64,000 nt of DNA from Cyanophora paradoxa CCMP329 (lineage: Eukaryota; Plantae; Glaucophyta), in assembly GCA_004431415.1 (NCBI GenBank), contig QPMI01000273.1, positions 13,965 to 77,964 of the forward strand. The letters run 5' to 3'. The position numbers and the translations under genes were made by a program. Below, in pieces: positions 1 to 64,000 of this stretch. Numbering within the stretch: the first letter of the stretch is position 1; every line of letters begins with the position of its first letter. A model generated the notes under the pieces. The model was not told where the DNA came from, ran no database searches, and was given only the letters and a program-made list of their open reading frames with translations.

Positions 1-42
1 GAAGCTTCCGCCACAGCACGCCGTCTCTTCCGGCCGTCCCAC

Positions 43-2373
43 GTGACCCCACTCGAGGCGGCGACCATCCTCGCTGAAGCCGCTCACCGCGACGCCGCCC
101 AGCCGCCACCACGGTCCGCCAAAACATCTAAAACAGTTGCAAAGAAAGAGGCGGCCCGGACCCCGGCCAAGAACCGTATCCCGAACCCAGCCTATACTCC
201 TGACAACTGCCACAATGATGCCGCTGACAAACTTGCCAAAACGGCCCCCGACGCCCCCCTCTCAGCCCTGCTCTTCATTCCCCACAGTTTCAAATGCTTC
301 CTCATCCGCGTCGGCCTCCCGCCCCCGTCATCCCAAGGCCCAGTCCCAGGAGCCGAGCCCTACAGAGGCAGACTCCACGCATACCGCGTTGAGGGGGACC
401 CCCGCTCTCACTTCCTAGCCGAAGCCTCCCTCTCCCAATACCTCGACTGGCGCCAGCTTCGCAACGCGGGGGCCGTCCTCAGCAATCCTCACGTTACCCT
501 CGCCCCAGCCCTCTCCCTCGTGTCCGACACGCCACCGGACCGCCGTACCCCCACAGGCGATCACCTCCGCAAAGTCAGATTCCAGTGCATTCTTGGAGGC
601 CTTCCCTCCCTCACCATCCGCCTCCTCCACGACCCCGACCTATACGGCCCTCTCTTTCCTGACGGTATCGCCCACTGCCCCTTCTGTCACCTCCCCCCCA
701 CCCCTGCCCCTGTCCCCGAGGACTCTGCTCCCCCACCCCCACCCTCCCCGCCCCCTGCTACGTGTACCCCCCCGGGGTCCCCCTCGCCCTCTTCCCCACC
801 GAAGGCCGCAGACCCCAGACAGCCCGACCCCACAACCCACCCCCCCGAAGACTTCATTCACATATTTACTTGCCCCGCCGCTCGCCTCCTCCTCCAAGCT
901 TTCCAGGACGCACTCGTGACCTTCCTCCGCACCCGGGTTCTCCGCCACTCGCCCAAACCCTTCGGACACGACGATACTATTTTTCAACTCTTTCCCTTCC
1001 TCCGCCTCGTCTCCCCTGACCCCGCCTCTCCCCCCCAATCCGCCCTCCTCTCCCCCAACGCAACTCCGGCCCTTTTCCGCCCCCCAGGTCTCACCGATAC
1101 CCTATGGAAAAAGTTTAGCCCGGCCCTGGCTGACATGCTCCCCTTCCCCGCCCCTGCCCTCCTGCGCCTAGGTACCCCGGCAGGATTGCCCGCCCTCTGC
1201 ACAGCCCTGGGCATCAACAAGACCACCACAATGTCAATCCAAAAAGATCTAACGCTACTCCTCGACCAACACCTCCGTGCGATCTGGAGGGACCGCTGCG
1301 CCCGCAACCACGCCTGGGAGCTCCGACAAGGCATCACTGACCGAACCAAACGTCGATACCGCAAACATGCCGACACCAAACCCTCCCGCTCGCCGCCAGT
1401 ACAGCCGCCTGGTCCCCCCCTTCCCCCCGCCCCCCCCGCCCCCTCCCTCCATGATACCATCTCCATCACTGACTTCTGCTGCGGATTGGACTCGGAAGGC
1501 CAACCATGGGTTCTCCTGGAAAATTTCCGCCAGGCAATTGCACGACTCCCTGCCGCCCCCTCGCCTCAGGCCGCCCCCTCCCCCCAGGCCCCCCCCTCCC
1601 CCCAGCCGCCCGATGCCGGAACCGTCGCCATGACATCTGACTTCTCTTGCACCTGCGGCATTCGATTTGCCTCCGCAGCTGCCCTCCAGGCCCACTCCGA
1701 CGCCAGACGGGGAAAGTGCCCCGCTCGCCCTGAGCCCATTTCATGCTCCGCCTCCCGACCTGCTGCACCCCCAACGCAACCATCACACAAGAACCCCGAC
1801 AACGGTACCCTGCCCGCTTCGCCTGCGGGCCCTACGTTCACTACTCAACCTTCCAAGCACCCCGCCCCAACGCCCCCCCTGGCCCCTCCCTCGAAACGAA
1901 CTCGCCCGTCGCCTGCCTCACGCAAACGGACAGCCGATACTCCCCCCGCCCCGGCACCCAAACGCCCGCGCCCCATGACCCCTCCCCTTCCCGCCTCTGC
2001 ACCCGCCCCACCCGCACCTAGGCCTACGGCGAAAAGAAAGGCAGCCGGTCGCAAGACCCCCAAGCGCGGGACCAAAAAAGCGCGAACGGTGTCGATACCC
2101 GCTGGACAACCCACAATTACGTCCCTCTTCGCACCTGGAGTGTACAAACCACTTACGACGCTGCAAGTAGCCGACTCCCCCCCCCCTCCTCGCTTCAGCT
2201 GGCCCCCCCGACCGGGACCCCGCACGATGCCGCCCCGCCGCCCCCTACGGTCCCTCCCCCGGCCCCAATTGACCCGCAAGTGTCGAACCCCTCGTCGACT
2301 CTTTGCTCTCTGCCTGCGGGCGCCTCCTCTTGATGAATCTGCCTTCGGGCACAATACCCTGTCTGTCTATTGA
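43..2373 (+). mobile_element. 3' part of a non-LTR retrotransposon (LINE) ORF2: RNase H C-terminal helix, CCHC zinc finger, Pro-rich tail; continues upstream of the window
   Basis: HNDAADKLAKTA matches the RNase H N-x-x-AD-x-LAK motif; CPFC...EDFIHIFTCP is a LINE CCHC finger; AIWRDRC resembles the IW-x-x-RN motif that ends LINE ORF2; no introns; strongly C-rich strand. Confidence 0.7.
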
Positions 2374-2503
2374 ATCTCCGATGATGGCGGCCATGCCCAT
2401 TCGTTTCCCGCCACCTCCGTCGGCCGTTCCTTAGCGTCTCGCCCGTGCCCAGCGATCGCTTTCGTCGCTCCACTGCTCTTGTAACTCATCCATCTCCTGC
2501 GCA

Positions 2504-4303
2504 GTGCTTACACTCCTCATGCCTCCCAGGCGTGCCCCCGCGCCCCAGGCGCCTGATGGCGCACCTTCGGCGGACGTGATTGTGACCGATTACTTTGATG
2601 AGCTTGATGATGAAAACGCGGAAGAGACTTCGGATCTTCCCCGTCGCGGCCCCCGCAAGCCTGCAGTCCCTGCACTTCGGCTGCTTGAGAAGCCTTCTTT
2701 GAACTCTTGGCCCATCTTTGTCTCTGCCCCAGTTACTCAGAAATATGGCACTTACGTTGTGTGGCCTGGTAGCCGTCAGGCGCTGACCGAAGCTCTCTCC
2801 TCTTTTGCTGAGGCGAATGCCATTTTCTCTGGTGTCAATACTTCTTGGTCATTGGACCCTGTCTGGGGGGAAACTGCCGACATCCGCAAGATCTCTGCTT
2901 CTGATCGTGATCTTTTCCTTAAGGGCCGTGCTAAGTCGCTTGAGAGTCTTTTTTCTAAGCAGCGTGCCTTTTCTGGCAGTAGTCTGTATGTCGATCGTTT
3001 ACTGCCTCAGCAGTCCAAATCTTTTGTGCATTCCCAGACCCGTGAGGTCTATCCGAATAATATTCGGCAGTGTGATGCCCATCGCTTCAAATTGTTTCCT
3101 TCCTTATCTCTTGGTGCTTTTGGATCCTACTTTCACATGCACCGTTCGATGCTCTCCCTTCTTGAGCTTCTTCCTGAGAATCATGTAGTTCGTCAGCGGA
3201 TTAGTCAGGATCATCTCCGGTCTCCTTCTACTCGTGCTCTTGATCACCTTCAGGCTGCTTCTGTTGTTATGGTGCACCCTCCTTCTGGTGATTCTCCTCC
3301 TTCCAGCTTTTTGTATGAATTCGGGTATCAGTCCCCCACACCTCGTATGCTTGAGCTTGATGAGGCTCTTCGTAATGTAGCACAGTTTTCTAACGAAGAA
3401 TTCCTCGATGAGCTTGTGGCTTTTGAGGCAGCCCTTCGATCTGAAGACGACCTTTATCTTTCTTCCAAATATGCCACATATCCTCATTGGCTGTCAGATA
3501 AGGGTGTCACTGTGCGCTCCTCCCTTCTGGGGGATGGTGACTTCCCACGCCTTCTCGCAGTGGCTTTCCACTTGCCGGTCACATCTTGTTCTCCGACTAT
3601 CTCTGAGTCTGTGGATAGATCTTCATATACCACTTTTTGCCGGCCGAATTTCCAGCCTTGGTCTACTGTGTCTGTGTCCTCTTCCCACTGCCGTTTTTCC
3701 TTGCTTGTAGAGGTTCCTGTCACTCATCCTCTCCACTTGGCCTCTCGTGGGCAGTATGACAAGCTAAAATCTTCTTTGGGCCATCCTACTAAGATTCAGT
3801 CTCTTGGCCTACAGGGCCCTCATGGTGTTAGTCGATTTCATGTCAACTCTCCTCGTCCTGAGTTTGCTAGCGCCCCCTACTGGGCTTCCGTCGCTGATCC
3901 CACCCGCTCCTCCAACATGAATTACTTTTCTGCGAATACTGCAGCCAATTGCAGCCTCCCTGCAGTCCAGGAGTGTACCGATCACACCCATCCCATTCGT
4001 ACTGCGTATTATACCATTCGGACTCTTTCTGATTCTCGCATCCTGTATCATTTCCATCGTGATCCTACTTTCTACTTTTTGCCTGCTGCTGTTTCTGACG
4101 CTATTGAGTCTTTCCACATTAAGCAGAAGGGTCAGCATGTCGCAGATATCATTACTCGTGAGGCTCGTGATGCTCGTCAGTCTTCTAGCGCTGCTGCTTC
4201 ATCCTCTCGTGTCCGTCGTTCTCCTTCTCCTCCTCCGAAGCGTGGCCGTTCTTCTGGAGGGAGCCATGGCTCTAAAGATGATATGGATGAGGCAGTTTTG
4301 TAA
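2504..4303 (+). CDS. Intronless 599-aa ORF, probable ORF1 of a second LINE (first ATG at 2519)
   Basis: Long ORF with T-ending codon bias unlike the host genes; directly followed by APE-endonuclease-like motifs; no domain recognised. Confidence 0.55.
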   Translation: MLTLLMPPRRAPAPQAPDGAPSADVIVTDYFDELDDENAEETSDLPRRGPRKPAVPALRLLEKPSLNSWPIFVSAPVTQKYGTYVVWPGSRQALTEALSSFAEANAIFSGVNTSWSLDPVWGETADIRKISASDRDLFLKGRAKSLESLFSKQRAFSGSSLYVDRLLPQQSKSFVHSQTREVYPNNIRQCDAHRFKLFPSLSLGAFGSYFHMHRSMLSLLELLPENHVVRQRISQDHLRSPSTRALDHLQAASVVMVHPPSGDSPPSSFLYEFGYQSPTPRMLELDEALRNVAQFSNEEFLDELVAFEAALRSEDDLYLSSKYATYPHWLSDKGVTVRSSLLGDGDFPRLLAVAFHLPVTSCSPTISESVDRSSYTTFCRPNFQPWSTVSVSSSHCRFSLLVEVPVTHPLHLASRGQYDKLKSSLGHPTKIQSLGLQGPHGVSRFHVNSPRPEFASAPYWASVADPTRSSNMNYFSANTAANCSLPAVQECTDHTHPIRTAYYTIRTLSDSRILYHFHRDPTFYFLPAAVSDAIESFHIKQKGQHVADIITREARDARQSSSAAASSSRVRRSPSPPPKRGRSSGGSHGSKDDMDEAVL

Positions 4304-4630
4304 ATTGATTGTGCTTGCTCCTGCTTCTACCTTTGTCTTGTGGGTTGCCACCCTCAATACCCCGGGCGGCTCGATAGGGAGCGGGTCGTTCCGGGATTCG
4401 GGGTTTTCCATGGCGGGGACCCTGTGGGTCTCTGCATGGTTGCTCTCCCTTTGCTCTTTTGGCGCAGGGGCTTCGGCCCCTGCCCCTAGCGGTGCGTACG
4501 CACATCACTACCTGTGCCAGGAAGGTCCCTGGCGTGCCTTGCACGTCCCTTTAGGGGCCTCTGCGGCGCTGCCATACCTTTTCACCCTGGTCCACGGGCG
4601 TGTCTTTTGCTTCATCTCTCTCTCTCTCCC
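4304..4630 (+). mobile_element. Truncated start of LINE ORF2 (APE endonuclease N-terminus)
   Basis: In-frame LWVATLNTPG (about 4338-4367) and YLCQE (about 4509-4523) resemble the APE motifs I-x-T-x-N-x-x-G and LQE. Confidence 0.45.
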
Positions 4631-4653
4631 TCGTCGACTCCGGCCACCCCTAT

Positions 4654-4780
4654 GGCTTCGGCCCCCCCACTGGCTTCGGCCCCCCCCTCGGCTTCGGCCA
4701 CCCCATCGGCTTCGGCCCCCCCCCCCGGCCTCGGCCACCCCATCGGCCTCGGCCACCCCTCTGGCTTCGGCCATCCCCCC
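4654..4780 (+). repeat. About 18-bp tandem repeat (GGCTTCGGCC[A/C]CCCC...), about 7 copies
   Basis: Directly visible; encodes ASA(P/T)P(S/L) hexapeptides. Confidence 0.85.
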
Positions 4781-6678
4781 TACTCCGACCGCCCCCTCCC
4801 GACCCCTCGCGACCCGCCTCGTCTCCGCACTCCCCGCTCTCTGCGCCGCCTGTCAGTGCCCACGCTCACTCCACTCTGCCGTCCTGGCACCTCTCCCTGC
4901 CCTGCCCCGCATCCGCTGCCCACCCCCTACCGCTGCCTCCGCCCACTCCCTCTCCTTCCTCATATCTTCCTCCTACCACCTTCTTCACCTCGACAGAAAG
5001 GGACACCGATTAATCGGGGTCCTGGGGCGCAGGTGAGGAGGAGGGAGGAGGCAGAGTGAGGAGGAGGAGGGGTGGCGGAGCGGCGGCAAGGGAGGGCGGC
5101 GGACTGCGAGACATTTCACTTCCAGGGCTCATGAGGGATGGAGGAGTTGATCAAGGGGTGGGCGCGCGGGTCTGGTTACGGCTATCACCGAAAACCATGG
5201 CTCCCCCACTCAGGCGAACCTCCCATATTGAGCGACCCATGGCCGGCACCTTGCTAGCATCTTCGGCTAGATAGATGACCGGTCGGAAGGGCGCGTCACG
5301 TAGAACATTGATACATGTGCCGTGGTGTATCAATGCGACGTCCACTTTTGCAAAAAAAAACCGGGGAGGTCGAGGTGGCCGGCGGGGAGCTCCCCGAGGG
5401 CGAGGCGGGGCCCCCCGGCTGGGCCGGGCGGTCGGGAGGGAGGGAGAGGCGCGTCAGGTCGACGGGGGGCGCCCTCCGCGCGCGGGCTCGCCGGGAGCTG
5501 TGCCGGCGGCCGCGGCCACGGGCGCCGCCGCCTGCAGCTGCTGTCAACGTCGATCGTGATAACTTCCAGAAGCGCCCTGCAGCCGACGCTGACGAAACAG
5601 ATGCCGCCGAAGTGCAGCCTTGAATGCGCTCCCCGAACCTCGCGCGCCCTCGCGGTCGATCGAGCTCGCGCTCGAAATTAAAGACGCGCTAGCGCTCAAT
5701 CGCTGGCTTCGTGCGCCTCGCTGCGCGAGAGTCTGGACGACTGCTGGCGAAGGCGGGTTCAACGGTTACTTAAGGAGCTTCGAGCTCGAGTGCTCCGGGG
5801 ATCCGCGTGCGCGAGCTCGAGCTCCTGAAAGCGGCGCCGGCCGCGGCGCCGGCGGCCGCGGCGGCGGCGGCCGCGGCGGCGGCGCCGGTCGCGATCGCGA
5901 GCTCGAGGCCTAGGCCACGCCGCGCAGGACGTTCCGCTGATCGCCGCCTCCCCCTTCATTATAGACAATATCAGCTTGCCTAGTATTGTCTCAGCCTCCC
6001 CCTTCGCTGATCGCGGGAACCTTGCCTAGTCAGCGCGCGCTCGCGATCGGCTGCAGCTGAGATATCGATCCCGATCCAGAGCGCGCGAGGCGCGAGGCGA
6101 ACGCGCACCTGGCAAGCTCATGAGCGACGCGTTGGCCGCCCTTGCGTCGTCCTCGGCCATCTTGCTTCGCGCTTCGGGCCGCGTAACCGAGGACGGCTTG
6201 ACGGCTTGACGCTTGGGGTACGCACCCAAACGAGCGCTCAGACCGCGACGTCGACCAGGCAGCGTTCGCCCCGCGCAGCCGCTCCGTTCGATCCAAGAGA
6301 CGCTCGGCTCGGCTTGGAAGGTCGGCCGGGCGGTTTTCCGGCGAGGAAGGCGGAGCGAAGTGGTCCGCCGACGCGCAGCCGCGTCGCGTCGTGCGGAGGC
6401 TCTTGGTGCATCAAGCGGACGTGCAGCGCCGATTCAGCGCTCCCGGCAGCGCGGCCACGTGTGAACGCGTGGCCGCTTTGAGCGCTGACATCAGCGGCTT
6501 GCCGCGCGAGCGGCAGCCGTGGCGCGACACGAGCGCCATCTATCGCCGGCACAAGCGGAGGAACTGCGGCGGACTCGCGAAGGACGACGAGGCGGCCGCT
6601 GGGGGCTCGGCGGGACGCCTCCGTTGAGGCCGCGGCGCGTTCATTCCGGAGGCGGCGTCGCGGCGGCGGGAAGCGGCG

Positions 6679-7914
6679 ATGGATGGCGCGGCTGCCAAGG
6701 GGCAGCTCGAGCTGCCCTTCGACCGCTACAGGCGAGCGCGCCGGCGGCCGGCCGCCTCTCCTCGGCCGGTCGCCCCGCTGACTGCTGCGGCGGCAGGTAC
6801 TCGAGCGAGCTCTTCGACTGCTGCGGCGACTGCACGTGCCTCTACGCCTGCGTCTGCCCCCAGGTCCAGCTCGGCCTGACCGGTGCCCCCGCCCGCCCCC
6901 GCCCGCCCCCCAGCCCGGCCTGCCCCCCGCCGCCCGCCCCGCCGCCGCCCCGCCGCCCTCTCACGCGGGCCGCGCGGGGTACGCAGACAGCGTGTTCGAC
7001 GGGAGCAGCGCGTGCCTCACGGCGGGGGAGGCCTGCCTCCTCGACGCCTTCTGCTGCATGGGCACCGTCGTGCGCGCCGTACCCCCCTCCCCAACCCTCT
7101 CCCCGGGTCCCGTACCCCTCCCTCACGCGGCCGGCGCCAGTTCATCGGGCTCGACCGGCGGCGCAAGGTGCAGCGCGGGTACGGTATCGAGGTGCGACGT
7201 ACCCCCCTCCGCTCCCTCCCCCTTCTCGAACGCGTACCCCCCGCAGGCGGAGGCGGGCTGCGCGGAGTGCCTCCGGATGCTCTGCTGCCGCGCGTGCGCC
7301 ATCGCTCAGGACGCCCGCGAGGTCATGTGCGCCGTACCCCCCGCCGCCTCCCCCCCTCCTCCCCCCGAGCATCCCTGCAGGCTGCGGGGCCCGGTGGCGA
7401 GGCAGCACCTGCACGCGCTGGCGGCGGGGTGGAGCCCGTCGTACCCCGACGCGCGCTCGGCGGGGGCCTCGCGGGCGTCGTCGGGCGCCTCGACGCCGGC
7501 GCTGCCGCCGCTGGCGACCACCTGGGTCCACCTCCCCGCCTCCCTCCGCCCCGCCCCGCCGGGCCACGTCCCCCTCTTCGCCCTGCCCCGCCCGCCTTCG
7601 AGCTCGCCGCCCCCGCCCCGTCCTCCTCCGCCAGCCCCCGCCCGGGCACGGGCACGGGCAGGGCCCCAGCTTCCTGCCGCCGGCCCCCTCGGCCCCGCCG
7701 CCGGCCCTCCGGTCCCTCCTCGAGCAGCTCGCCGCGGGCCCCGCGGCGGGGCGGCGCGCGGGCCCCTCGCGCGCTCCCTCTCGGCGCCGGCCTCGCCCTC
7801 GGGGCCGGGGCCCGGGGCGGGGTGGACCCGGCGCTGCCCGTGGGCCCGGGCCCCTCGCAGGAGGCCTTCGCCGCCGCCCTCGCCGCCCCGCCCCGCCCCG
7901 CCCCGCGCCCCTAG
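6679..7914 (+). CDS. PLAC8-family Cys-rich protein, multi-exon
   Basis: Exons translate to YSSELFDCCGDCTCLYACVCPQVQLG, RRKVQRGYGIE and CLRMLCCRACAIAQDAREV (PLAC8 motifs); first intron 6732-6796 is GC-AG; one apparent frameshift in a C-run near 7586. Confidence 0.85.
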
Positions 7915-8174
7915 CGCCCCCCGCCCCCTCGCCGCCCCCGCACTCTGTCAACCACACCGCGACCTCGCCACGAGCGCGCCGGGCGTTGGGAGGGGTGCCG
8001 GGGTGCCCGCGGCCTGCTGGGGGGACCATCGCTAGCCGCCTCGCCTCGCCTCGCCCGGAGTCGCGCCCCGCGCGCGCGGCTACCTTCGTATCACCGACGG
8101 ATCCCGATGCCTGTGCACGGATCCGGAGCAGAGCGACGACGTCAAGCGCTTGCACGTGTCAACAATATTCATAC

Positions 8175-8235
8175 GTATGGCTGCCACGGCAGCCTTGCTT
8201 ACAGCAAGCTAAGCACAACATGTCTTGTCATGAAG
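8175..8235 (-). repeat. Split direct repeat B2 (element 3' end)
   Basis: Identical to 11995-12055. Confidence 0.95.
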
Positions 8236-8643
8236 TGAAGGTCTAGATTCGCGCTTGCCAAAGCCGCGAAGCTAAGATCATGACTCGCTCGCTCACAAGA
8301 AGGGCAAGCTGCAACTGCGCTCGAGGACATCAGCTAGCGCACGCTGCAGAGTGAGTCTTGCGGACGTAGAATGATTGAACATTAGTGATCAATTGTTGAT
8401 CAATTATTCATCAAAAGATATCAATGGTTGGCACTAACAATGGCTTAAAGATGACTGAAGGCATAGTAAACAATGGGCATTGCTAACACACATTGAAAGC
8501 GGCTAAGCAAAGCCGCTCGAGCGGCTAGGGAACAAGCCGCTCAGCAAGTTACACAGCTTGCCCTCGCTTGTGAGCGAGGGAGACAAGCGCCGACAGCACA
8601 GCAAAGGCGCACAACTGCGAAGCAAGACTCTAAGACTAGACAA

Positions 8644-9645
8644 TCAACTACTGCGCCGAGTACGCGCGACTTGCTGCCGACATGACTGCAGCGAAGCTGA
8701 CGGGCCAGCGTAACGAGCACCAGGCCTAGCCATGAGCGCAGCCAAGGGCGGGCGCTCAGCAGAATCGATATAGCGTCGGTAGACCGCTGACAACAAAGAC
8801 CAGCGACCAACCGCTTGAACAAGCTCTTCAGGCACGCCCGCAGCAGCCAGAGCAGTAGCTCCACCGCGACGCAAGCCATGAGGTGTGATACCAGTGGCGT
8901 CCAAGCCCGCCGCGTCAAATGCGAACCGGAGAACATAGGCCACGGTCTGAGCTGACAGAGAACGAGCTGCGTCCCGAAGCTGCCCAAAAAGAGGTGCGCC
9001 CGGATCCGCGAGCGCTAGAGTCCGCAAGTAGGTTCGAAACCAGAACACCGGACAGATGACCGACTCTGGGACGGCGCCCAAGACAACTTGCGCGCCTTGG
9101 CGACGACGATCGGTCTTGGAACCGGCAATGAAGAGCACGACGCGATCCGCGCGGATGGACACATCTTGCCGCCGGAGTGCCACGATTTCGCCACGCCGCA
9201 ACAGGCCAAAGAAACCGGTAAGCAACATCACAAGGGCGCGAAGGAGCTTGTTTGAGGGGGAACGAGCGTAGGTACGAGCAATCGCCTCCAGGTGGACGGA
9301 CGTGACCAATGCAGATTGCTTTGCTGGTTTTCCACAAAGTCGGGCGATTCCTTGCAATGTTTGCAGCACAAGGGGGTGAGCAAATGCAGTAGTAAGCAAC
9401 ATCCTCTGCCTTGTCTGATGTAGCAGAGCAGAGTGACACTGGTCAATTGCTGAGAGACCGTACTCTTCATCAGCAAGAGCCACCAGCAGTGTTGCGACGC
9501 CAGAAGCTGTTGGTGGCCAGGCTGGAATGCAGTGAACCGCGCAATGGCCTTCATAGAGGACGACCCAGCGGGCGTAGAGGCTTTGGGTTCGCTCGCTCAC
9601 AGAGTTTGTTCTGTAGAAAGTGACCCGGTTGAGCAGATCAGCCAT
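8644..9645 (-). CDS. Tyrosine recombinase of the DIRS element
   Basis: GLLRRGE, SKTD, HGLRRGGAT and GRW...YRRY supply the R-K-H-R-W-Y catalytic set. Confidence 0.95.
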   Translation of the reverse strand: MADLLNRVTFYRTNSVSERTQSLYARWVVLYEGHCAVHCIPAWPPTASGVATLLVALADEEYGLSAIDQCHSALLHQTRQRMLLTTAFAHPLVLQTLQGIARLCGKPAKQSALVTSVHLEAIARTYARSPSNKLLRALVMLLTGFFGLLRRGEIVALRRQDVSIRADRVVLFIAGSKTDRRRQGAQVVLGAVPESVICPVFWFRTYLRTLALADPGAPLFGQLRDAARSLSAQTVAYVLRFAFDAAGLDATGITPHGLRRGGATALAAAGVPEELVQAVGRWSLLSAVYRRYIDSAERPPLAALMARPGARYAGPSASLQSCRQQVARTRRSS

Positions 9646-9800
9646 ACGAGCACCTGCATCACCAGAGTCAAGGGTATGTCAGACTACATTTCTTCTTCTT
9701 CTTTTTAAAGCCCCCACTCAAGCTTTCTATCCCTGTTGCTGGACAAAGTAAGCTGAGCAGAGATGAGCAGGAGTTGAATTCTGCAGCAAGAGCCTTCAAT

Positions 9801-11765
9801 CTACTCCCACGACACATAAAGAGCAACAAGAATCCAGGAAGGTAACTGTGCCGAGCGAGGCCCGCGATAGCACACGTCATATGCTGGGCCAAGCACCATT
9901 GCAGGTGCACGCAAGGCAAGCTGCAACTGTGGCCACCATGGAGCTGAGGGCCACTGAGGGACAATAAAAACTGCCGAGGCCCTACACTGGCGGACATGTG
10001 ACACAAGGTGCAAGAGAACATTTGGGTCCGGAAAGACGTAATTACGAGCACCACGCCAGGTTGCTGTAAAGCAATCATATCCTTCAGCATGTCGATCATT
10101 CAAATCAATGGAAAAGTATCGATTTAGGTGAGTGTTGGCTGATGAGGCCATACGATCAATATCAAAAGGTCCAAATGTCCGACTGACCATGGCAAAATAC
10201 CCAGGTTTCAAAGAGTAGTCGGCGGGGTAAAAGTAGCGACTCAAAGCATCGGACCACTCATTGTCAACACCAGGAATGTGTTCTGCTTCAATGCTGATGC
10301 AATTGAGCAGAGCAATATCCCAAATTGCTGCTGCAACTCGGCAAAGGTATTCATGTCTTCCGCCACCATTGTTGATGTAGGCCACAGTCACTGTGTTGTC
10401 CGAGCGAACTAAGATGTTCTGATTGCGCAATAAACCTTGATAGTGCTGCATAGCGCGAAGCACTGCCATTAACTCGCGCCACGACGAAATTTGCTGAGCT
10501 TCTTCTTGGTTCCACAGGCACTGGAATGGGGCAGGCTCAAGCTCCCAAGCCACAGGTTGAGCATCACCAATTCGGGTAGTGATCCAGGCTCCTGCACCAA
10601 CATGGCTTGCATCCGTAGTCAACACAAAGAGCCTTTCAGGCCGAATAGGGCAGCGGCCATTGTATCGGTGGATGTTGGCCAGCCACCACTCAAGTTCCCG
10701 ACGAGTCTCATTGGTGAGCTCCACTGGATGATTCCAATGCCATTCTCTTGCCACGACATTGATGTATCGAAAGAGGGACCTGGTCTTGATGCGAGCTGGA
10801 GCCAAGCCCCGTGCCATGGACACAAGGGTGCCGGCGACCTTGGCCATTTCACGTGCAGATGCTGATTTCTTTTTCTTCAGAAGCCCTTTGATCAAAGCAA
10901 GCAGACGACCAAGCTTGTCTTGGGGTACTTCAAACAACATGCGGGCGGAGTCCACTATGAAGCCCAAGAAAGCCACCGACTGTGCTGGGGTGAGCTCAGA
11001 TTTGCTGTTGACCACAAGCTTGAGGGCAGCAAATGTTTTGAGGACGAAATCCCGCAATTCACAGGCCTTCTCGTAGGTTGGAGCAGCAAACCACCAGTCG
11101 TCAACATAGTTCACCACGAAGATGCCAAAGCGGCGGAAGTAGTTGACCACTTGTCGCATGATCTTGACGAATGCAAACGGTGAGTGCTTGAGGCCGAAGG
11201 GCAAAACTGTGTACACATAGAATTTGCTGTCAAACTCAAAGCCCATGTTCCGCCAGTCTTGCGGTGAGACTGGCACGTGGTGGTATCCAGATTCAAGGTC
11301 AATAGTGAACATGTACCAGCCTTGGCGCAGCATGGCTGCAACATGCTCAAGAGTCTCATACTTGAAGGGGATGTCCGGAAGGCCTTTATTGGTAGGCCGG
11401 CCATCCCAGATGAGCCGCAACTTGGATCCAGTCTTCTTGGGCACCACGGACAGTGAGCAGACAATGTTCACTTGAGCTTCTTCAACTTCTCTGATCGCTC
11501 CCGTGCGCAAAAGCTTCTGAATTTCGGTTCTCACAAAGTCCTGATGGTCCACAGCCGCAGACTTGTGGTTGGCCCGGCGCTCTGCTGGCAGCCGCCTCGC
11601 TCCTGACAAAGGGAAACCACGCAAGATCCAGTTGAGCACGACATCATTGGCTCCAATCGCTCTCCACTGTTGGACTGCAGCTTGAATGCAGGATGCAACA
11701 AAGCCTCCTGCAAAGTGAGGTGAGGCCTTGCATTGGCAGACATGCCCAATTATCGCGGTGCCCAT
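9801..11765 (-). CDS. DIRS pol: reverse transcriptase, RNase H and N6-adenine-methyltransferase-like domain
   Basis: IDLESGYHH, LPFGL, YVDD (RT); TTDAS, WRELMA, SDNTVTVAYIN, SDALSR (RNase H); FGPFDIDRMAS...YVFPDP...VPQWPSAPWW (DIRS MT). Confidence 0.95.
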   Translation of the reverse strand: MGTAIIGHVCQCKASPHFAGGFVASCIQAAVQQWRAIGANDVVLNWILRGFPLSGARRLPAERRANHKSAAVDHQDFVRTEIQKLLRTGAIREVEEAQVNIVCSLSVVPKKTGSKLRLIWDGRPTNKGLPDIPFKYETLEHVAAMLRQGWYMFTIDLESGYHHVPVSPQDWRNMGFEFDSKFYVYTVLPFGLKHSPFAFVKIMRQVVNYFRRFGIFVVNYVDDWWFAAPTYEKACELRDFVLKTFAALKLVVNSKSELTPAQSVAFLGFIVDSARMLFEVPQDKLGRLLALIKGLLKKKKSASAREMAKVAGTLVSMARGLAPARIKTRSLFRYINVVAREWHWNHPVELTNETRRELEWWLANIHRYNGRCPIRPERLFVLTTDASHVGAGAWITTRIGDAQPVAWELEPAPFQCLWNQEEAQQISSWRELMAVLRAMQHYQGLLRNQNILVRSDNTVTVAYINNGGGRHEYLCRVAAAIWDIALLNCISIEAEHIPGVDNEWSDALSRYFYPADYSLKPGYFAMVSRTFGPFDIDRMASSANTHLNRYFSIDLNDRHAEGYDCFTATWRGARNYVFPDPNVLLHLVSHVRQCRASAVFIVPQWPSAPWWPQLQLALRAPAMVLGPAYDVCYRGPRSAQLPSWILVALYVSWE

Positions 11766-11833
11766 CTAGCACTGCTACAGCTGATGGTCCATGCAGCCGC
11801 TGGCTTGAAGATGGTGACACGCGAACGGGAAGA

Positions 11834-12055
11834 AGCTTAGAGGCCTTGGCTGCGAAGCAAGACTGAGGCTTGTACCCCAGGGGCGCACTTATAACTTGTA
11901 AGTGCGCCCCTTGTACATATGTGCGTAAGCAAGGCTGCCTTTATTTGGCAGCCATACACTGCCCTATGCTACGCTGACGCTCACATAGGTTCGAGTATGG
12001 CTGCCACGGCAGCCTTGCTTACAGCAAGCTAAGCACAACATGTCTTGTCATGAAG
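11834..12055 (-). repeat. Internal B1-A2 junction (A2 11834-11994, B1 11995-12055)
   Basis: Exact abutting copies of both element termini. Confidence 0.95.
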
Positions 12056-12693
12056 AATATAAGAGTGAGCGTGTCAATGTGCTTGTTGGTTCAAGTCTTG
12101 AGCTCACATGCACACACAGTGCCACAATGCACCCACAGTGCCACAACACATTTGCACAGGCATGGACTTTCTGGATGAATGCGCCAACCTGCGATATCAG
12201 CGGGAACAGTTGGCATCATGGAATCTTCGTACCCTTGTGTACTCCTCACCTGCAAAATGCACTAGGTTAATTTCAGAGCGCCCAGTATGCGATAGCGACA
12301 CACGGGAAGGCCGGAGGGGGCCAGGAGCTCGACAGCCAGCAGCACTCCTGACCTGTGCTGGAAACAGGTCAGTTGCCGGGAGTCAGCTGGGGCTCTGCCA
12401 GGTTGGAGTCATCCAGACGGCAATATATGCCACTAGCATTGAAAAGAAAAGTAGACTACAATCACAGTCACACTTCACAGTGTTAACACATGCAAATGCA
12501 CACAGGACCAATGCATAAAGCCACAGCACGCCGGCGCCACCACGGCTGGTAATGACTATGCCGCACCCGGCCACAATGCCGCACCCGGCCACATGTACAC
12601 CATCACATGAAATGGAAGCATAATACATGTATTGCATGTTTAGGGAAGCATACACGCACACTCTAGATCTTCTGAAGACTGCACTTGCATATG

Positions 12694-13875
12694 CTAGCAA
12701 TACTTATGCTTGCAAGAACACACCGAAACACTAGTATCTAGCGAAATGCGAAACGAAAACTGCGCGTCCACACAAGGGCGCGCACGTCTACTTGGGGGGT
12801 CGCGCCAGCCGGGGCGCGGCTCGTTCGGGCAATCCTTCACGACATGCCCGGGCTTGTTGCAGCGGAAACACATCCCGCTGTTGCGCTGCGACGGCGGGCG
12901 ATCGCGGCCCTGGTGCTGGGGCCGCGGGTTGGCGTGCTGCACATACGGGCGCCCGCCGGCGGCCTCCGGGCCAGCAATGTTGAGCGCGTGCGCCAGCGCC
13001 GCAGCCGTGCCCCGATACTCCTCTGGCACACCTGCCAGCCGCTCGGCAAGCTTGTCGCCGCCCTTGTCGCGAATGTCGATCCGCTTCCGGAGCTCGTCGA
13101 GGATTTTGAGGCTCTGCTTTACGTGATCGTAGCACGCAGTGCACGAAGAGCATCTCTTGAGCTGAAACTTAAGCTGCGATAGCTGCAGGGCAAGCTCACG
13201 AAGCCACGGGTTTTTGAGCTGCATAGCCTCATGGTTGTCTTTCTGCTGCTCGCCGAGCTGCTGCTGCTGCTGCTCTTGAAGCTTGATGACCGCGCTATCT
13301 ATCCCACGCTGAAGTAGCTCAGCCCACGCTGGCGGAAGCGCACCCGCTGCCGGTTTGGTCGACGTTGGGGCAGTCGAGTTGCCAGCGGGTACAGCATAAG
13401 GGCCTTGAAGGTGACGGGTGAAGCCGGTTGACGGGCCAGCCGCGCCCGGATCCACTTGCGCCAAGTTCGGAAAGTTGCGCGCAGCCACTTGCTCTTCCTC
13501 GTCGTAGGCGCCACCGAACTGCTCACGCTGTGCCAGTCTAACGGCAACGTCGTCCTCAGGTTCATCTTCTGGGTCGGACTGCTGCTGGTCCGGATCCGGC
13601 GACACGGCTTTCTCCTTGCCTTTGCGAGATCGCGTCGGCGGAGGTGCAGGCTGCTCCTCCTCCGCACTGTCGTTGGCCGGAGCTTGAAGACGAGATGACG
13701 ACCTCCGGGCCTGGGGCGCGGGGGTCGTCGCCGTCTTGGGTTTGGCCGACTTGCGCGCACCAGTGGCCGTTGACTTGCGTTTCTGCGCCGCCTCGGCACA
13801 GGCGACGAGCAGAATGATGGTCAAGACGACTACGAACAGAGGGGCCCACGATGGGCTCCTCCGCGAGCGAGCCAT
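12694..13875 (-). CDS. Gag-like protein with CCHC zinc knuckle
   Basis: CFRCNKPGHVVKDC knuckle; Q-rich, possibly coiled-coil middle; ATG 7 nt after repeat A1; the true stop may be 12788 if a G-run is miscalled. Confidence 0.85.
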   Translation of the reverse strand: MARSRRSPSWAPLFVVVLTIILLVACAEAAQKRKSTATGARKSAKPKTATTPAPQARRSSSRLQAPANDSAEEEQPAPPPTRSRKGKEKAVSPDPDQQQSDPEDEPEDDVAVRLAQREQFGGAYDEEEQVAARNFPNLAQVDPGAAGPSTGFTRHLQGPYAVPAGNSTAPTSTKPAAGALPPAWAELLQRGIDSAVIKLQEQQQQQLGEQQKDNHEAMQLKNPWLRELALQLSQLKFQLKRCSSCTACYDHVKQSLKILDELRKRIDIRDKGGDKLAERLAGVPEEYRGTAAALAHALNIAGPEAAGGRPYVQHANPRPQHQGRDRPPSQRNSGMCFRCNKPGHVVKDCPNEPRPGWRDPPSRRARPCVDAQFSFRISLDTSVSVCSCKHKYC

Positions 13876-13881
13876 GACCTC

Positions 13882-14042
13882 AGCTTAGAGGCCTTGGCTG
13901 CGAAGCAAGACTGAGGCTTGTACCCCAGGGGCGCACTTATAACTTGTAAGTGCGCCCCTTGTACATATGTGCGTAAGCAAGGCTGCCTTTATTTGGCAGC
14001 CATACACTGCCCTATGCTACGCTGACGCTCACATAGGTTCGA
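13882..14042 (-). repeat. Split direct repeat A1 (element 5' end; probable promoter)
   Basis: Identical to 11834-11994; contains a TATAA-bearing hairpin about 65 nt upstream of the gag ATG. Confidence 0.95.
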
Positions 14043-14852
14043 ATAAAATGGCGGTTCGCTTAATCACCTGTTTTTCTATATATCGTGTCTAGATCTGAAG
14101 CTTCGAACTCGATCGAGCAGCAATTTGCAAGGCCTAGGCCCTAGGGACGGACGAAATGGGTACGAAATGGGAGGATATCGATCGGGAGTTTGAGAATCGG
14201 AGGATCAGGAGACAGCGGATCCGGGGTCGCATCCGGGGGGCAGTGGCCGAGTCGGTTAGCCTAGTAGAGCACGGGAGACTCCGGGGAGAGCCTCGAAGAG
14301 GCCCGCGCCGCGGCCCGCGCGGCTTATCAACCCCAAAGCATTTTTTTCGAGCTCACATGCGGCGACCATTCACGCATTTTCCGATTCATACGACGGCGGG
14401 TACGTGCTAGCTTGCGCATGCCGATCCGATCCGCTCAAACGCTAGCTACCGGATCATGAGATCTAGCTAGAGATCTTTTGCACGTGTCTAGATCTGCAGG
14501 TGACTGCAGCTGCAGCCGGCCTGGCAGCTACAGGCTACTTCTGAAGCCGCAATCGGGATCGGGATCGGCGAGTCGGGAGACTCGGGACTCGGGACTCGCT
14601 GCCGATCGCAGCAGATCGAGATGGGAGCTCGAGGACATGGGATGCGTGCGCTCCTGGGTGTGCTCGCCGCGTACTCCGTGCTGCTGGCCATGGTCGTTGT
14701 CACACACGCATCGCCCGACAAGCTTAAGCACGGTGCGAGCCGCGCGCAACTGCCGTTACCGTACTGCAGCTGCGTTCGCTATCGCTCATGATCTTGCGCA
14801 GAGAAGCAGCACAGCGCGATCAGCGCACCGGAGCAGAGAAGCAGCTACGAAC

Positions 14853-17800
14853 ATGAGCGAACGTCAATTGCAACGGGTTCGAACTCGGCCGCGCGCGGGC
14901 CGGGGCACCCGGGACCCGGGATCTGCGCGCGCTATCTCATGCGGCCGTGGCGTCGCGCGGGCGCGGGGGACAGAGCCGGCGGCCGCACGGACCGGCGCGC
15001 ACTCGTTCGAGGAGGTGATGCGCCAGCTGGAGGAGCTGCGCGGGCACGTGGAGCACCTCACGCGATCCGGCCACACACACGGGTCGACGTCGGCTCACGT
15101 TCACGATCAGAGGAGACCCGCCGGTCACGACGCCGGCCCTGCGCCGCCCCGTGCGCCCCAATTTGCAAGCTTGCGCGCGCGATGTGTCCCACCCGCCGCA
15201 ATGTGTCCGGTCCGGATCCCATGACCCCCATTCTCTTCGCCTGCAGAGGACGCGTCGGCGTCGCAGCGGCAGCAGGAGCGCGAGGAGCTCGAGGCGGCGC
15301 GCGGGCGGGCGCGGCGGGAGGAGCTGGGGCGGCTGCGGGCGGCGCAGGAGGGCCACTACATCGTGGGCCTCAAGGACGGGGCGACGGAGGAGCACGTGGA
15401 GGCCGTGCGCGGGCACGCGCGGGCGGCCGCCCGCCGGCACCACGGCGCCGCCCACGAGGAGCACGTCCGCTTCCGCCACTCCTTCTCGCGCGCCCTTCGC
15501 GGCTTCTCCGCGCGGTGCGCGCGCGCGTGCCTCCAGCGCCCCCCGACCGCGAGGACTTGCAGATTGGTCTGAGCGCCCCCGGCCGGCAGGCTGTCGCCGG
15601 CGGTGAAGGCGGAGCTGGAGGCGCACGAGCGCGTCAAGTTCGTCGCCCCCGACGGCGTGCGCCGCCACTGCGCATGCGCCCCGGGCCCCCGCCACGGCCC
15701 CGGCCGACGGCGGAGGCGCGCGGGGGCAGGTGGTGGTCCCCGCGCAGTACGCAATCTCGCCGGAGACGCCGGCCCCCGACTTCACCTCCTACGTCACCCC
15801 GCGGGACGCCTGCTGGACTCAACAATACTTCATCTACAGCGACACCTTCCGCTCCCCCCTGGCCTGCCCCGTCATGCCCTGGGCCCTCTCCATCCCCTCC
15901 GACCCCGCGGACATGTCGAGCCCCAACCTCGCCTGGCACCTCGACCGGTGATCACGACGAGCCTGCAGCGCCAGCGCCAGTCGAGAAGGAATCTCGGGCT
16001 GACGGCTGGCTTCGAATCCGGCGCAGGCTCGACCAGCCAACGGGCGGGATGACGCTGGACGGGCGCTTCGACCGCGGCACGGCCGGCGGCGAGGGCGCCG
16101 ATGTCTACGTCATCGACACGGGCATGCGGGGCGACCACCCGCAGCTCGCCGGCCGCGTGGTCTGCACGTTTCCCTTCGCGCCTCTGAAACGCGTATCCTC
16201 GCGATCATTGACGACCACGTACCCCTTCTAGGTACCCCTGTTCGACGTCGACGCGAACAGCGGCGCCGGCGGGGCGTCGGACTGCTCTGAGAACTTCCAC
16301 GGCACCGCCGTTGCTTCCGTGCGCGTGTTTAAATTTTCTGCTGTTTAGAGATCTAGACATTTAGTGGCTCGAGCTGAAGTCCCTGACTGGAGCTCGCAGG
16401 TGGCCGCCGGGTGGAGCGTGGGTGCGGCCCCCAAAGCGAGCGTCTTCTCCGTCAAGGTCTTCGAGAGGGCCCCGAGCTCGAGCTCCGGCGCCTGCTTCGC
16501 GGCGACGACGGACAGCCTCGTCATCGCCGGCATCGACGCCGCCATCGCCAGCATGCGGGAGCGCAACGCCACGCGCGCCGTCCTCCTCGTCGCCCTCTCC
16601 TCCGCCCCCGCCTCCCCGGGCACCCCTCTGAAGGTACAGCCCCGCCCGAGCAGTTGCTCGTCCCCCTCGCGCTCGCGCGCGCTCACCGGGCCGGGGCGCC
16701 CCAGGTCAACCCCGCGTACACGGACGCCTTCGCCCGCGTTCGCGCCGCGGGCGCACTCCCCGTCACCGTGCGGCTCTGCTGCGGCCCCAGATCTGATCTG
16801 CCGTGACTGGGTCGCTGACTGGGACCGGGCCCGCAGGCGGCGGGGAACCAGTACGGGGACGCATGCGACGCGATCCCGGGCAACTCGCCCGGCGCGATCA
16901 ACGTCGGAGCCAGCGACCAGGACGACTACCGTGCCGGCTTCTCCAACTGGGGCAGGTCCGCACAGCGCTTGTGGTTGATCATGAGTTCTTCTCTTCTAAG
17001 ATGTGTATCGCAGTTGTGTGGACCTGTTTGCGCCGGGCCAGAACATTCGGGCGGCGGCCATGATGCCCTCCACCATCCCAAGCACCAGTGTCAACAGATA
17101 TGACGGGGAGCACTACTACTGGAACACCGGGAGCGAGTACCAGACGTCTTCGTACTCGCTCGCGATCGTGCACGGGACCTCGTACGCGGCGGCCCTCGTC
17201 GCCGGCGCGGCGGCCCTCTACCGCGGCGCCAACCCCTCCGCCGACGCCGCCGTCCGTTCGAAAGCATTATTTGATTCTTATCGAATTCTTATCGTCCTGC
17301 CGCGTGACCCCGAGCGCCTCAGGCCGTGGAAGCGGCGATCTTGGGAGCTTCTCTCCCCGCGCTCGATCCGGCCGGTCTGAAAGGGGCTCCCAACCGGCTT
17401 CTCAACACGCGGGCCTTTGGGCTGAACACCACTGGTGCGCGCGCATGCACGGCAGCTTCTAGATCTGCGCCCGCGCAGTGCGGCCGGCGCGCTGACGGCG
17501 TGCCCGTGCCGTCATGCGCAGCTGCGGCCGCAGGGGAGGAGGTGGCCGTCGGGCCGGCGGCGTACAGGGCGGAGCTCTTCGCGGGGCCGACGGCGCGCTG
17601 CAACTCGACGACGCGGAGCCTCGCCGGCCTCCCCCGGGACCTCCACCGCTTCCGCTTCTTCATCGACACCTCGGTCTCGTATATGGTGACCTCCTGCTCC
17701 GGGGGCTGGCCCGCCTGCAAGAACGTCGACGTCAAGACGGTCCCGCGGTGGGGCGGTGGCCTCAGCGGCGTCTACCTCACGCGCGTCCGCTTCGAAGAGC

Positions 17801-20800
17801 ACGGGTGAGGCCGCGTCGTCAATGACACCCGGGCCCGCGGTCGCGGTCGCGCGTTGCAATTGACGGCCCGGGTCGGGTCGGGTCGGGCAGGCGCTCGCAC
17901 TTCCCCATCTTCGACGTCAGCGGCGGCCAGGCGATGGTCTACGCGGGGAACCCCGCCATGCCCTCCTACCAGATCGCGGAGAAGCTCGCCTCGGACGCCG
18001 CCGGCGAGAACCGTGCGGAACGCGATTGAGAAAATATTCGCTGTCCGATTGCGAGAATGTTGATATCAATGCGTCTTCGCAGTGCCGTTCGACCCGAATG
18101 ATGGGAACGGGGCCTTCTGGATCCGACCCGGCACCTACTATGTGCTGATCCAGGTCAGCGAACTCGAGCATAAAGCGCCCCAAGCTTCAGTGCGGCGCCC
18201 TGTCGTGAAATCCGCCGTTCACCGTGAAGCGTGCGCACGGGGCCGCAGGCATACGGGGACGCCACGTTCCGTCTGAACGTGCACGACCACACGTGCGCGC
18301 CGTCCTGGGCGAGCGTCGAGTGCCCGGCCCGCTGACGCTGACGCCCCCGCGCCGGCCGGCTGGGCGCGTGCGCGTGCGCAGGTGCCCGACGCCGAACCCC
18401 CACTTTGAGGCGCTGGCCCTCAAGTCGGAGGGGGCGTGCCGGTTCGCCGAGTTCCCCCTGTGCGGGGCGGCGACGCTGGTGGCGGCCCCGGAGAACTCGG
18501 TCGGCCTCAACCAGTCGGACCTCTTCGCGCGGGCGGGGCTCCCCTCGCAGGCCCCCGGCCCCTCCCACACCACTCGCGACCTCGTCATCCGCGCCTCCTT
18601 CCCCTACGGCTCCGGAGGTCCCCCCCGCCCCGCCCCGCCAGCCCCCTTCCGCGCCCCCGCGCTCCGCCAAACTCTGGTAGCCCCTCTAACTCTCCCCCCC
18701 AGCGCTGAGCGCCGGCTGCGGGTTCTCGTACGCGCCCTCGGCCGTGTACATCTTCGTCATGGACGGCTGCCCCTCGTCCCCCCACTCGCACGTCCTCGCC
18801 AGTGCGCGCCCGCGCCCGCGGCCTCGGGCGCGCGCCCCGTGTAACGGGGAGCGGCCGCGGCCCCGCGGGCAGGCATGGCGTGCCAGTCCCCGGTGGCCGT
18901 CTCTTCCGCCAAGGAGCTGCTGCCGGGCACCTACTACTTCGTCTACCTCTTCCGCGCCTCCGCCACCGACGCCGTCTCCTCGGCGGCCCCCTACATCGGC
19001 CCCCCCGCCACCCTCTCCTTCGGGACGCCCCAGCAGCGCGCCGCCTTCTGCGCCTACGGCACCGCCCCCGCCCGTCCGCCCCCTCTGCAGCCCCCTCCTC
19101 TCTCCCTCGCGCCGGCCGCTGACCGCGCGTGGCCGCGGCGCCCCGCAGGCCCCGCGTGCGGCGCTGGCGTGGCCGCCCCACTCCCCTACTGCGGGTCGCG
19201 CGGGGCGTCCCTGCGGGGCCAGCCGAGCGTGCTCGGAGGGGCGCGGGCGGGGAGCGCGGCCGCCTTCGAGCTGACGGAGCTCGGCTTCGCCAGGCGCCCC
19301 GGCCCCCCGCAGTCCCGCGGCCCGCTGCTCACGTGTCTCACGCGCGCGCAGGGTGGGCACGCGCGTGAGCGTCTGCGGGCCGGGCCTCGACTTCGTGCCG
19401 ACCCTCTACCTCTTCTACGGCTGCCCCAGCGACCCCGCCGCCTCCCGCGTCTACTACGGTGCGCGCGGCAGCCCCCGGCGGCGGCCCCCGCGTGCACGAG
19501 ATGAGCCCGGCCCCGGGCAGTGACGGGGTGCGAGATGAGCGTCTCGGCCTTCCACACGCTCTCCATCGGCTCCCCCATCTACCTCGTCGTCGAGGGCGCG
19601 CCGCCCGCGCCCTAGGCCTCCGGGGGCTCCATCCCGGTGCCCTGGCTCTGAACGGGGGCGGGCCGGGCGGTGGGGCAGGCGTCCTCACGGGCGACCGGTC
19701 GGGCAACTTCACCATTACGGTGCCCCCTGCGTCTTCGTGCCCGTGCCCCCCAGGCCCGGACCTGAGTCCGCGGTCGCCCCGCGCAGGTGTCGGACCCGGA
19801 GTGCGGCGGGCACTTTGCGGGGCCCGGGGCGGGTGCTCAGGAGCCGGGCCCCGGCGGCCCCGGCGCGCAGCAGTGCTTCCCCAACGCACCGCCCGTCGAC
19901 TACTACGACATAATCGTCCGCACCCCCCCCCTCCCCCTCCTCTCCCCCCCCCTCCCGCCCCCCTCCCTTCCCCCTGTCGTGATCGGCGGGCGCATGTGCA
20001 GTGCCCGCCGCCGATGACGCTCTCGCGCCTCTCGCCCGTGCGCCGGGGCGGCGCGGGGCCCGTCTTCTGCGGCGCCCCCGTCCCCGACCTGAAGGCCCGC
20101 CCCCCGGCCCGGCCCCAGCCCCGCGCGCGGCTCGCGATCGCTCGCTCAACCATCCCGCGCCGCAGGGCCTGCTGTTCGCGGAGTGGGGCGGCAACGTGAG
20201 CCTCTGGCAGAGCGAGGCGCCCGGCGAGGGCCTCCTCCCCGCCGTCACCTCGTACCCCTCCAACGCCGCCTGGACCGCCGCCGGGCTCCCCGCGAGCCAC
20301 TCCGGCGTGCACAAGGCGACCCTCCACCCCGCGCCTTCTAACACACCGCCGCCCGCTGAGGGCGGCCGCGGCGCAGCTGGACTTCAACGTGACGAACGGG
20401 TCGGGGCGGGGCCCGCGCGGCGCCTGCGCCCTCGAGCTCCGCGTCGTCGACGCCGACGGGCCCTTCGCCCGCGCCGTGCGCCGCCCATCCCCGAGGCCCC
20501 CGCCCCGCCTCGGCTGCCGACCCCGCGAGCAGAGGTGCCCGCCGCGGGAGCAGGAGCTGCTGGCGAGGGCGGGGCAGTGCAGCGTCCCCGCCCCCGACCT
20601 CGTCGGCGACGTCGGGGTGCGCTGCCCCGGGCCGGGGCGCGGGCCCGCGCGCCTCGGACCCCGCCGCTGATGCCGGCGCCCAGTTCGACGTCTCGTGCGT
20701 GCGGCCCGTGGACGGCGCGGCGACGGCCGTCCAGAGCGTCGCCCCCGGCACCCCGGTCCGCGCTCTCCCACCCGCCGGCGCCCCATGGCCGCCCCCGCCC

Positions 20801-21528
20801 TCCTCTGACGGGCGCGCTCCTCGGGGCGGCAGCTGATGGTGGGCGAGTCGTACGAGGCGCGCATCTACTCGAGCGCCTTCCCCGCCGGCGCCTCCTGCCC
20901 GCTGCGCTTCCGCGTGCGGCGGGCGGCCACGCCGAGGATCGCCGCCGGCCCCGCGAGCCCCGGCGAGATCGCCGGCGTCGTCGGCGGCTCCCCGGACCCC
21001 GTCCCCGTCGACCTCAGGTGCCGCCCCGCCCCGCCTCGCCCCGCCCCCGCGCGCCGCCAGGGGCCCGACGCGCCGGGGGGCCCGCGCCCCGGGGGACAGC
21101 TTTGCGCTGGAGGACGGGTGCGGGGACCACGCGCGGGCGTGCCGCCTGGTCGTGCGGGCGGCGGGGACCCCGCCGTGGGCGCCGGCGGCTCCCTCGCCGA
21201 CCCCGACGGCTCCCCGCGCCTCCTCTGGAACCAGGCCCGCAGCCCGGCCCGGCCCGGCCCGGCCCCCGCGGCTCGGGGCGGCAGCTGACGAGGGCGGGCA
21301 GACGTGCTCGGGGGACCTCAGGCGGGTGCTCCTGAGCCCCTACATCCGCCCCGAGTCCGCCCCCGCGCCCTTCGAATTCATCTTCTTCGCTCACGGGGCG
21401 CGCGCAGCGCGGCGGGGGCGCCGGGGGCCGTGGCGCGGACGTACCAGGTGGCCCTCACCTGCTCCTACGGGGCCGGCGCCGTCGCCTCCGCCGCCTGGAG
21501 CATCCCCCTCCGCCGCCCCCAGCCCTGA
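14853..21528 (+). CDS. Subtilisin-like S8 serine protease with I9 prodomain and long Cys-containing C-terminal extension, many introns; start uncertain
   Basis: I9: HYIVGLKD...LRGFSA; catalytic VYVIDTG, FHGTAVAS, AAGN, FSNWG/CVDLFAPG, GTSYAAALVAGAAALY; further exon-like blocks run to the stop at 21528. Confidence 0.85.
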
Positions 21529-21844
21529 GCGCCGGCCGGGGCACGCCGGCACGCCTTCGCGACGGGGCACGCCGGGGCTCAGCGTTCCATTGGTTTGATT
21601 TTAGTTCACGATTTTAGTTTTAGTTGATTTTTTTTGGTTTGCACTGCGAAATCGATTAGTTCACGAGTTTATGCTATGTTCAGGTCGATGACAGCATGTG
21701 CTCCTAATTGTGCATGCCCAGCCTTCATCATGATCCTGAATATTTCTGTCGAGTCGAACAGTATACGTATACGTAGTTAGTGAATCTCGAACTTGAATTC
21801 GAAGGTCGCAAATTTAAATGGAATTTCCGCGAAGTTGCTATTCC

Positions 21845-23200
21845 GCGCCGCCTCCCTCCGCCCCGCCCCGCCCCGCCACGTGCCCCTCTTCGCCCTGCAG
21901 CTGCCCCCGCCCGCCTTCGAGCTCGCCGCCCCGCCCCCGCCCTCCTCCGCCAGCCCCCGCCCCGCCCGGGCACGGGCCCCGCTTCCTGCCGCCGGCCCCC
22001 TCGGCCCCGCCGCCGGCCCTAAGGTCCCTCCTCGAGCAGCTCGCCGCGGGCCCCGCGGCGGCGCGCGGGCCCCTCGGGCGCTCCCTCTCGGCCCCGGCGT
22101 CGCCCTCGGGCCCGGGCCCGGGCCCGGGGCGGGCGTGGACCCGGCGCTGCCCGTGGGCCCGGGGCCCTCGCAGGAGGCCTTCGCCGCCGCCCTCGCCGCC
22201 CCGCCCGCCCGCCCTCGCCCTAGCGCCCCGCACGTGCACCCCCTCGCCGCCCCCGGAACACCGCAGGCGCGTGCACGTGCACGGCAGCTTCTGCGCGCGC
22301 GCGTGCGGCCGGCGCGCTGATCATGACGGCGCGCCCGCCGGCAGCTGCAGCCGCAGGGGAGGAGGCGGCCGTGGGGCCGGCGGCGTACAGGGCGGAGCTC
22401 TTCGCGGGGCCGACGGCGCGCTGCAACTCGACGACGCGGAGCCTCGCCGGCCTCCCCCGGGACCTCCACCGCGTCCGCTTCCTCGTCGACGCCTCGAGCT
22501 CGGCCCCCTGCATGGCGACTTAGGCCTCCTGCTCCGGCGGGTGGCCCGCCTGCAAGGTGGTGCGCTGCAGCGCTCGTAGCGCGGTCCCCGTTCTTCTGAG
22601 CTCGCGGTCGCGCAGGGACGAGTGCTCTGCGCAGGTCCACGGAGTTCCGAATCAATACAAAAGTTTTCACTCCCGCGCCGAGGCCGAGCAGTGGCTGCGC
22701 GACGGTCCGCCGCCCCCCGCGCCGCGAGCGCCGCCGGCCGCCGCGCCGTTACCACTCGCGCCCGCCGTGTCGAGCCCCTACTGGTCGGGCGCGAGCCTGC
22801 CTCCCCTCCGCCTCGTCCTCCTCCGCTCCGGCCCCCGCGGTCGCCCCGCCGCTGCCGCTGAAGCGGGCGCGGGCGGAGCCGCCGCCGCCGCCGCCGCTGA
22901 TCATGAAGCGGGCGCGGGCGGAGCCGCCGCCGCCGATGCGGGTGGACTCGCAGTGTACGCCCCCCGCCACCCCGCCACCCCCCCCCCCCCCCCCCCTCCC
23001 CCCTCAAGGGCCACTCGGGCGTCCCGGGCAACGAGCTCGTCGACGCGATGGCCGCCGCCGCCGCCGCCATCGGCGCCCGCGCGGGGCCCAGCGCGACGAG
23101 GGCCCGCCGCCGCCCTCCGCCTCCTCGGGCGGCCCGCCGCCGTGCCTCTGCCCCTCGAGCCCGTCACCAAGCGGCCCGGGCCCCGCCCGGGCTGCCGCTG
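21845..23200 (+). pseudogene. Mosaic of PLAC8 3' end, subtilisin internal exon and RNase H1-like fragments
   Basis: 21845-22223 is similar to 7535-7914; 22265-22556 is similar to 17436-17721; 22616-23200 has DECSAQVHGVPNQYKSFHSRAEAEQWLR and GNELVDAMAAAA; inserted stop codons. Confidence 0.8.
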
Positions 23201-23870
23201 AGCCGCCGCCCCCGGGCCCGCCCCCGCTCGCCGGGCTCCAGACCCCTTCCCCTCTTTCTCCTTCTAGATCTGCTTCTCTCCTTTGCTGTTCCTCTTCTCT
23301 CTTCGGTGCTCCAAGGCTCTCTCACACACCGCCTCTCCGTCCTTTGTGTCGTCCCTTTCTCTCTTCCGCTCCCGTGCTCCTTCAAGCTGCCCTCTATCTC
23401 CTCTAGATCTTCTCCTTCAATTTCCCCCTCTGTCCCCTCCTCTTCCCTCTCTCCTCTCCTCTCGTCTCCTTAGGCTAGGCAGGGCTCCTGTAGCTCGTCT
23501 AGAAGCTCCAGCGCAGCGAGTTGGCACGCACGGTGAGCGCCTCGCGGAATAGCGCCAGAGCCTGCAGCCGCTCGCTCATCCTGTACCCGGGACTCGGCAG
23601 GTCGGCTTGCAATTGCAAGCGCCGCAGCTCGCTCAGGTTCGTGCAGAGCGCCTGCGCGCACTAGAGATGCGGCGGGCGATGCGGACTCGCGCGTGCGCGC
23701 GAGGAATAAGGAGCGCGAGCCGAATTCCAAAACGGAGCGGATTTCGCGCTTAGTTTCGCGCCGAGGCGCTCCCCGCATCGCCCAGCAACTCTTCCTTATC
23801 GTTGGATTTCGCGCAGGCGTTCTTCTTCGTCCACCACGCGAGATTTCGCGCCAAGGCAGGCGAAGAAGCA

Positions 23871-25487
23871 ATGGCGAAGAAGAACTACTACGCCGTCCGC
23901 AAGGGTCACAGAACGGGGATCTTCACAGACTGGTGCGCATGCGCATCTAGATCTACAGCTTCCGCGGTGTCCGCTCGCAAGATTTGATCGGGCCCCTTCG
24001 CACAGGGACGAGTGCAAAGCTGCGACTACTGGTTACAGCGAACCTAGTTTCCGAGGCTTCAGGACGCGCGTGGAAGCCGAGGAGTGGCTCCGGGGTTCGC
24101 CGACCTCCGATGCCGCTCAAGCGGCGTGCTGACCCGCATGATCGCAGGGGCCCCATCTCCGCTCTGCGGGAACTTCGCGAGGGGCGCCTGCAACGACGAC
24201 ATCCACTGCCCGTGCGACCCCTAGCCGCGCTTCTGAACCGATGCGGACCTCACGCCGACGCAGGGACCGGCACGAGATGCCGCCAGTGGCGGCGGCGCCA
24301 ACGCGGCAGCTGCAGCCGGCGGTCGCGCGCTGGTCGGCCCCTGCGCATGCATCTGGATGGGGACTCCCGCCGCGCAGCAGCCCGCATGGCCGGCTGTCGG
24401 CTCCCGCCGCTCTGGCGATCGCTGGGACAAGCGGTCCCTTCGGCCGCGATTCCCGCGGCCTCCTGCCGCCTCCCGTGCTCGTGGCCGTGCCTGTCGAGAG
24501 CTCGTCTCCCGCCCGGCGGTGCGCTCGACACGTTTTGCCCTCTTACCGCCCGGCCCCGGGATCTGACGTCGCGCGCAGGGGGGGCCTTGAGGAGCCCCGC
24601 ACGGCAAAGCGGGCGCCCCCGGCAGCGGCTCCGTCGCCGCAGGCGCTGCACGTGAAGCGGGCGCGGGCGGGGCCGCCGGCCGACGCGGCGATCGGCGAGG
24701 ACGACGCCGTCATCTTCGCGTGCGGCCCCTTCGATTTCGCCCCCCTCCGCGCGTCCGTCCGACCCGCCGCGCAGGGACGGCGGCTGCTTCAAGAGCGCCG
24801 GCCCCGGCCCCGGCGGTGCGCTCGCGGCTGGAGGCCAGACGCGCCTCGAGCTGACGGTCGGCAGGCTGGGCGTACGCGCTGGTGCTGCCGGCGAGCGCGC
24901 CGGGGACGGGGGCCCACGAGGCGGCGCTGCGGGCGCGGAGCGGCTTCGACGCGGCGACGACGAACAACCGAATGGAGCTGCGCGCCGCCATCGAGGGCCT
25001 CACCGCCCTCCCGCAGGGCTTCCGCGGCAGGCAAGCGGTCGTCTCCCTTCCGAGCCCCGCCCGCAGCCGGCCTGACTCGGCCGCAGGGTGCACCTGTACT
25101 TCACGTCCCACTGTCCGCCGCCCGCCCTCCCGCCCGCCCCGCTGCCCCAACGCCGGCGCAGTCGTGATGAAGGGCCTGACGGAGTGGGTGGCGGCCTGGA
25201 AGCGGAAGGGCTGGCGCACGCCCACTGCAGACGGCGAGCGGCCCGTCGCGAGCGAGCACCTGTGGGGCGAGCTGGAGGCGGCGGCGGCCCCGCACGCCGT
25301 CTCCTGGCGCTGGCTCGACCCGAGGGGGCAGCCCCGCGCCGCCGGCTGCGAACTCGTCGACGCGATGGCCGCCGCGGCCGTCGCCGCCCGCGCCGGAGAG
25401 CAGCGCGCCAAGGGCGCCTCTGCCGCCCTCCGCCTCTGCCGCCCCGCCCCGGCCGTCCCCGCCCTCGCGCCCTCCTCCTTCCCCTGA
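23871..25487 (+). CDS. RNase H1-like protein (N-terminal hybrid-binding domain plus RNase HI domain), multi-exon
   Basis: MAKKNYYAVRKGHRTGIFTDW/DECK...FRTRVEAEEWL; IFA-DGGC; TTNNRMELRAAIEGL; WVAAWKRKGWRT; LWGEL; ELVDAMA. Confidence 0.9.
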
Positions 25488-26762
25488 GCCCGATCCGCCC
25501 TCCTCCTTCCCCCGGGCCTGATCAACGGGCCGCTGTAGGGCGGAGCTCCCTCTGCTGTAGGGCGGAGCTCGAGTGTAGCGCTGATATCTAGATCTATAGA
25601 CAGCACTGTCAGCTAGCTATGGGCTCGGCCGCGAGGGGCAGCGGGGGGGGCTGCAGCTGGCAGGGAGCCGAGCGGCCCTCCATGCGCTCTCATACGGGCC
25701 CGGGGCCCGCGTGGGGCCCGGCCCCCTGCGGAGGGGCGGAAGGAGGGGGTCGGAGGGGCCGAACCACGCCCCGCACAGCGGCACGCATGCGCAGGATCCC
25801 GGAGAGGAGGCCGGGGGCCGGCTTGGCGCCGGGGAAAATATTTGAAGCCGAGTACGACGGCGAAGTTGACGTCGTTGCAATATCGATTGCGCAGGAATAT
25901 AGTCGACGCTCATTTATAATTAGTCGGGACCGCCCCCAGCGCGTGCGATTATTTAGTCGGGACCGCCCGGCCCAACTAGCTATAGTACTGCCCCCCCCGA
26001 ATGCTTTCAAGTCAACGTTTCCCCGAATGGTAATGCAAATGGGGCCTACTCGAATCCACTTGCAATTGAATTCCGAAGGCCTCGACCCTTCGAGATCGAG
26101 CGACGCATTGCAAAACGCTCTGTCGCGTCCTACTTTCCCTTCCAAAGGAATGGGCAACCTGGCAGCTGCGCCTTGACGATGAGTTGCCAGTGCACATGCG
26201 CGATGGAGTCGAGTAGATCCAGATGCAAGTGCAATCGATATCGTCATGTGCACGAGCTAAAAAACCCCCGTTTGCGCAGGAGCTCGAATATGTATATATG
26301 TACAGCGACGCTAGATCTTTTGGTGACTGTATCGCAATCGACGGCGCCGGCGCCGTCGACGTCGTCGGGGGCGCCATCGTTAATCATTGAATGCTGGCGC
26401 CGGCGCCATCATTGATCTGTTTCGATCATTCACCCGTTGACCGAACCTCGCTCCCTAGGCCTGTAGGCACTGGGGAGGGAGGGGGGGAAATGGGCAGGGG
26501 GGGCAGGGGGAGAGGGACAGACGGGGGTACAAGGGGGGGAAAGAGGGGGGGGGGGCAATCTAAGGAAGAGGCGGGGGACGAGACCTAAGAGGCGGGCCCC
26601 CCTCTCGCTCAGCAGCTGATCATGATCAGGATCATGCATCTGAATCAAAAACAAAAATCAAAATCGAAGCCTCGCTCTTTTAATTTGTTTGCTTGCCAGT
26701 CGCTAGACTGGCTCCTCACGTTCAAATTCTTTAATTTATTTACTACGGGATCCTTGCGAATA

Positions 26763-29700
26763 TTACTGAAATAAATAGAGTTGCATAGGCCGCGGCCGGG
26801 CGGAGGGGGGCCTGGGGCGGAGGGGGACGCCGGCGAGGCGGACGGGGCAGCGGGCGGGGTCGAGGAGGCGCGCGTTCCCCGCGAGCATGCGGCGGAAGAG
26901 GGCGAGCCCCCCCTCCGTCCTCCGTCGCCTGCCGGGCAGCCTCCCGCTCAACGAGCGGCAGCCGCGGGGGGCGGGGGCGCGCGCGGGCCTTGATGACGTG
27001 GAGGGCGCGGTTCCGGCCCGGCCCGTCGCGGGGTCGCGCGTCGCCGCCCGGTGCAGCCGGGCCACCTGCGGCCCCCGGCCCCTCTCAGAAATCAAGACAA
27101 CAATCAACAGCCCGATCGCGAGCTCGGGGGGCCGACGGGCCGGCCGCGGGGAGCCTGCCTGCTCGGGCTCCAGCCGACTCTCGGGGTCGGCAGCATCCGT
27201 GTACCCCACATGCAGCAGGGGCGCCCCGCCGGGGGTCCGGAGCAGCGCCTGCCGCAGCGCCCGACGGATCCCGGAGTAAATATTTTAATGCAAACCGAAT
27301 CGGTTTTCGGCATTAGACTCAAATATGTGCGCCCTAGACCTTCAATGTCGAATTGGACTGCAGCTGCTGGCCCGACCTGGATGTGGATTGCGACGTCCGC
27401 CGCTTGGGTGCCCTCGACGGCGCGCCCGTGGTGGTCCAGGCCCTCCTGCGCATACACTGCCGTCAGACGAGTGCACCCGGAGCCCGCCTGCACCCTGCAC
27501 GCGGCTCATGCAATGCTTTAATTTCGAGGGCGAGTTGTGATTGCCGTCGACCCGGTCGAGTTCACGGCGGCGACTCGGAGCTGAAAGGCAGCGGGGGCAC
27601 CTTCACGAACTTGACGAAGAGTATGGAGATGGACTCTTTCAGGTCCCGCACCGCGCTCCCCGTGGGGGGCGGGGCGCGGGCCCGGGCCCCGCCCCACGCC
27701 CAGGTACGCCGCCCGGTCCAGCACGCGGCTCGTCCCGGAGGGGGGTCTCTGAGGGGAGGGCGGGCGCGGACAGGTGACTCCCCACGTCCTGCCGGCGCCC
27801 CCGGAGTCGGCGATTCGAATCGCGAGGCCGCGAGCGCAGCGCACTTGAATGCTCTGTGCGTCGAGGTCGCCCCACGGGGCGAACGTGGCGAGGTCTGTGC
27901 GCACAGGGTCCGCCGCAGGCACCTGTAACGCATGCGCATGCGCGAAAATCAGTTGATGTCACGATCAGCCAACGCAAAATTAAATCTGAAGCTTCAGGAA
28001 ACGTGCACGCAGGTCTTCAATTTTCCCAAACATGCTAACATTTGATTATAAACCGTAAGCAACATTCGCACCTTGCTGAAAATGAGCACATCGGATGCGT
28101 GCAATTTCGATGGGACTTGTCCCTTACATTTCGCCTTGTGCCCCCCATTCCAGTCATTCTTCTGACAGTTGCGTCCACAGTACCAGGCACTCTTGCATCT
28201 GCTCAAAAATTCAGCTACATGTACATGTGGATTCCTGACAAGCTTATATAATTAAGGGACACGCTAGCTATAGGGATAAATACCGAGAGCAACTGGAGAG
28301 CGGGGGATCGGAGGCTCCGCGAAGGCGGCCGCAGCCGTCGCAGCGGTCGCGCTCGCGCGCAGAGGGGCTGCGGGGCGCCGCGGGGTGCGAGAACGCCACG
28401 CGGGCCTCGCAATCGCGATCGTGCTCTCCGCCGGACCCTGCCGGCGGTTCGAATTCAGCACGGGATCGGAACCCTGCAACACCCCGGCCTGCGTCCGCCG
28501 ACGAATGCGCTGACCCCAGCGCAGGAGGGCGACGTGGGGCGACTCCATGACGACGCTGAGGTCGGGGGCGGGCGCCACGAGGCGAACGGTGTACCCGTCC
28601 ACGCGCTCCTCCACCTCGCGCACGCGGGGCGGGGCCGGGGCGGAACCCAGGGCCGGCGGCAGGCGGCGGGCGTGGGGAGGGAGGGGAGCGGGGGGCGAGG
28701 CGAGGGGGTGGGCGCGGTGGAGAGGGGGCGTGCCGGCGAGGAGGGGCATCCCCGTCTCGTCTCGCCGCCCGTGAGGCCGACCTCCGTGCCCCCGCTGCGC
28801 GCGCGCGCCTCCCAGTCCAGCGGGGCGAGGAGGCCGACCGCGCACAGCTGATCGTCGGCGTCGACGCACTCGAACGCCGCGGCGTCGGGGGCGGGCGGGA
28901 ATGCCCCCTCCTCCGCGCTGGCCGCGTCCGCCCAGGTGAGGGACGCCGCCCCGACGGCCGCGACGAGGCGGAGCGAGGGGCAGGGGGCCGGGGGAGGAAG
29001 GTAGGGCCCCGGCGGCTCGCCCTTCGCCACCAGCGGAGGCGCAAAGGGCTGCGGGACGCCGCTGGCCTGGAGGTAGACCAGGGGCGCCTCTTCGATGCCA
29101 GCAACCGCCTTCGCCACCCGCCACTGCTCCGCGTAGGAGATGCGCGAAAAGCCTCTCCCCGCCAACGCGCGGGCCGCGAAAAGCGCATCGCAGGCGCGCA
29201 GAACGGCCGTCGCGTCGGCGGAACGGCCGGCGGCGTTGCGGGCTGCGACCGTGAACAGGAGCGGGGTGGCGTGGTAGGGTGCGCCGGCTCTGTTCCCGAG
29301 GGCGGCGAGGGGCGGCTGGGCTGTGTGCCCGACGAGGGCGGCGAGGGCCGCGTGGATCGATGCCACCACCCTCGCGAAAAGAGACGGAAGTCGGGAGGCT
29401 TAAGCTTGAGAGCAGAGGCCGCTTCCAAAGCACCGTCACCTTCGCGGCGATCCGACATATTAGCTACAGGAAGAAGTTTGAACGGCAATCGCAAGGCGCC
29501 GCAATGTTCAGCGGACCTCCAGCGCCTCGCTCGTGACGAGTGTGCGTGCAGGATGTCCGGGCAGAGATGGCGGGCGCGTGAAGAGCTGCAACGAATCCAA
29601 ATCCTGAAAAATGTACGTGAATTCAGTGATTAACGTCCCTGCGTTCTTGAGAGTTTTCTTGAAGCTTAAGCAAATTACAGGCGCACTGTGGCGAGCCTGA

Positions 29701-32700
29701 GGCCGAGGAGGGTGGGCAGCAGCGCCGGCTGGAACCCCAGCTCCTCCTGTATGTATTCTTGCGGGTGAGCGTGCTGCGAGAGCCACTGCGAGAACTGTTG
29801 CGCGTCGCGGTGTTTCGTGTCAGGGCAAGAGCGGCTCGCGCCTTCATGGAAGTGGTGGCGATCGCAGCGTGGTCGGCTTCACGTAGCCGCGGGCCGCACG
29901 CGGCGAGAAGGGGCCAGAGGCCTGCAAGGCGGTCATAATAAAGGGCCACTGACTTGCCGTGCGCGTCAGTTGGGTCCGGGGAAGGGAATTTAACCTTGGC
30001 GCCGCGGCGAATCTGAAGATGTATACGTATACGTAGATATCGATCTAGAGAGCAGGGACTTCGGGAAAGGAACGTTAACAATTGCAAAGCCGCTGAGCTT
30101 GAGGAAGAAACTTGAAATGCAGAACTTAAGCTTAAGCTTTAGAGGGCGGTCCGACGGTCATCGAGCTGGAGGCTAGGGCAGAGGTAGGGCGCGGGCCCCC
30201 CCGGAGGCGGGGGATGGCTCGCAGGGCGCGGGCCGCCGGGGGCGCGCGGGGGATGGCTCGCACAGGCAGGGGATGGTGTGCTCCTGCGCAATCGAACCGC
30301 GGCCGCGGCCGTCGCGCGCGCGAGGCCCTGAGGCGCGGTGGGAGCACGGGTGCGCGTGTGCGCGGGTGTGCGGCTTGCAATTGCCTAGAGGCTGGCCTCA
30401 AGCTCCGCGCGCGCGCGATCTGCATGCGCGGGCAAGCCTGGGCGCGGGCGCAGGGACGCTGCTCGAGCTCATGATCACGCTCCGCTCATGATCATGATCA
30501 GAAAGCGGCCGGCAGCGGCTGCGCAGCGCTAGCGGGCCAGCTCAGCGGCTAGTGCGACCGGCTTAAGCTTGTGGCCCGCTCGCGCGCGGTCGGAGCGGCT
30601 GTGGCGTGCACGTGCGCGGCTGGCGCGGCTAGCGTCAGCAGATCTAGACTGCCGCGCGCGCGAGAGGCGTGACAGTTCAGATCATCGGCGCGAGAGCGCT
30701 GAGAGCGCGCGAGCTGAAGAGGAAGCGGCCGGATCCCGGAGGGAGAAAGCGGCCTGCGTTGCGTCGCGCGAGAGGCGTGACAGTTGAAGCCGCGGCCGGC
30801 GCAGAGCTGAAGAGGAATGCGAGTGCGCTAGTGCGACTGGCTTGTGGCCGAGCTCGGGTGCGTTGACCGTGTCGAACCGAGCCGAGCTGTGGCGTGCGCG
30901 GCTGGCGCGCGCGGCTAGCGATAGCTGCAGCAGAGTGCAGTTGAGCGCTATCCGATCATCGGATCGCGAGCTGTGCGGGAGTGAGAAAGCGGCCGGGCGG
31001 GGGCGGCGGGGGGGGGGAAGTGGTAGGGGGGGTTTGTAAAAAGACTTTCGCAGGGTAAGTTAACGCACTCTCCAATTTGATTGGCTAGCGCGCGCGGCGT
31101 CCTCCCACGCGACCGCGCTCGCGCCCGGCCTCGCTCTTGCAGTACGGAATGTCGAGCATGATGCGCGCAACGACCTCGAACTGGTTTGGCCCGTATATCT
31201 GAACCCTGTGCGTCCCTGGACCCGTTTTTGTCCCGGGTGTTGGTGCCTGTTCCTGGGTCACCCTTTGGTCGGACGGGACCGGGAGACATGGTTTCGGGAT
31301 CCCCTTGGGATGCGCTTGCAGGACGTACCGCGCGGCCCGGGTTTTGAGGAGGTCGGGGAAATGGGATTTGGGGTAGGGTTGGGCCCAAGGGACAGGGACA
31401 GGGGAAGTGTTTTTCCCTTCCCCAATTATGATTAGCCAGCCGAGGGCGATTGCAAGGCAAAACCGCGCGCGCGCGCCCTCGTTGTCGGCGAGGTTGGAGC
31501 AGTCGATGAAGTCGAAGCGGTGCGCAGCGGGCAGCGTCTCTGCGCCGCCGGCGCTCGCCCCTTCCACGCACAGCTGCAGGCCGTCCGCTGGGTACAGGGC
31601 GACAGAGACGCGGCCCGCCGCCACGGCGGCCGCGAAGGAGGCGGCGGCGCGGGCGAGGCGGCGGGTGGCGGCGCGGGAGAGGGCGCGCGGGGGCGGCTCG
31701 GCGAGAGCGTCGCGGGCGGAGGCGGGCGGGGCGGGGACGAGGCGGAGGGAGTCGGCGGGGGCGGCGGCGTCCGCGTGCGCGGCGAGCTCGTCCGCGGGGA
31801 AGACGCGGAAGGACTGCAGCCCGTGGTGCACGGGGCAGAGGCCCGCGGGCGGCGTGACGAGCGTCGGGCTGAGCAGGCGCGGGCCCGTGTCCGTGTCCGT
31901 GCCGTCGTCCGCCGAGATTGACAGGCATCGGAACCTGGTCGCATCGGAGCTTGAGCGTCCAGAAGCCGACTCGATCGCGAGCTCTTGCAAAACTAAAATC
32001 GCGGACCAGTCCTCCAGCTCGCGCTGGACGCTCGCGCTGGAGAGGAGGGCGGCGAGGCTGCGGCGGATGGAACCGCGGAAGCCGAGTTTGGGGTCGTTGG
32101 TGCGGAGGGCGTTGCCGGCGCCGGCGTCGCCCTGGCCGGCGAGCAGCATGCGGGAGACCCGGAGGTCGTGCGAGTGCCGCTGCACGCGGGCCTCCGCGAG
32201 CTCGAGGGACGGGAGGTACGAGTGCGGGGAGAGCCAGTACTGCCAGACTTCGCGGAGGAGGCGCAGGTCGCCCGCGCACGGGACTCGCAGCCAGGACGCG
32301 AACGGGGAGGCGGCCCAGGCGCCGGGCGAGGCTGCGGCGGCGACGAGGGGGCGGAGAGGAGGGCGTCGAGGCGGGCGCACTCGGGGGCGGGCATGTCGAG
32401 GCAGAACCAGAGGCGCCAGAGGAAGAGGGCGTTGGCCGGCGTCGGCTCCGAGGGCTCGCCCATGCCCGCCGCCACCAGAAGCAGAACGGAGTCCGGATCC
32501 CTGCCGCGGGGTCAGTCGGGACGAGAGGCGGGGGGCCCGGGGGCGGGAGATGAAAGCGCAAGGGGCCGCCAGCTGCAGCTGCAGACCGTGCGAGGATGCA
32601 GCGGTCGATGTCGCACAAGTGAAGGGCGAGCTCGAGGGGTGTCGACGGCGCGTGGCCGGCGCCGGCGCGCGGCTCGCGACCGCCGGTGCCCGCCCGCGCC

Positions 32701-33990
32701 TCCTCGCACGTCCGGAGCGGGTTGCGCACGTCGCCGACGCCCACATAGAGCACCTGGACCGGCCCGCCCGCAGCCGCCGCCCCGCGCTCCAGCTCGGCGC
32801 GCGGCGCGGCGGGGCGCGCCTCCGTGTTGCCGAAGGGGTACTGGAGGTAGTGGTTGCCGTGGTGCACGTGCCGCGCGAGCAGCGCCCCGCCCGTCGGGAG
32901 GCGCGGCACCCGCGCCCCGCACGGGTCGAGGGGCGCGCGGGGAGAGGACGCGGCGAGGTCGCGCTCCGCCCCCGCAGCTCCTCCTGCGCCTCGGCGTGCC
33001 CGGGGGCAAAGTCCAGGGCCGTCCGCAGGGCCGCCGCCGCGTCCGCGGGCCTCCCGAGGTGCCGCAGCGCCCGTCCCGCCCGCAGGTGCAACTTAGCCGC
33101 GACGGGCCGCTGCTCGGGGGGGACGAGGGACGGATGCGTCGGCCCCTGCGCATGCGCGCGCGTTCGCTTCTTGTGAGGCGCATGCGCAGGAGAAGTGCCG
33201 GCGCCGTGGAGGCCGGGAGGCCACGGCTCACGAGAAGGGCGGCCTCGGCGGCCTCGGCGGGGCGGTCGAGGGCGAGGGAGGCAGCGGCGAGTTTCGCGCG
33301 CGCCGCCACGTCGCCAGCGTCCGCCCCGAGCGCCCTCGCGTACAGGACCACCGCCTCCTGCGTGTGCTTCGCCTGCGCACAGAGCATTCATATGCATTTG
33401 CATGGCTATATTTTTAATCGTGCGTACGAGATCTAGAGCGAATTCGAACGCACGAAGACGGCGTTTCCAGCCTCGCGGAGCTCGCGCGCGGCCGCTGCAG
33501 CCGCAGCGGCGCGAAGCGCTGCCTCGCGGCCCTCGGCATACGAAGCGCGTGGCTCCGCGCTATCCGCACGAGCGCACGCCTCCGCTGCCTCATCGAACCT
33601 TCTCAAAGCAAAGAGCGCTTTCGCCAGCCGCCAGTGCGCCTTCGCTGACGGCTGCAGCTAGCGCTGAAGAGCGGCGCGCGCGTCACGCTCGGCTTCTTCG
33701 CCTCGCCCCGCTCGCAGCAGCGCCGCAGTTCTGAGAAGCGATTTTCGCGAAACATTAATATTTTAATCTCGCTAGCGCTTCTTCGCGACCGCGCACCTGT
33801 TTCCCAGGATGACCGCGCGCTCGGACGCGTTTTTCGCTGCTTTTAGCGCTTTTGCGAAGATTTCAGCTGCTTCATCGTACTCGCCACGTCGGAAGCGCAG
33901 AACGCCGGTCTCGGCAAGATCTCCTGCGCTTTGCATACGAGAGGCCGATAGCGTCTCGAAGGCTTTGATCGTTTCCGCTCGCGTTTGCAT
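26763..33990 (-). CDS. TPR + DUF4470-like + MYND zinc-finger protein, multi-exon; 3' boundary uncertain, may include a second gene below about 28000
   Basis: TPRs (FRRGEYDEAAEIFAKAL; LHLRAGRALRHLGR); YPFGNT, VLYVGVGDVRN, HLCDID, FDFIDCSNLADNEG|LWPLLAA; CSRCKSAWYCGRNCQKNDWNGGHKAKC at about 28130-28206. Confidence 0.75.
29371..29486. repeat. About 110-bp dispersed repeat, second copy at about 34410-34520
   Basis: Shared core CAGAGGCCGCTTCCAAAGCACCGTCACCTTCG and flanks. Confidence 0.85.
30540..30920. repeat. Diverged internal direct repeats inside the 1.55-kb intron (29922-31476)
   Basis: GCTAGTGCGAC.GGCTT...GTGGCC, CTGTGGCGTG...CGCGGCTGGCGCG and GAGAGGCGTGACAGTT each occur twice. Confidence 0.7.
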
Positions 33991-34216
33991 TCCGAATTCG
34001 AAGTTCTGGCCCACGGCCTGCAGCTGGTACGTATACGTATACGTCCGGTGATCGAATTTGATCGCTCCCCTCCCCTCGTCTTTTGCATCTAATTGAGTGC
34101 TCCTCGAGCTCCCTCTATCGCGATCTCCTCCTTCCTGCTACCAAGTTAATTCGAATTTAGCTTCTCCGGATCCTCGACCTCGGGCTATAGCTACCCTAGT
34201 AGTAGTAATTCGACCC

Positions 34217-34431
34217 AACTTCCGTTTCTTTTCGCGAGCTCGAGGGCGGTGACATCCACTGCGCATGCTTGTAGTGGACCATATGCATGCACGTGCACAG
34301 GTCATGCACATACTTTAGATCAACTCATGATCAGATAAAAGTCCATAATTATATTTATTGCATCTCACTACGTATACAAGCAGTGGATGTCACCGCCCTA
34401 GGCCTCGAGCTCGCGAAAAGAAACGGAAGTT
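34217..34431. repeat. Fold-back inverted repeat (arms about 34217-34276 and 34366-34431)
   Basis: Arms are reverse complements apart from three 6-bp insertions. Confidence 0.9.
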
Positions 34432-35065
34432 AGGAGACTTGACACCAGAGGCCGCTTCCAAAGCACCGTCACCTTCGAATTCGCGGCAAATATTACCTAC
34501 AGGAAGAAAGTTTAAACGGCGAGCTCCGAGGCGTCGCCCCAGCATCGATACCCAGGACCCCCCCGTGGCCACTTATGCGACTAGCGAGCCCGAGCCCGAG
34601 CGCCAGCGCTCAGCGGCTCTCCTGTAGGTAATACTAGCGCTAGCCACGTCGGCCACCTCAAGCCCGTCCCCTATAGCCCGAGCCTGAGCCCCTCTTCTTC
34701 TCCTTAAGCTTCTCCGATCCGAGCTCGTCGAGTGCAGCCGCGGGGCAGGCCGGGCCGGGGGCCCTACCCCGTCCCCGAGCCCATCGGCCGAGCCCCCTCC
34801 CCCTCCCCGAGCCCGTGAACCCCTCCCCTCCCCGAGCGCGTTGCAAGTTGGGCGGGGCCGACCCCACCCCCACCGGTACCCCCCCCCCCCGTCCGGATCC
34901 CTCACGAACGAGAGTTCCTCTTAATTATTTATAATTATAAGCTTGAAGCCTTGAACTTCGACTCGGCGATCGCGCGATCTGCGCCTCGGGGCCGGCGCCG
35001 CGGCGGCGCGAGCCCCGGGCCGGCAGAACATCACGCGGATCCGATGATCGGCGTGGCGGGCGGCG

Positions 35066-35213
35066 GGACTCGTCCGGAAGTCGGAACTCGGGAGTCGGGA
35101 CTCGGGAGTCGGAACTCAGTGACTCGCGATCGGGACTCGGGAGTCGGGATCCGGAACTCGGGACTCGGGAGTCGGGACTCGGGACTCGGGAGTCGGGACT
35201 CGGGAGTCGGGAC
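35066..35213. repeat. Heptamer array (TCGGGA[C/G])n; related runs at about 14570-14597 and 59498-59556
   Basis: Directly visible. Confidence 0.85.
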
Positions 35214-35516
35214 CGTCGCCGGCCCGTCGGACGTGGCCGGCAGCCACTGGGCCAGTAGCAGTCGGAGGCTATACCTAGCCCACTGGGCCAGTACAGAGTA
35301 CGGAGTAATCATTTTGAATATCTACTCCCCCTGAAATCATTAAATGACCTGAAATTTAGGCTGCATGCGCAATTCATCAGGACAATTTTCTGCAAGCTTT
35401 TTTTTGCAGGTTCGACGGCCAGCCGCTGAGCTGCAGTCGCGATCGAATACTAGTATACCGGTAATACCGGACTCTACTGGCTAGTCACTCTACTAGTACT
35501 ACCGAGTAGTACCGAC

Positions 35517-35986
35517 TAGGGCTGGGTTCAGTCACTGTCAGTCAAAGTCAGAGGGTCTGACTGACCCGACTGAGTCACCAAATTGGCCGACTGAGGTTCT
35601 CTCAGTCCCATACAAAACCCTGTTGGGAGCGTGCCCCCCTGTGGGCTTTTTCCATCTGAAGCTCGACGTGGATCGATCTAAAAAGGATCTTCTGTCGTCT
35701 TACCTCCAGAAAAACAACGTAATCTGAACGAAACCGCCCGCGCTAACGAGGCTAACGGGGGCCGAATTCCTTTCACCAGTGTTCTGAAGCTTTGCTCGCC
35801 TAATCACTCCCTACTGCCCGCGCACTGTGCTTGGCAACTTCGATGGATCGCATCTGGATCATTTCCGGGTCATTTTCGTCTGTTTTTGCACGGTAGCCTG
35901 ACTGAACCTTGGGTTGACTGATTCAGTCACAGTCAGGGGCGCTGAGCGACTGGGTCAGGGGTGGAGCCTGACTGAACCCAGCACTA
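35517..35986. mobile_element. hAT-type non-autonomous element (470 bp)
   Basis: 18-bp TIR TAG[G/T]GCTGGGTTCAGTCA (1 mismatch); 8-bp TSD GTACCGAC at 35509-35516 and 35987-35994; subterminal TGACTGA/TCAGTCA repeats. Confidence 0.9.
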
Positions 35987-36797
35987 GTACCGACTCGCGA
36001 CGCTACGAGTTCTGGCTCTATGGCGCAGTTTCCGCCATACAAACTTTTTCCGAGTCAAGTCGATTGACTAAACTCGGCCGAGTTTTTAGACTGGGAACAC
36101 CTTCCAACTTCCAAGTCAAATTAGTACTGCGCTGGCCCAGTGGGACCGTCGAGGTCCCCGTACTAATTCGACTTGAAAATGCCAGTGTTTTCCGATTGGG
36201 CACGTGCCGGTATATTTCACATGCTATATAAAAGCTGCTGTTGGCAGTTACTAGCCGGCAGTTACTAGGACTGTACCAGGAGGCTACTAGAACCTACCAG
36301 GTAGCTCCGGCGCCTGCCAATCTGGAGTTTGGCCCCAGTTCGCCAGGAAACTCCGCCTAAGGCCCATAACTCGTAGCGCGAGTCGCGAGTCGCGAGTCGC
36401 GACTCAACGGCAGCCGCGGCGTCCGACGGTCCGGCCGGGTCCGCGTCGACGTCCGAGACGGTCCGACGTCGACTCGGCGAGTCGGCGAGTCGGTCCGAGT
36501 GGACCGAGTCGGTGACTGTCGGTCCGACGTCGACTCGGCGAGACGGTCCGCGTCGAGTCGCGCCGTCGACTCGACGCGCGGCGACGCGGGCGGCGGGCCC
36601 GGGCCGCGCGGCCGGGCCCGCGCGCCGCCCGGCGCCCGCGGCCGCCGGCCCGGCGGACCGGCGATCACTGTACGCCGCGGTACGCCGCGGGCCGCGGCGG
36701 CCGCGCCCGCCGATCGCGACGTATCGATATCGCGTACGCGTGCCCGTCGCGTGGCCCCAGCGGCGGCCAGCGCTAGCGCCGGGGAGTCAGCCGTCAC

Positions 36798-37087
36798 CCG
36801 TGTAGCACGAAATTACCGCGGCATAAATTATAATTAATTACCGCGTTATATAGACCCTGGCCTGAACGTGCACGTGGCCAAAATACCGCGGTACCAACTT
36901 TACCAAATTACCGCGTTATAAGATTTGGAGGCTTGTATGGGGCGGTAATTGTAGGGGGGGTACTGTATGGAGCAACGTAGCAGCAGGTTATTACCGTGGT
37001 ACCAAATTACCGCGGTACGTCACAATTTCGGCGCGCTAATTTTGTACCGCGGTAATTAAGTGAGCGCGGTATTATAGTGCCACACGG
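36798..37087. mobile_element. MITE-like element with many ATTACCGCG motifs
   Basis: 11-bp TIR CCGTGT[A/G]GCAC; repeated internal motifs in both orientations; TSD not clear. Confidence 0.5.
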
Positions 37088-37295
37088 TAGTAGTACGTTC
37101 TGTGAGACTCTGACTCGGAGCTCGAGTCTCGAGTTCCGATCGCGACTCCTAGCTATAGGCTACCGGTATAGCTCGAGCTCTGAGCCTCTGACTCCTCCGA
37201 GTCTAAAGAGTTACTGCTAATGGCCACTTTTCTCGATTGCAGTAAGCGATCGCTTCTGATTCGCCGTTTTCAGCAGTACCGACTACTACCGACTA

Positions 37296-37587
37296 GTACC
37301 GAGCACTCAGAGACTCTTTATAATTACAGAAGAACACAATATTAATGCGCTCAATATTAATGCTTTTTTGGACTCGGATCCGGCCGAATGAATGCGTTTT
37401 GAAGCTTTTCTGCTGCGATACTATGATGTGGGGTACATTATTATTATACCGTACATACAGCCGGCCGTTCTTATTCACGCGCCCCAAAATTAATGCGTTT
37501 TGACGGCGCGGAAAACGCATCGAATTGGGGATGCACTGCGCGCGCGGCATTAATATTATGCGTGCATTAATATTCTGTTATACGGTA
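37296..37587. mobile_element. TA-flanked (Tc1/mariner-like) MITE remnant; related copy begins at about 58479
   Basis: The reverse complement of the right end, TACCGTATAACAGAATATTAAT, resembles TACCGTAAAACAGAAAATTAAT at 58479; shared AACGCATTAATTT.GGGGC motif. Confidence 0.5.
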
Positions 37588-37610
37588 GCTCGTAGTTGTA
37601 CGGTACTATA

Positions 37611-37853
37611 CACAGCTCGTTTTTTTTAGCAGTCGACTCAACATGCCCGTTGCATGGGCAAGGGTAGCCGGCGATCGCGATAACTTTTCACCCGTCGCAG
37701 CACGGCTAGTCTCCTCGCAGAATGTTGTAGCCGGCAAGCTAGCGGGTAGAATGGTGCTAGCCCGGTCCCAGCCCAACCCAATACCCGAAGAGCGATTTCA
37801 CTTTAACCGGATTTCAGCCGTGTTGGGTCGACCGGTAAAAAAAACGAGCTGTG
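37611..37853. mobile_element. CACTA/EnSpm-like (CMC) MITE, 243 bp
   Basis: 33-bp TIR starting CACAG (3 mismatches); 3-bp TSD ATA at 37608-37610 and 37854-37856. Confidence 0.8.
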
Positions 37854-37986
37854 ATACGGTGTACTTCACCCACAAAAAACTGCCTGAGTCCACGCCGACT
37901 CCACGGTACCGGCCCGGCGGTAGTAACGGTGCTAGTACTACCGCGGTAAACGGTAATTTCCGATCTAGTATTTTTCTGTTACACGG

Positions 37987-38179
37987 CACTGTAGGCGTAG
38001 TTTTATTGCCGTGGAGTCAATTTGCCGAATTCGACCGAAACCGGAATTGCCGTGGCAATAAATTGCCGAATTATCCTGCCGAATTGGCAAAACCACGTAC
38101 CCCCATGCAATTGGCGTGGTGCTAGATTGCCGAATTCGGCTAAAAAAACGGCTAAAAAACTACGCCTACAGTACTAGTG
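37987..38179. mobile_element. CACTG-ended MITE with TTGCCGAATT internal repeats
   Basis: TIR CACTGTAGGCGTAGTTTT; the right TIR is interrupted by a 6-bp insertion (AGT-ACT-AGT, 38170-38178); TSD not clear. Confidence 0.65.
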
Positions 38180-38882
38180 CCGGTAAACGTTTATAACAAG
38201 AAATTTTTCTGGGCTTGCCAGCCACTGGGCCAGTTGGCCCAGCGGCCCCGGGCCCCAGCCTGGCAGTGGGATTTTTGGGAAACTCCAGCCTCCAGCCTGG
38301 CAGTCACCAGCTGGCAGACTACCGTGTAATACTTATTTACTGCGCCACAAATTACTGCGTTCCAAATTTGCTTTCATGCCTCATGCCTATCAGGGCATCT
38401 GCGAAATCATTGCCAATGATGCCATGATTCCCATGAAGGCCCATGGGCCATGGCCATGATATCGATATCCATGGCACCGGGCAGATCACTGAGTCAAGAG
38501 ATGCTGTAAATTGGCTTCAGCTTAATTAGCCCAAAATCTGAGATCAATTGCAAGGTCTGCAGGGCCAGTGCAGGCTGCACCTAGGCCTGTAAGGCTGTAA
38601 CACAGGCTGTAGTACGGTTGTACCGTCACGGCGTTGTACGCGTACTGTCACAGTGTAAGCGGTCTGTACTCCAGCTCGGCGGCATCAGAGCCTAGTCCGA
38701 CGGTCGCCGAGTCGACGCCGAGTCGCGATCGACGCCGAGTCGACGCCGACTTGACGAAGTTGACGCCCATCGCGAGTGCAGTGCACTGCAGCTCTAGATC
38801 TAGATCTGGCATGGGGCGCCGGCAGCCAGCTGCGCGCGAGGCTGCGAATCCTGCGATGGTCGACATATGCATGCACATATGC

Positions 38883-41800
38883 ATGGCTAGACCTCGAAGC
38901 CGTGTCTTCATCGCAAGTGCGCGAGGCATGCTCTTTAGGGGAGCAATTTTACAGAGGCTCGCGACCGCCTTGGTCGTGGCGGTCTGCGTTGTCGCGGCCG
39001 TCGATGCGGCCGCAGTCCCAACATGCGGTGCGTCCGCTGCGCGCCTGCCGCAGTGCATATATATACGGCGCATTTACAATCGCGTATTCTCGATTCCGAT
39101 CGCGCTCGAACATATATATGTGCGAATGAACGCGCTGCCGATCGTTAACGTCGCTGCAGGCGTTCGCTGGCCCAACATCGACAACATAGAGAACACGCGA
39201 GAACAGCCGCATTTCGTGCAAGTGAACCGCACCATTTATCTCTCAAACCCAATGACCGTAGGTCCGTTCCTCTCCCTCGCGCGGCCGCCCGCTGGCGCGC
39301 GCTTGTGATCGCGCGGCTATGTATATATAGCTACTAATCGGAAAGCGCGAACCACTTTTCCCGCAGAATTCTGGTGCGCGCATGCGCATATGCATGCCGC
39401 CGTTCTAGATTTGGATCTGCTCCTCTGAAAACTTCAACCGCGCGCACGCACGCGTAGGATGAAGGTTGCCGAGGCACCCTTTTCGGTCGCTTACACGGGG
39501 TGGTACTACCCAATCATGGACTTTGCCGTTCGGGACGGTGTAGGGAAACCTGTTGCGGATGCTCCCGAGCTGGGCTTCATGCTCTACTATTACTGGGTGC
39601 GGTCATAATTGTTGAGTCGACATCGATATCGATTTCGCGAGCATCTGTGCGCGCGCATGCGCACATGGTGAGTCTAAACCAGAGCCCATGCCAGGTTCCG
39701 GGCCCCTCCCGTGATGGCAGTGAACCTTCGGTGCGTCGAGCTCGCCCGCTGTCCTACACGACCGCACGTGTCCCGCCTTCTAAATTCACGAGCAGAAACT
39801 CGGCTTAGGACTGCGCTCGACCCACGGGGACACTACGGAACGCGATAATTCATACACCTGGGCAGCAGAGCTCGTATCCACCTACGCTGACGCCTTCCCC
39901 GTGCGCCCGCCGTCGTGCTATTCGTGATCGTGTCTGCGCATACGGGTACTAGGCAGCTCATGTTGCATCGCATATGATTGTGCATGTCATGCACAGGCCG
40001 ACGTTTGGACTCACGTGAGAGCGCATTGCGCATTCATGATTCACGGTTCCTGATTCGTGCAGCATACTCATCAATATCAATATATATCGACAGGTTGCAG
40101 TCGTCATCGGCAAGACGCAGGCGGGATCGGCCTATACGTATGTCAATAATGATCGAGTGCTTACAACGGGATTCGGGGCGAGTGTAACCGCGTACCTTAA
40201 CGCAAGCAAAGTCGCTTTTCCTGCCGATACGTGCGCTCTCATTTCGAATTCGACCTTTGAGTGTGAGCACCCGCGATCATTATCGTTTCTGAGACGATAT
40301 CAGCGATCCGAATGTGCAGGATCCTCGAGGAGGCCTATGGTATAAGGTAGGTCCATGTCTGATCATGATCATGAACAGCTGTTTATCATGATCATGAACA
40401 GCTGTTTAAACACTGTCTTCAAACTCGTCTTGCGCATGCGTATGCGCGCATGCATTCTAACTACAAATTAAATCGGTGCTAGGACGTAAATAAATTTGGA
40501 ACAGCCCCCGTGGAGCCGGTCGCCCGCGTCGTCAACTACTTTGGCCGGACTACTCAGGTAGCGATTGCGTGATACATGTACACAAACACACTCGTCTACA
40601 TGCAACTCTGAGTGCAGGTCGATGCGGGCGTGATAGATAGCTACATGATGCCTGGGGCGGACGATCTCGAGCTCGCCGAGTGAGCAGAGAGTCTTCGAGC
40701 GCGGCAATTGGCCGATGCATATATGCTCGCATACTGAAACATAAAAATCATAACCAACGTCGTCTGCAGGTTCCGCGTCTGGAACACGAGCCTTCCAGAA
40801 GCTGACATCAAAAGCATTTACGAGACCGGCATGAACTGCACGCTGTACCGAGCGTACCCCCTCACGATGTGGTTCAAATTCGACGACCCCCCGGTAATAT
40901 ATCATATTATATTATGCACACTTGATGCATCTGATCACCGGCGCAAAACCAGGGCACAACGACCTTCACTGACGCTTCCGAGAATCGTTTTCCTGCGACG
41001 CTTAATGCCTCAGTCGGGTTTCAGTGCCTAGGCCGACGCTACGAGTTCATCGGTCTCGAGTATTGCGCGGGGAAAGCGACGCCCACGCCTTCTCCAAGCA
41101 TGACGTGAGCCTTTGAATTCTGCGCTGCTGCCCTGCGCGACCGCGGGTGCCTCGAGCTCGCGTCTGACGCCGGCGCCGGCGGCGGTCGCAGGCCGAGCGC
41201 GACGCCCTCGCCGAGCGCGACCCCGTCGCTGACCCCGACGCCCTCGCCGACCGCGAGCCCCACGCCCTCCGCCACGCCGACGGCGTCGCCGACCCCGGCC
41301 CCCTTCTTCCTCGCGGCCCCCGCGGACCCCGCGCTCGTCACTGCCTTCGTCAACCGGTGCGCTGCAGTTGCGAGAATCGCGCATTCCTCGAAATCTGAGA
41401 TCGTGCAATCATTGAATATGCTGAAGTGAATTCTAGTACTAGCCGTGCTCCGCGAAATTAATCTCAATCCTCAAATCATGATCACGATCGCAGGCTTCAG
41501 ATTCGCTTATTCATTCCCGCCGGCACTCCCAACGTCCCTGATTACCTACCGACGAAGTGCGATATTTCAATCTGCTCCGAGGCTCAATGATCTACCTGTC
41601 AACTTCACATTCCTGTTATCTGTCAGATGCGAGCTGTTCCGCATCAATGGAAGCGGGGGCGGCGACATCCTCGCGGGAACCCTCAACCGCCCCCAGTCTC
41701 CAGCCGGCGTCTCCGCAGGAGGCCTCGCCGCCTACACGGACTACAGCTTTTACGCAGTTTGCTCGAACGCGTACGGCATGGGCGCAAAGTCTAAGCTTGT

Positions 41801-44800
41801 CACTTTCCGGAGTGCGCTGGCCTTCTTGAAATTAAACATGTACAGCTAGCTTGCTTCATGATCACATTAGCTATAGGTTGACAATTGCAATCTGCGCAGC
41901 CAGAGGACTCCTTGGAAAGGCGCCCTCGCCGGAACGGCTGGCGACCTCAATCGACTCCCGAAGCCGCGCGACCCTCACGCTGCGCATGTTTCCACCGAGC
42001 CCGTCTGGCGGCGGCTCTTTCAGCTGCGAGCTCATTGGTGGGCTGCCCCCTCCTGCGCACGGATTTCTGCAACACGCGCTTATTTTTCATTTAGAGCTGA
42101 ATTCGGGAGCGACCGCATTACAAGTAGATTCCAGCAGATTCTCGGCCGGATACTTTGATACATCCTTCATGCTTCTTGGATTGAGACCCATGCTGATTGG
42201 GTGAGCGCGAAGATAGTGTAGTATATATTCTTAATTGTCGGCACTCAAAGAACATGTACACTCACTGCTCTCCATTCCAGAAACACATACCGCTTCCGGA
42301 TGGATTGCTCGAACGACTTCGGTAGCGCTTCTGGCAACGAGTTGACCGCTGCAGTCACAAGTCTGTTCTTCGATCGCGATGTCTCGAGTTTCGAAGCACT
42401 CACCTCGAGCTCTGCCCGCACCGTCGCCCTCGACCTCAGACCAGCCGTCTCCGCGCGAAGCTCCGGAGACTGTGACGGCCTATGCCTACGCCTCCACGGC
42501 GACACTGGCCTTCTACCCAAAGGGGCTGAGGCTGACCTCCTGTCGGCTTATTGTCACCGACGTCGATGCAAGCAGTTCACAGGAGCTGAGATACCCTTCT
42601 TGTTTTGTCAACGTACAGTGCGTCCCTCCCCCTAGGCCTCACGGCGCTGATTTTAATTAAGTTTACTATATGCATATGCATATATATGCCCTCTCGTGTC
42701 GACGTCTGCGATTCTATCTTTAAGATTCGGAGCAACGCAGAAAGAACCAGGCCTGTTTTAGGTCATCCGATCAGGCCGGCACAACCTGGACTATGCTACA
42801 ATGGGATGTCAAAGGGCTGAAGATGGCTACGAAATATTCTTTTGCGTGCGTGGGCTTATCATAGTATTTGAACTCGTTTCACTTGATCTTACCCGCGCCG
42901 TCCTATATGTGCGCATTCAGAATTTCGTGTGCGGTGCGCGGCGCACCTGTAAATTTAAAGGCTCATTCGTCAATGTTTCCGCTTATTGCGATGCGCATGC
43001 CTGCTGACGGGGGCTTTAATAGAATGAAGTCGGCTTCTCTCCCGGTAGCTAAGCTGTTTTATTGCCGAATAAATAGAGACCCGGTCGCTGTCATAATCAG
43101 TGACTGTCTTCGTGCTCTGCTCGGATCCGGACAGTTGAGAACAAATGGATGACTTGCACGGATCAGCGATTTGTTCCGATGTCGAAGCGCTCTCCGCCGT
43201 TTTACTATGGCAACTGGGTCGGAGTCAATCCCGACACACTCCCCCCCTCAAAGTGCGGGCGGCAGCAGTTGTTCACGACGTACGGTGCGCGAGAATCTGC
43301 GGCCGCACGCGCCTTCCGGATCCGTCATGTTCTAATGCGTTATTCGTAATTTGGCAGGCCCCGAATACTTCAAACCGCCCTACGAGCTCAAGCTTCTGCA
43401 AGCGGAGGCACAGTTTGTGCAAATCGGATTCAAAATGGGGGTCCGTATACATTAATAATCACCTGCATTGCTTAGTATGTACGACTTCGATTGCAGTACC
43501 CTGGATGGTTCGAGGTGAACGAGAAATGTGAGATCACGATTTGTATACTTGAATACTTGATAGCGTTGAATGCGAGCCTTAAGATTTTATTGAATGGCCA
43601 TAGAGACGCCTCGCCATTGCGTCCTGATCGAGGGATTGATTTTTCTCGCAGACGGCTGGTGCAGGATTGAAGCAAACGGCAACTATGCAGGTGCGTATAC
43701 GTCCCTATCTCCAACCTTTCCGATAGAAAAAGTGAGGCACGTGATAGGCATTCTTCGGATCAACAACGATGTGGGAGACTTTTCGAACGAATACTTCAAC
43801 AGTAAGCAGAGTTTCTTGCTGCTACATATAAAATGGCGGTTTTTCACCCTTGCATGTGCACAGAACCCGTCACTGGGTCGAGCTGGAAGGTTAACATCCC
43901 TCCTCCTTGGTGCATTGCCGTCGAACGCTAAATCATGTACAATCGTCCCGAGTGTAGATTTCTACTATCCCAATTATCTTTGAGCTCCAACAAAACTCGG
44001 ACTACGGTGCGGGAATTCTTGTGTTTTGTCCAAAAATGATTTCATTGGGTCTCGATCGTCCAAACAGTGATCTCGATCTGGTGCGGACATGCACAAGGCG
44101 AGAGCCCGAAGGTCAACATCTCTGTTCGGACGAAGGCCTCTCGTAAGTTTCCTCCAGCCTTTTGCCAGCCCTCTCGATTTCAGCTTTTAATCATCCACCT
44201 ACATGCACTTTCGGCATGCGCGCACAGCTGTCCTTTTGTGCGTAATCTGTTTCCTCATGTTGGGCCTGCAGTATGACATGTGTACATGCCGCTCTGACCT
44301 CCGATCATCCTGCAGAGACACTTCGAACCCTCTGCTTGCCGGCATGTCTCAAGACTCCACAGGTGAACTTCTCAATTTAATGCAAAAGTCTGCCTTCGAC
44401 CCAATCTTCTCGTCTCGCAGGAGCCTTCAAAGCTGCTGAGCCTGCGTTGGCGCCTGCGGTAAGTTAAGTGGTGCCCCCGATGCATCAACCGCGATCTGCA
44501 TTGCTCAAAGTTCGACAACTCACTCAAAATGCAAACGTGAAACACAACGACATGCAGCCATGCAACATTACACTGTGCGCATGCGTGCAAATGAGCATGA
44601 ATGACTTTAAATTTATAAATACATGTACGAGAAATTTGACTGGAGTCTTTCAGCGAGGCGTTGCGAGAGAACAACTGCGTGTGTAAGCACTCTCCAGTAT
44701 TCTACGGAGTATTTATATGGCTCTCTGATTTATAATCATGCTCCATTCTAATTGTTTGCGCTTTAAAAGGTGACATCTGCTTGACGGTCGAGCAAGCAGT

Positions 44801-47794
44801 GCAAATCTTCGCTTACAAAAGTGCGTGTTATCCTTGCATTTGGGTTTGATTGTATGATCTATAGATGTTTCAAGATCTAACACTTCCGTGCTGCATCGTT
44901 GCACGCGTACGGCAGTGCCGTTCAAGCAAGTCCTCGGGCTGGCGAGGCGCGAGCTGCTGCAGTCCACCCCCGGATCCACCGCGAGCGTCAGCACGACGAA
45001 CTCCATCCGCCCCGCAACGGAAGGCTACGCACAGGACAGCACGTGCGAAACAATGGACGATAAACGGTACGCGCGAAGGGCTCCGAGCACGATTGTATTT
45101 AGTACCATCTATATATACACACGTGTTTATTCACCTGCTCGCAATCGTTTACCCGCGGTCGTTCGAGCAGGAAAGGAATGGATGGGAATCAAATTCGTGT
45201 CTGCGTTGTTCGGTACATTATATATTTCATCGATATCCGAACTATAGCTACGAATTTGAAGCTCGGGCTCGTCACAAGATATTAAACGTTGCTGCTGATG
45301 CATGCTCGTGTGCGCAGGGAAGCCCCTTCCCGCAGGGCGCTGCTTGCGACCGGGGGGACAATCGTGTCGGTGGACAGCACTTACATCTTCGCCGACAAGA
45401 ACAAGCAGGTGGACTCGACGGGCGCCGTCACAGTTAGCATGCCGGTCAGCTGTGTTTAATTTGTTCGTGCGATCGCGACCGTGCCCGCAAGAGCTGCTGT
45501 TCGTGACGTTGCCTCCGTACGCGCGCGCCAGGCCTCGATGCCGGACGTCAACTACGGGGCGGCCGCTGCCGGCGGGTCGAGCACGCGGCGCGGGCGCCTG
45601 CTCCTGCAGCTGGCCGCCCAGGGCGTGCCCCTGTTCCCCATGAACGCCGGCCTCGGCGTGGCGCTGCAGGTGCGCACGCGCACGCCGTTCAACCGCGCAC
45701 GCCCGCCGCGTCCCGCGGCCGCCGCGTACCGCCCGCGCGGGAGATCGTTTCTTGACTATACGCGGTGCGATTCCGCATGTACAACCATGCCAGGACACGA
45801 AGACAGGCGCGACGATGGTTCTTAACAATGTGCGTTTGTTTTCAATTTTGCATCGGAATTCGAAGCTTATATTAATAATTTATATAAGCACTATCTAGTA
45901 CAAATAGTAGCATATATTTATAATACGCATGTTCTGATTCGAATGTACGTGCTTACCGGAATCGGCAGGCGGTGTCCTTCCCCGCGCCCGACCCCGCGAT
46001 GAGCACACCCGGATCGCCGCAAGTGCAGTCTGTGACCTTCAGATCCGTGCTGGTTCGAATTCGTGTTTTTATTTCCGCAAGCGCTCTCAAGGCGACCTTA
46101 TCTGAAGATTTGAGTGCCTTGCAGCTTCGTTTCACGAGCTCCGATAGTCAAGCGGTTGATCTAAAAACTCTGAAGGTGCATCCTGGCTCGCTGGAATTTT
46201 GACTGAAGCGCTCGTGTTAATCTATCCTGCTGACACTCTCGCTCGCTCAAAGGCACTACCGGTTCAAAAGGCACGCGTAATTATGTTGCTCAAAATCAAA
46301 ACCTTGAATTCAATGACGGCGATTAATTATAAATTTAAAATGCTTAAGCCTTAGAGATAGTTTGTCACAACGCGATTCATGCTCATCGTCTCCGCGCACA
46401 GTGTGGCGTGTACTCGACGTCAAACGACAAGGAAGGTGGGCTGTTGATCATGATGTTGCATGCAGCCAGCTGCAGCTGCGGCTGCGGCCGCGGGGCCATT
46501 TGTGAACGGCACTTTGCGCGCGCGCGCAGTCGCTGCGGTCCTCAACCCGCAGCCCCTCACGCAGCTCGAAGTGTTACTCGACAAGCTCGCTTCAAGCACG
46601 TTCTTCGAATACTACACAAAGGTCTCTCCTGTGTTTCGACCGCTAGCGCTGATAATCAGCGCGCAAGTGATCGCAATGTTCGTGCATGATCATCGATGCA
46701 GTGCGAGAACAAGTACGGCTCCTCGTCCACGTCTGCCCCAACAGGCGTCACCACGCGAGGTTCTTCGCTTGCGTCGGCACGGGCGCTCACTTGGAGTTTA
46801 TTTATATGCGTGCTGCAGCGTTGACAGCGGCGCCTGCACTGGACAAAATCGCAAACTTCACTGCCGACGGAACTTTCCGCATGGTGGCTCCATGGCGTAT
46901 CCGCTCTGCCGATCGCCAAGTCAACGTGCGCCAATAACGACATTGACACGATTATATCATAATCGGGAATTACAATTGGCCGCGTTGCCGGCGTTAATAT
47001 TGTCCAGAAATCTTATGATACTTCTTTTCTCAGGCTACGATTCGGATCAACGGAACGTATGCGGAAGTCCCGCAGGTCAGTCTAGATCTACAGTTGCAAC
47101 GCTCAGTCGCTGAGTATACGTGCAAGGACCGGCTGTAGTCAAATGCTGAATGCAATCGTGGTCGTGGTCGCCGGCCTTTGAACCGCGCGCGCAGGTGGAT
47201 CTCGGGTTCTTCAACGGGGACGGCACCCCGAAAGCCGGCTCGTTCGCGTACCCCCTCGCGGTCGTCGTGGACCCCGCCCCCTCCGTGAACGAGACGGAAG
47301 GCACTTCGGTTGTCGGCTCTGAAATCATCATATGTGCGAACAGTTTCTTGCTTGGAGTTTCTTGCACATCGATTAGTATTCTGGGATCGCACCTCATGAT
47401 CGCGCGATGGCGCAGACGTCCCTCTGGACCCGCCGGCGTCCCCCTCCCAGCGTCGCAACCGTCAGATTCTCTCCCCGAGCTCCACTTTCGACCTCCGGTT
47501 CCGGACGTCGGACGGCGGATACGTGCTTAGCAACGTGCGCCACCGACGCCCCCAATCCCTCCCCTCTTTGCACCGTGACTAGAAATCGACACTGTCGGTT
47601 TGAACCCGGCAGGCCGTGTCGTACAGTCAAGACCTGCGGGGAGTTGTCGTGCCGAGCCTCACGTCCGCCGCCTCCCCGGCAGTGGCGCGCGCTCCAAGCT
47701 GGGCCTCCTGCCTGGCCTCCAGCTGCTCAATGCTGCTGGCGCTGGCTGCATCTGTACTGCTGGCCTATTAGTGCAAGTACACGTAGCGGCATGA
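38883..47794 (+). CDS. Large secreted or cell-surface protein with FN3-like repeats, a P/S/T linker and a Cys-rich C-terminus, many introns; boundaries and single-gene status uncertain
   Basis: Signal-like LATALVVAVCVVAAVDA-A; PSATPSPSATPSLTPTPSPT linker (about 41194-41300); FN3-like YTDYSFYAVCSNAYG and TYRFRMDCSNDFG; RRELLQ; Cys-rich block then a hydrophobic tail. Confidence 0.5.
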
Positions 47795-47922
47795 TCTCGA
47801 TCTTGTGATCGTGCATTCTGTGATTTCGTGTTTCGGATTAATAAACTTAATAAACTCGAACAGCATGCTTTGCTCCAAATTAAACACCATGCATATGGCA
47901 CCCAGTCGTCATGCATACAGCC

Positions 47923-50900
47923 GCGTGCCTTACAGGCCTAGGCCTATATATATAGCTAGAACATGCACTGAAGCAGCAGCCAGGTCCGCCGGGGGCGCCG
48001 ACTTCGAATTCTTCGGCCTCGTCGCCAATCACTCTGAATTGCAAGTGCGCCGCCGATGCATATGGCGCGCCGGCCTCCGCCGCCCCCGCAGGCGCGGCGG
48101 CTGCGAATGCCGGCATCGGGTTTAAATTTTGTGAAATCGTTACATCCGCGAGTTCGAGGAATTCGAAGGTGCTCGCCGCACCGCCCGTACGCGTCGGCCC
48201 TCGCGATCGATGTACGCGTTGCAGAAAATTACAACTTTCATGATCAGAAATTCACGAAATTGATTTCCGCCTGCGCAGGTCATGCCCCCGGCCCGCTGCC
48301 ACCCGCGCCGCGGGCGTAGGCGTCAGCTTCTGGTGGCCGCGGGCGCGCGCGCGCGCCGCCCGCGTCAGCGCCCGCTCCTCCATCGTCGAAGACCAACCGT
48401 GCACCAACGATGGCTGCGAGTGCGCCGTGCAGAGCGCGCGCCAGCTGCAGCAGGAGCAAGCTGGCTCCCAGCAGTGTGTGCCCGGCCGCTTTCAATGGAA
48501 GATGCACTTGGTGTCCGGCCAACGCACCGAGGAACGCGAGCGGCTACTGCGTGCCGATCCTCTACATGTACAACCACAACAAGGCGATCGGTGTCGGCAG
48601 AACACAGCAGAGCTTCTGCGAGCCCCCGCCGCCAACGCCTCGGGCATCTGCGTGTACCCCGCAAGCGCCGACGGGCGGCGGCGACCGCGCGCTGCGCCTG
48701 AGACGTCGACGCGTACGCCCCTGCCTCCAACGTCTCCGACGTCTGCGTGTACCCCACCCCGAGCCCGCCCCCGGCCCTCGCCTTTGCCGAGCGCCAGCCC
48801 CTCGCCCTCGGCCACGTGCACCCCCTCCGGATCCCTCCCCCCCACTCCCTCCCTCCCCTCCCCCGTGGCCCCTCCCCCGTCCCCACCCCTCCCCCCCACC
48901 CATGGCCACCTCCGCGATATCGATCCCCCTGCTCCTCCGATCCCCCGCGGTCAAGGCCCCGTCGTTCGTGCGCCCGCCCCTCCGACCCCCGCGCCCCTCC
49001 CGAACGCGCCGACCGCGAGCTGCGCCGACCGCGCGGGCGACGGCAGAGCATCACGCGGGTCGCCGTGGCGGGGGCGGGGGCGTCGACGCCAGGGTCGCCT
49101 TCGACGCGAGCAACCGCGCCGTCTTCACCGCCCCGTCCTCCAGACGCCCCAGGCCCGCCCCGCCCCGCCCCCGCCCCCGCCTCCCCCCGCGGCCCGGACG
49201 CCCCCGTTCCCCCGGCCGACGGGGCGGGGCGCGCCGGCGCAGGGGGCGGCGTACGCGGCGGGGTGGGGTACGACCTCGAGCTCGAGGTCCGCAGCGCGGG
49301 CGGCGCCTTCGACGCCTTCACACTCGTCGGCGCCTTCGCCTGGCGCCCCGCCGCCGCCCCGCCGCCGGTTCCGTCCCCGCCGTGTCCGCCCGCCTTCTCT
49401 GCCGCCATATATACTGACGCGCGGCGCAGGCCGTACGTGAGCGGGGCGCCGGCGCCGGCGGCGTCACGGCGTGCCCGGCGCCGCCCTTCGCCGGCCCCCT
49501 CGCCGCCGCCCTCGCGATCGCGACTCGGCGATCGCCGCTGCCCTCGGGGCCCGCGGCCGCCTCGAGTTTCGATGCGAGGCAACGGCATTTTGTTTTTGAA
49601 GTCGACTTTATATCTAGTTGTTTGGTAGGAAGGCGACGTTCAATTTGGCAGAAAAAGGCATTTTGTTTTTGCAGAAGTGGACGTCGACGCTACTTTAATT
49701 CCCTGCCAGCCGTAGCCAGCCCCTCAAGCCCAGCCCGTGATAAACTCCGGATCCGGTCCTCGCATCGATATCGATATCCCTCACGAGCCCCCCGTTTCCG
49801 GCGTGCCTTACAGGCCTAGGCCTATATATATAGCTAGAACATGCACTGAAGCAGCAGCCAGGTCCGCCGGGGGCGCCGACTTCGAATTCTTCGGCCTCGT
49901 CGCCAATCACTCTGAATTGCAAGTGCGCCGCCGATGCATATGGCGCGCCGGCCTCCGCCGCCCCCGCAGGCGCGGCGGCTGCGAATGCCGGCATCGGGTT
50001 TAAATTTTGTGAAATCGTTACATCCGCGAGTTCGAGGAATTCGAAGGTGCTCGCCGCACCGCCCGTACGCGTCGGCCCTCGCGATCGATGTACGCGTTGC
50101 AGAAAATTACAACTTTCATGATCAGAAATTCACGAAATTGATTTCCGCCTGCGCAGGTCATGCCCCGGCCCGCTGCCACCCGCGCCGCGGGCGTAGGCGT
50201 CAGCTTCTGGTGGCCGCGGGCGCGCGCGCGCGCCGCCCGCGTCAGCGCCCGCTCCTCCATCGTCGAAGACCAACCGTGCACCAACGATGGCTGCGAGTGC
50301 GCCGTGCAGAGCGCGCGCCAGCTGCAGCAGGAGCAAGCTGGCTCCCAGCAGTGTGTGCCCGGCCGCTTTCAATGGAAGATGCACTTGGTGTCCGGCCAAC
50401 GCACCGAGGAACGCGAGCGGCTACTGCGTGCCGATCCTCTACATGTACAACCACAACAAGGCGATCGGTGTCGGCAGAACACAGCAGAGCTTCTGCGAGC
50501 CCCCCGCCGCCAACGCCTCGGGCATCTGCGTGTACCCCGCAAGCGCCGACGGGGCGGCGGCGACCGCGCGCTGCGCCTGAGACGTCGACGCGTACGCCCC
50601 TGCCTCCAACGTCTCCGACGTCTGCGTGTACCCCACCCCGAGCCCGCCCCCGGCCCCTCGCCTTTGCCGAGCGCCAGCCCCTCGCCCTCGGCCACGTGCA
50701 CCCCCTCCGGATCCCTCCCCCCCACTCCCTCCCTCCCCTCCCCCGTGGCCCCTCCCCCCGTCCCCCACCCCCTCCCCCCCACCCATGGCCACCTCCGCGA
50801 TATCGATCCCCCCTGCTCCTCCGATCCCCCGCGGTCAAGGCCCCGTCGTTCGTGCGCCCGCCCCTCCCGACCCCCCGCGCCCCTCCCGAACGCGCCGACC

Positions 50901-51686
50901 GCGAGCTGCGCCGACCGCGCGGGCGACGGCAGAGCATCACGCGGGTCGCCGTGGCGGGGGCGGGGGCGTCGACGCCAGGGTCGCCTTCGACGCGAGCAAC
51001 CGCGCCGTCTTCACCGCCCCCGTCCTCCAGACGCCCCAGGCCCGCCCCGCCCCGCCCCCGCCCCCGCCTCCCCCCGCGGCCCGGACGCCCCCGTTCCCCC
51101 GGCCGACGGGGCGGGGCGCGCCGGCGCAGGGGCGGCGTACGCGGCGGGGGTGGGGTACGACCTCGAGCTCGAGGTCCGCAGCGCGGGCGGCGCCTTCGAC
51201 GCCTTCACACTCGTCGGCGCCTTCGCCTGGCGCCCGCCGCCGCCCCCGCCGCCGGTTCCGTCCCGCCGTGTCCGCCCGCCTTCTCTGCCGCCATATATAC
51301 TGACGCGCGGCGCAGGCCGTACGTGAGCGGGGCGCCGGCGCCGGCGGCGTCACGGCGTGCCCGGCGCCGCCCTTCGCCGGCCCCCTCGCCGCCGCCCTCG
51401 CGATCGCGACTCGGCGATCGCCGCTGCCCTCGGGGCCCGCGGCCGCCTCGAGTTTCGATGCGAGGCAACGGCATTTTGTTTTTGAAGTCGACTTTATATC
51501 TAGTTGTTTGGTAGGAAGGCGACGTTCAATTTGGCAGAAAAAGGCATTTTGTTTTTGCAGAAGTGGACGTCGACGCTACTTTAATTCCCTGCCAGCCGTA
51601 GCCAGCCCCTCAAGCCCAGCCCGTGATAAACTCCGGATCCGGTCCTCGCATCGATATCGATATCCCTCACGAGCCCCCCGTTTCCG
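47923..51686 (+). repeat. Tandem duplication of about 1.88 kb (47923-49800 and 49801-51686) carrying exons of a Cys-rich, IPT/TIG-like protein
   Basis: Copies differ mostly by homopolymer indels; exon translations include SITRVAVAG...AVFTAP...YDLELEV...GAFAW. Confidence 0.85.
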
Positions 51687-52086
51687 ATAAGACAAGTACT
51701 GTGCTCTAAATCTGCGCTCCGCTCGCGATCGGTCTGACGGTCTATCTGTCTTGCAGAAATTAATATCTCAGGAGCTGGAGTCTATAGCTAGTTTCAGGAA
51801 GCGACGTGCCCCGCGGCCGGGGCCTCCGAGGTTCGCCGAGTCGCCGCCGACTCGCCGGGCGTTGCAATTACCAATCGCAACTTCCCGGAGTCCGCGATCG
51901 GATCGATATCGCGAAGCCGCTGATACAATCATGATCAATCATGAGTCAGTGTCGAGTCACTGTCGACTCAGCGATGGCGCTCCGGCTGCAGCTGCTGCTC
52001 CGTATACGTGTCGTTAGTGATTCGTCACTGTCCGCAACTATCATAGTATATACGTATACTATGATACAGCAATCGTTATCGAGCTT

Positions 52087-53967
52087 TTCCTGCTCTCGCT
52101 GCCCCTCTCGACGCTCCTTTCCCCCCATTCCCTGCGGTCCCGATCCCTGTGCTCCTTGGCCCTCTGGCCCCGCCTCTGCCTCCTCCCTCCTTACAACTTG
52201 CTGTCACGGGGCCTCTTCACTTGCCTGTTCCCCGGCAGGTCCCTGGTCATCTTGCAGCTCCATACCCCTTCTTACCTCTTCCCCTTGCTCCTCCACTTCC
52301 GCCCCTGCGAGGCCCTCTTTCTGACGTCCTCCTGGTTCAGCCCCCTCTTCAGCCCATCCTTCTTGCCCCCGCTTCTGCAACTGTGACGCTGGGCGGCACT
52401 ATCTTTTTGCATGCCCCTCCCGCCTCTACGTCCCCGGTCTCTTTGCGTCTGCATCCACTTTCCCGGATCCGCTTGCAGGCCCCCTCGCCTCCAGAGCTCG
52501 CCATCACTTCGGCCTCCCTCGCCTCCGCTCTCGATTCTCCATACCCTTCGAATAGCCGCCTCCTCTCTCCTCCTCCGCCCTCCCTCCCCCCCTCGAGCTC
52601 CGGGTCCTCGGCCTCTGCCCCGCTTCCGAGTGTTGGCGAGACTGTCCTCTTTTCGATCTCCCCGTCATTCCGGCTCCCTGCTCCCCCTTCGGCGCCTCGG
52701 GTCCCATCTGCGGGTCCTATCCCGCTTCCTGGCGCTCGTGAGATTCGCCGCCGGCGCCCTCGTCGGGCCCTTGCGCCCTCGAGCTCGTCTCTCTCTGCAC
52801 CGCCCATGGCCATGACCTCCGTGTCATCTGCTCCGGCGCCACCCGACCTTTCTCCTGCTTTGCTGCCCTCTCTTCGGCGCCGGCAGCGATCCCCGTCACC
52901 TGCTCGTGGCCCTTCCCCTGCCTCCGACCCTTCCTCGGCCCCTCCTCGCCTCTTCCGTCTCGTCGGCCCCCGCCGCATTCCCGTCGGCGGATCTCTCGAT
53001 CGACCCTGGACTCTCCGCCTGCCACTGTCTGCGGGGTACCTCCGCCGCCGTGTTCGGCGCCGGCTGTCAGTACTTTGCTCGGTAGCTCCCCCGTCGTGGC
53101 TCCTCGGGGCCTCTTCGTCGTCGTCGTTCGCTGGGTTCCGGCTCCGGGTCAGATTTCTCGCCGGGCTTACCTTCTCCTGGCTCTGCTCCTGGGCCCTCAG
53201 CTCCGGGACCGGCTTCCCCGATCTCCTTCCGGACTCGTGGTCGTACCCGTCGCCGGCTTGCCGAGCCTGCGGCTCCTTCTACTTCCCCCGGCGGTTTGCC
53301 GGGCCGGACCCTCCGGCCTTTGTTCTTGATACCGGACTACCGCCTTTGTCCTTGTCTTCTGCTTCGCTGGTCGCGATCGTATCCCGCCGGCGCCGGCGTA
53401 CTTCTTCGTCTTCTAGTTTAGTTCGGTCTGGTTCGGATTCTGATCGTAGTGTTGATGCTAGAGTTAGTTTCAATACTAGCTATAGTCCTCGTGCTCGACC
53501 TGTTGTTCGCCGTCGTTTGCAGTTCGATTGCCCGCCTCGACCCCGGCCGGCTTTAGTGATTCCTTTGACTGTTCTTTTGCCTGCTCTTGATCCGCCTGCT
53601 CCGCCTCCTGTGTCCTCCTCGACCTCGTGCCGTAGCTCTGCCCTTTCGCATCGTCCTGCTTCGCCTCCGCCTCCATGTCGTCTTGTTGTTCCTCTTACTT
53701 GTCTTCTTCCTGTTATTTATCTTTCTCAATTTTGTCCCCCGCTTCTTAGTGATGTAATTCCTTCTGATATTGATGGTATCTCTAGCTCTGGCTCTTCTTC
53801 GTGTCAGTTATCCTCTAGCTCTGGCTCTTCTTCGTGTCAGTTATCCTCTGTCCCTAGATCTGCTCGATTTATCGTCTCTTCTCGCAATCGATCTGTCTCG
53901 AGCTCTGTGTCTTTCCTTTTTATTGTCGATTTTGGCTCTTTGTCTTATCTTTCTTCGTGCTCTTGTC
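52087..53967 (+). mobile_element. Partial copy of the LINE 3' region (matches 56503-58376), no poly(A)
   Basis: Near-identical to the downstream copy. Confidence 0.9.
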
Positions 53968-53971
53968 CCCC

Positions 53972-54700
53972 CCGGCGGCGTCACGGCGTGCCCGGCGCCG
54001 CCCTTCGCCGGCCCCCTCGCCGCCGCCCTCGCGATCGCGACTCGGCGATCGCCGCTGCCCTCGGGGCCCGCGGCCGCCTCGAGTTTCGATGCGAGGCAAC
54101 GGCATTTTGTTTTTGAAGTCGACTTTATATCTAGTTGTTTGGTAGGAAGGCGACGTTCAATTTGGCAGAAAAAGGCATTTTGTTTTTGCAGAAGTGGACG
54201 TCGACGCTACTTTAATTCCCTGCCAGCCGTAGCCAGCCCCTCAAGCCCAGCCCGTGATAAACTCCGGATCCGGTCCTCGCATCGATATCGATATCCCTCA
54301 CGAGCCCCCCGTTTCCGATAAGACAAGTACTGTGCTCTAAATCTGCGCTCCGCTCGCGATCGGTCTGACGGTCTATCTGTCTTGCAGAAATTAATATCTC
54401 AGGAGCTGGAGTCTATAGCTAGTTTCAGGAAGCGACGTGCCCCGCGGCCGGGGCCTCCGAGGTTCGCCGAGTCGCCGCCGACTCGCCGGGCGTTGCAATT
54501 ACCAATCGCAACTTCCCGGAGTCCGCGATCGGATCGATATCGCGAAGCCGCTGATACAATCATGATCAATCATGAGTCAGTGTCGAGTCACTGTCGACTC
54601 AGCGATGGCGCTCCGGCTGCAGCTGCTGCTCCGTATACGTGTCGTTAGTGATTCGTCACTGTCCGCAACTATCATAGTATATACGTATACTATGATACAG
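53972..54700 (+). repeat. 729-bp duplicate of 51341-52069
   Basis: Apparently identical sequence ending TACTATGATACAG in both copies. Confidence 0.95.
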
Positions 54701-54729
54701 ATATATACTAGGATATTCGAGCTTTTTCG

Positions 54730-57700
54730 TTATCGCTGAAAATGAAGTGGGTGGCCTTGCTCGCTGACCCCTCTTGTTCAGCTCCTTGGAAGGAGTACCT
54801 CTTGAGCAAACTGGACGCTCAGCTGGCACCTTTTTCCTATGGCCCCGCCCTTGTCTCGCTCCGCCTCCCACTTGACAGACTTGACTTGCCTCCTATTTGG
54901 AAGCGGACTCTCTCCGAGTGGGCTCAGCGCCAGGGCGTGTGTCAACCTCGTAACTCTCCCGAAGTGTTATCCCAACCTCTTTTCTTCAATCCTCTGTTCA
55001 GTACTCCCGGCGACGAGGTCGACTGGAGTCGCTGTGCACGGTCCGGCTTGCTGCGGGTCTGCGATATCTGGGATTGTGCTGCCCGGGGTTCCGGGCTCCA
55101 GCAGCTGCCTCCTCCGCCTCCACTCCTTTTTCCCTAGTCTGTGTTCTGCGCTCCCGGCTACTTGGCGCCAGGTTCTCGAGGCCCCTGCATCGCCGCCTCA
55201 GCATCTCTGGTGGTCCGGACCGGACGCCTCGTTTGCTCTCCTTCGAGGCCCAAGTGGTACTTTTGTTGCCTTCCCTGTTCGCGATAACCAGATAATTCCA
55301 CGGGTGCTGGACTACATACCGCGCGTTCCTTGCCGCCCTGCGGCTTCCCACCCTGTGGGCCTATCCTCGAGCTCCAATTCAATTCTGTCCCGTTTGCTCC
55401 CGCTGCATGTTTGCTTCAGCGCTGTCTTCCTCTCTCTTCGTCGCGGGACCCTGCCTGGCCTTTTTGTTCTTGGCGCAGGCCCTTCGGCCTTTCTTTCTCT
55501 TGATAATCTTGCGTTCACTTTCGCTCGTATGCTCCCTCTCCGCCTCTCCTCTGTTCGTCGCTTCTACTGCCTTGAGGTCCAGCGGCTTCGCGATGTGTCT
55601 AGCCACGCTCAGATGCCCGATGCTAAGTGGGGGTTTCCCGGCGCCTTGTCTCCGTCCCGTCTTCCTAATCTTGTCGTCCTTCAGTGTTTCCCGATGCTTT
55701 GGATCGATGCTCTTTACCGTTTGCATTTCAAATTGTATCGTTTGGGCGAGCAACAGTCGCCCCGCCGTCGTTTCTGTCGGGTTTGTAATGACGGATCTGC
55801 TCGCTCTCACGCGCACGTTTTCTCTGAGTGCCCGCTTTCTCGTTCGTTCTGGGATTTCATTCGTGAGCGCCTGAATTTCTGGGCTTCTACTCTTCCACCG
55901 GATGAGCGTGAAGAGGTCGCAGTGCCTGAGCTCTCTCTCTTCCACATCCTCTCGGTTCCGGATTTATCTGGGCCCATTTTGCGCAGTAAAGTTAACCCCG
56001 CCTTCTGCCTTCGCTCACTTGGAGCGATCCTTGCTGGCGTATTTTCCATCCAACAGGTTGCTCGCGCTCGGTGCGATCTTGAGGAGGCTGACATTGATGC
56101 GCCTTCTTACAACCGCGCCGCGCTTGTTGCCGCCTGGGACAGAAATATGTCGTACCTCGAGTTCACCCTTTCGCAGGCTTCGGCCTTGTTGGAGGAGCGG
56201 CGCGCTCGCTTGGCTGCTGCTGACGCTGATGATCAGGCTGCCTCGGATGATGACGCACATGATTCAGAGTCTGGTACCGGTTCTCATCGTTCTAGTTCAA
56301 GCTCTGATTCTGACTCGTCCGGCGCTCCTTCTTCGGGCGGTGCTGACAACCTCGTCTCTTCGCGTGACATCGATTCTGTCCTCCGGAATCCTGCGGAGTT
56401 TGCCGTTCGTGGGAATGTCCCGTTGGGGATCCCTGGTGGTCGCCCGCCTCCTGCGCCGTCCCTCCTGCTCTGGCCCCTGTAGTGACCCTTGGCCCATTCC
56501 TATTCCTGCTCTCGCTGCCCCTCTCGACGCTCCTTTCCCCCATTCCCTGCGGTCCCGATCCCTGTGCTCCTTGGCCCTCTGGCCCCGCCTCTGCCTCCTC
56601 CCTCCTTACAACTTGCTGTCACGGGGCCTCTTCACTTGCCTGTTCCCGGCAGGTCCCTGGTCATCTTGCAGCTCCATACCCCTTCTTACCTCTTCCCCTT
56701 GCTCCTCCACTTCCGCCCCTGCGAGGCCCTCTTTCTGACGTCCTCCTGGTTCAGCCCCCTCTTCAGCCCATCCTTCTTGCCCCCGCTTCTGCAACTGTGA
56801 CGCTGGGCGGCACTATCTTTTTGCATGCCCCTCCCGCCTCTACGTCCCCGGTCTCTTTGCGTCTGCATCCACTTTCCCGGATCCGCTTGCAGGCCCCTCG
56901 CCTCCAGAGCTCGCCATCACTTCGGCCTCCCTCGCCTCCGCTCTCGATTCTCCATACCCTTCGAATAGCCGCCTCCTCTCTCCTCCTCCGCCCTCCCTCC
57001 CCCCTCGAGCTCCGGGTCCTCGGCCTCTGCCCCGCTTCCGAGTGTTGGCGAGACTGTCCTCTTTTCGATCTCCCCGTCATTCCGGCTCCCTGCTCCCCCT
57101 TCGGCGCCTCGGGTCCCATCTGCGGGTCCTATCCCGCTTCCTGGCGCTCGTGAGATTCGCCGCCGGCGCCCTCGTCGGGCCCTTGCGCCCTCGAGCTCGT
57201 CTCTCTCTGCACCGCCCATGGCCATGACCTCCGTGTCATCTGCTCCGGCGCCACCCGACCTTTCTCCTGCTTTGCTGCCCTCTCTTCGGCGCCGGCAGCG
57301 ATCCCCGTCACCTGCTCGTGGCCCTTCCCCTGCCTCCGACCCTTCCTCGGCCCCTCCTCGCCTCTTCCGTCTCGTCGGCCCCCGCCGCATTCCGTCGGCG
57401 GATCTCTCGATCGACCCTGGACTCTCCGCCTGCCACTGTCTGCGGGGTACCTCCGCCGCCGTGTTCGGCGCCGGCTGTCAGTACTTTGCTCGGTAGCTCC
57501 CCCGTCGTGGCTCCTCGGGGCCTCTTCGTCGTCGTCGTTCGCTGGGTTCCGGCTCCGGGTCAGATTTCTCGCCGGGCTTACCTTCTCCTGGCTCTGCTCC
57601 TGGGCCCTCAGCTCCGGGACCGGCTTCCCCGATCTCCTTCCGGACTCGTGGTCGTACCCGTCGCCGGCTTGCCGAGCCTGCGGCTCCTTCTACTTCCCCC

Positions 57701-58474
57701 GGCGGTTTGCCGGGCCGGACCCTCCGGCCTTTGTTCTTGATACCGGACTACCGCCTTTGTCCTTGTCTTCTGCTTCGCTGGTCGCGATCGTATCCGCCGG
57801 CGCCGGCGTACTTCTTCGTCTTCTAGTTTAGTTCGGTCTGGTTCGGATTCTGATCGTAGTGTTGATGCTAGAGTTAGTTTCAATACTAGCTATAGTCCTC
57901 GTGCTCGACCTGTTGTTCGCCGTCGTTTGCAGTTCGATTGCCCGCCTCGACCCGGCCGGCTTTAGTGATTCCTTTGACTGTTCTTTTGCCTGCTCTTGAT
58001 CCGCCTGCTCCGCCTCCTGTGTCCTCCTCGACCTCGTGCCGTAGCTCTGCCCTTTCGCATCGTCCTGCTTCGCCTCCGCCTCCATGTCGTCTTGTTGTTC
58101 CTCTTACTTGTCTTCTTCCTGTTATTTATCTTTCTCAATTTTGTCCCCGCTTCTTAGTGATGTAATTCCTTCTGATATTGATGGTATCTCTAGCTCTGGC
58201 TCTTCTTCGTGTCAGTTATCCTCTAGCTCTGGCTCTTCTTCGTGTCAGTTATCCTCTGTCCCTAGATCTGCTCGATTTATCGTCTCTTCTCGCAATCGAT
58301 CTGTCTCGAGCTCTGTGTCTTTCCTTTTTTATTGTCGATTTTGGCTCTTTGTCTTATCTTTCTTCGTGCTCTTGTCTTAGTTATTTTGCTATTTTGTCTC
58401 TATGCCCCCTGGGCAGCCCCCGCAGTGCTGGTGTCTAGAGACTGTGGCCGGTAATTCACCAAAAAAAAAAAAAA
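54730..58474 (+). mobile_element. 5'-truncated L1/Tx1-like LINE: post-RT ORF2 (to 56482, one frameshift near 55100), about 2-kb CT-rich 3' region, poly(A)14
   Basis: KWVALL, LPPIWKRTLSEW, QPLFFNP, GLLRVCDIWD; zf-RVT CRVC...HVFSECP...FW; A14 at 58461-58474. Confidence 0.85.
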
Positions 58475-59609
58475 TCCCTACCGTAAAACAGAAAATTAAT
58501 TAATGGCATACTGAGCACAATTTATAATTAATGAGTTTATATAATTTTTATAATTCAAAACCTGCACCCGCAGTTCACAGTACTAGTACGTATACTAGTG
58601 TGCGTTCTGACCAGTACTAGTGGTTACTAGTACGTTCAAGTATATTTATTTAATTATATCATTTTATATGAACAGAGCATGCGCAGAGAACGCATTAATT
58701 TGGGGGCGCATTAATATTATGTGGCTCTTTATATTGTGTGTACATGTGTTAATTACACTATGATATAATACTATGGGGCTTTTTGGCTGCGCTATGGGGG
58801 TATTTTGCTTTTTGGCTGCGCTATGGGGGTACATACTGCAGTTTCTTAGGGTTTTCCTCCTCCCCTAATGCGCTGGCGCCCGCGGCCATCATGTGCATGG
58901 CAGTGCCAACACTGCCAAGTTGCAATTGCAAATTGCCCCGCCCGCGGCCGCCGGGCCGGCGGCGCGGCACCGGGCCGGCGGCCCGGCGCCCGCGGCGGCC
59001 AGCCTAGGCCTGGCCAGGCCTGTACGTAATAGCCAACTTGGCAATTTAGCCTACTAGTAGCCTAGTAGTAGGCTGTATATATCCAGTCCAGAAGGGGCGT
59101 GCAAGGAGGCACCCTGCTAAGACCATGGCCCCCTTCGAGTCTCAAAAGAAAAATTCTGTGTTTTTCTACGCGTACGTAACATTTTTTCTACGTACGTACA
59201 ATGTGTTTTTTTACGTAAATCAATTGATTTATATAATTCTGTTTTCCTGACTATGTTTATTCTTCGAGTCTCAAGTACTAGTTTCTCTCAATTGCGAGTC
59301 TGGGAATTTGCGACGGACTCTTCGAGTCTCTCCCGGATCCAGAGTCCCGGAGTCCGATCATCGGATCGCTCAACTTTTGATCATATGCTGCGATGATATG
59401 CATCATGATCATGAGTCAAAGAAGTTCGATCGGCCTCAGAAATAGGAGTTTTCTAAATCTGGCCCATGGCCATGGACTCTGCATGCTGGACGCAGCTGGA
59501 GTCCGGAGTCCGGACTCCGGATCTGCAGCTGGGACTCCGGGACTCCGGGAGTCCGAATTCGGAGGAGTAACGGTTCGGACTAACGCTTCAGTTCAGGCCC
59601 AACTGTAAG

Positions 59610-59746
59610 AAAAATGCACAAAATGGATACCCGGCCCCGCCGGGCGCGCCGCGGCGCGCGGCGGGCCCGAGGGCGAGGGGACGAGGGCGGCCGCTCCGGG
59701 GGGGATCCACTGGGCCAATCTCCGAGGCTCTCCAGTGCGAGGCCGC

Positions 59747-59779
<33 letters not shown>

Positions 59780-61220
59780 GCCGGGGCGCCCCCCCGGCGC
59801 CAGGCGGGGCAGGCGGGCCCGGCGCGGCAGTACTCGCGGTCGTGGCGGGTCCGGAGGCGGCGGAGGGCCGGGCCCGGGGCGAGGGCGGCGAGGGGGGCGG
59901 GTCCGGCAGCGGCGGGCCCTGCGCCAAACCCGCCAAATTAAACCCGCCGCCCCGCTGCCCCCCCCCCCCGGAGCCGGGGGGGGGGGGGGGGGGGCGGGAG
60001 AGGGCGCCGACGAGGCCGGCGGAGGGCGAGGCGGGCGAGGCGGGGCAGGCGCCAGGCGGCGGCGAGGCCGGCCCCGCCCCGGCCCGCGGCAGGCAGCCCC
60101 GTGGCACTCATGATCATCCAGCTGCGCGCCCGTCAGCGCGGGGCGGGGCGGAGTGGCGGGCGGCGGCGGGCCTCAAGGCCTAGGGGGACGAGGCGTCTAG
60201 GGCGGGAGCGCGGGGCGGCGGGCGCGAGCTCGAGGGCCATCACGCGGGCGGCCGGCGAGCGGAGGCGCGGGGCGGGGCGCGGGGGCAGAGGGCCCCAGGT
60301 CGCCCCCCGGGAGCCCCGCGTCGAAGAGCTCCGGTCGAGGGCGCGCAGGGCCGGCGCGAGGCGGCGGAGCTCGAGGCGCACGAGGCGCTCCGCGCGGGCC
60401 GCTGGCAGCGCCCCCCCGCCGCCAGCAGCCGCTGCGCCGGCCCGCCGCTGAGCCCCGGGCGGGGCGGGGCGGGGTGGAGCGGGGGAGACGAGCTCGCGGA
60501 GGGCGGCGGGGCGCGGAGGAGGCGGGAGCAGGCGGCGAGGCGCTCCGCCCCGCCCGAGCAGGTCCAGCGCCGCCGGCGCCACGCCGCCGCGCTCATTGCC
60601 CCGGCCGCCCCGCCCCTCCAGTGCCCGCGGCAGCGGCTCCGAGGGGCCCCCGCCCTCCGCCACGCGCGCACAGCGCCGGAAGCAGCGCCAGCGGCGGGGC
60701 GGGGCGGGCGGGGCGGGGCGCCGGCGGGGGAGACGAGCTCGCCGTGGGCGGCGGGGCGCGGGAGGGCGCGGACGAGCCTCGGAGGGCAGCGAGGCGCTCC
60801 GCACCGCCCGAGCACTCCTAGGCCTGCCGCTGCTCCAGTCCCCCCGGCGCCACGTCGCTCAGCGCGCCGGCCCTCCCGCGCCCGCAGCAGCTGCAGCTGC
60901 AGCAGCGCTAGTTGCAGCGGCTCCTGCGCCGGCGCCGGCAGCTGCAGCAGCGCCAGCGGCCCTGCGCGGGGCGGCGCGCTCCGCCGCGGGCTAATGCGGG
61001 GCGCGCGCACCGACGGCGGCGTAAACGAGGCGGCGGAGCTCGAGGCGGCGCGCGGCATGCGCAGGCGGCGCGGCCGCGCATGCCGTGCGCGCCGGTGCGA
61101 GGTCGCAGCGCAGTGCAAGGGTGGCTTAGGGTGCACGCGAGCGAGAGGATGGCGAGCAGCGGCTGCAGCGCTAGCTATAGCGCGCGGGTCGGCCGCGGGC
61201 GCCGCGCTCCATGGTCACCA
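59610..61220 (-). CDS. Possible multi-exon gene of unknown function (Ala/Pro/Leu-rich); may be a pseudogene
   Basis: Host-like GC content with CCCCG-type intron tracts on the - strand; hydrophobic LLAILSLACTL near the 5' end; no clean frame or domain. Confidence 0.3.
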
Positions 61221-61639
61221 TGCGCTTCTCGCGAGAGGGCTTCTCTGCGGAGGCCGAAATGAGGCCAGGCCAATGCGAATGCGTACGCGCGGCGGGATCG
61301 GCACACAAGCTGCGCTGGGCCGCCAAAGGTTGAACCGCGCTTCTGGCCGATCGGCGTATTCCGCGACCCAGCAAACGCTTCCTGATGCTCTTCAGAACAG
61401 CATGAATCGACCGCTAGTGTGCTGAGACTGCAGCTGAGTGTCAGTGAGTGACTGCAGGGGGGTAGAGTCTGCTGAGTCGAGCAGCGCTGAAGTTCCGCGA
61501 GCCGCCACCCGGCCGGAGCGCACCAGCATCGAAGTTCTTGCGCTCGGACAGCGCTCGCGGGGACGCACCAGCACCCAGCGAACGCGCAGAGCAGGCGGTG
61601 CTGGCGCAGCTCGTGCGCGCCTTCCGCGGCATCCGCTCA

Positions 61640-62729
61640 ATGTCGGGCGGCGGAGCTGCGGCGGCCGGCGCGGCCTGGCAGTGCGCGCCCCGCGGCCGAG
61701 CGCCACTACGCGCCGCCCGCTGACCTTGAGCGCCGCGGCGCGCGCGCTCGCAGTTTCGGGCCGTACCCGATCCGGCAGAGCGAGATCTTCTTCGAGTCGC
61801 GACACAGTGTGGGGCTGGTGAACCTGAAGCCCGTGGTGCCGGTACGACCGACGCCGACACCAGCTTCTCCCGCGGCCCGCGCGGCGTGCCCGCGCGGGTC
61901 TAAGCGAGAGCGAACTCCCCCCAGGGCCACGTCCTCGTCTGCTCCCGTCGCAACGTGCCCCGCCTCAAGGACCTGTCCGAGGAGGCCCGCCCCGCCCCGC
62001 CCGCCCCGCGCCGCGCCGCGCCGCCTGACGCGGGGCGGGGCGCAGGAGGCGGCGGACGTGTTCCTCTCCGCGCAGCGCATCGCCCGCGTCCTCGAGCACG
62101 CCTACGCCGCCTCGTCCGCCCCCCGCCCGCCCCGCCCGCCCCCAGCGCCGCAGGCCGAGGCCGGGGCCGAGGGGGCCGGGGCTGGGCGGGCAGGTCGGTG
62201 ACGCTGGCGGTGCAGGACGGGCCGGCGGCGGGGCAGACGGTGCCCCACGTGCACGTGCACCTCCTCCCGCGCCGCCCCAGCGACATCGTACCCAACGACG
62301 CCGTCTACGACAAGGTACCCCCGCTCCGTACCCCGGGCCCCGGGCCCCCGGGCGGGGCCGACGGCGCCAGGGCGGGGGGCCGGCGGCGGGCGGGGTACCC
62401 GTGGACGCCCCCGGCGGCCCCCGCGGGCCCTCGCGGAGATGGCCGAAGAGGCCGCCGCCCTCCGCGCCTTCCTCTGAGGCCCCGGGGGACCCGTGCGCCG
62501 CCCCCGCGGCCCGGCCGGGGCGGGCCGGGGGCGGGGCCCGGGACGCCCGCCCGGCCGCCGGCCGCGCGCCGACGCCGCCGGCGCCGCGCAGATCGACGAG
62601 GCGGAGCGGGCGGCGGCGGGGTCGCTCTCGCGGGGCCTCGACGAGGAGCGGCGCCCGCGCCCCGAGGCGGAGATGGCCGCCGAGGCCGCCGAGCTCCGCC
62701 GCGCCCTCGCCGCCGCCGGCCTCCCCTAG
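61640..62729 (+). CDS. FHIT: HIT-family bis(5'-adenosyl)-triphosphatase (Fhit), multi-exon; may have an upstream targeting peptide
   Basis: FGPYPI...[13 protein letters not shown]; [20 protein letters not shown]; NDAVYD; [10 protein letters not shown]. Confidence 0.92.
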
Positions 62730-63079
62730 CGACCATGCGCGGCCGCGGGGCGCCCCGGCCCGCCCGGCCCCTCCGCCGCCCCGGGCGAGGCGTCGCGGCG
62801 GGCGGGCCGCCCCTCCCGCGGGCCCCTCCCCGGCAGTCCTCGCATGCGCCCGCCCCACCCCGGCTGTGCCCCCGCCGGGCCCGTGCAGGCGCTCCCGCGG
62901 CGTGCGGCGTGCTGTGCAGTGCAACCAGCAGCCCCGCGGCACCTCGCCCCCAAAGCCCGGAGGGAGCAGAAGAGGGCGGCGAAAGGAGGAAAGGGTTCGG
63001 GGAGAGGGGGCGGGGGCGCGGGTACGTACAGGGAGCGGGGCGGGGGACGGGCGGGGGCCCCGGGCGGGGGCGGGGCCGG

Positions 63080-64000
63080 CTAGTCGCGCTCGGAGATGGC
63101 GGTGAGGTGGGCGTCGACCTCCTCGAGGGGCAGCTTGCGGAACTCGGGGCGGGCCGCGCTGACGACCCCGACCTCGATCTCCGTCGCCTTGAAGTCCGCC
63201 GCCAGCACCGACTGCAGCGCGCTGATCGCCAGCTGCGCGCGCCGTCAGAGCGGACGCGGAGGGCGGTGCGCGGGGCGGGGCGGGGCGGGGCGGGGCGGGC
63301 CTGGACGGTCTCGTCGTAGCTGAGCTTCTTGTCGCCCTTGAGCTTCTTCTCGAGGAAGTTCTGCGCCTCCTGGTCCTTCACGCCCGCCACCGCCGCTTTG
63401 TAGCCCACGTAGTACCCCGCCGGGTCCGTCTTGAAGAGCTGCGGGCCCTTCTCGTCGTCCATCCCGATCATCATCATCGCTGCCGCGCCGCCCGGCGCCC
63501 GTCAGCGCCCCGGCGGCGGGGGCGGGGCGGGGCGGGGCCGGCGCGGGCGCACAGACGCCGTAGGGGCGCATGTAGGCGTGCTGGGTGTAGACCTGCGCGA
63601 TGTCCGCGACGCGCTTGGCGAGGATCTCCACCGGGATCTCGTAGCCGAACTTGTAGCGGAACTCCGCCGCCTCCTTCCGCACCCGCTGCACCTGCGCCCG
63701 CGCGTCCGCTGCCCCGCCCCGCCCGCCGGCCATAGTCAGCCGCGCCGCGCGGGACAAGGAGGAAGAGGAGGCGGGGCGGCGGGGCGGCGGGCGGACCGAT
63801 CATGCCCGTCTCGACGCAGCCGACGAAGTCCGTGATCCTGAACATGTGCGTGAGCGACTCCGGGTCGATGAGCTTGTCCTGCACGCCGCCACGCGCCGCC
63901 TTGGGCGTCAGGCGCCGCCGGCAGCGGGGCCGGGGCCGGCACGGGTCATTCGGCCGCACCGGGACCTTGCGCTGTGTTACGATGCAGGCGGAGTCCTCGC
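63080..64000 (-). CDS. PSMA6: 20S proteasome subunit alpha type-6 (alpha1), 5' part outside the window
   Basis: VTQRKVPDKLID; [15 protein letters not shown]; [11 protein letters not shown]; [11 protein letters not shown]; [12 protein letters not shown]. Confidence 0.97.

Follow-up and report, generated by a model that had tools for sequence, protein, structure and literature searches.

Background

To our knowledge, split-repeat tyrosine-recombinase retrotransposons are little understood, and we know of no experimental test of their replication model. PAT-like elements, such as Pat1 of nematodes, kangaroo of Volvox, and Toc3, carry a zinc-knuckle gag, an RT-RNase H followed by a methyltransferase (MT)-like region, and a tyrosine recombinase (YR), lack a protease and a DDE integrase, and have split direct repeats in the order A1...B1A2...B2 with no target duplication. 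These features recur in the element of the glaucophyte Cyanophora paradoxa described here, the methyltransferase-like region as a weak match below the Pfam cut-off. What sets this element apart, besides its host, is that gag and pol, which are adjacent or overlapping in the other elements, lie 928 nt apart with the internal junction between them.

In PAT elements, the position of this junction differs between lineages; two placements have been described, one between MT and YR and the other downstream of YR (PMC4157794). Ngaro and VIPER also combine a tyrosine recombinase with split direct repeats, have no methyltransferase-like region, and place B1-A2-B2 after YR (PMC6681497, PMC9210276); the Cyanophora element differs from Ngaro in having its junction upstream of pol and a weak Dam-like match. 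With DIRS-1 of Dictyostelium it would share a replication logic, whereby the termini missing from RNA are regained from an internal copy of the joined ends; in a further likeness, its junction is itself palindromic and the end of B recurs in inverted form within A. However, its terminal repeats are direct, rather than inverted as in DIRS-1 and DIRS1-like elements, the latter of which also have an internal complementary region, and the inverted copy of the B end is confined to ~30 nt.

Structure of a probable PAT-like element in C. paradoxa

We consider it probable that positions 8175–14042 (- strand, 5868 bp) of the window, i.e. of the whole 64,000-nt stretch of DNA analysed, represent a single intact copy of a PAT-like tyrosine-recombinase retrotransposon (DIRS order) that is young and multi-copy, with the internal B1|A2 junction located in the gag-pol spacer. 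This would extend the range of PAT-like elements to glaucophytes. A repeat search and ORF reading of the window gave the order A1-gag-B1|A2-pol(RT-RNaseH-MT-like)-YR-B2 on the - strand, from 14042 to 8175. The layout [A-gag-B][A-pol-YR-B] put forward in the first-pass annotation is borne out, with identical A copies, identical B copies, and the gag, pol and YR ORFs all located; the length of 5868 bp agrees as well. The element is flanked by ...TTTAT on the 5' side and GTATG... on the 3' side, with no target-site duplication, and the ORFs on either side of it contain no informative domains.

The 5' terminal repeat A1 (13882–14042, - strand, 161 nt) forms two hairpins and has AATAAA (nt 50) and TATAA (nt 102), the latter 59 nt upstream of its 3' end. 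Its internal copy A2 (11834–11994, - strand) is identical at 161/161 positions; the repeat search returned 11834–11997 and 13882–14045 for the pair, the three surplus nt being a chance extension (TAT vs TAC). A2 directly adjoins B1 (11995–12055, - strand, 61 nt), the internal copy of the 3' terminal repeat B2 (8175–8235, - strand), which is the last segment of the element and matches B1 at 61/61 positions. The window holds two occurrences of A and two of B, and no more, the chance expectation being 0.

There is no spacer at all between B1 and A2 (11995/11994), and a palindrome of roughly 100 nt (11925–12022, not assigned to a strand) is centred on the junction, its arms matching at 15/15 and 19/23 positions. 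The final ~30 nt of B repeat A nt 37–71 in inverted orientation, and the stretch from the inverted repeat within A2 through the B2 terminus measures 3784 nt. The junction DNA folds with -63.1 kcal/mol (z = -8.1), a stability reached by none of 200 shuffled sequences. The palindrome is likely to be a template or recombination site from which the ends of the element are rebuilt.

The gag ORF (12694–13875, - strand, 393 aa) begins with an ATG 7 nt past A1 and encodes a protein with a hydrophobic N-terminus and, according to the domain search, a CCHC zinc knuckle. Compared with all four sequencing runs, the window copy is one nucleotide short at 12793, which lengthens the C-terminus and gives 393 aa in total; in other copies the protein has 362 aa and ends in ...WRDPPK. 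A non-coding spacer of 638 nt (12056–12693, - strand) follows. On the other side of the junction, a 68-nt leader (11766–11833, - strand) connects A2 with the pol ORF (9801–11765, - strand, 654 aa), the ATG of which lies 69 nt past A2. The pol product comprises an RT with YVDD (RVT_1, 1.3e-18), RNase H (RT_RNaseH, 1.9e-5), and, at its C-terminus, a Dam-like methyltransferase region, for which the match to PF05869 is weak (E = 7.5e-4; 19.7 bits, below the Pfam cut-off of 28.1); the same family is precomputed on several homologues. The YR ORF (8644–9645, - strand, 333 aa) matches Phage_integrase (3.9e-12) and, with the motifs LRRGE, HGLRRG and VYRRY, has the R, H-x-x-R and Y residues in place; a 408-nt non-coding spacer (8236–8643, - strand) separates it from B2.

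No match to rve (DDE integrase) or protease families was found in the element ORFs by Pfam search. Nor does the element fit an LTR retrotransposon, which combines long terminal direct repeats with a protease, a DDE integrase and a target duplication.

Copy number and position of the internal junction

The published proteome of C. paradoxa contains at least 18 gag gene models that are ~100% identical over aligned positions, and 0.95–0.96 of the element's words are present in 14 DNA runs. Contigs from the sequencing runs show the same two element ends adjoining several different flanks, including those of a second copy (...TTTAT and ACTAG...). Given the near-identical gag models, the 14 DNA runs and the variety of flanks at the same ends, we regard the family as young and multi-copy; exact look-ups of the window's pol and of a full-length published gag model returned no contig.

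A canonical element might have been disrupted by local rearrangement, or misassembled, in the window copy alone. This is very improbable, as the repeat copies are identical, the three ORFs are intact, and contigs from independent DNA runs connect pol with A and the gag 3' UTR with B at full depth. Specifically, contigs of DNA run X1 link pol to A (10629–11863) and the gag 3' UTR to B (12026–12687) without branching, in both cases at a depth of about 2300–2700, equal to that of the unique parts. Judged from contig depth, which is a rough measure, the layout with B1|A2 between gag and pol is common to most copies.

Among relatives found on long ENA contigs, two (L005 and L006) are arranged A1-gag-pol-YR-B1A2-spacer-B2, and a third (L007) A1-gag-pol-B1A2-YR-B2. 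All three, together with L003, in which gag stops 4 nt upstream of pol, have split direct repeats and the same gene order as the window element; the pol proteins of these four are 31–39% identical to that of the window. In a quick tree, built solely from unnamed database proteins, the window pol and the same four relatives fall inside a well-supported clade of 13. Two further sequences, L002 and L004, share a 100%-supported clade with the window pol. A metagenome scan returned no relative above 31% identity, and the short contigs returned contained no split repeats.

The relatives L005, L006 and L007 agree, as does PMC4157794, with the background given in the first-pass annotation, according to which the junction of known split-repeat elements comes after RT. 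The gag-pol spacer is therefore a third junction position besides those after YR and between pol and YR, the known positions being taken from PMC4157794 and PMC6681497. Junction position varies among PAT elements and is thus a variant rather than a family-defining feature. The family shows that the internal junction is able to sit in any intergenic spacer. The 1992 description of PAT reportedly may already put gag between the repeats, which would reduce the novelty of this arrangement.

Replication and expression of pol and YR

Following the published split-repeat model, a full-length sense RNA containing the internal B|A would be reverse-transcribed. The internal copy would then provide the terminal sequence missing from the RNA, allowing B2 to be joined to A1, and the recombinase would insert the joined B2-A1 junction without target duplication. 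Under the same model, the internal junction could sit anywhere as long as it stays within non-coding sequence.

The presence of complete A and B ends on each cassette invites another reading, in which each cassette replicates or integrates as a unit of its own. The recombinase could, for instance, resolve a circular intermediate with two directly repeated B|A sites into two circles, one of 2.05 kb with gag and one of 3.82 kb with pol-YR, each able to integrate alone; the internal junction would then be identical to the presumed junction of the circle. Excision between directly repeated sites is an activity of tyrosine recombinases established for Cre and FLP. However, the gag cassette is devoid of enzymes and the pol-YR cassette of gag, and no solo cassette was seen. 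In DNA run X1, the depth of A is about 4740, roughly twice that of the unique parts. Depths are close for gag (about 2075–2300) and pol-YR (about 2370–2700), so that, by this rough measure, neither cassette is in visible surplus. Independent movement of the cassettes, as suggested by the first-pass annotation, is unsupported by these depths, and we find a segmented element improbable. We see an equally slim chance for a bipartite version, in which A would promote two mRNAs, and the recombinase, acting on two identical direct B|A sites spaced by 2.05 and 3.82 kb, could split an intermediate into gag and pol-YR units that integrate and persist separately; if true, the element would be a retrotransposon of two segments. 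As the two identical recombination-type sites lie kilobases from each other, circle resolution could be detected by PCR.

For the single element that we favour, the question of pol expression arises from the junction itself, which leaves gag and pol 928 nt apart with 23 ATGs in between. Because of this interval pol-YR would need an mRNA of its own, and its most economical source would be promoter activity of A2, a proposal drawn from the sequence to which we give close to an even chance. Such a placement of the junction would force gag and pol onto different mRNAs, making the element a clean system for asking whether a terminal repeat is a promoter. Separate gag and pol mRNAs had been proposed before; they find no backing in the contigs, which show no sense transcript, start site or poly(A) site, and in which the only RNA that can be oriented by its splice sites is antisense and spliced.

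Alternatively, the element could be one transcription unit in which A2 is not a promoter, pol-YR is expressed either through internal initiation on the full-length RNA or from a subgenomic RNA generated by splicing, and the junction position is a neutral accident. The published gag models, which carry a predicted 141-nt in-frame gap with sense-strand ends GT..AG, are in keeping with this. On the other hand, a sense splice from the 5' end to pol is absent among the joints listed, and A2 is identical to A1, hence any promoter in A1 is also present in A2. Further to that, L002 and L004 likewise have non-coding leaders of at least 138–264 nt, AT-rich and TATA-like, directly upstream of pol. We therefore regard a single transcription unit as unlikely, though less so than separately moving cassettes.

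Spliced antisense RNA across pol and YR

Contigs from three probable RNA runs reveal a spliced antisense RNA across pol-YR (8994–11796, + strand) with at least 15 short introns, the splice joints of which are found in these runs and not in DNA run X1. The introns are located at 8994–9055, 9218–9271, 9376–9431, 9587–9636, 9674–9770, 9842–9904, 10008–10059, 10128–10204, 10347–10517, 10714–10773, 10828–10880, 10990–11076, 11180–11256, 11503–11560, and 11720–11796. All 15 have GT..AG ends on the + strand, and none can be read as CT..AC.

An antisense protein-coding gene was considered and rejected: the longest open stretch of the spliced + strand (204 codons) does not exceed that obtained with frame-perturbed introns (P = 0.36). 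The + strand ORFs contain no Pfam families, and in a 79%-identical relative (L001) 13 of 19 antisense splice-site dinucleotides are kept, against a baseline near 50%, a difference that is not significant. With its at least 15 introns, the antisense RNA shows an intron-rich host processing transcripts that read through a transposon. Both pol and YR are absent from the published C. paradoxa gene models, which may be a consequence of the host splicing this read-through antisense RNA.

Organization and classification of the element

Read on the - strand, the element spans 14042-8175 (5868 bp) and its repeats and genes lie in the order given by the first-pass annotation: repeat A1 (13882-14042, ~161 nt), the gag ORF (13875-12694), a spacer of 638 nt, repeat B1 (11995-12055, 61 nt) directly abutting A2 (11834-11994, ~161 nt), a leader of 68 nt, the pol ORF (11765-9801), a spacer of 155 nt, the YR ORF (9645-8644), a spacer of 408 nt and, finally, B2 (8175-8235, 61 nt). 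A repeat search found the copies of A, and likewise those of B, identical to each other, with two copies of each in the 64-kb window compared to none in shuffles; three extra bases by which the search lengthened A match by chance (TAT vs TAC) and were left out of the element.

The gag product carries a CCHC zinc knuckle, pol combines RVT_1 (1.3e-18, YVDD present) with RNase H, and the third ORF, in which the motifs Arg, His-x-x-Arg and Tyr are present, encodes a tyrosine recombinase of the Phage_integrase type (3.9e-12). Over its last 154 residues pol weakly matches Dam-methyltransferase (MT; E = 7.5e-4, below the Pfam cut-off), the domain found after RNase H in DIRS and PAT elements. Domain search of the element's ORFs returned neither a protease nor a DDE integrase. 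This domain content and the split direct repeats place the element in the DIRS order, as a PAT-like member. The N-terminus of gag (13786-13875, - strand) is hydrophobic and signal-peptide-like, and is identical across all aligned C. paradoxa gene models. All four sequencing runs compared have a base at 12793 that is missing from the window copy; downstream of the zinc knuckle, gag is therefore read in another frame, and the ORF is 393 aa long instead of 362.

No target duplication is present, the flanks being ...TTTAT and GTATG.... Several independent insertions (window 14043-14047 and 8171-8174, and the flanks of other copies) have ...T(T)TAT in front of A1 and GTA behind B2, which suggests a short preferred target, palindromic with the ATAC end of the element.

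Layout across genomic copies

The layout is not peculiar to the window copy. Between 0.95 and 0.96 of the element's words occur in 14 DNA runs of one organism, and at both element ends contigs pass into several different flanks. In the DNA run X1, unbranched contigs connect pol with A2 (10629-11863) and the gag 3' UTR with B1 (12026-12687); unique parts have a depth of about 2100-2700, the joining contigs an equal one, and A about 4740. By this rough measure, A occurs twice per unit, gag is about as frequent as pol-YR, and the bulk of copies share the layout. The gag ORF matches EukProt Cyanophora paradoxa gene models (P0059-P0078), at least 18 of which, spread over 10 or more contigs, show ~100% identity where they align; a second C. 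paradoxa gag family (six models) stands at 47% identity. Some gag models have a predicted 141-nt in-frame intron (13760-13620), and others are without 51 nt.

Position of the internal junction

The internal B|A junction of this element lies between gag and pol, unlike that of nematode Pat1 and kangaroo, which lies between MT and YR (PMC4157794), and before pol rather than after YR as in echinoderm-form Pat1, Ngaro and VIPER (PMC4157794; also PMC6681497). Translocation of the internal repeats has been viewed as a recurrent change (PMC4157794). In the literature consulted, we met no account of a junction placed between gag and pol. In the 1992 PAT paper, gag reportedly may lie between the repeats of PAT.

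Seven related sequences (L001-L007) were found via pol. L001 (pol 79% identical) holds pol only. L002 (51%) and L004 (47%) hold pol-YR with no gag ORF in front of pol, which is preceded by a non-coding, hairpin-rich leader with AT boxes (at least 138 and 264 nt, respectively), while in L003 (39%) a 531-aa gag-like ORF ends 4 nt before pol. On long ENA contigs, L005 (4964-10088) and L006 (4971-10083), both 33% identical, read A1-gag-pol-YR-B1A2-spacer-B2, and L007 (5054-10867, 31%) reads A1-gag-pol-B1A2-YR-B2, its last ORF being a homologue of the recombinase ORF of L005 (E = 4e-32). In a quick maximum-likelihood tree built from unnamed database proteins only, as the nearest pol proteins are, the window element groups with L001 and then with L002 and L004 (support 100), with L003 and the L005/L006/L007 clade placed apart, all of them falling inside one supported clade of 13. 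Lineages thus differ in which intergenic spacer holds the junction, and the clade to which the window element belongs is the one that has a leader before pol. Two different positions occur inside one well-supported clade (L005 and L006 vs L007).

Expression of pol-YR and a proposed replication cycle

The pol ATG lies 928 nt beyond the gag stop, with 23 ATGs in the interval, which puts pol out of reach of scanning on a full-length RNA. Since the sequence of A2 is identical to that of A1, any activity of A1 would be open to A2 too, and a pol-YR mRNA driven by A2, in line with the earlier proposal of A as a reused promoter, would be the simplest solution; we put it forward tentatively. The main alternative is that pol-YR is translated from a spliced subgenomic RNA.

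B ends in ~30 nt that repeat A nt 37-71 in inverted form, so that B1|A2 forms the centre of a ~100-nt palindrome (arms matching at 15/15 and 19/23). Measured from this inverted repeat within A2, the B2 end is 3784 nt away. As single-stranded DNA the junction folds at -63 kcal/mol (z = -8.1), with 0 of 200 shuffles as good. The loop of the first hairpin in A contains AATAAA, a second perfect hairpin holds TATAA 59 nt before the A 3' end, and TGTAA is present in B. A contig from X15, a probable RNA run, joins the B end to a copy of A that is 68 nt short (11923-11990, equivalent to 13971-14038), the lost part comprising the first hairpin and spacer between short direct matches AC.TATGT; this is either a junction deletion variant or a template jump.

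We propose that a promoter in A (TATAA at nt 102) would drive sense RNAs from A1 and probably A2, and that full-length RNA running through B1A2 would be packaged and reverse-transcribed. The internal B|A palindrome could then template or align the joining of B2 to A1, which would explain the observed identity of the repeat copies. The recombinase would insert this junction, possibly preferring ...TAT|GTA... targets, the pattern seen in several flanks; the observed absence of a target duplication belongs to this step.

It had also been proposed that the two A...B cassettes, gag and pol-YR, move as separate units. This is logically possible, as any circular intermediate would carry two identical direct B|A sites. 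The X1 depth ratios, however, speak against either cassette being in excess, and no solo cassette was seen, which leaves the segmented model unlikely.

Spliced RNA antisense to pol and YR

Evidence at the RNA level comes from assembled contigs only, in six runs whose RNA nature is a guess and which hold 0.62-0.66 of the element's words. In three of these probable RNA runs, from three studies, contigs over pol-YR show at least 15 skips of 50-171 nt (window 8994-11796), none of which occurs in X1. On the + strand all 15 begin with GT and end with AG, the donors resembling G|GTRAG and the acceptors being mostly CAG, and none is readable as a - strand intron; the RNA thus runs antisense to pol and YR. 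Seven of eight GGTRAG motifs on the pol-YR + strand serve as donors. Over gag, the antisense strand is free of GTRAG, and its coverage at 12120-13911 is unspliced.

GGTRAG, a strong donor motif picked after the donors had been seen, occurs six times on the antisense strand of pol vs an expectation of 1.0 from synonymous shuffling (P < 0.003). The excess is found in 0 of 6 relatives, and splice dinucleotides show no significant conservation in L001. We rejected a long-frame gene in the antisense RNA (longest frame 204 codons, P = 0.36 vs frame-perturbed introns); its ORFs matched no Pfam family.

Beyond the element, the RNA contigs continue into flanks other than the window's, and hence the expressed copy lies elsewhere. 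RNA-run contigs over gag carry 39-70 other letters before 12120, a position preceded by AG on the + strand, and one contig exits A at 11897 (11897/11898, GT next on the + strand) into sequence that is not part of the element. Antisense transcription thus seems to span the element from end to end and to splice into a flank, and probably starts outside the element. Given these outside flanks and an intron-rich host (on average 9.2 introns per gene, 86 bp; PMC6704402), read-through into an antisense-lying copy, with the transcript then spliced normally wherever sites are available, is the likeliest explanation, the alternative being an antisense RNA encoded by the element itself. The published C. 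paradoxa proteome has no model for pol or YR of this family, gag being present; a misled RNA-guided gene prediction would fit this.

Elsewhere in the window, large ORFs at 52149-54116 and 54839-56482 matched no Pfam family. Long stretches at 34000-48000 and 52000-60000 have an element-like 50-60% G+C, compared to 65-79% for the genome, and may be further mobile DNA.

Follow-up and report, generated by a model that had tools for sequence, protein, structure and literature searches.

A uniform three-base inverted footprint in Cyanophora paradoxa DNA, probably left by the excision of CACTA-like transposons

Paralogous copies within a 64,000-nucleotide stretch of Cyanophora paradoxa DNA (the window, to which all positions refer) raise the question of what process turns a trinucleotide X into X-rc(X)-X, where rc(X) is its reverse complement, with a gain of six base pairs. 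We refer to this form as class I, and to a second form, X-C-rc(X)-G-X, as class II. An initial annotation made from the DNA alone had listed 14 class I indels between paralogous copies; thirteen are present, and the remaining one (17670/22493) is ambiguous, an equally good alignment placing the gap elsewhere. Three further scars were found at 22230, 17512 (one mismatch) and 34404. An unbiased census of 17 six-bp paralog indels yielded 10 of the exact class I form and 2 with one mismatch, against chance expectations per indel of 0.8% and 6.7%, respectively. The sites are as follows.

17458 to 17466: class I scar, X = TCT; short form at 22290
21895 to 21903: class I scar, X = CTG, in a derived partial copy with one extra C; the source exon at 7583 has X only
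22318 to 22326: class I scar, X = TGA; short form at 17493
22519 to 22527: class I scar with one mismatch; short form at 17690
22898 to 22906: class I form, X = TGA; short form at 22859; polarity uncertain
29399 to 29407: class I scar, X = CTT; short form at 34438
30562 and 30606: class I scars, both within the block 29950 to 30950; short forms at 30841 and 30894
34214 to 34434: fold-back with private scars at 34260, 34369 and 34397 and a shared scar at 34404
34474 to 34482: class I scar, X = TTC; short form at 29441
38170 to 38178: class I scar in the right TIR of a CACTG MITE; exact in reads

The 22859/22898 difference is real and remains unpolarised because a third copy near 24645 also carries six extra bases. 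The region 21845-23200 is itself a mosaic copied from 7536-7940, 17424-17721 and an RNase H-like gene at about 24600-25470.

Class I 9-mers number 511 in the window, against 42, 57 and 154 under Markov nulls of order 1, 3 and 5. Enrichment persisted after recent duplicates were masked and a local null was used (447 versus 53 ± 10). The restriction of X to three nucleotides also held, other lengths giving little or nothing over the null: the 2-nt form exceeded it only 1.3-fold, the 4-nt form occurred 17 times versus 5 (the window list being largely CG runs), and the 7- and 8-nt forms were absent from the window. Other lengths and spacers were likewise rejected as further classes, as only three-base units with no spacer or with C/G stand out. 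The control form X-complement(X)-X was exactly at expectation (21 versus 21) once shifts of class I sites had been removed, and a Hermes-like 7-mer class was at the null in the window (333 versus 310). Class I density in the host DNA of the window is 6-23 per kb; 19 unrelated control loci, mostly of 40-60% GC and thus imperfect controls, contain 0-1.1 sites per kb. The excess is present in every GC bin and strongest in AT-rich DNA. Nearly every trinucleotide serves as X (29 of the 32 canonical triplets), with a spectrum that resembles a non-specific TSD and has no TWA bias, and flank symmetry around the scars is at chance (0.21-0.32), leaving no flanking inverted repeats that could prime a strand switch. 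The X-rc(X)-X observation is confirmed.

The motifs were also found intact in independent reads, a check that the initial annotation had called for. Logan contigs from four runs showed zero differences from the window over 38340-41183, and five shorter pieces had exact or near-exact contigs, each in at least one run; together these read-matched pieces contain 42 class I and 11 class II sites, all unchanged. Since the motifs are unchanged in short-read contigs, they are not an assembly artefact. Three of the four runs are dated 2024, later than the 2019 assembly paper, and are probably of the same strain; DNA of the window is present in eighteen DNA runs, of one organism. The published C. paradoxa genome has 67.6% GC and short introns (PMC6704402). 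Separately, 47923-58376 consists of near-identical tandem duplications. Nearly all the differences between them are 1-bp homopolymer indels, which may be errors of long reads, or the duplications themselves may be false.

The claim that these differences are insertions was borne out: a three-copy DNA set and paralogous proteins indicate that the long form is derived, polarity resting on three-way DNA and four-way protein comparisons in which the outgroup copies lack the long form. Of the three copies at 29354, at 34381 and in the left fold-back arm, just one carries the scar at 34397, and the fold-back arms match over about 48 nt after the scars are undone. At the protein level, exon 31481-32329 of a TPR/MYND gene matches the EukProt protein C. 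paradoxa tig00001160_g7342 at 100% identity, together with three paralogs, and two scars could be placed in this gene.

32198 to 32206, reverse strand: exact in-frame class I scar, L to L-E-L, absent from three paralogous proteins
32492 to 32500, reverse strand: exact class I scar at an exon start, R-D to R-D-P-D, absent from paralogs

Each corresponds to a 2-residue insertion relative to the paralogous proteins. When the four proteins were aligned, two residues was the commonest indel size, and five of about 9 distinct 2-residue indels fitted the rule, versus 14% by chance (p = 0.004, from a small and alignment-dependent sample). Preservation of the reading frame, also asserted at the outset, is therefore upheld by the in-frame insertions at 32198 and 32492, but not by the example given for it, cct-agg-cct at 2017, which is one site in 4.3 kb of ORF where 0.8 is expected and provides no evidence. 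The exonic 9-mers at 31571 and 32862 align without gaps and are ordinary codons, not scars; L-Q-L at 31571 is common to two paralogs, and H-V-H-V-H at 62246 resembles what we take to be a HIT motif. The TPR/MYND gene spans 26800-33950 on the reverse strand at full length, and the published model g7342 represents the 5' part alone. A GC-AG intron or insert of 1.5 kb interrupts the gene at about 29925-31466, and its intronic DNA includes a copy (29354-29502) of the DNA upstream of the gene (34381-34537).

Class II is specific in orientation. It occurs 56 times versus 5.3 expected, while the mirror form with G before and C after the inverted unit is at the null (7 versus about 4). One cluster of such sites is the following.

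38222 to 38714: class II cluster, with sites at 38222, 38256, 38293, 38486, 38624, 38646, 38695 and 38704

Hybrids carrying only one of the two spacers show an excess of 38 versus 44 for the mirror control, where independent formation of the two ends predicts some 270; they are not specifically enriched, and the independent-ends model was rejected. A 5-bp C-NNN-G target as the source of the spacers was rejected as well, C before and G after the site being found in only 3 of 46 cases. Class II is nearly absent from the gene-dense region 14800-28000 (p = 2e-8) and concentrated in repeat-rich DNA. An oriented class II without specific enrichment of one-spacer hybrids, and with a different location, points to two discrete products, probably derived from two families. 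The spacer bases C and G are the end bases of local MITEs. No clean paralog pair for class II exists in the window, so that here its support is statistical only.

Scars occupy 8-18% of bases (about a tenth) in intergenic and long-intron blocks, in line with the earlier remark that the motif is common in introns and intergenic DNA. Two blocks are particularly dense.

29950 to 30950: scar-saturated block in the 1.5-kb intron or insert; 24 class I and 5 class II sites, 18% of bases
58380 to 59600: second scar-rich block, intergenic; 16 class I and 7 class II sites, 12% of bases

Young LINE and DIRS elements carry scars over 0.1-0.4% of bases, near background. One DIRS-like element (8175-14045, with gag, RT/RNase H, tyrosine recombinase and split repeats) is almost scar-free; its RT has a 79%-identical counterpart in another sample (L001). 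By hand count, paralog pairs contain 16 scars versus 73 substitutions, a ratio biased upward by ascertainment, and a hand-calculated steady-state estimate from motif density gives about one scar per 11 substitutions; the scar rate is thus about one per 5-11 substitutions. A simulation with random scars and 8 substitutions per scar produced 190-240 single, 17-21 four-unit and 4-9 five-unit motifs, roughly matching the 164, 20 and 7 observed.

We consider it likely that the scars are excision footprints of C...G-ended transposons with a 3-bp TSD (CACTA-like), the flanks having been closed as hairpins and joined on TSD microhomology. The structure of the products, their fixed 3-nt length, the polarity of insertion, the C...G orientation and the discreteness of the two classes are direct observations, as are the near-absence of scars from young retroelements and the presence nearby of a C...G MITE with a 3-bp TSD. 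The scars also look as a footprint should, both TSD copies being retained with an inverted copy of the flank between them. Insertion of an element would give L-X-[element]-X-R. At excision, the transposase would nick one strand at each end, and the 3'-OH of the flank would attack the other strand, so that each flank would end in a sealed hairpin. If the nick fell precisely at the junction, the outcome would be class I, which fits the perfect hairpin formed at the junction in RAG geometry; a nick one base inside the element would keep its terminal C at the hairpin tip and lead to class II. A host nuclease would then open the hairpins, the left end becoming X(C)rc(X) and the right end its mirror image, and annealing, flap trimming and fill-in would yield L-X-(C)-rc(X)-(G)-X-R, while an alternative annealing would restore the empty site and remain invisible. 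Because a 3-bp TSD puts rc(X) on both opened hairpins, a 3-bp microhomology would be guaranteed and the join would be exactly X-rc(X)-X wherever they were opened. The two classes might reflect two families or two coupled chemistries. Repair by microhomology only, perhaps without Ku, would account for the uniformity: Ku70 and Ku80 are listed as absent in C. paradoxa (PMC11936186), on the basis of OrthoDB/UniProt look-ups in which missing data are possible, and their absence would explain uniform repair.

Two elements in the window are candidates for the source.

37611 to 37853: MITE of 243 bp with CACAG...CTGTG ends, a 33-bp TIR and an exact 3-bp TSD (ATA); multi-copy; candidate source family
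37987 to 38179: CACTG...CAGTG MITE whose subterminal repeats are CACTA-like; high copy; a single mutation separates its flanks from a 3- or 4-bp TSD

The CACT(A/G) features are split between them, the CACTG ends and repeats occurring in the element with the imperfect TSD and the exact TSD, the only one of 3 bp on a MITE in the window, in the element with CACAG ends. Contig depth over each of them is tens to hundreds of times that of single-copy DNA, a sign of many copies that does not amount to a count. Pfam scans of 106 window ORFs revealed no transposase, and no site both filled and scarred was seen in the window or among the contig joints shown; the mechanism is accordingly inferred, and so are all its intermediates, including a transposase-made hairpin, the transposase family and the repair pathway. 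Searches of metagenomes with the TIR pattern returned 14 scattered hits, all of them single and lacking a second TIR, and no further Cyanophora or glaucophyte DNA was obtained through RT, proteasome-exon or 599-aa ORF protein searches (exons unspliced), a viral scan or paralog contigs. Other repeats lie in the same region. A hAT-like MITE at 35517-35986 has TAGGG/TAGTG ends and an exact 8-bp TSD and is multi-copy; in run X4 another copy is interrupted by 32 nt of stacked class I motifs. A high-copy repeat family with TA-CCGT ends, possibly Tc1/mariner-like, is found at 36800-37090, 37900-37986, 38320 and 58480, and the CACTG MITE seems inserted into one end of it. A 7-bp tandem array occupies 35081-35213, with similar units at 14553-14598 and around 59500.

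Among known systems, CACTA/EnSpm elements have a non-specific 3-bp TSD, CACT(A/G) ends and subterminal repeats. They share with the scars the non-specific 3-bp unit, and such MITEs are present in the window; however, we found no publication describing such a scar density for them, or a footprint that uniformly takes the form X-rc(X)-X or X-C-rc(X)-G-X. EnSpm is active in Chlamydomonas mutation accumulation lines (PMC9977147). For hAT, Transib, RAG and MULE it is established that excision proceeds through hairpins on the flanks (PMC5499845), and it leaves palindromic footprints joined on microhomology (PMC5873905). The hAT elements Ac/Ds and Hermes thus also leave palindromic flank copies at the donor site via hairpins, opening and microhomology joining (PMC5873905, PMC5499845), but with an 8-bp TSD and heterogeneous products, unlike the uniform 3-bp unit of Cyanophora; moreover, the Ac/Ds tip base is the complement of the flank base (PMC5873905), whereas the Cyanophora tip is empty or a fixed C/G. 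A hAT source was rejected, the 8-bp unit and the 7- and 8-nt forms being absent despite the hAT-like MITE. Transib, the coding joints of RAG V(D)J recombination and MULE Muta1 share the flank hairpin (PMC5499845) but not the TSD, which is 5 bp or 8-9 bp in Transib and MULE, and excision of Muta1 is more than 90% precise in yeast; the low C-NNN-G count also excludes a Transib-type 5-bp TSD with an Ac-like tip base. The PIF/Harbinger element mPing has a 3-bp TSD whose microhomology directs repair (PMC4561436), but it targets TAA/TTA, excises precisely and leaves no inverted copy, and PIF/Harbinger was rejected as a source since its TWA target preference is not met. Short template-switch mutations likewise contain short inverted copies of neighbouring DNA (PMC5453318), with variable geometry and without fixed added bases. 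We found no description of a uniform, genome-saturating form, most subscription journals and several classic footprint papers being outside the search, and no paper in which a hairpin tip comes from the element's own base. Price et al. 2019 (PMC6704402) contains no match for CACTA or EnSpm, and Cyanophora is not mentioned in PMC6635534. Chemistry of this kind is known; its uniformity, the element-derived tip base, the saturating density and the effect on proteins are undescribed in the literature searched.

The initial inference of a dedicated insertion mechanism, with hairpin excision of a 3-bp-TSD transposon listed first, is supported. The other two mechanisms proposed, hairpin repair of 3-nt breaks and a double template switch, fit worse because they leave unexplained the fixed, oriented C and G of class II, which the annotation had missed, and the double switch also because there are no flanking inverted repeats for priming. 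An element might nevertheless be dispensable: a domesticated or misfiring transposase-like or other nuclease could make 3-nt staggered breaks that are filled, hairpin-capped and rejoined, C/G being added in one pathway, with no resident element. The scars (about 6 per kb) far exceed the visible elements, neither a filled/scar pair nor a transposase was seen, and one step would suffice for exonic scars; if true, the alga would have a built-in two-codon insertion process. We regard this as unlikely, as resident elements end in the very bases, in the same orientation, that form the C...G of class II, and modest hopping would be enough, about 1e-5 per copy per generation (assuming 1,000 mobile copies and a substitution rate of 3e-10 per site per generation). 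We also know of no host enzyme that combines a non-specific 3-nt stagger with hairpinning.

It is somewhat less plausible again that the same hairpin chemistry was performed, at least for class I, by a non-CACTA family with a 3-bp TSD (Harbinger, Chapaev3, Academ, Zator or an undescribed one). Class I retains no trace of element ends, and the two classes are located differently, with class II nearly missing from 14800-28000; on the other hand, X has no TWA bias, the window contains multi-copy CAC-ended MITEs, and excision of the Harbinger MITE mPing is precise and uses staggered cuts at the TSD (PMC4561436). Template switching or polymerase-theta templated insertion, in which three bases are copied from the opposite strand before return, would need no element, and short switches do yield inversions and inverted duplications (PMC5453318); yet it predicts variable lengths and priming inverted repeats, where the length is fixed and flank symmetry at chance, and it cannot produce a fixed, oriented C and G, so that class II already largely refutes it and we give it very little weight. 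Finally, assembly errors, effects of codons or base composition, and deletions that shortened an ancestral long form are refuted as general explanations, for although some exonic 9-mers are conserved codons and recent duplicates in the assembly show 1-bp homopolymer differences, the motifs are exact in short-read contigs, exceed expectation in all GC bins and have outgroups without the long form.

If excision of CACTA-like elements is the right explanation, the scars allow earlier hops to be counted, and their choice of target to be read, long after the elements themselves have disappeared, and glaucophyte aligners, repeat finders and indel models should account for the scar rule. The two classes would predict the positions of strand nicks for CACTA-like transposases, for which we found no biochemical data, one hairpin tip being the element's own base. 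The scars would be what makes two-residue indels the commonest class in the single protein family tested, so that the old proposal of protein diversity arising from transposon visits could be tested directly, and one uniform transposon footprint would be a leading class of mutation in the C. paradoxa genome.
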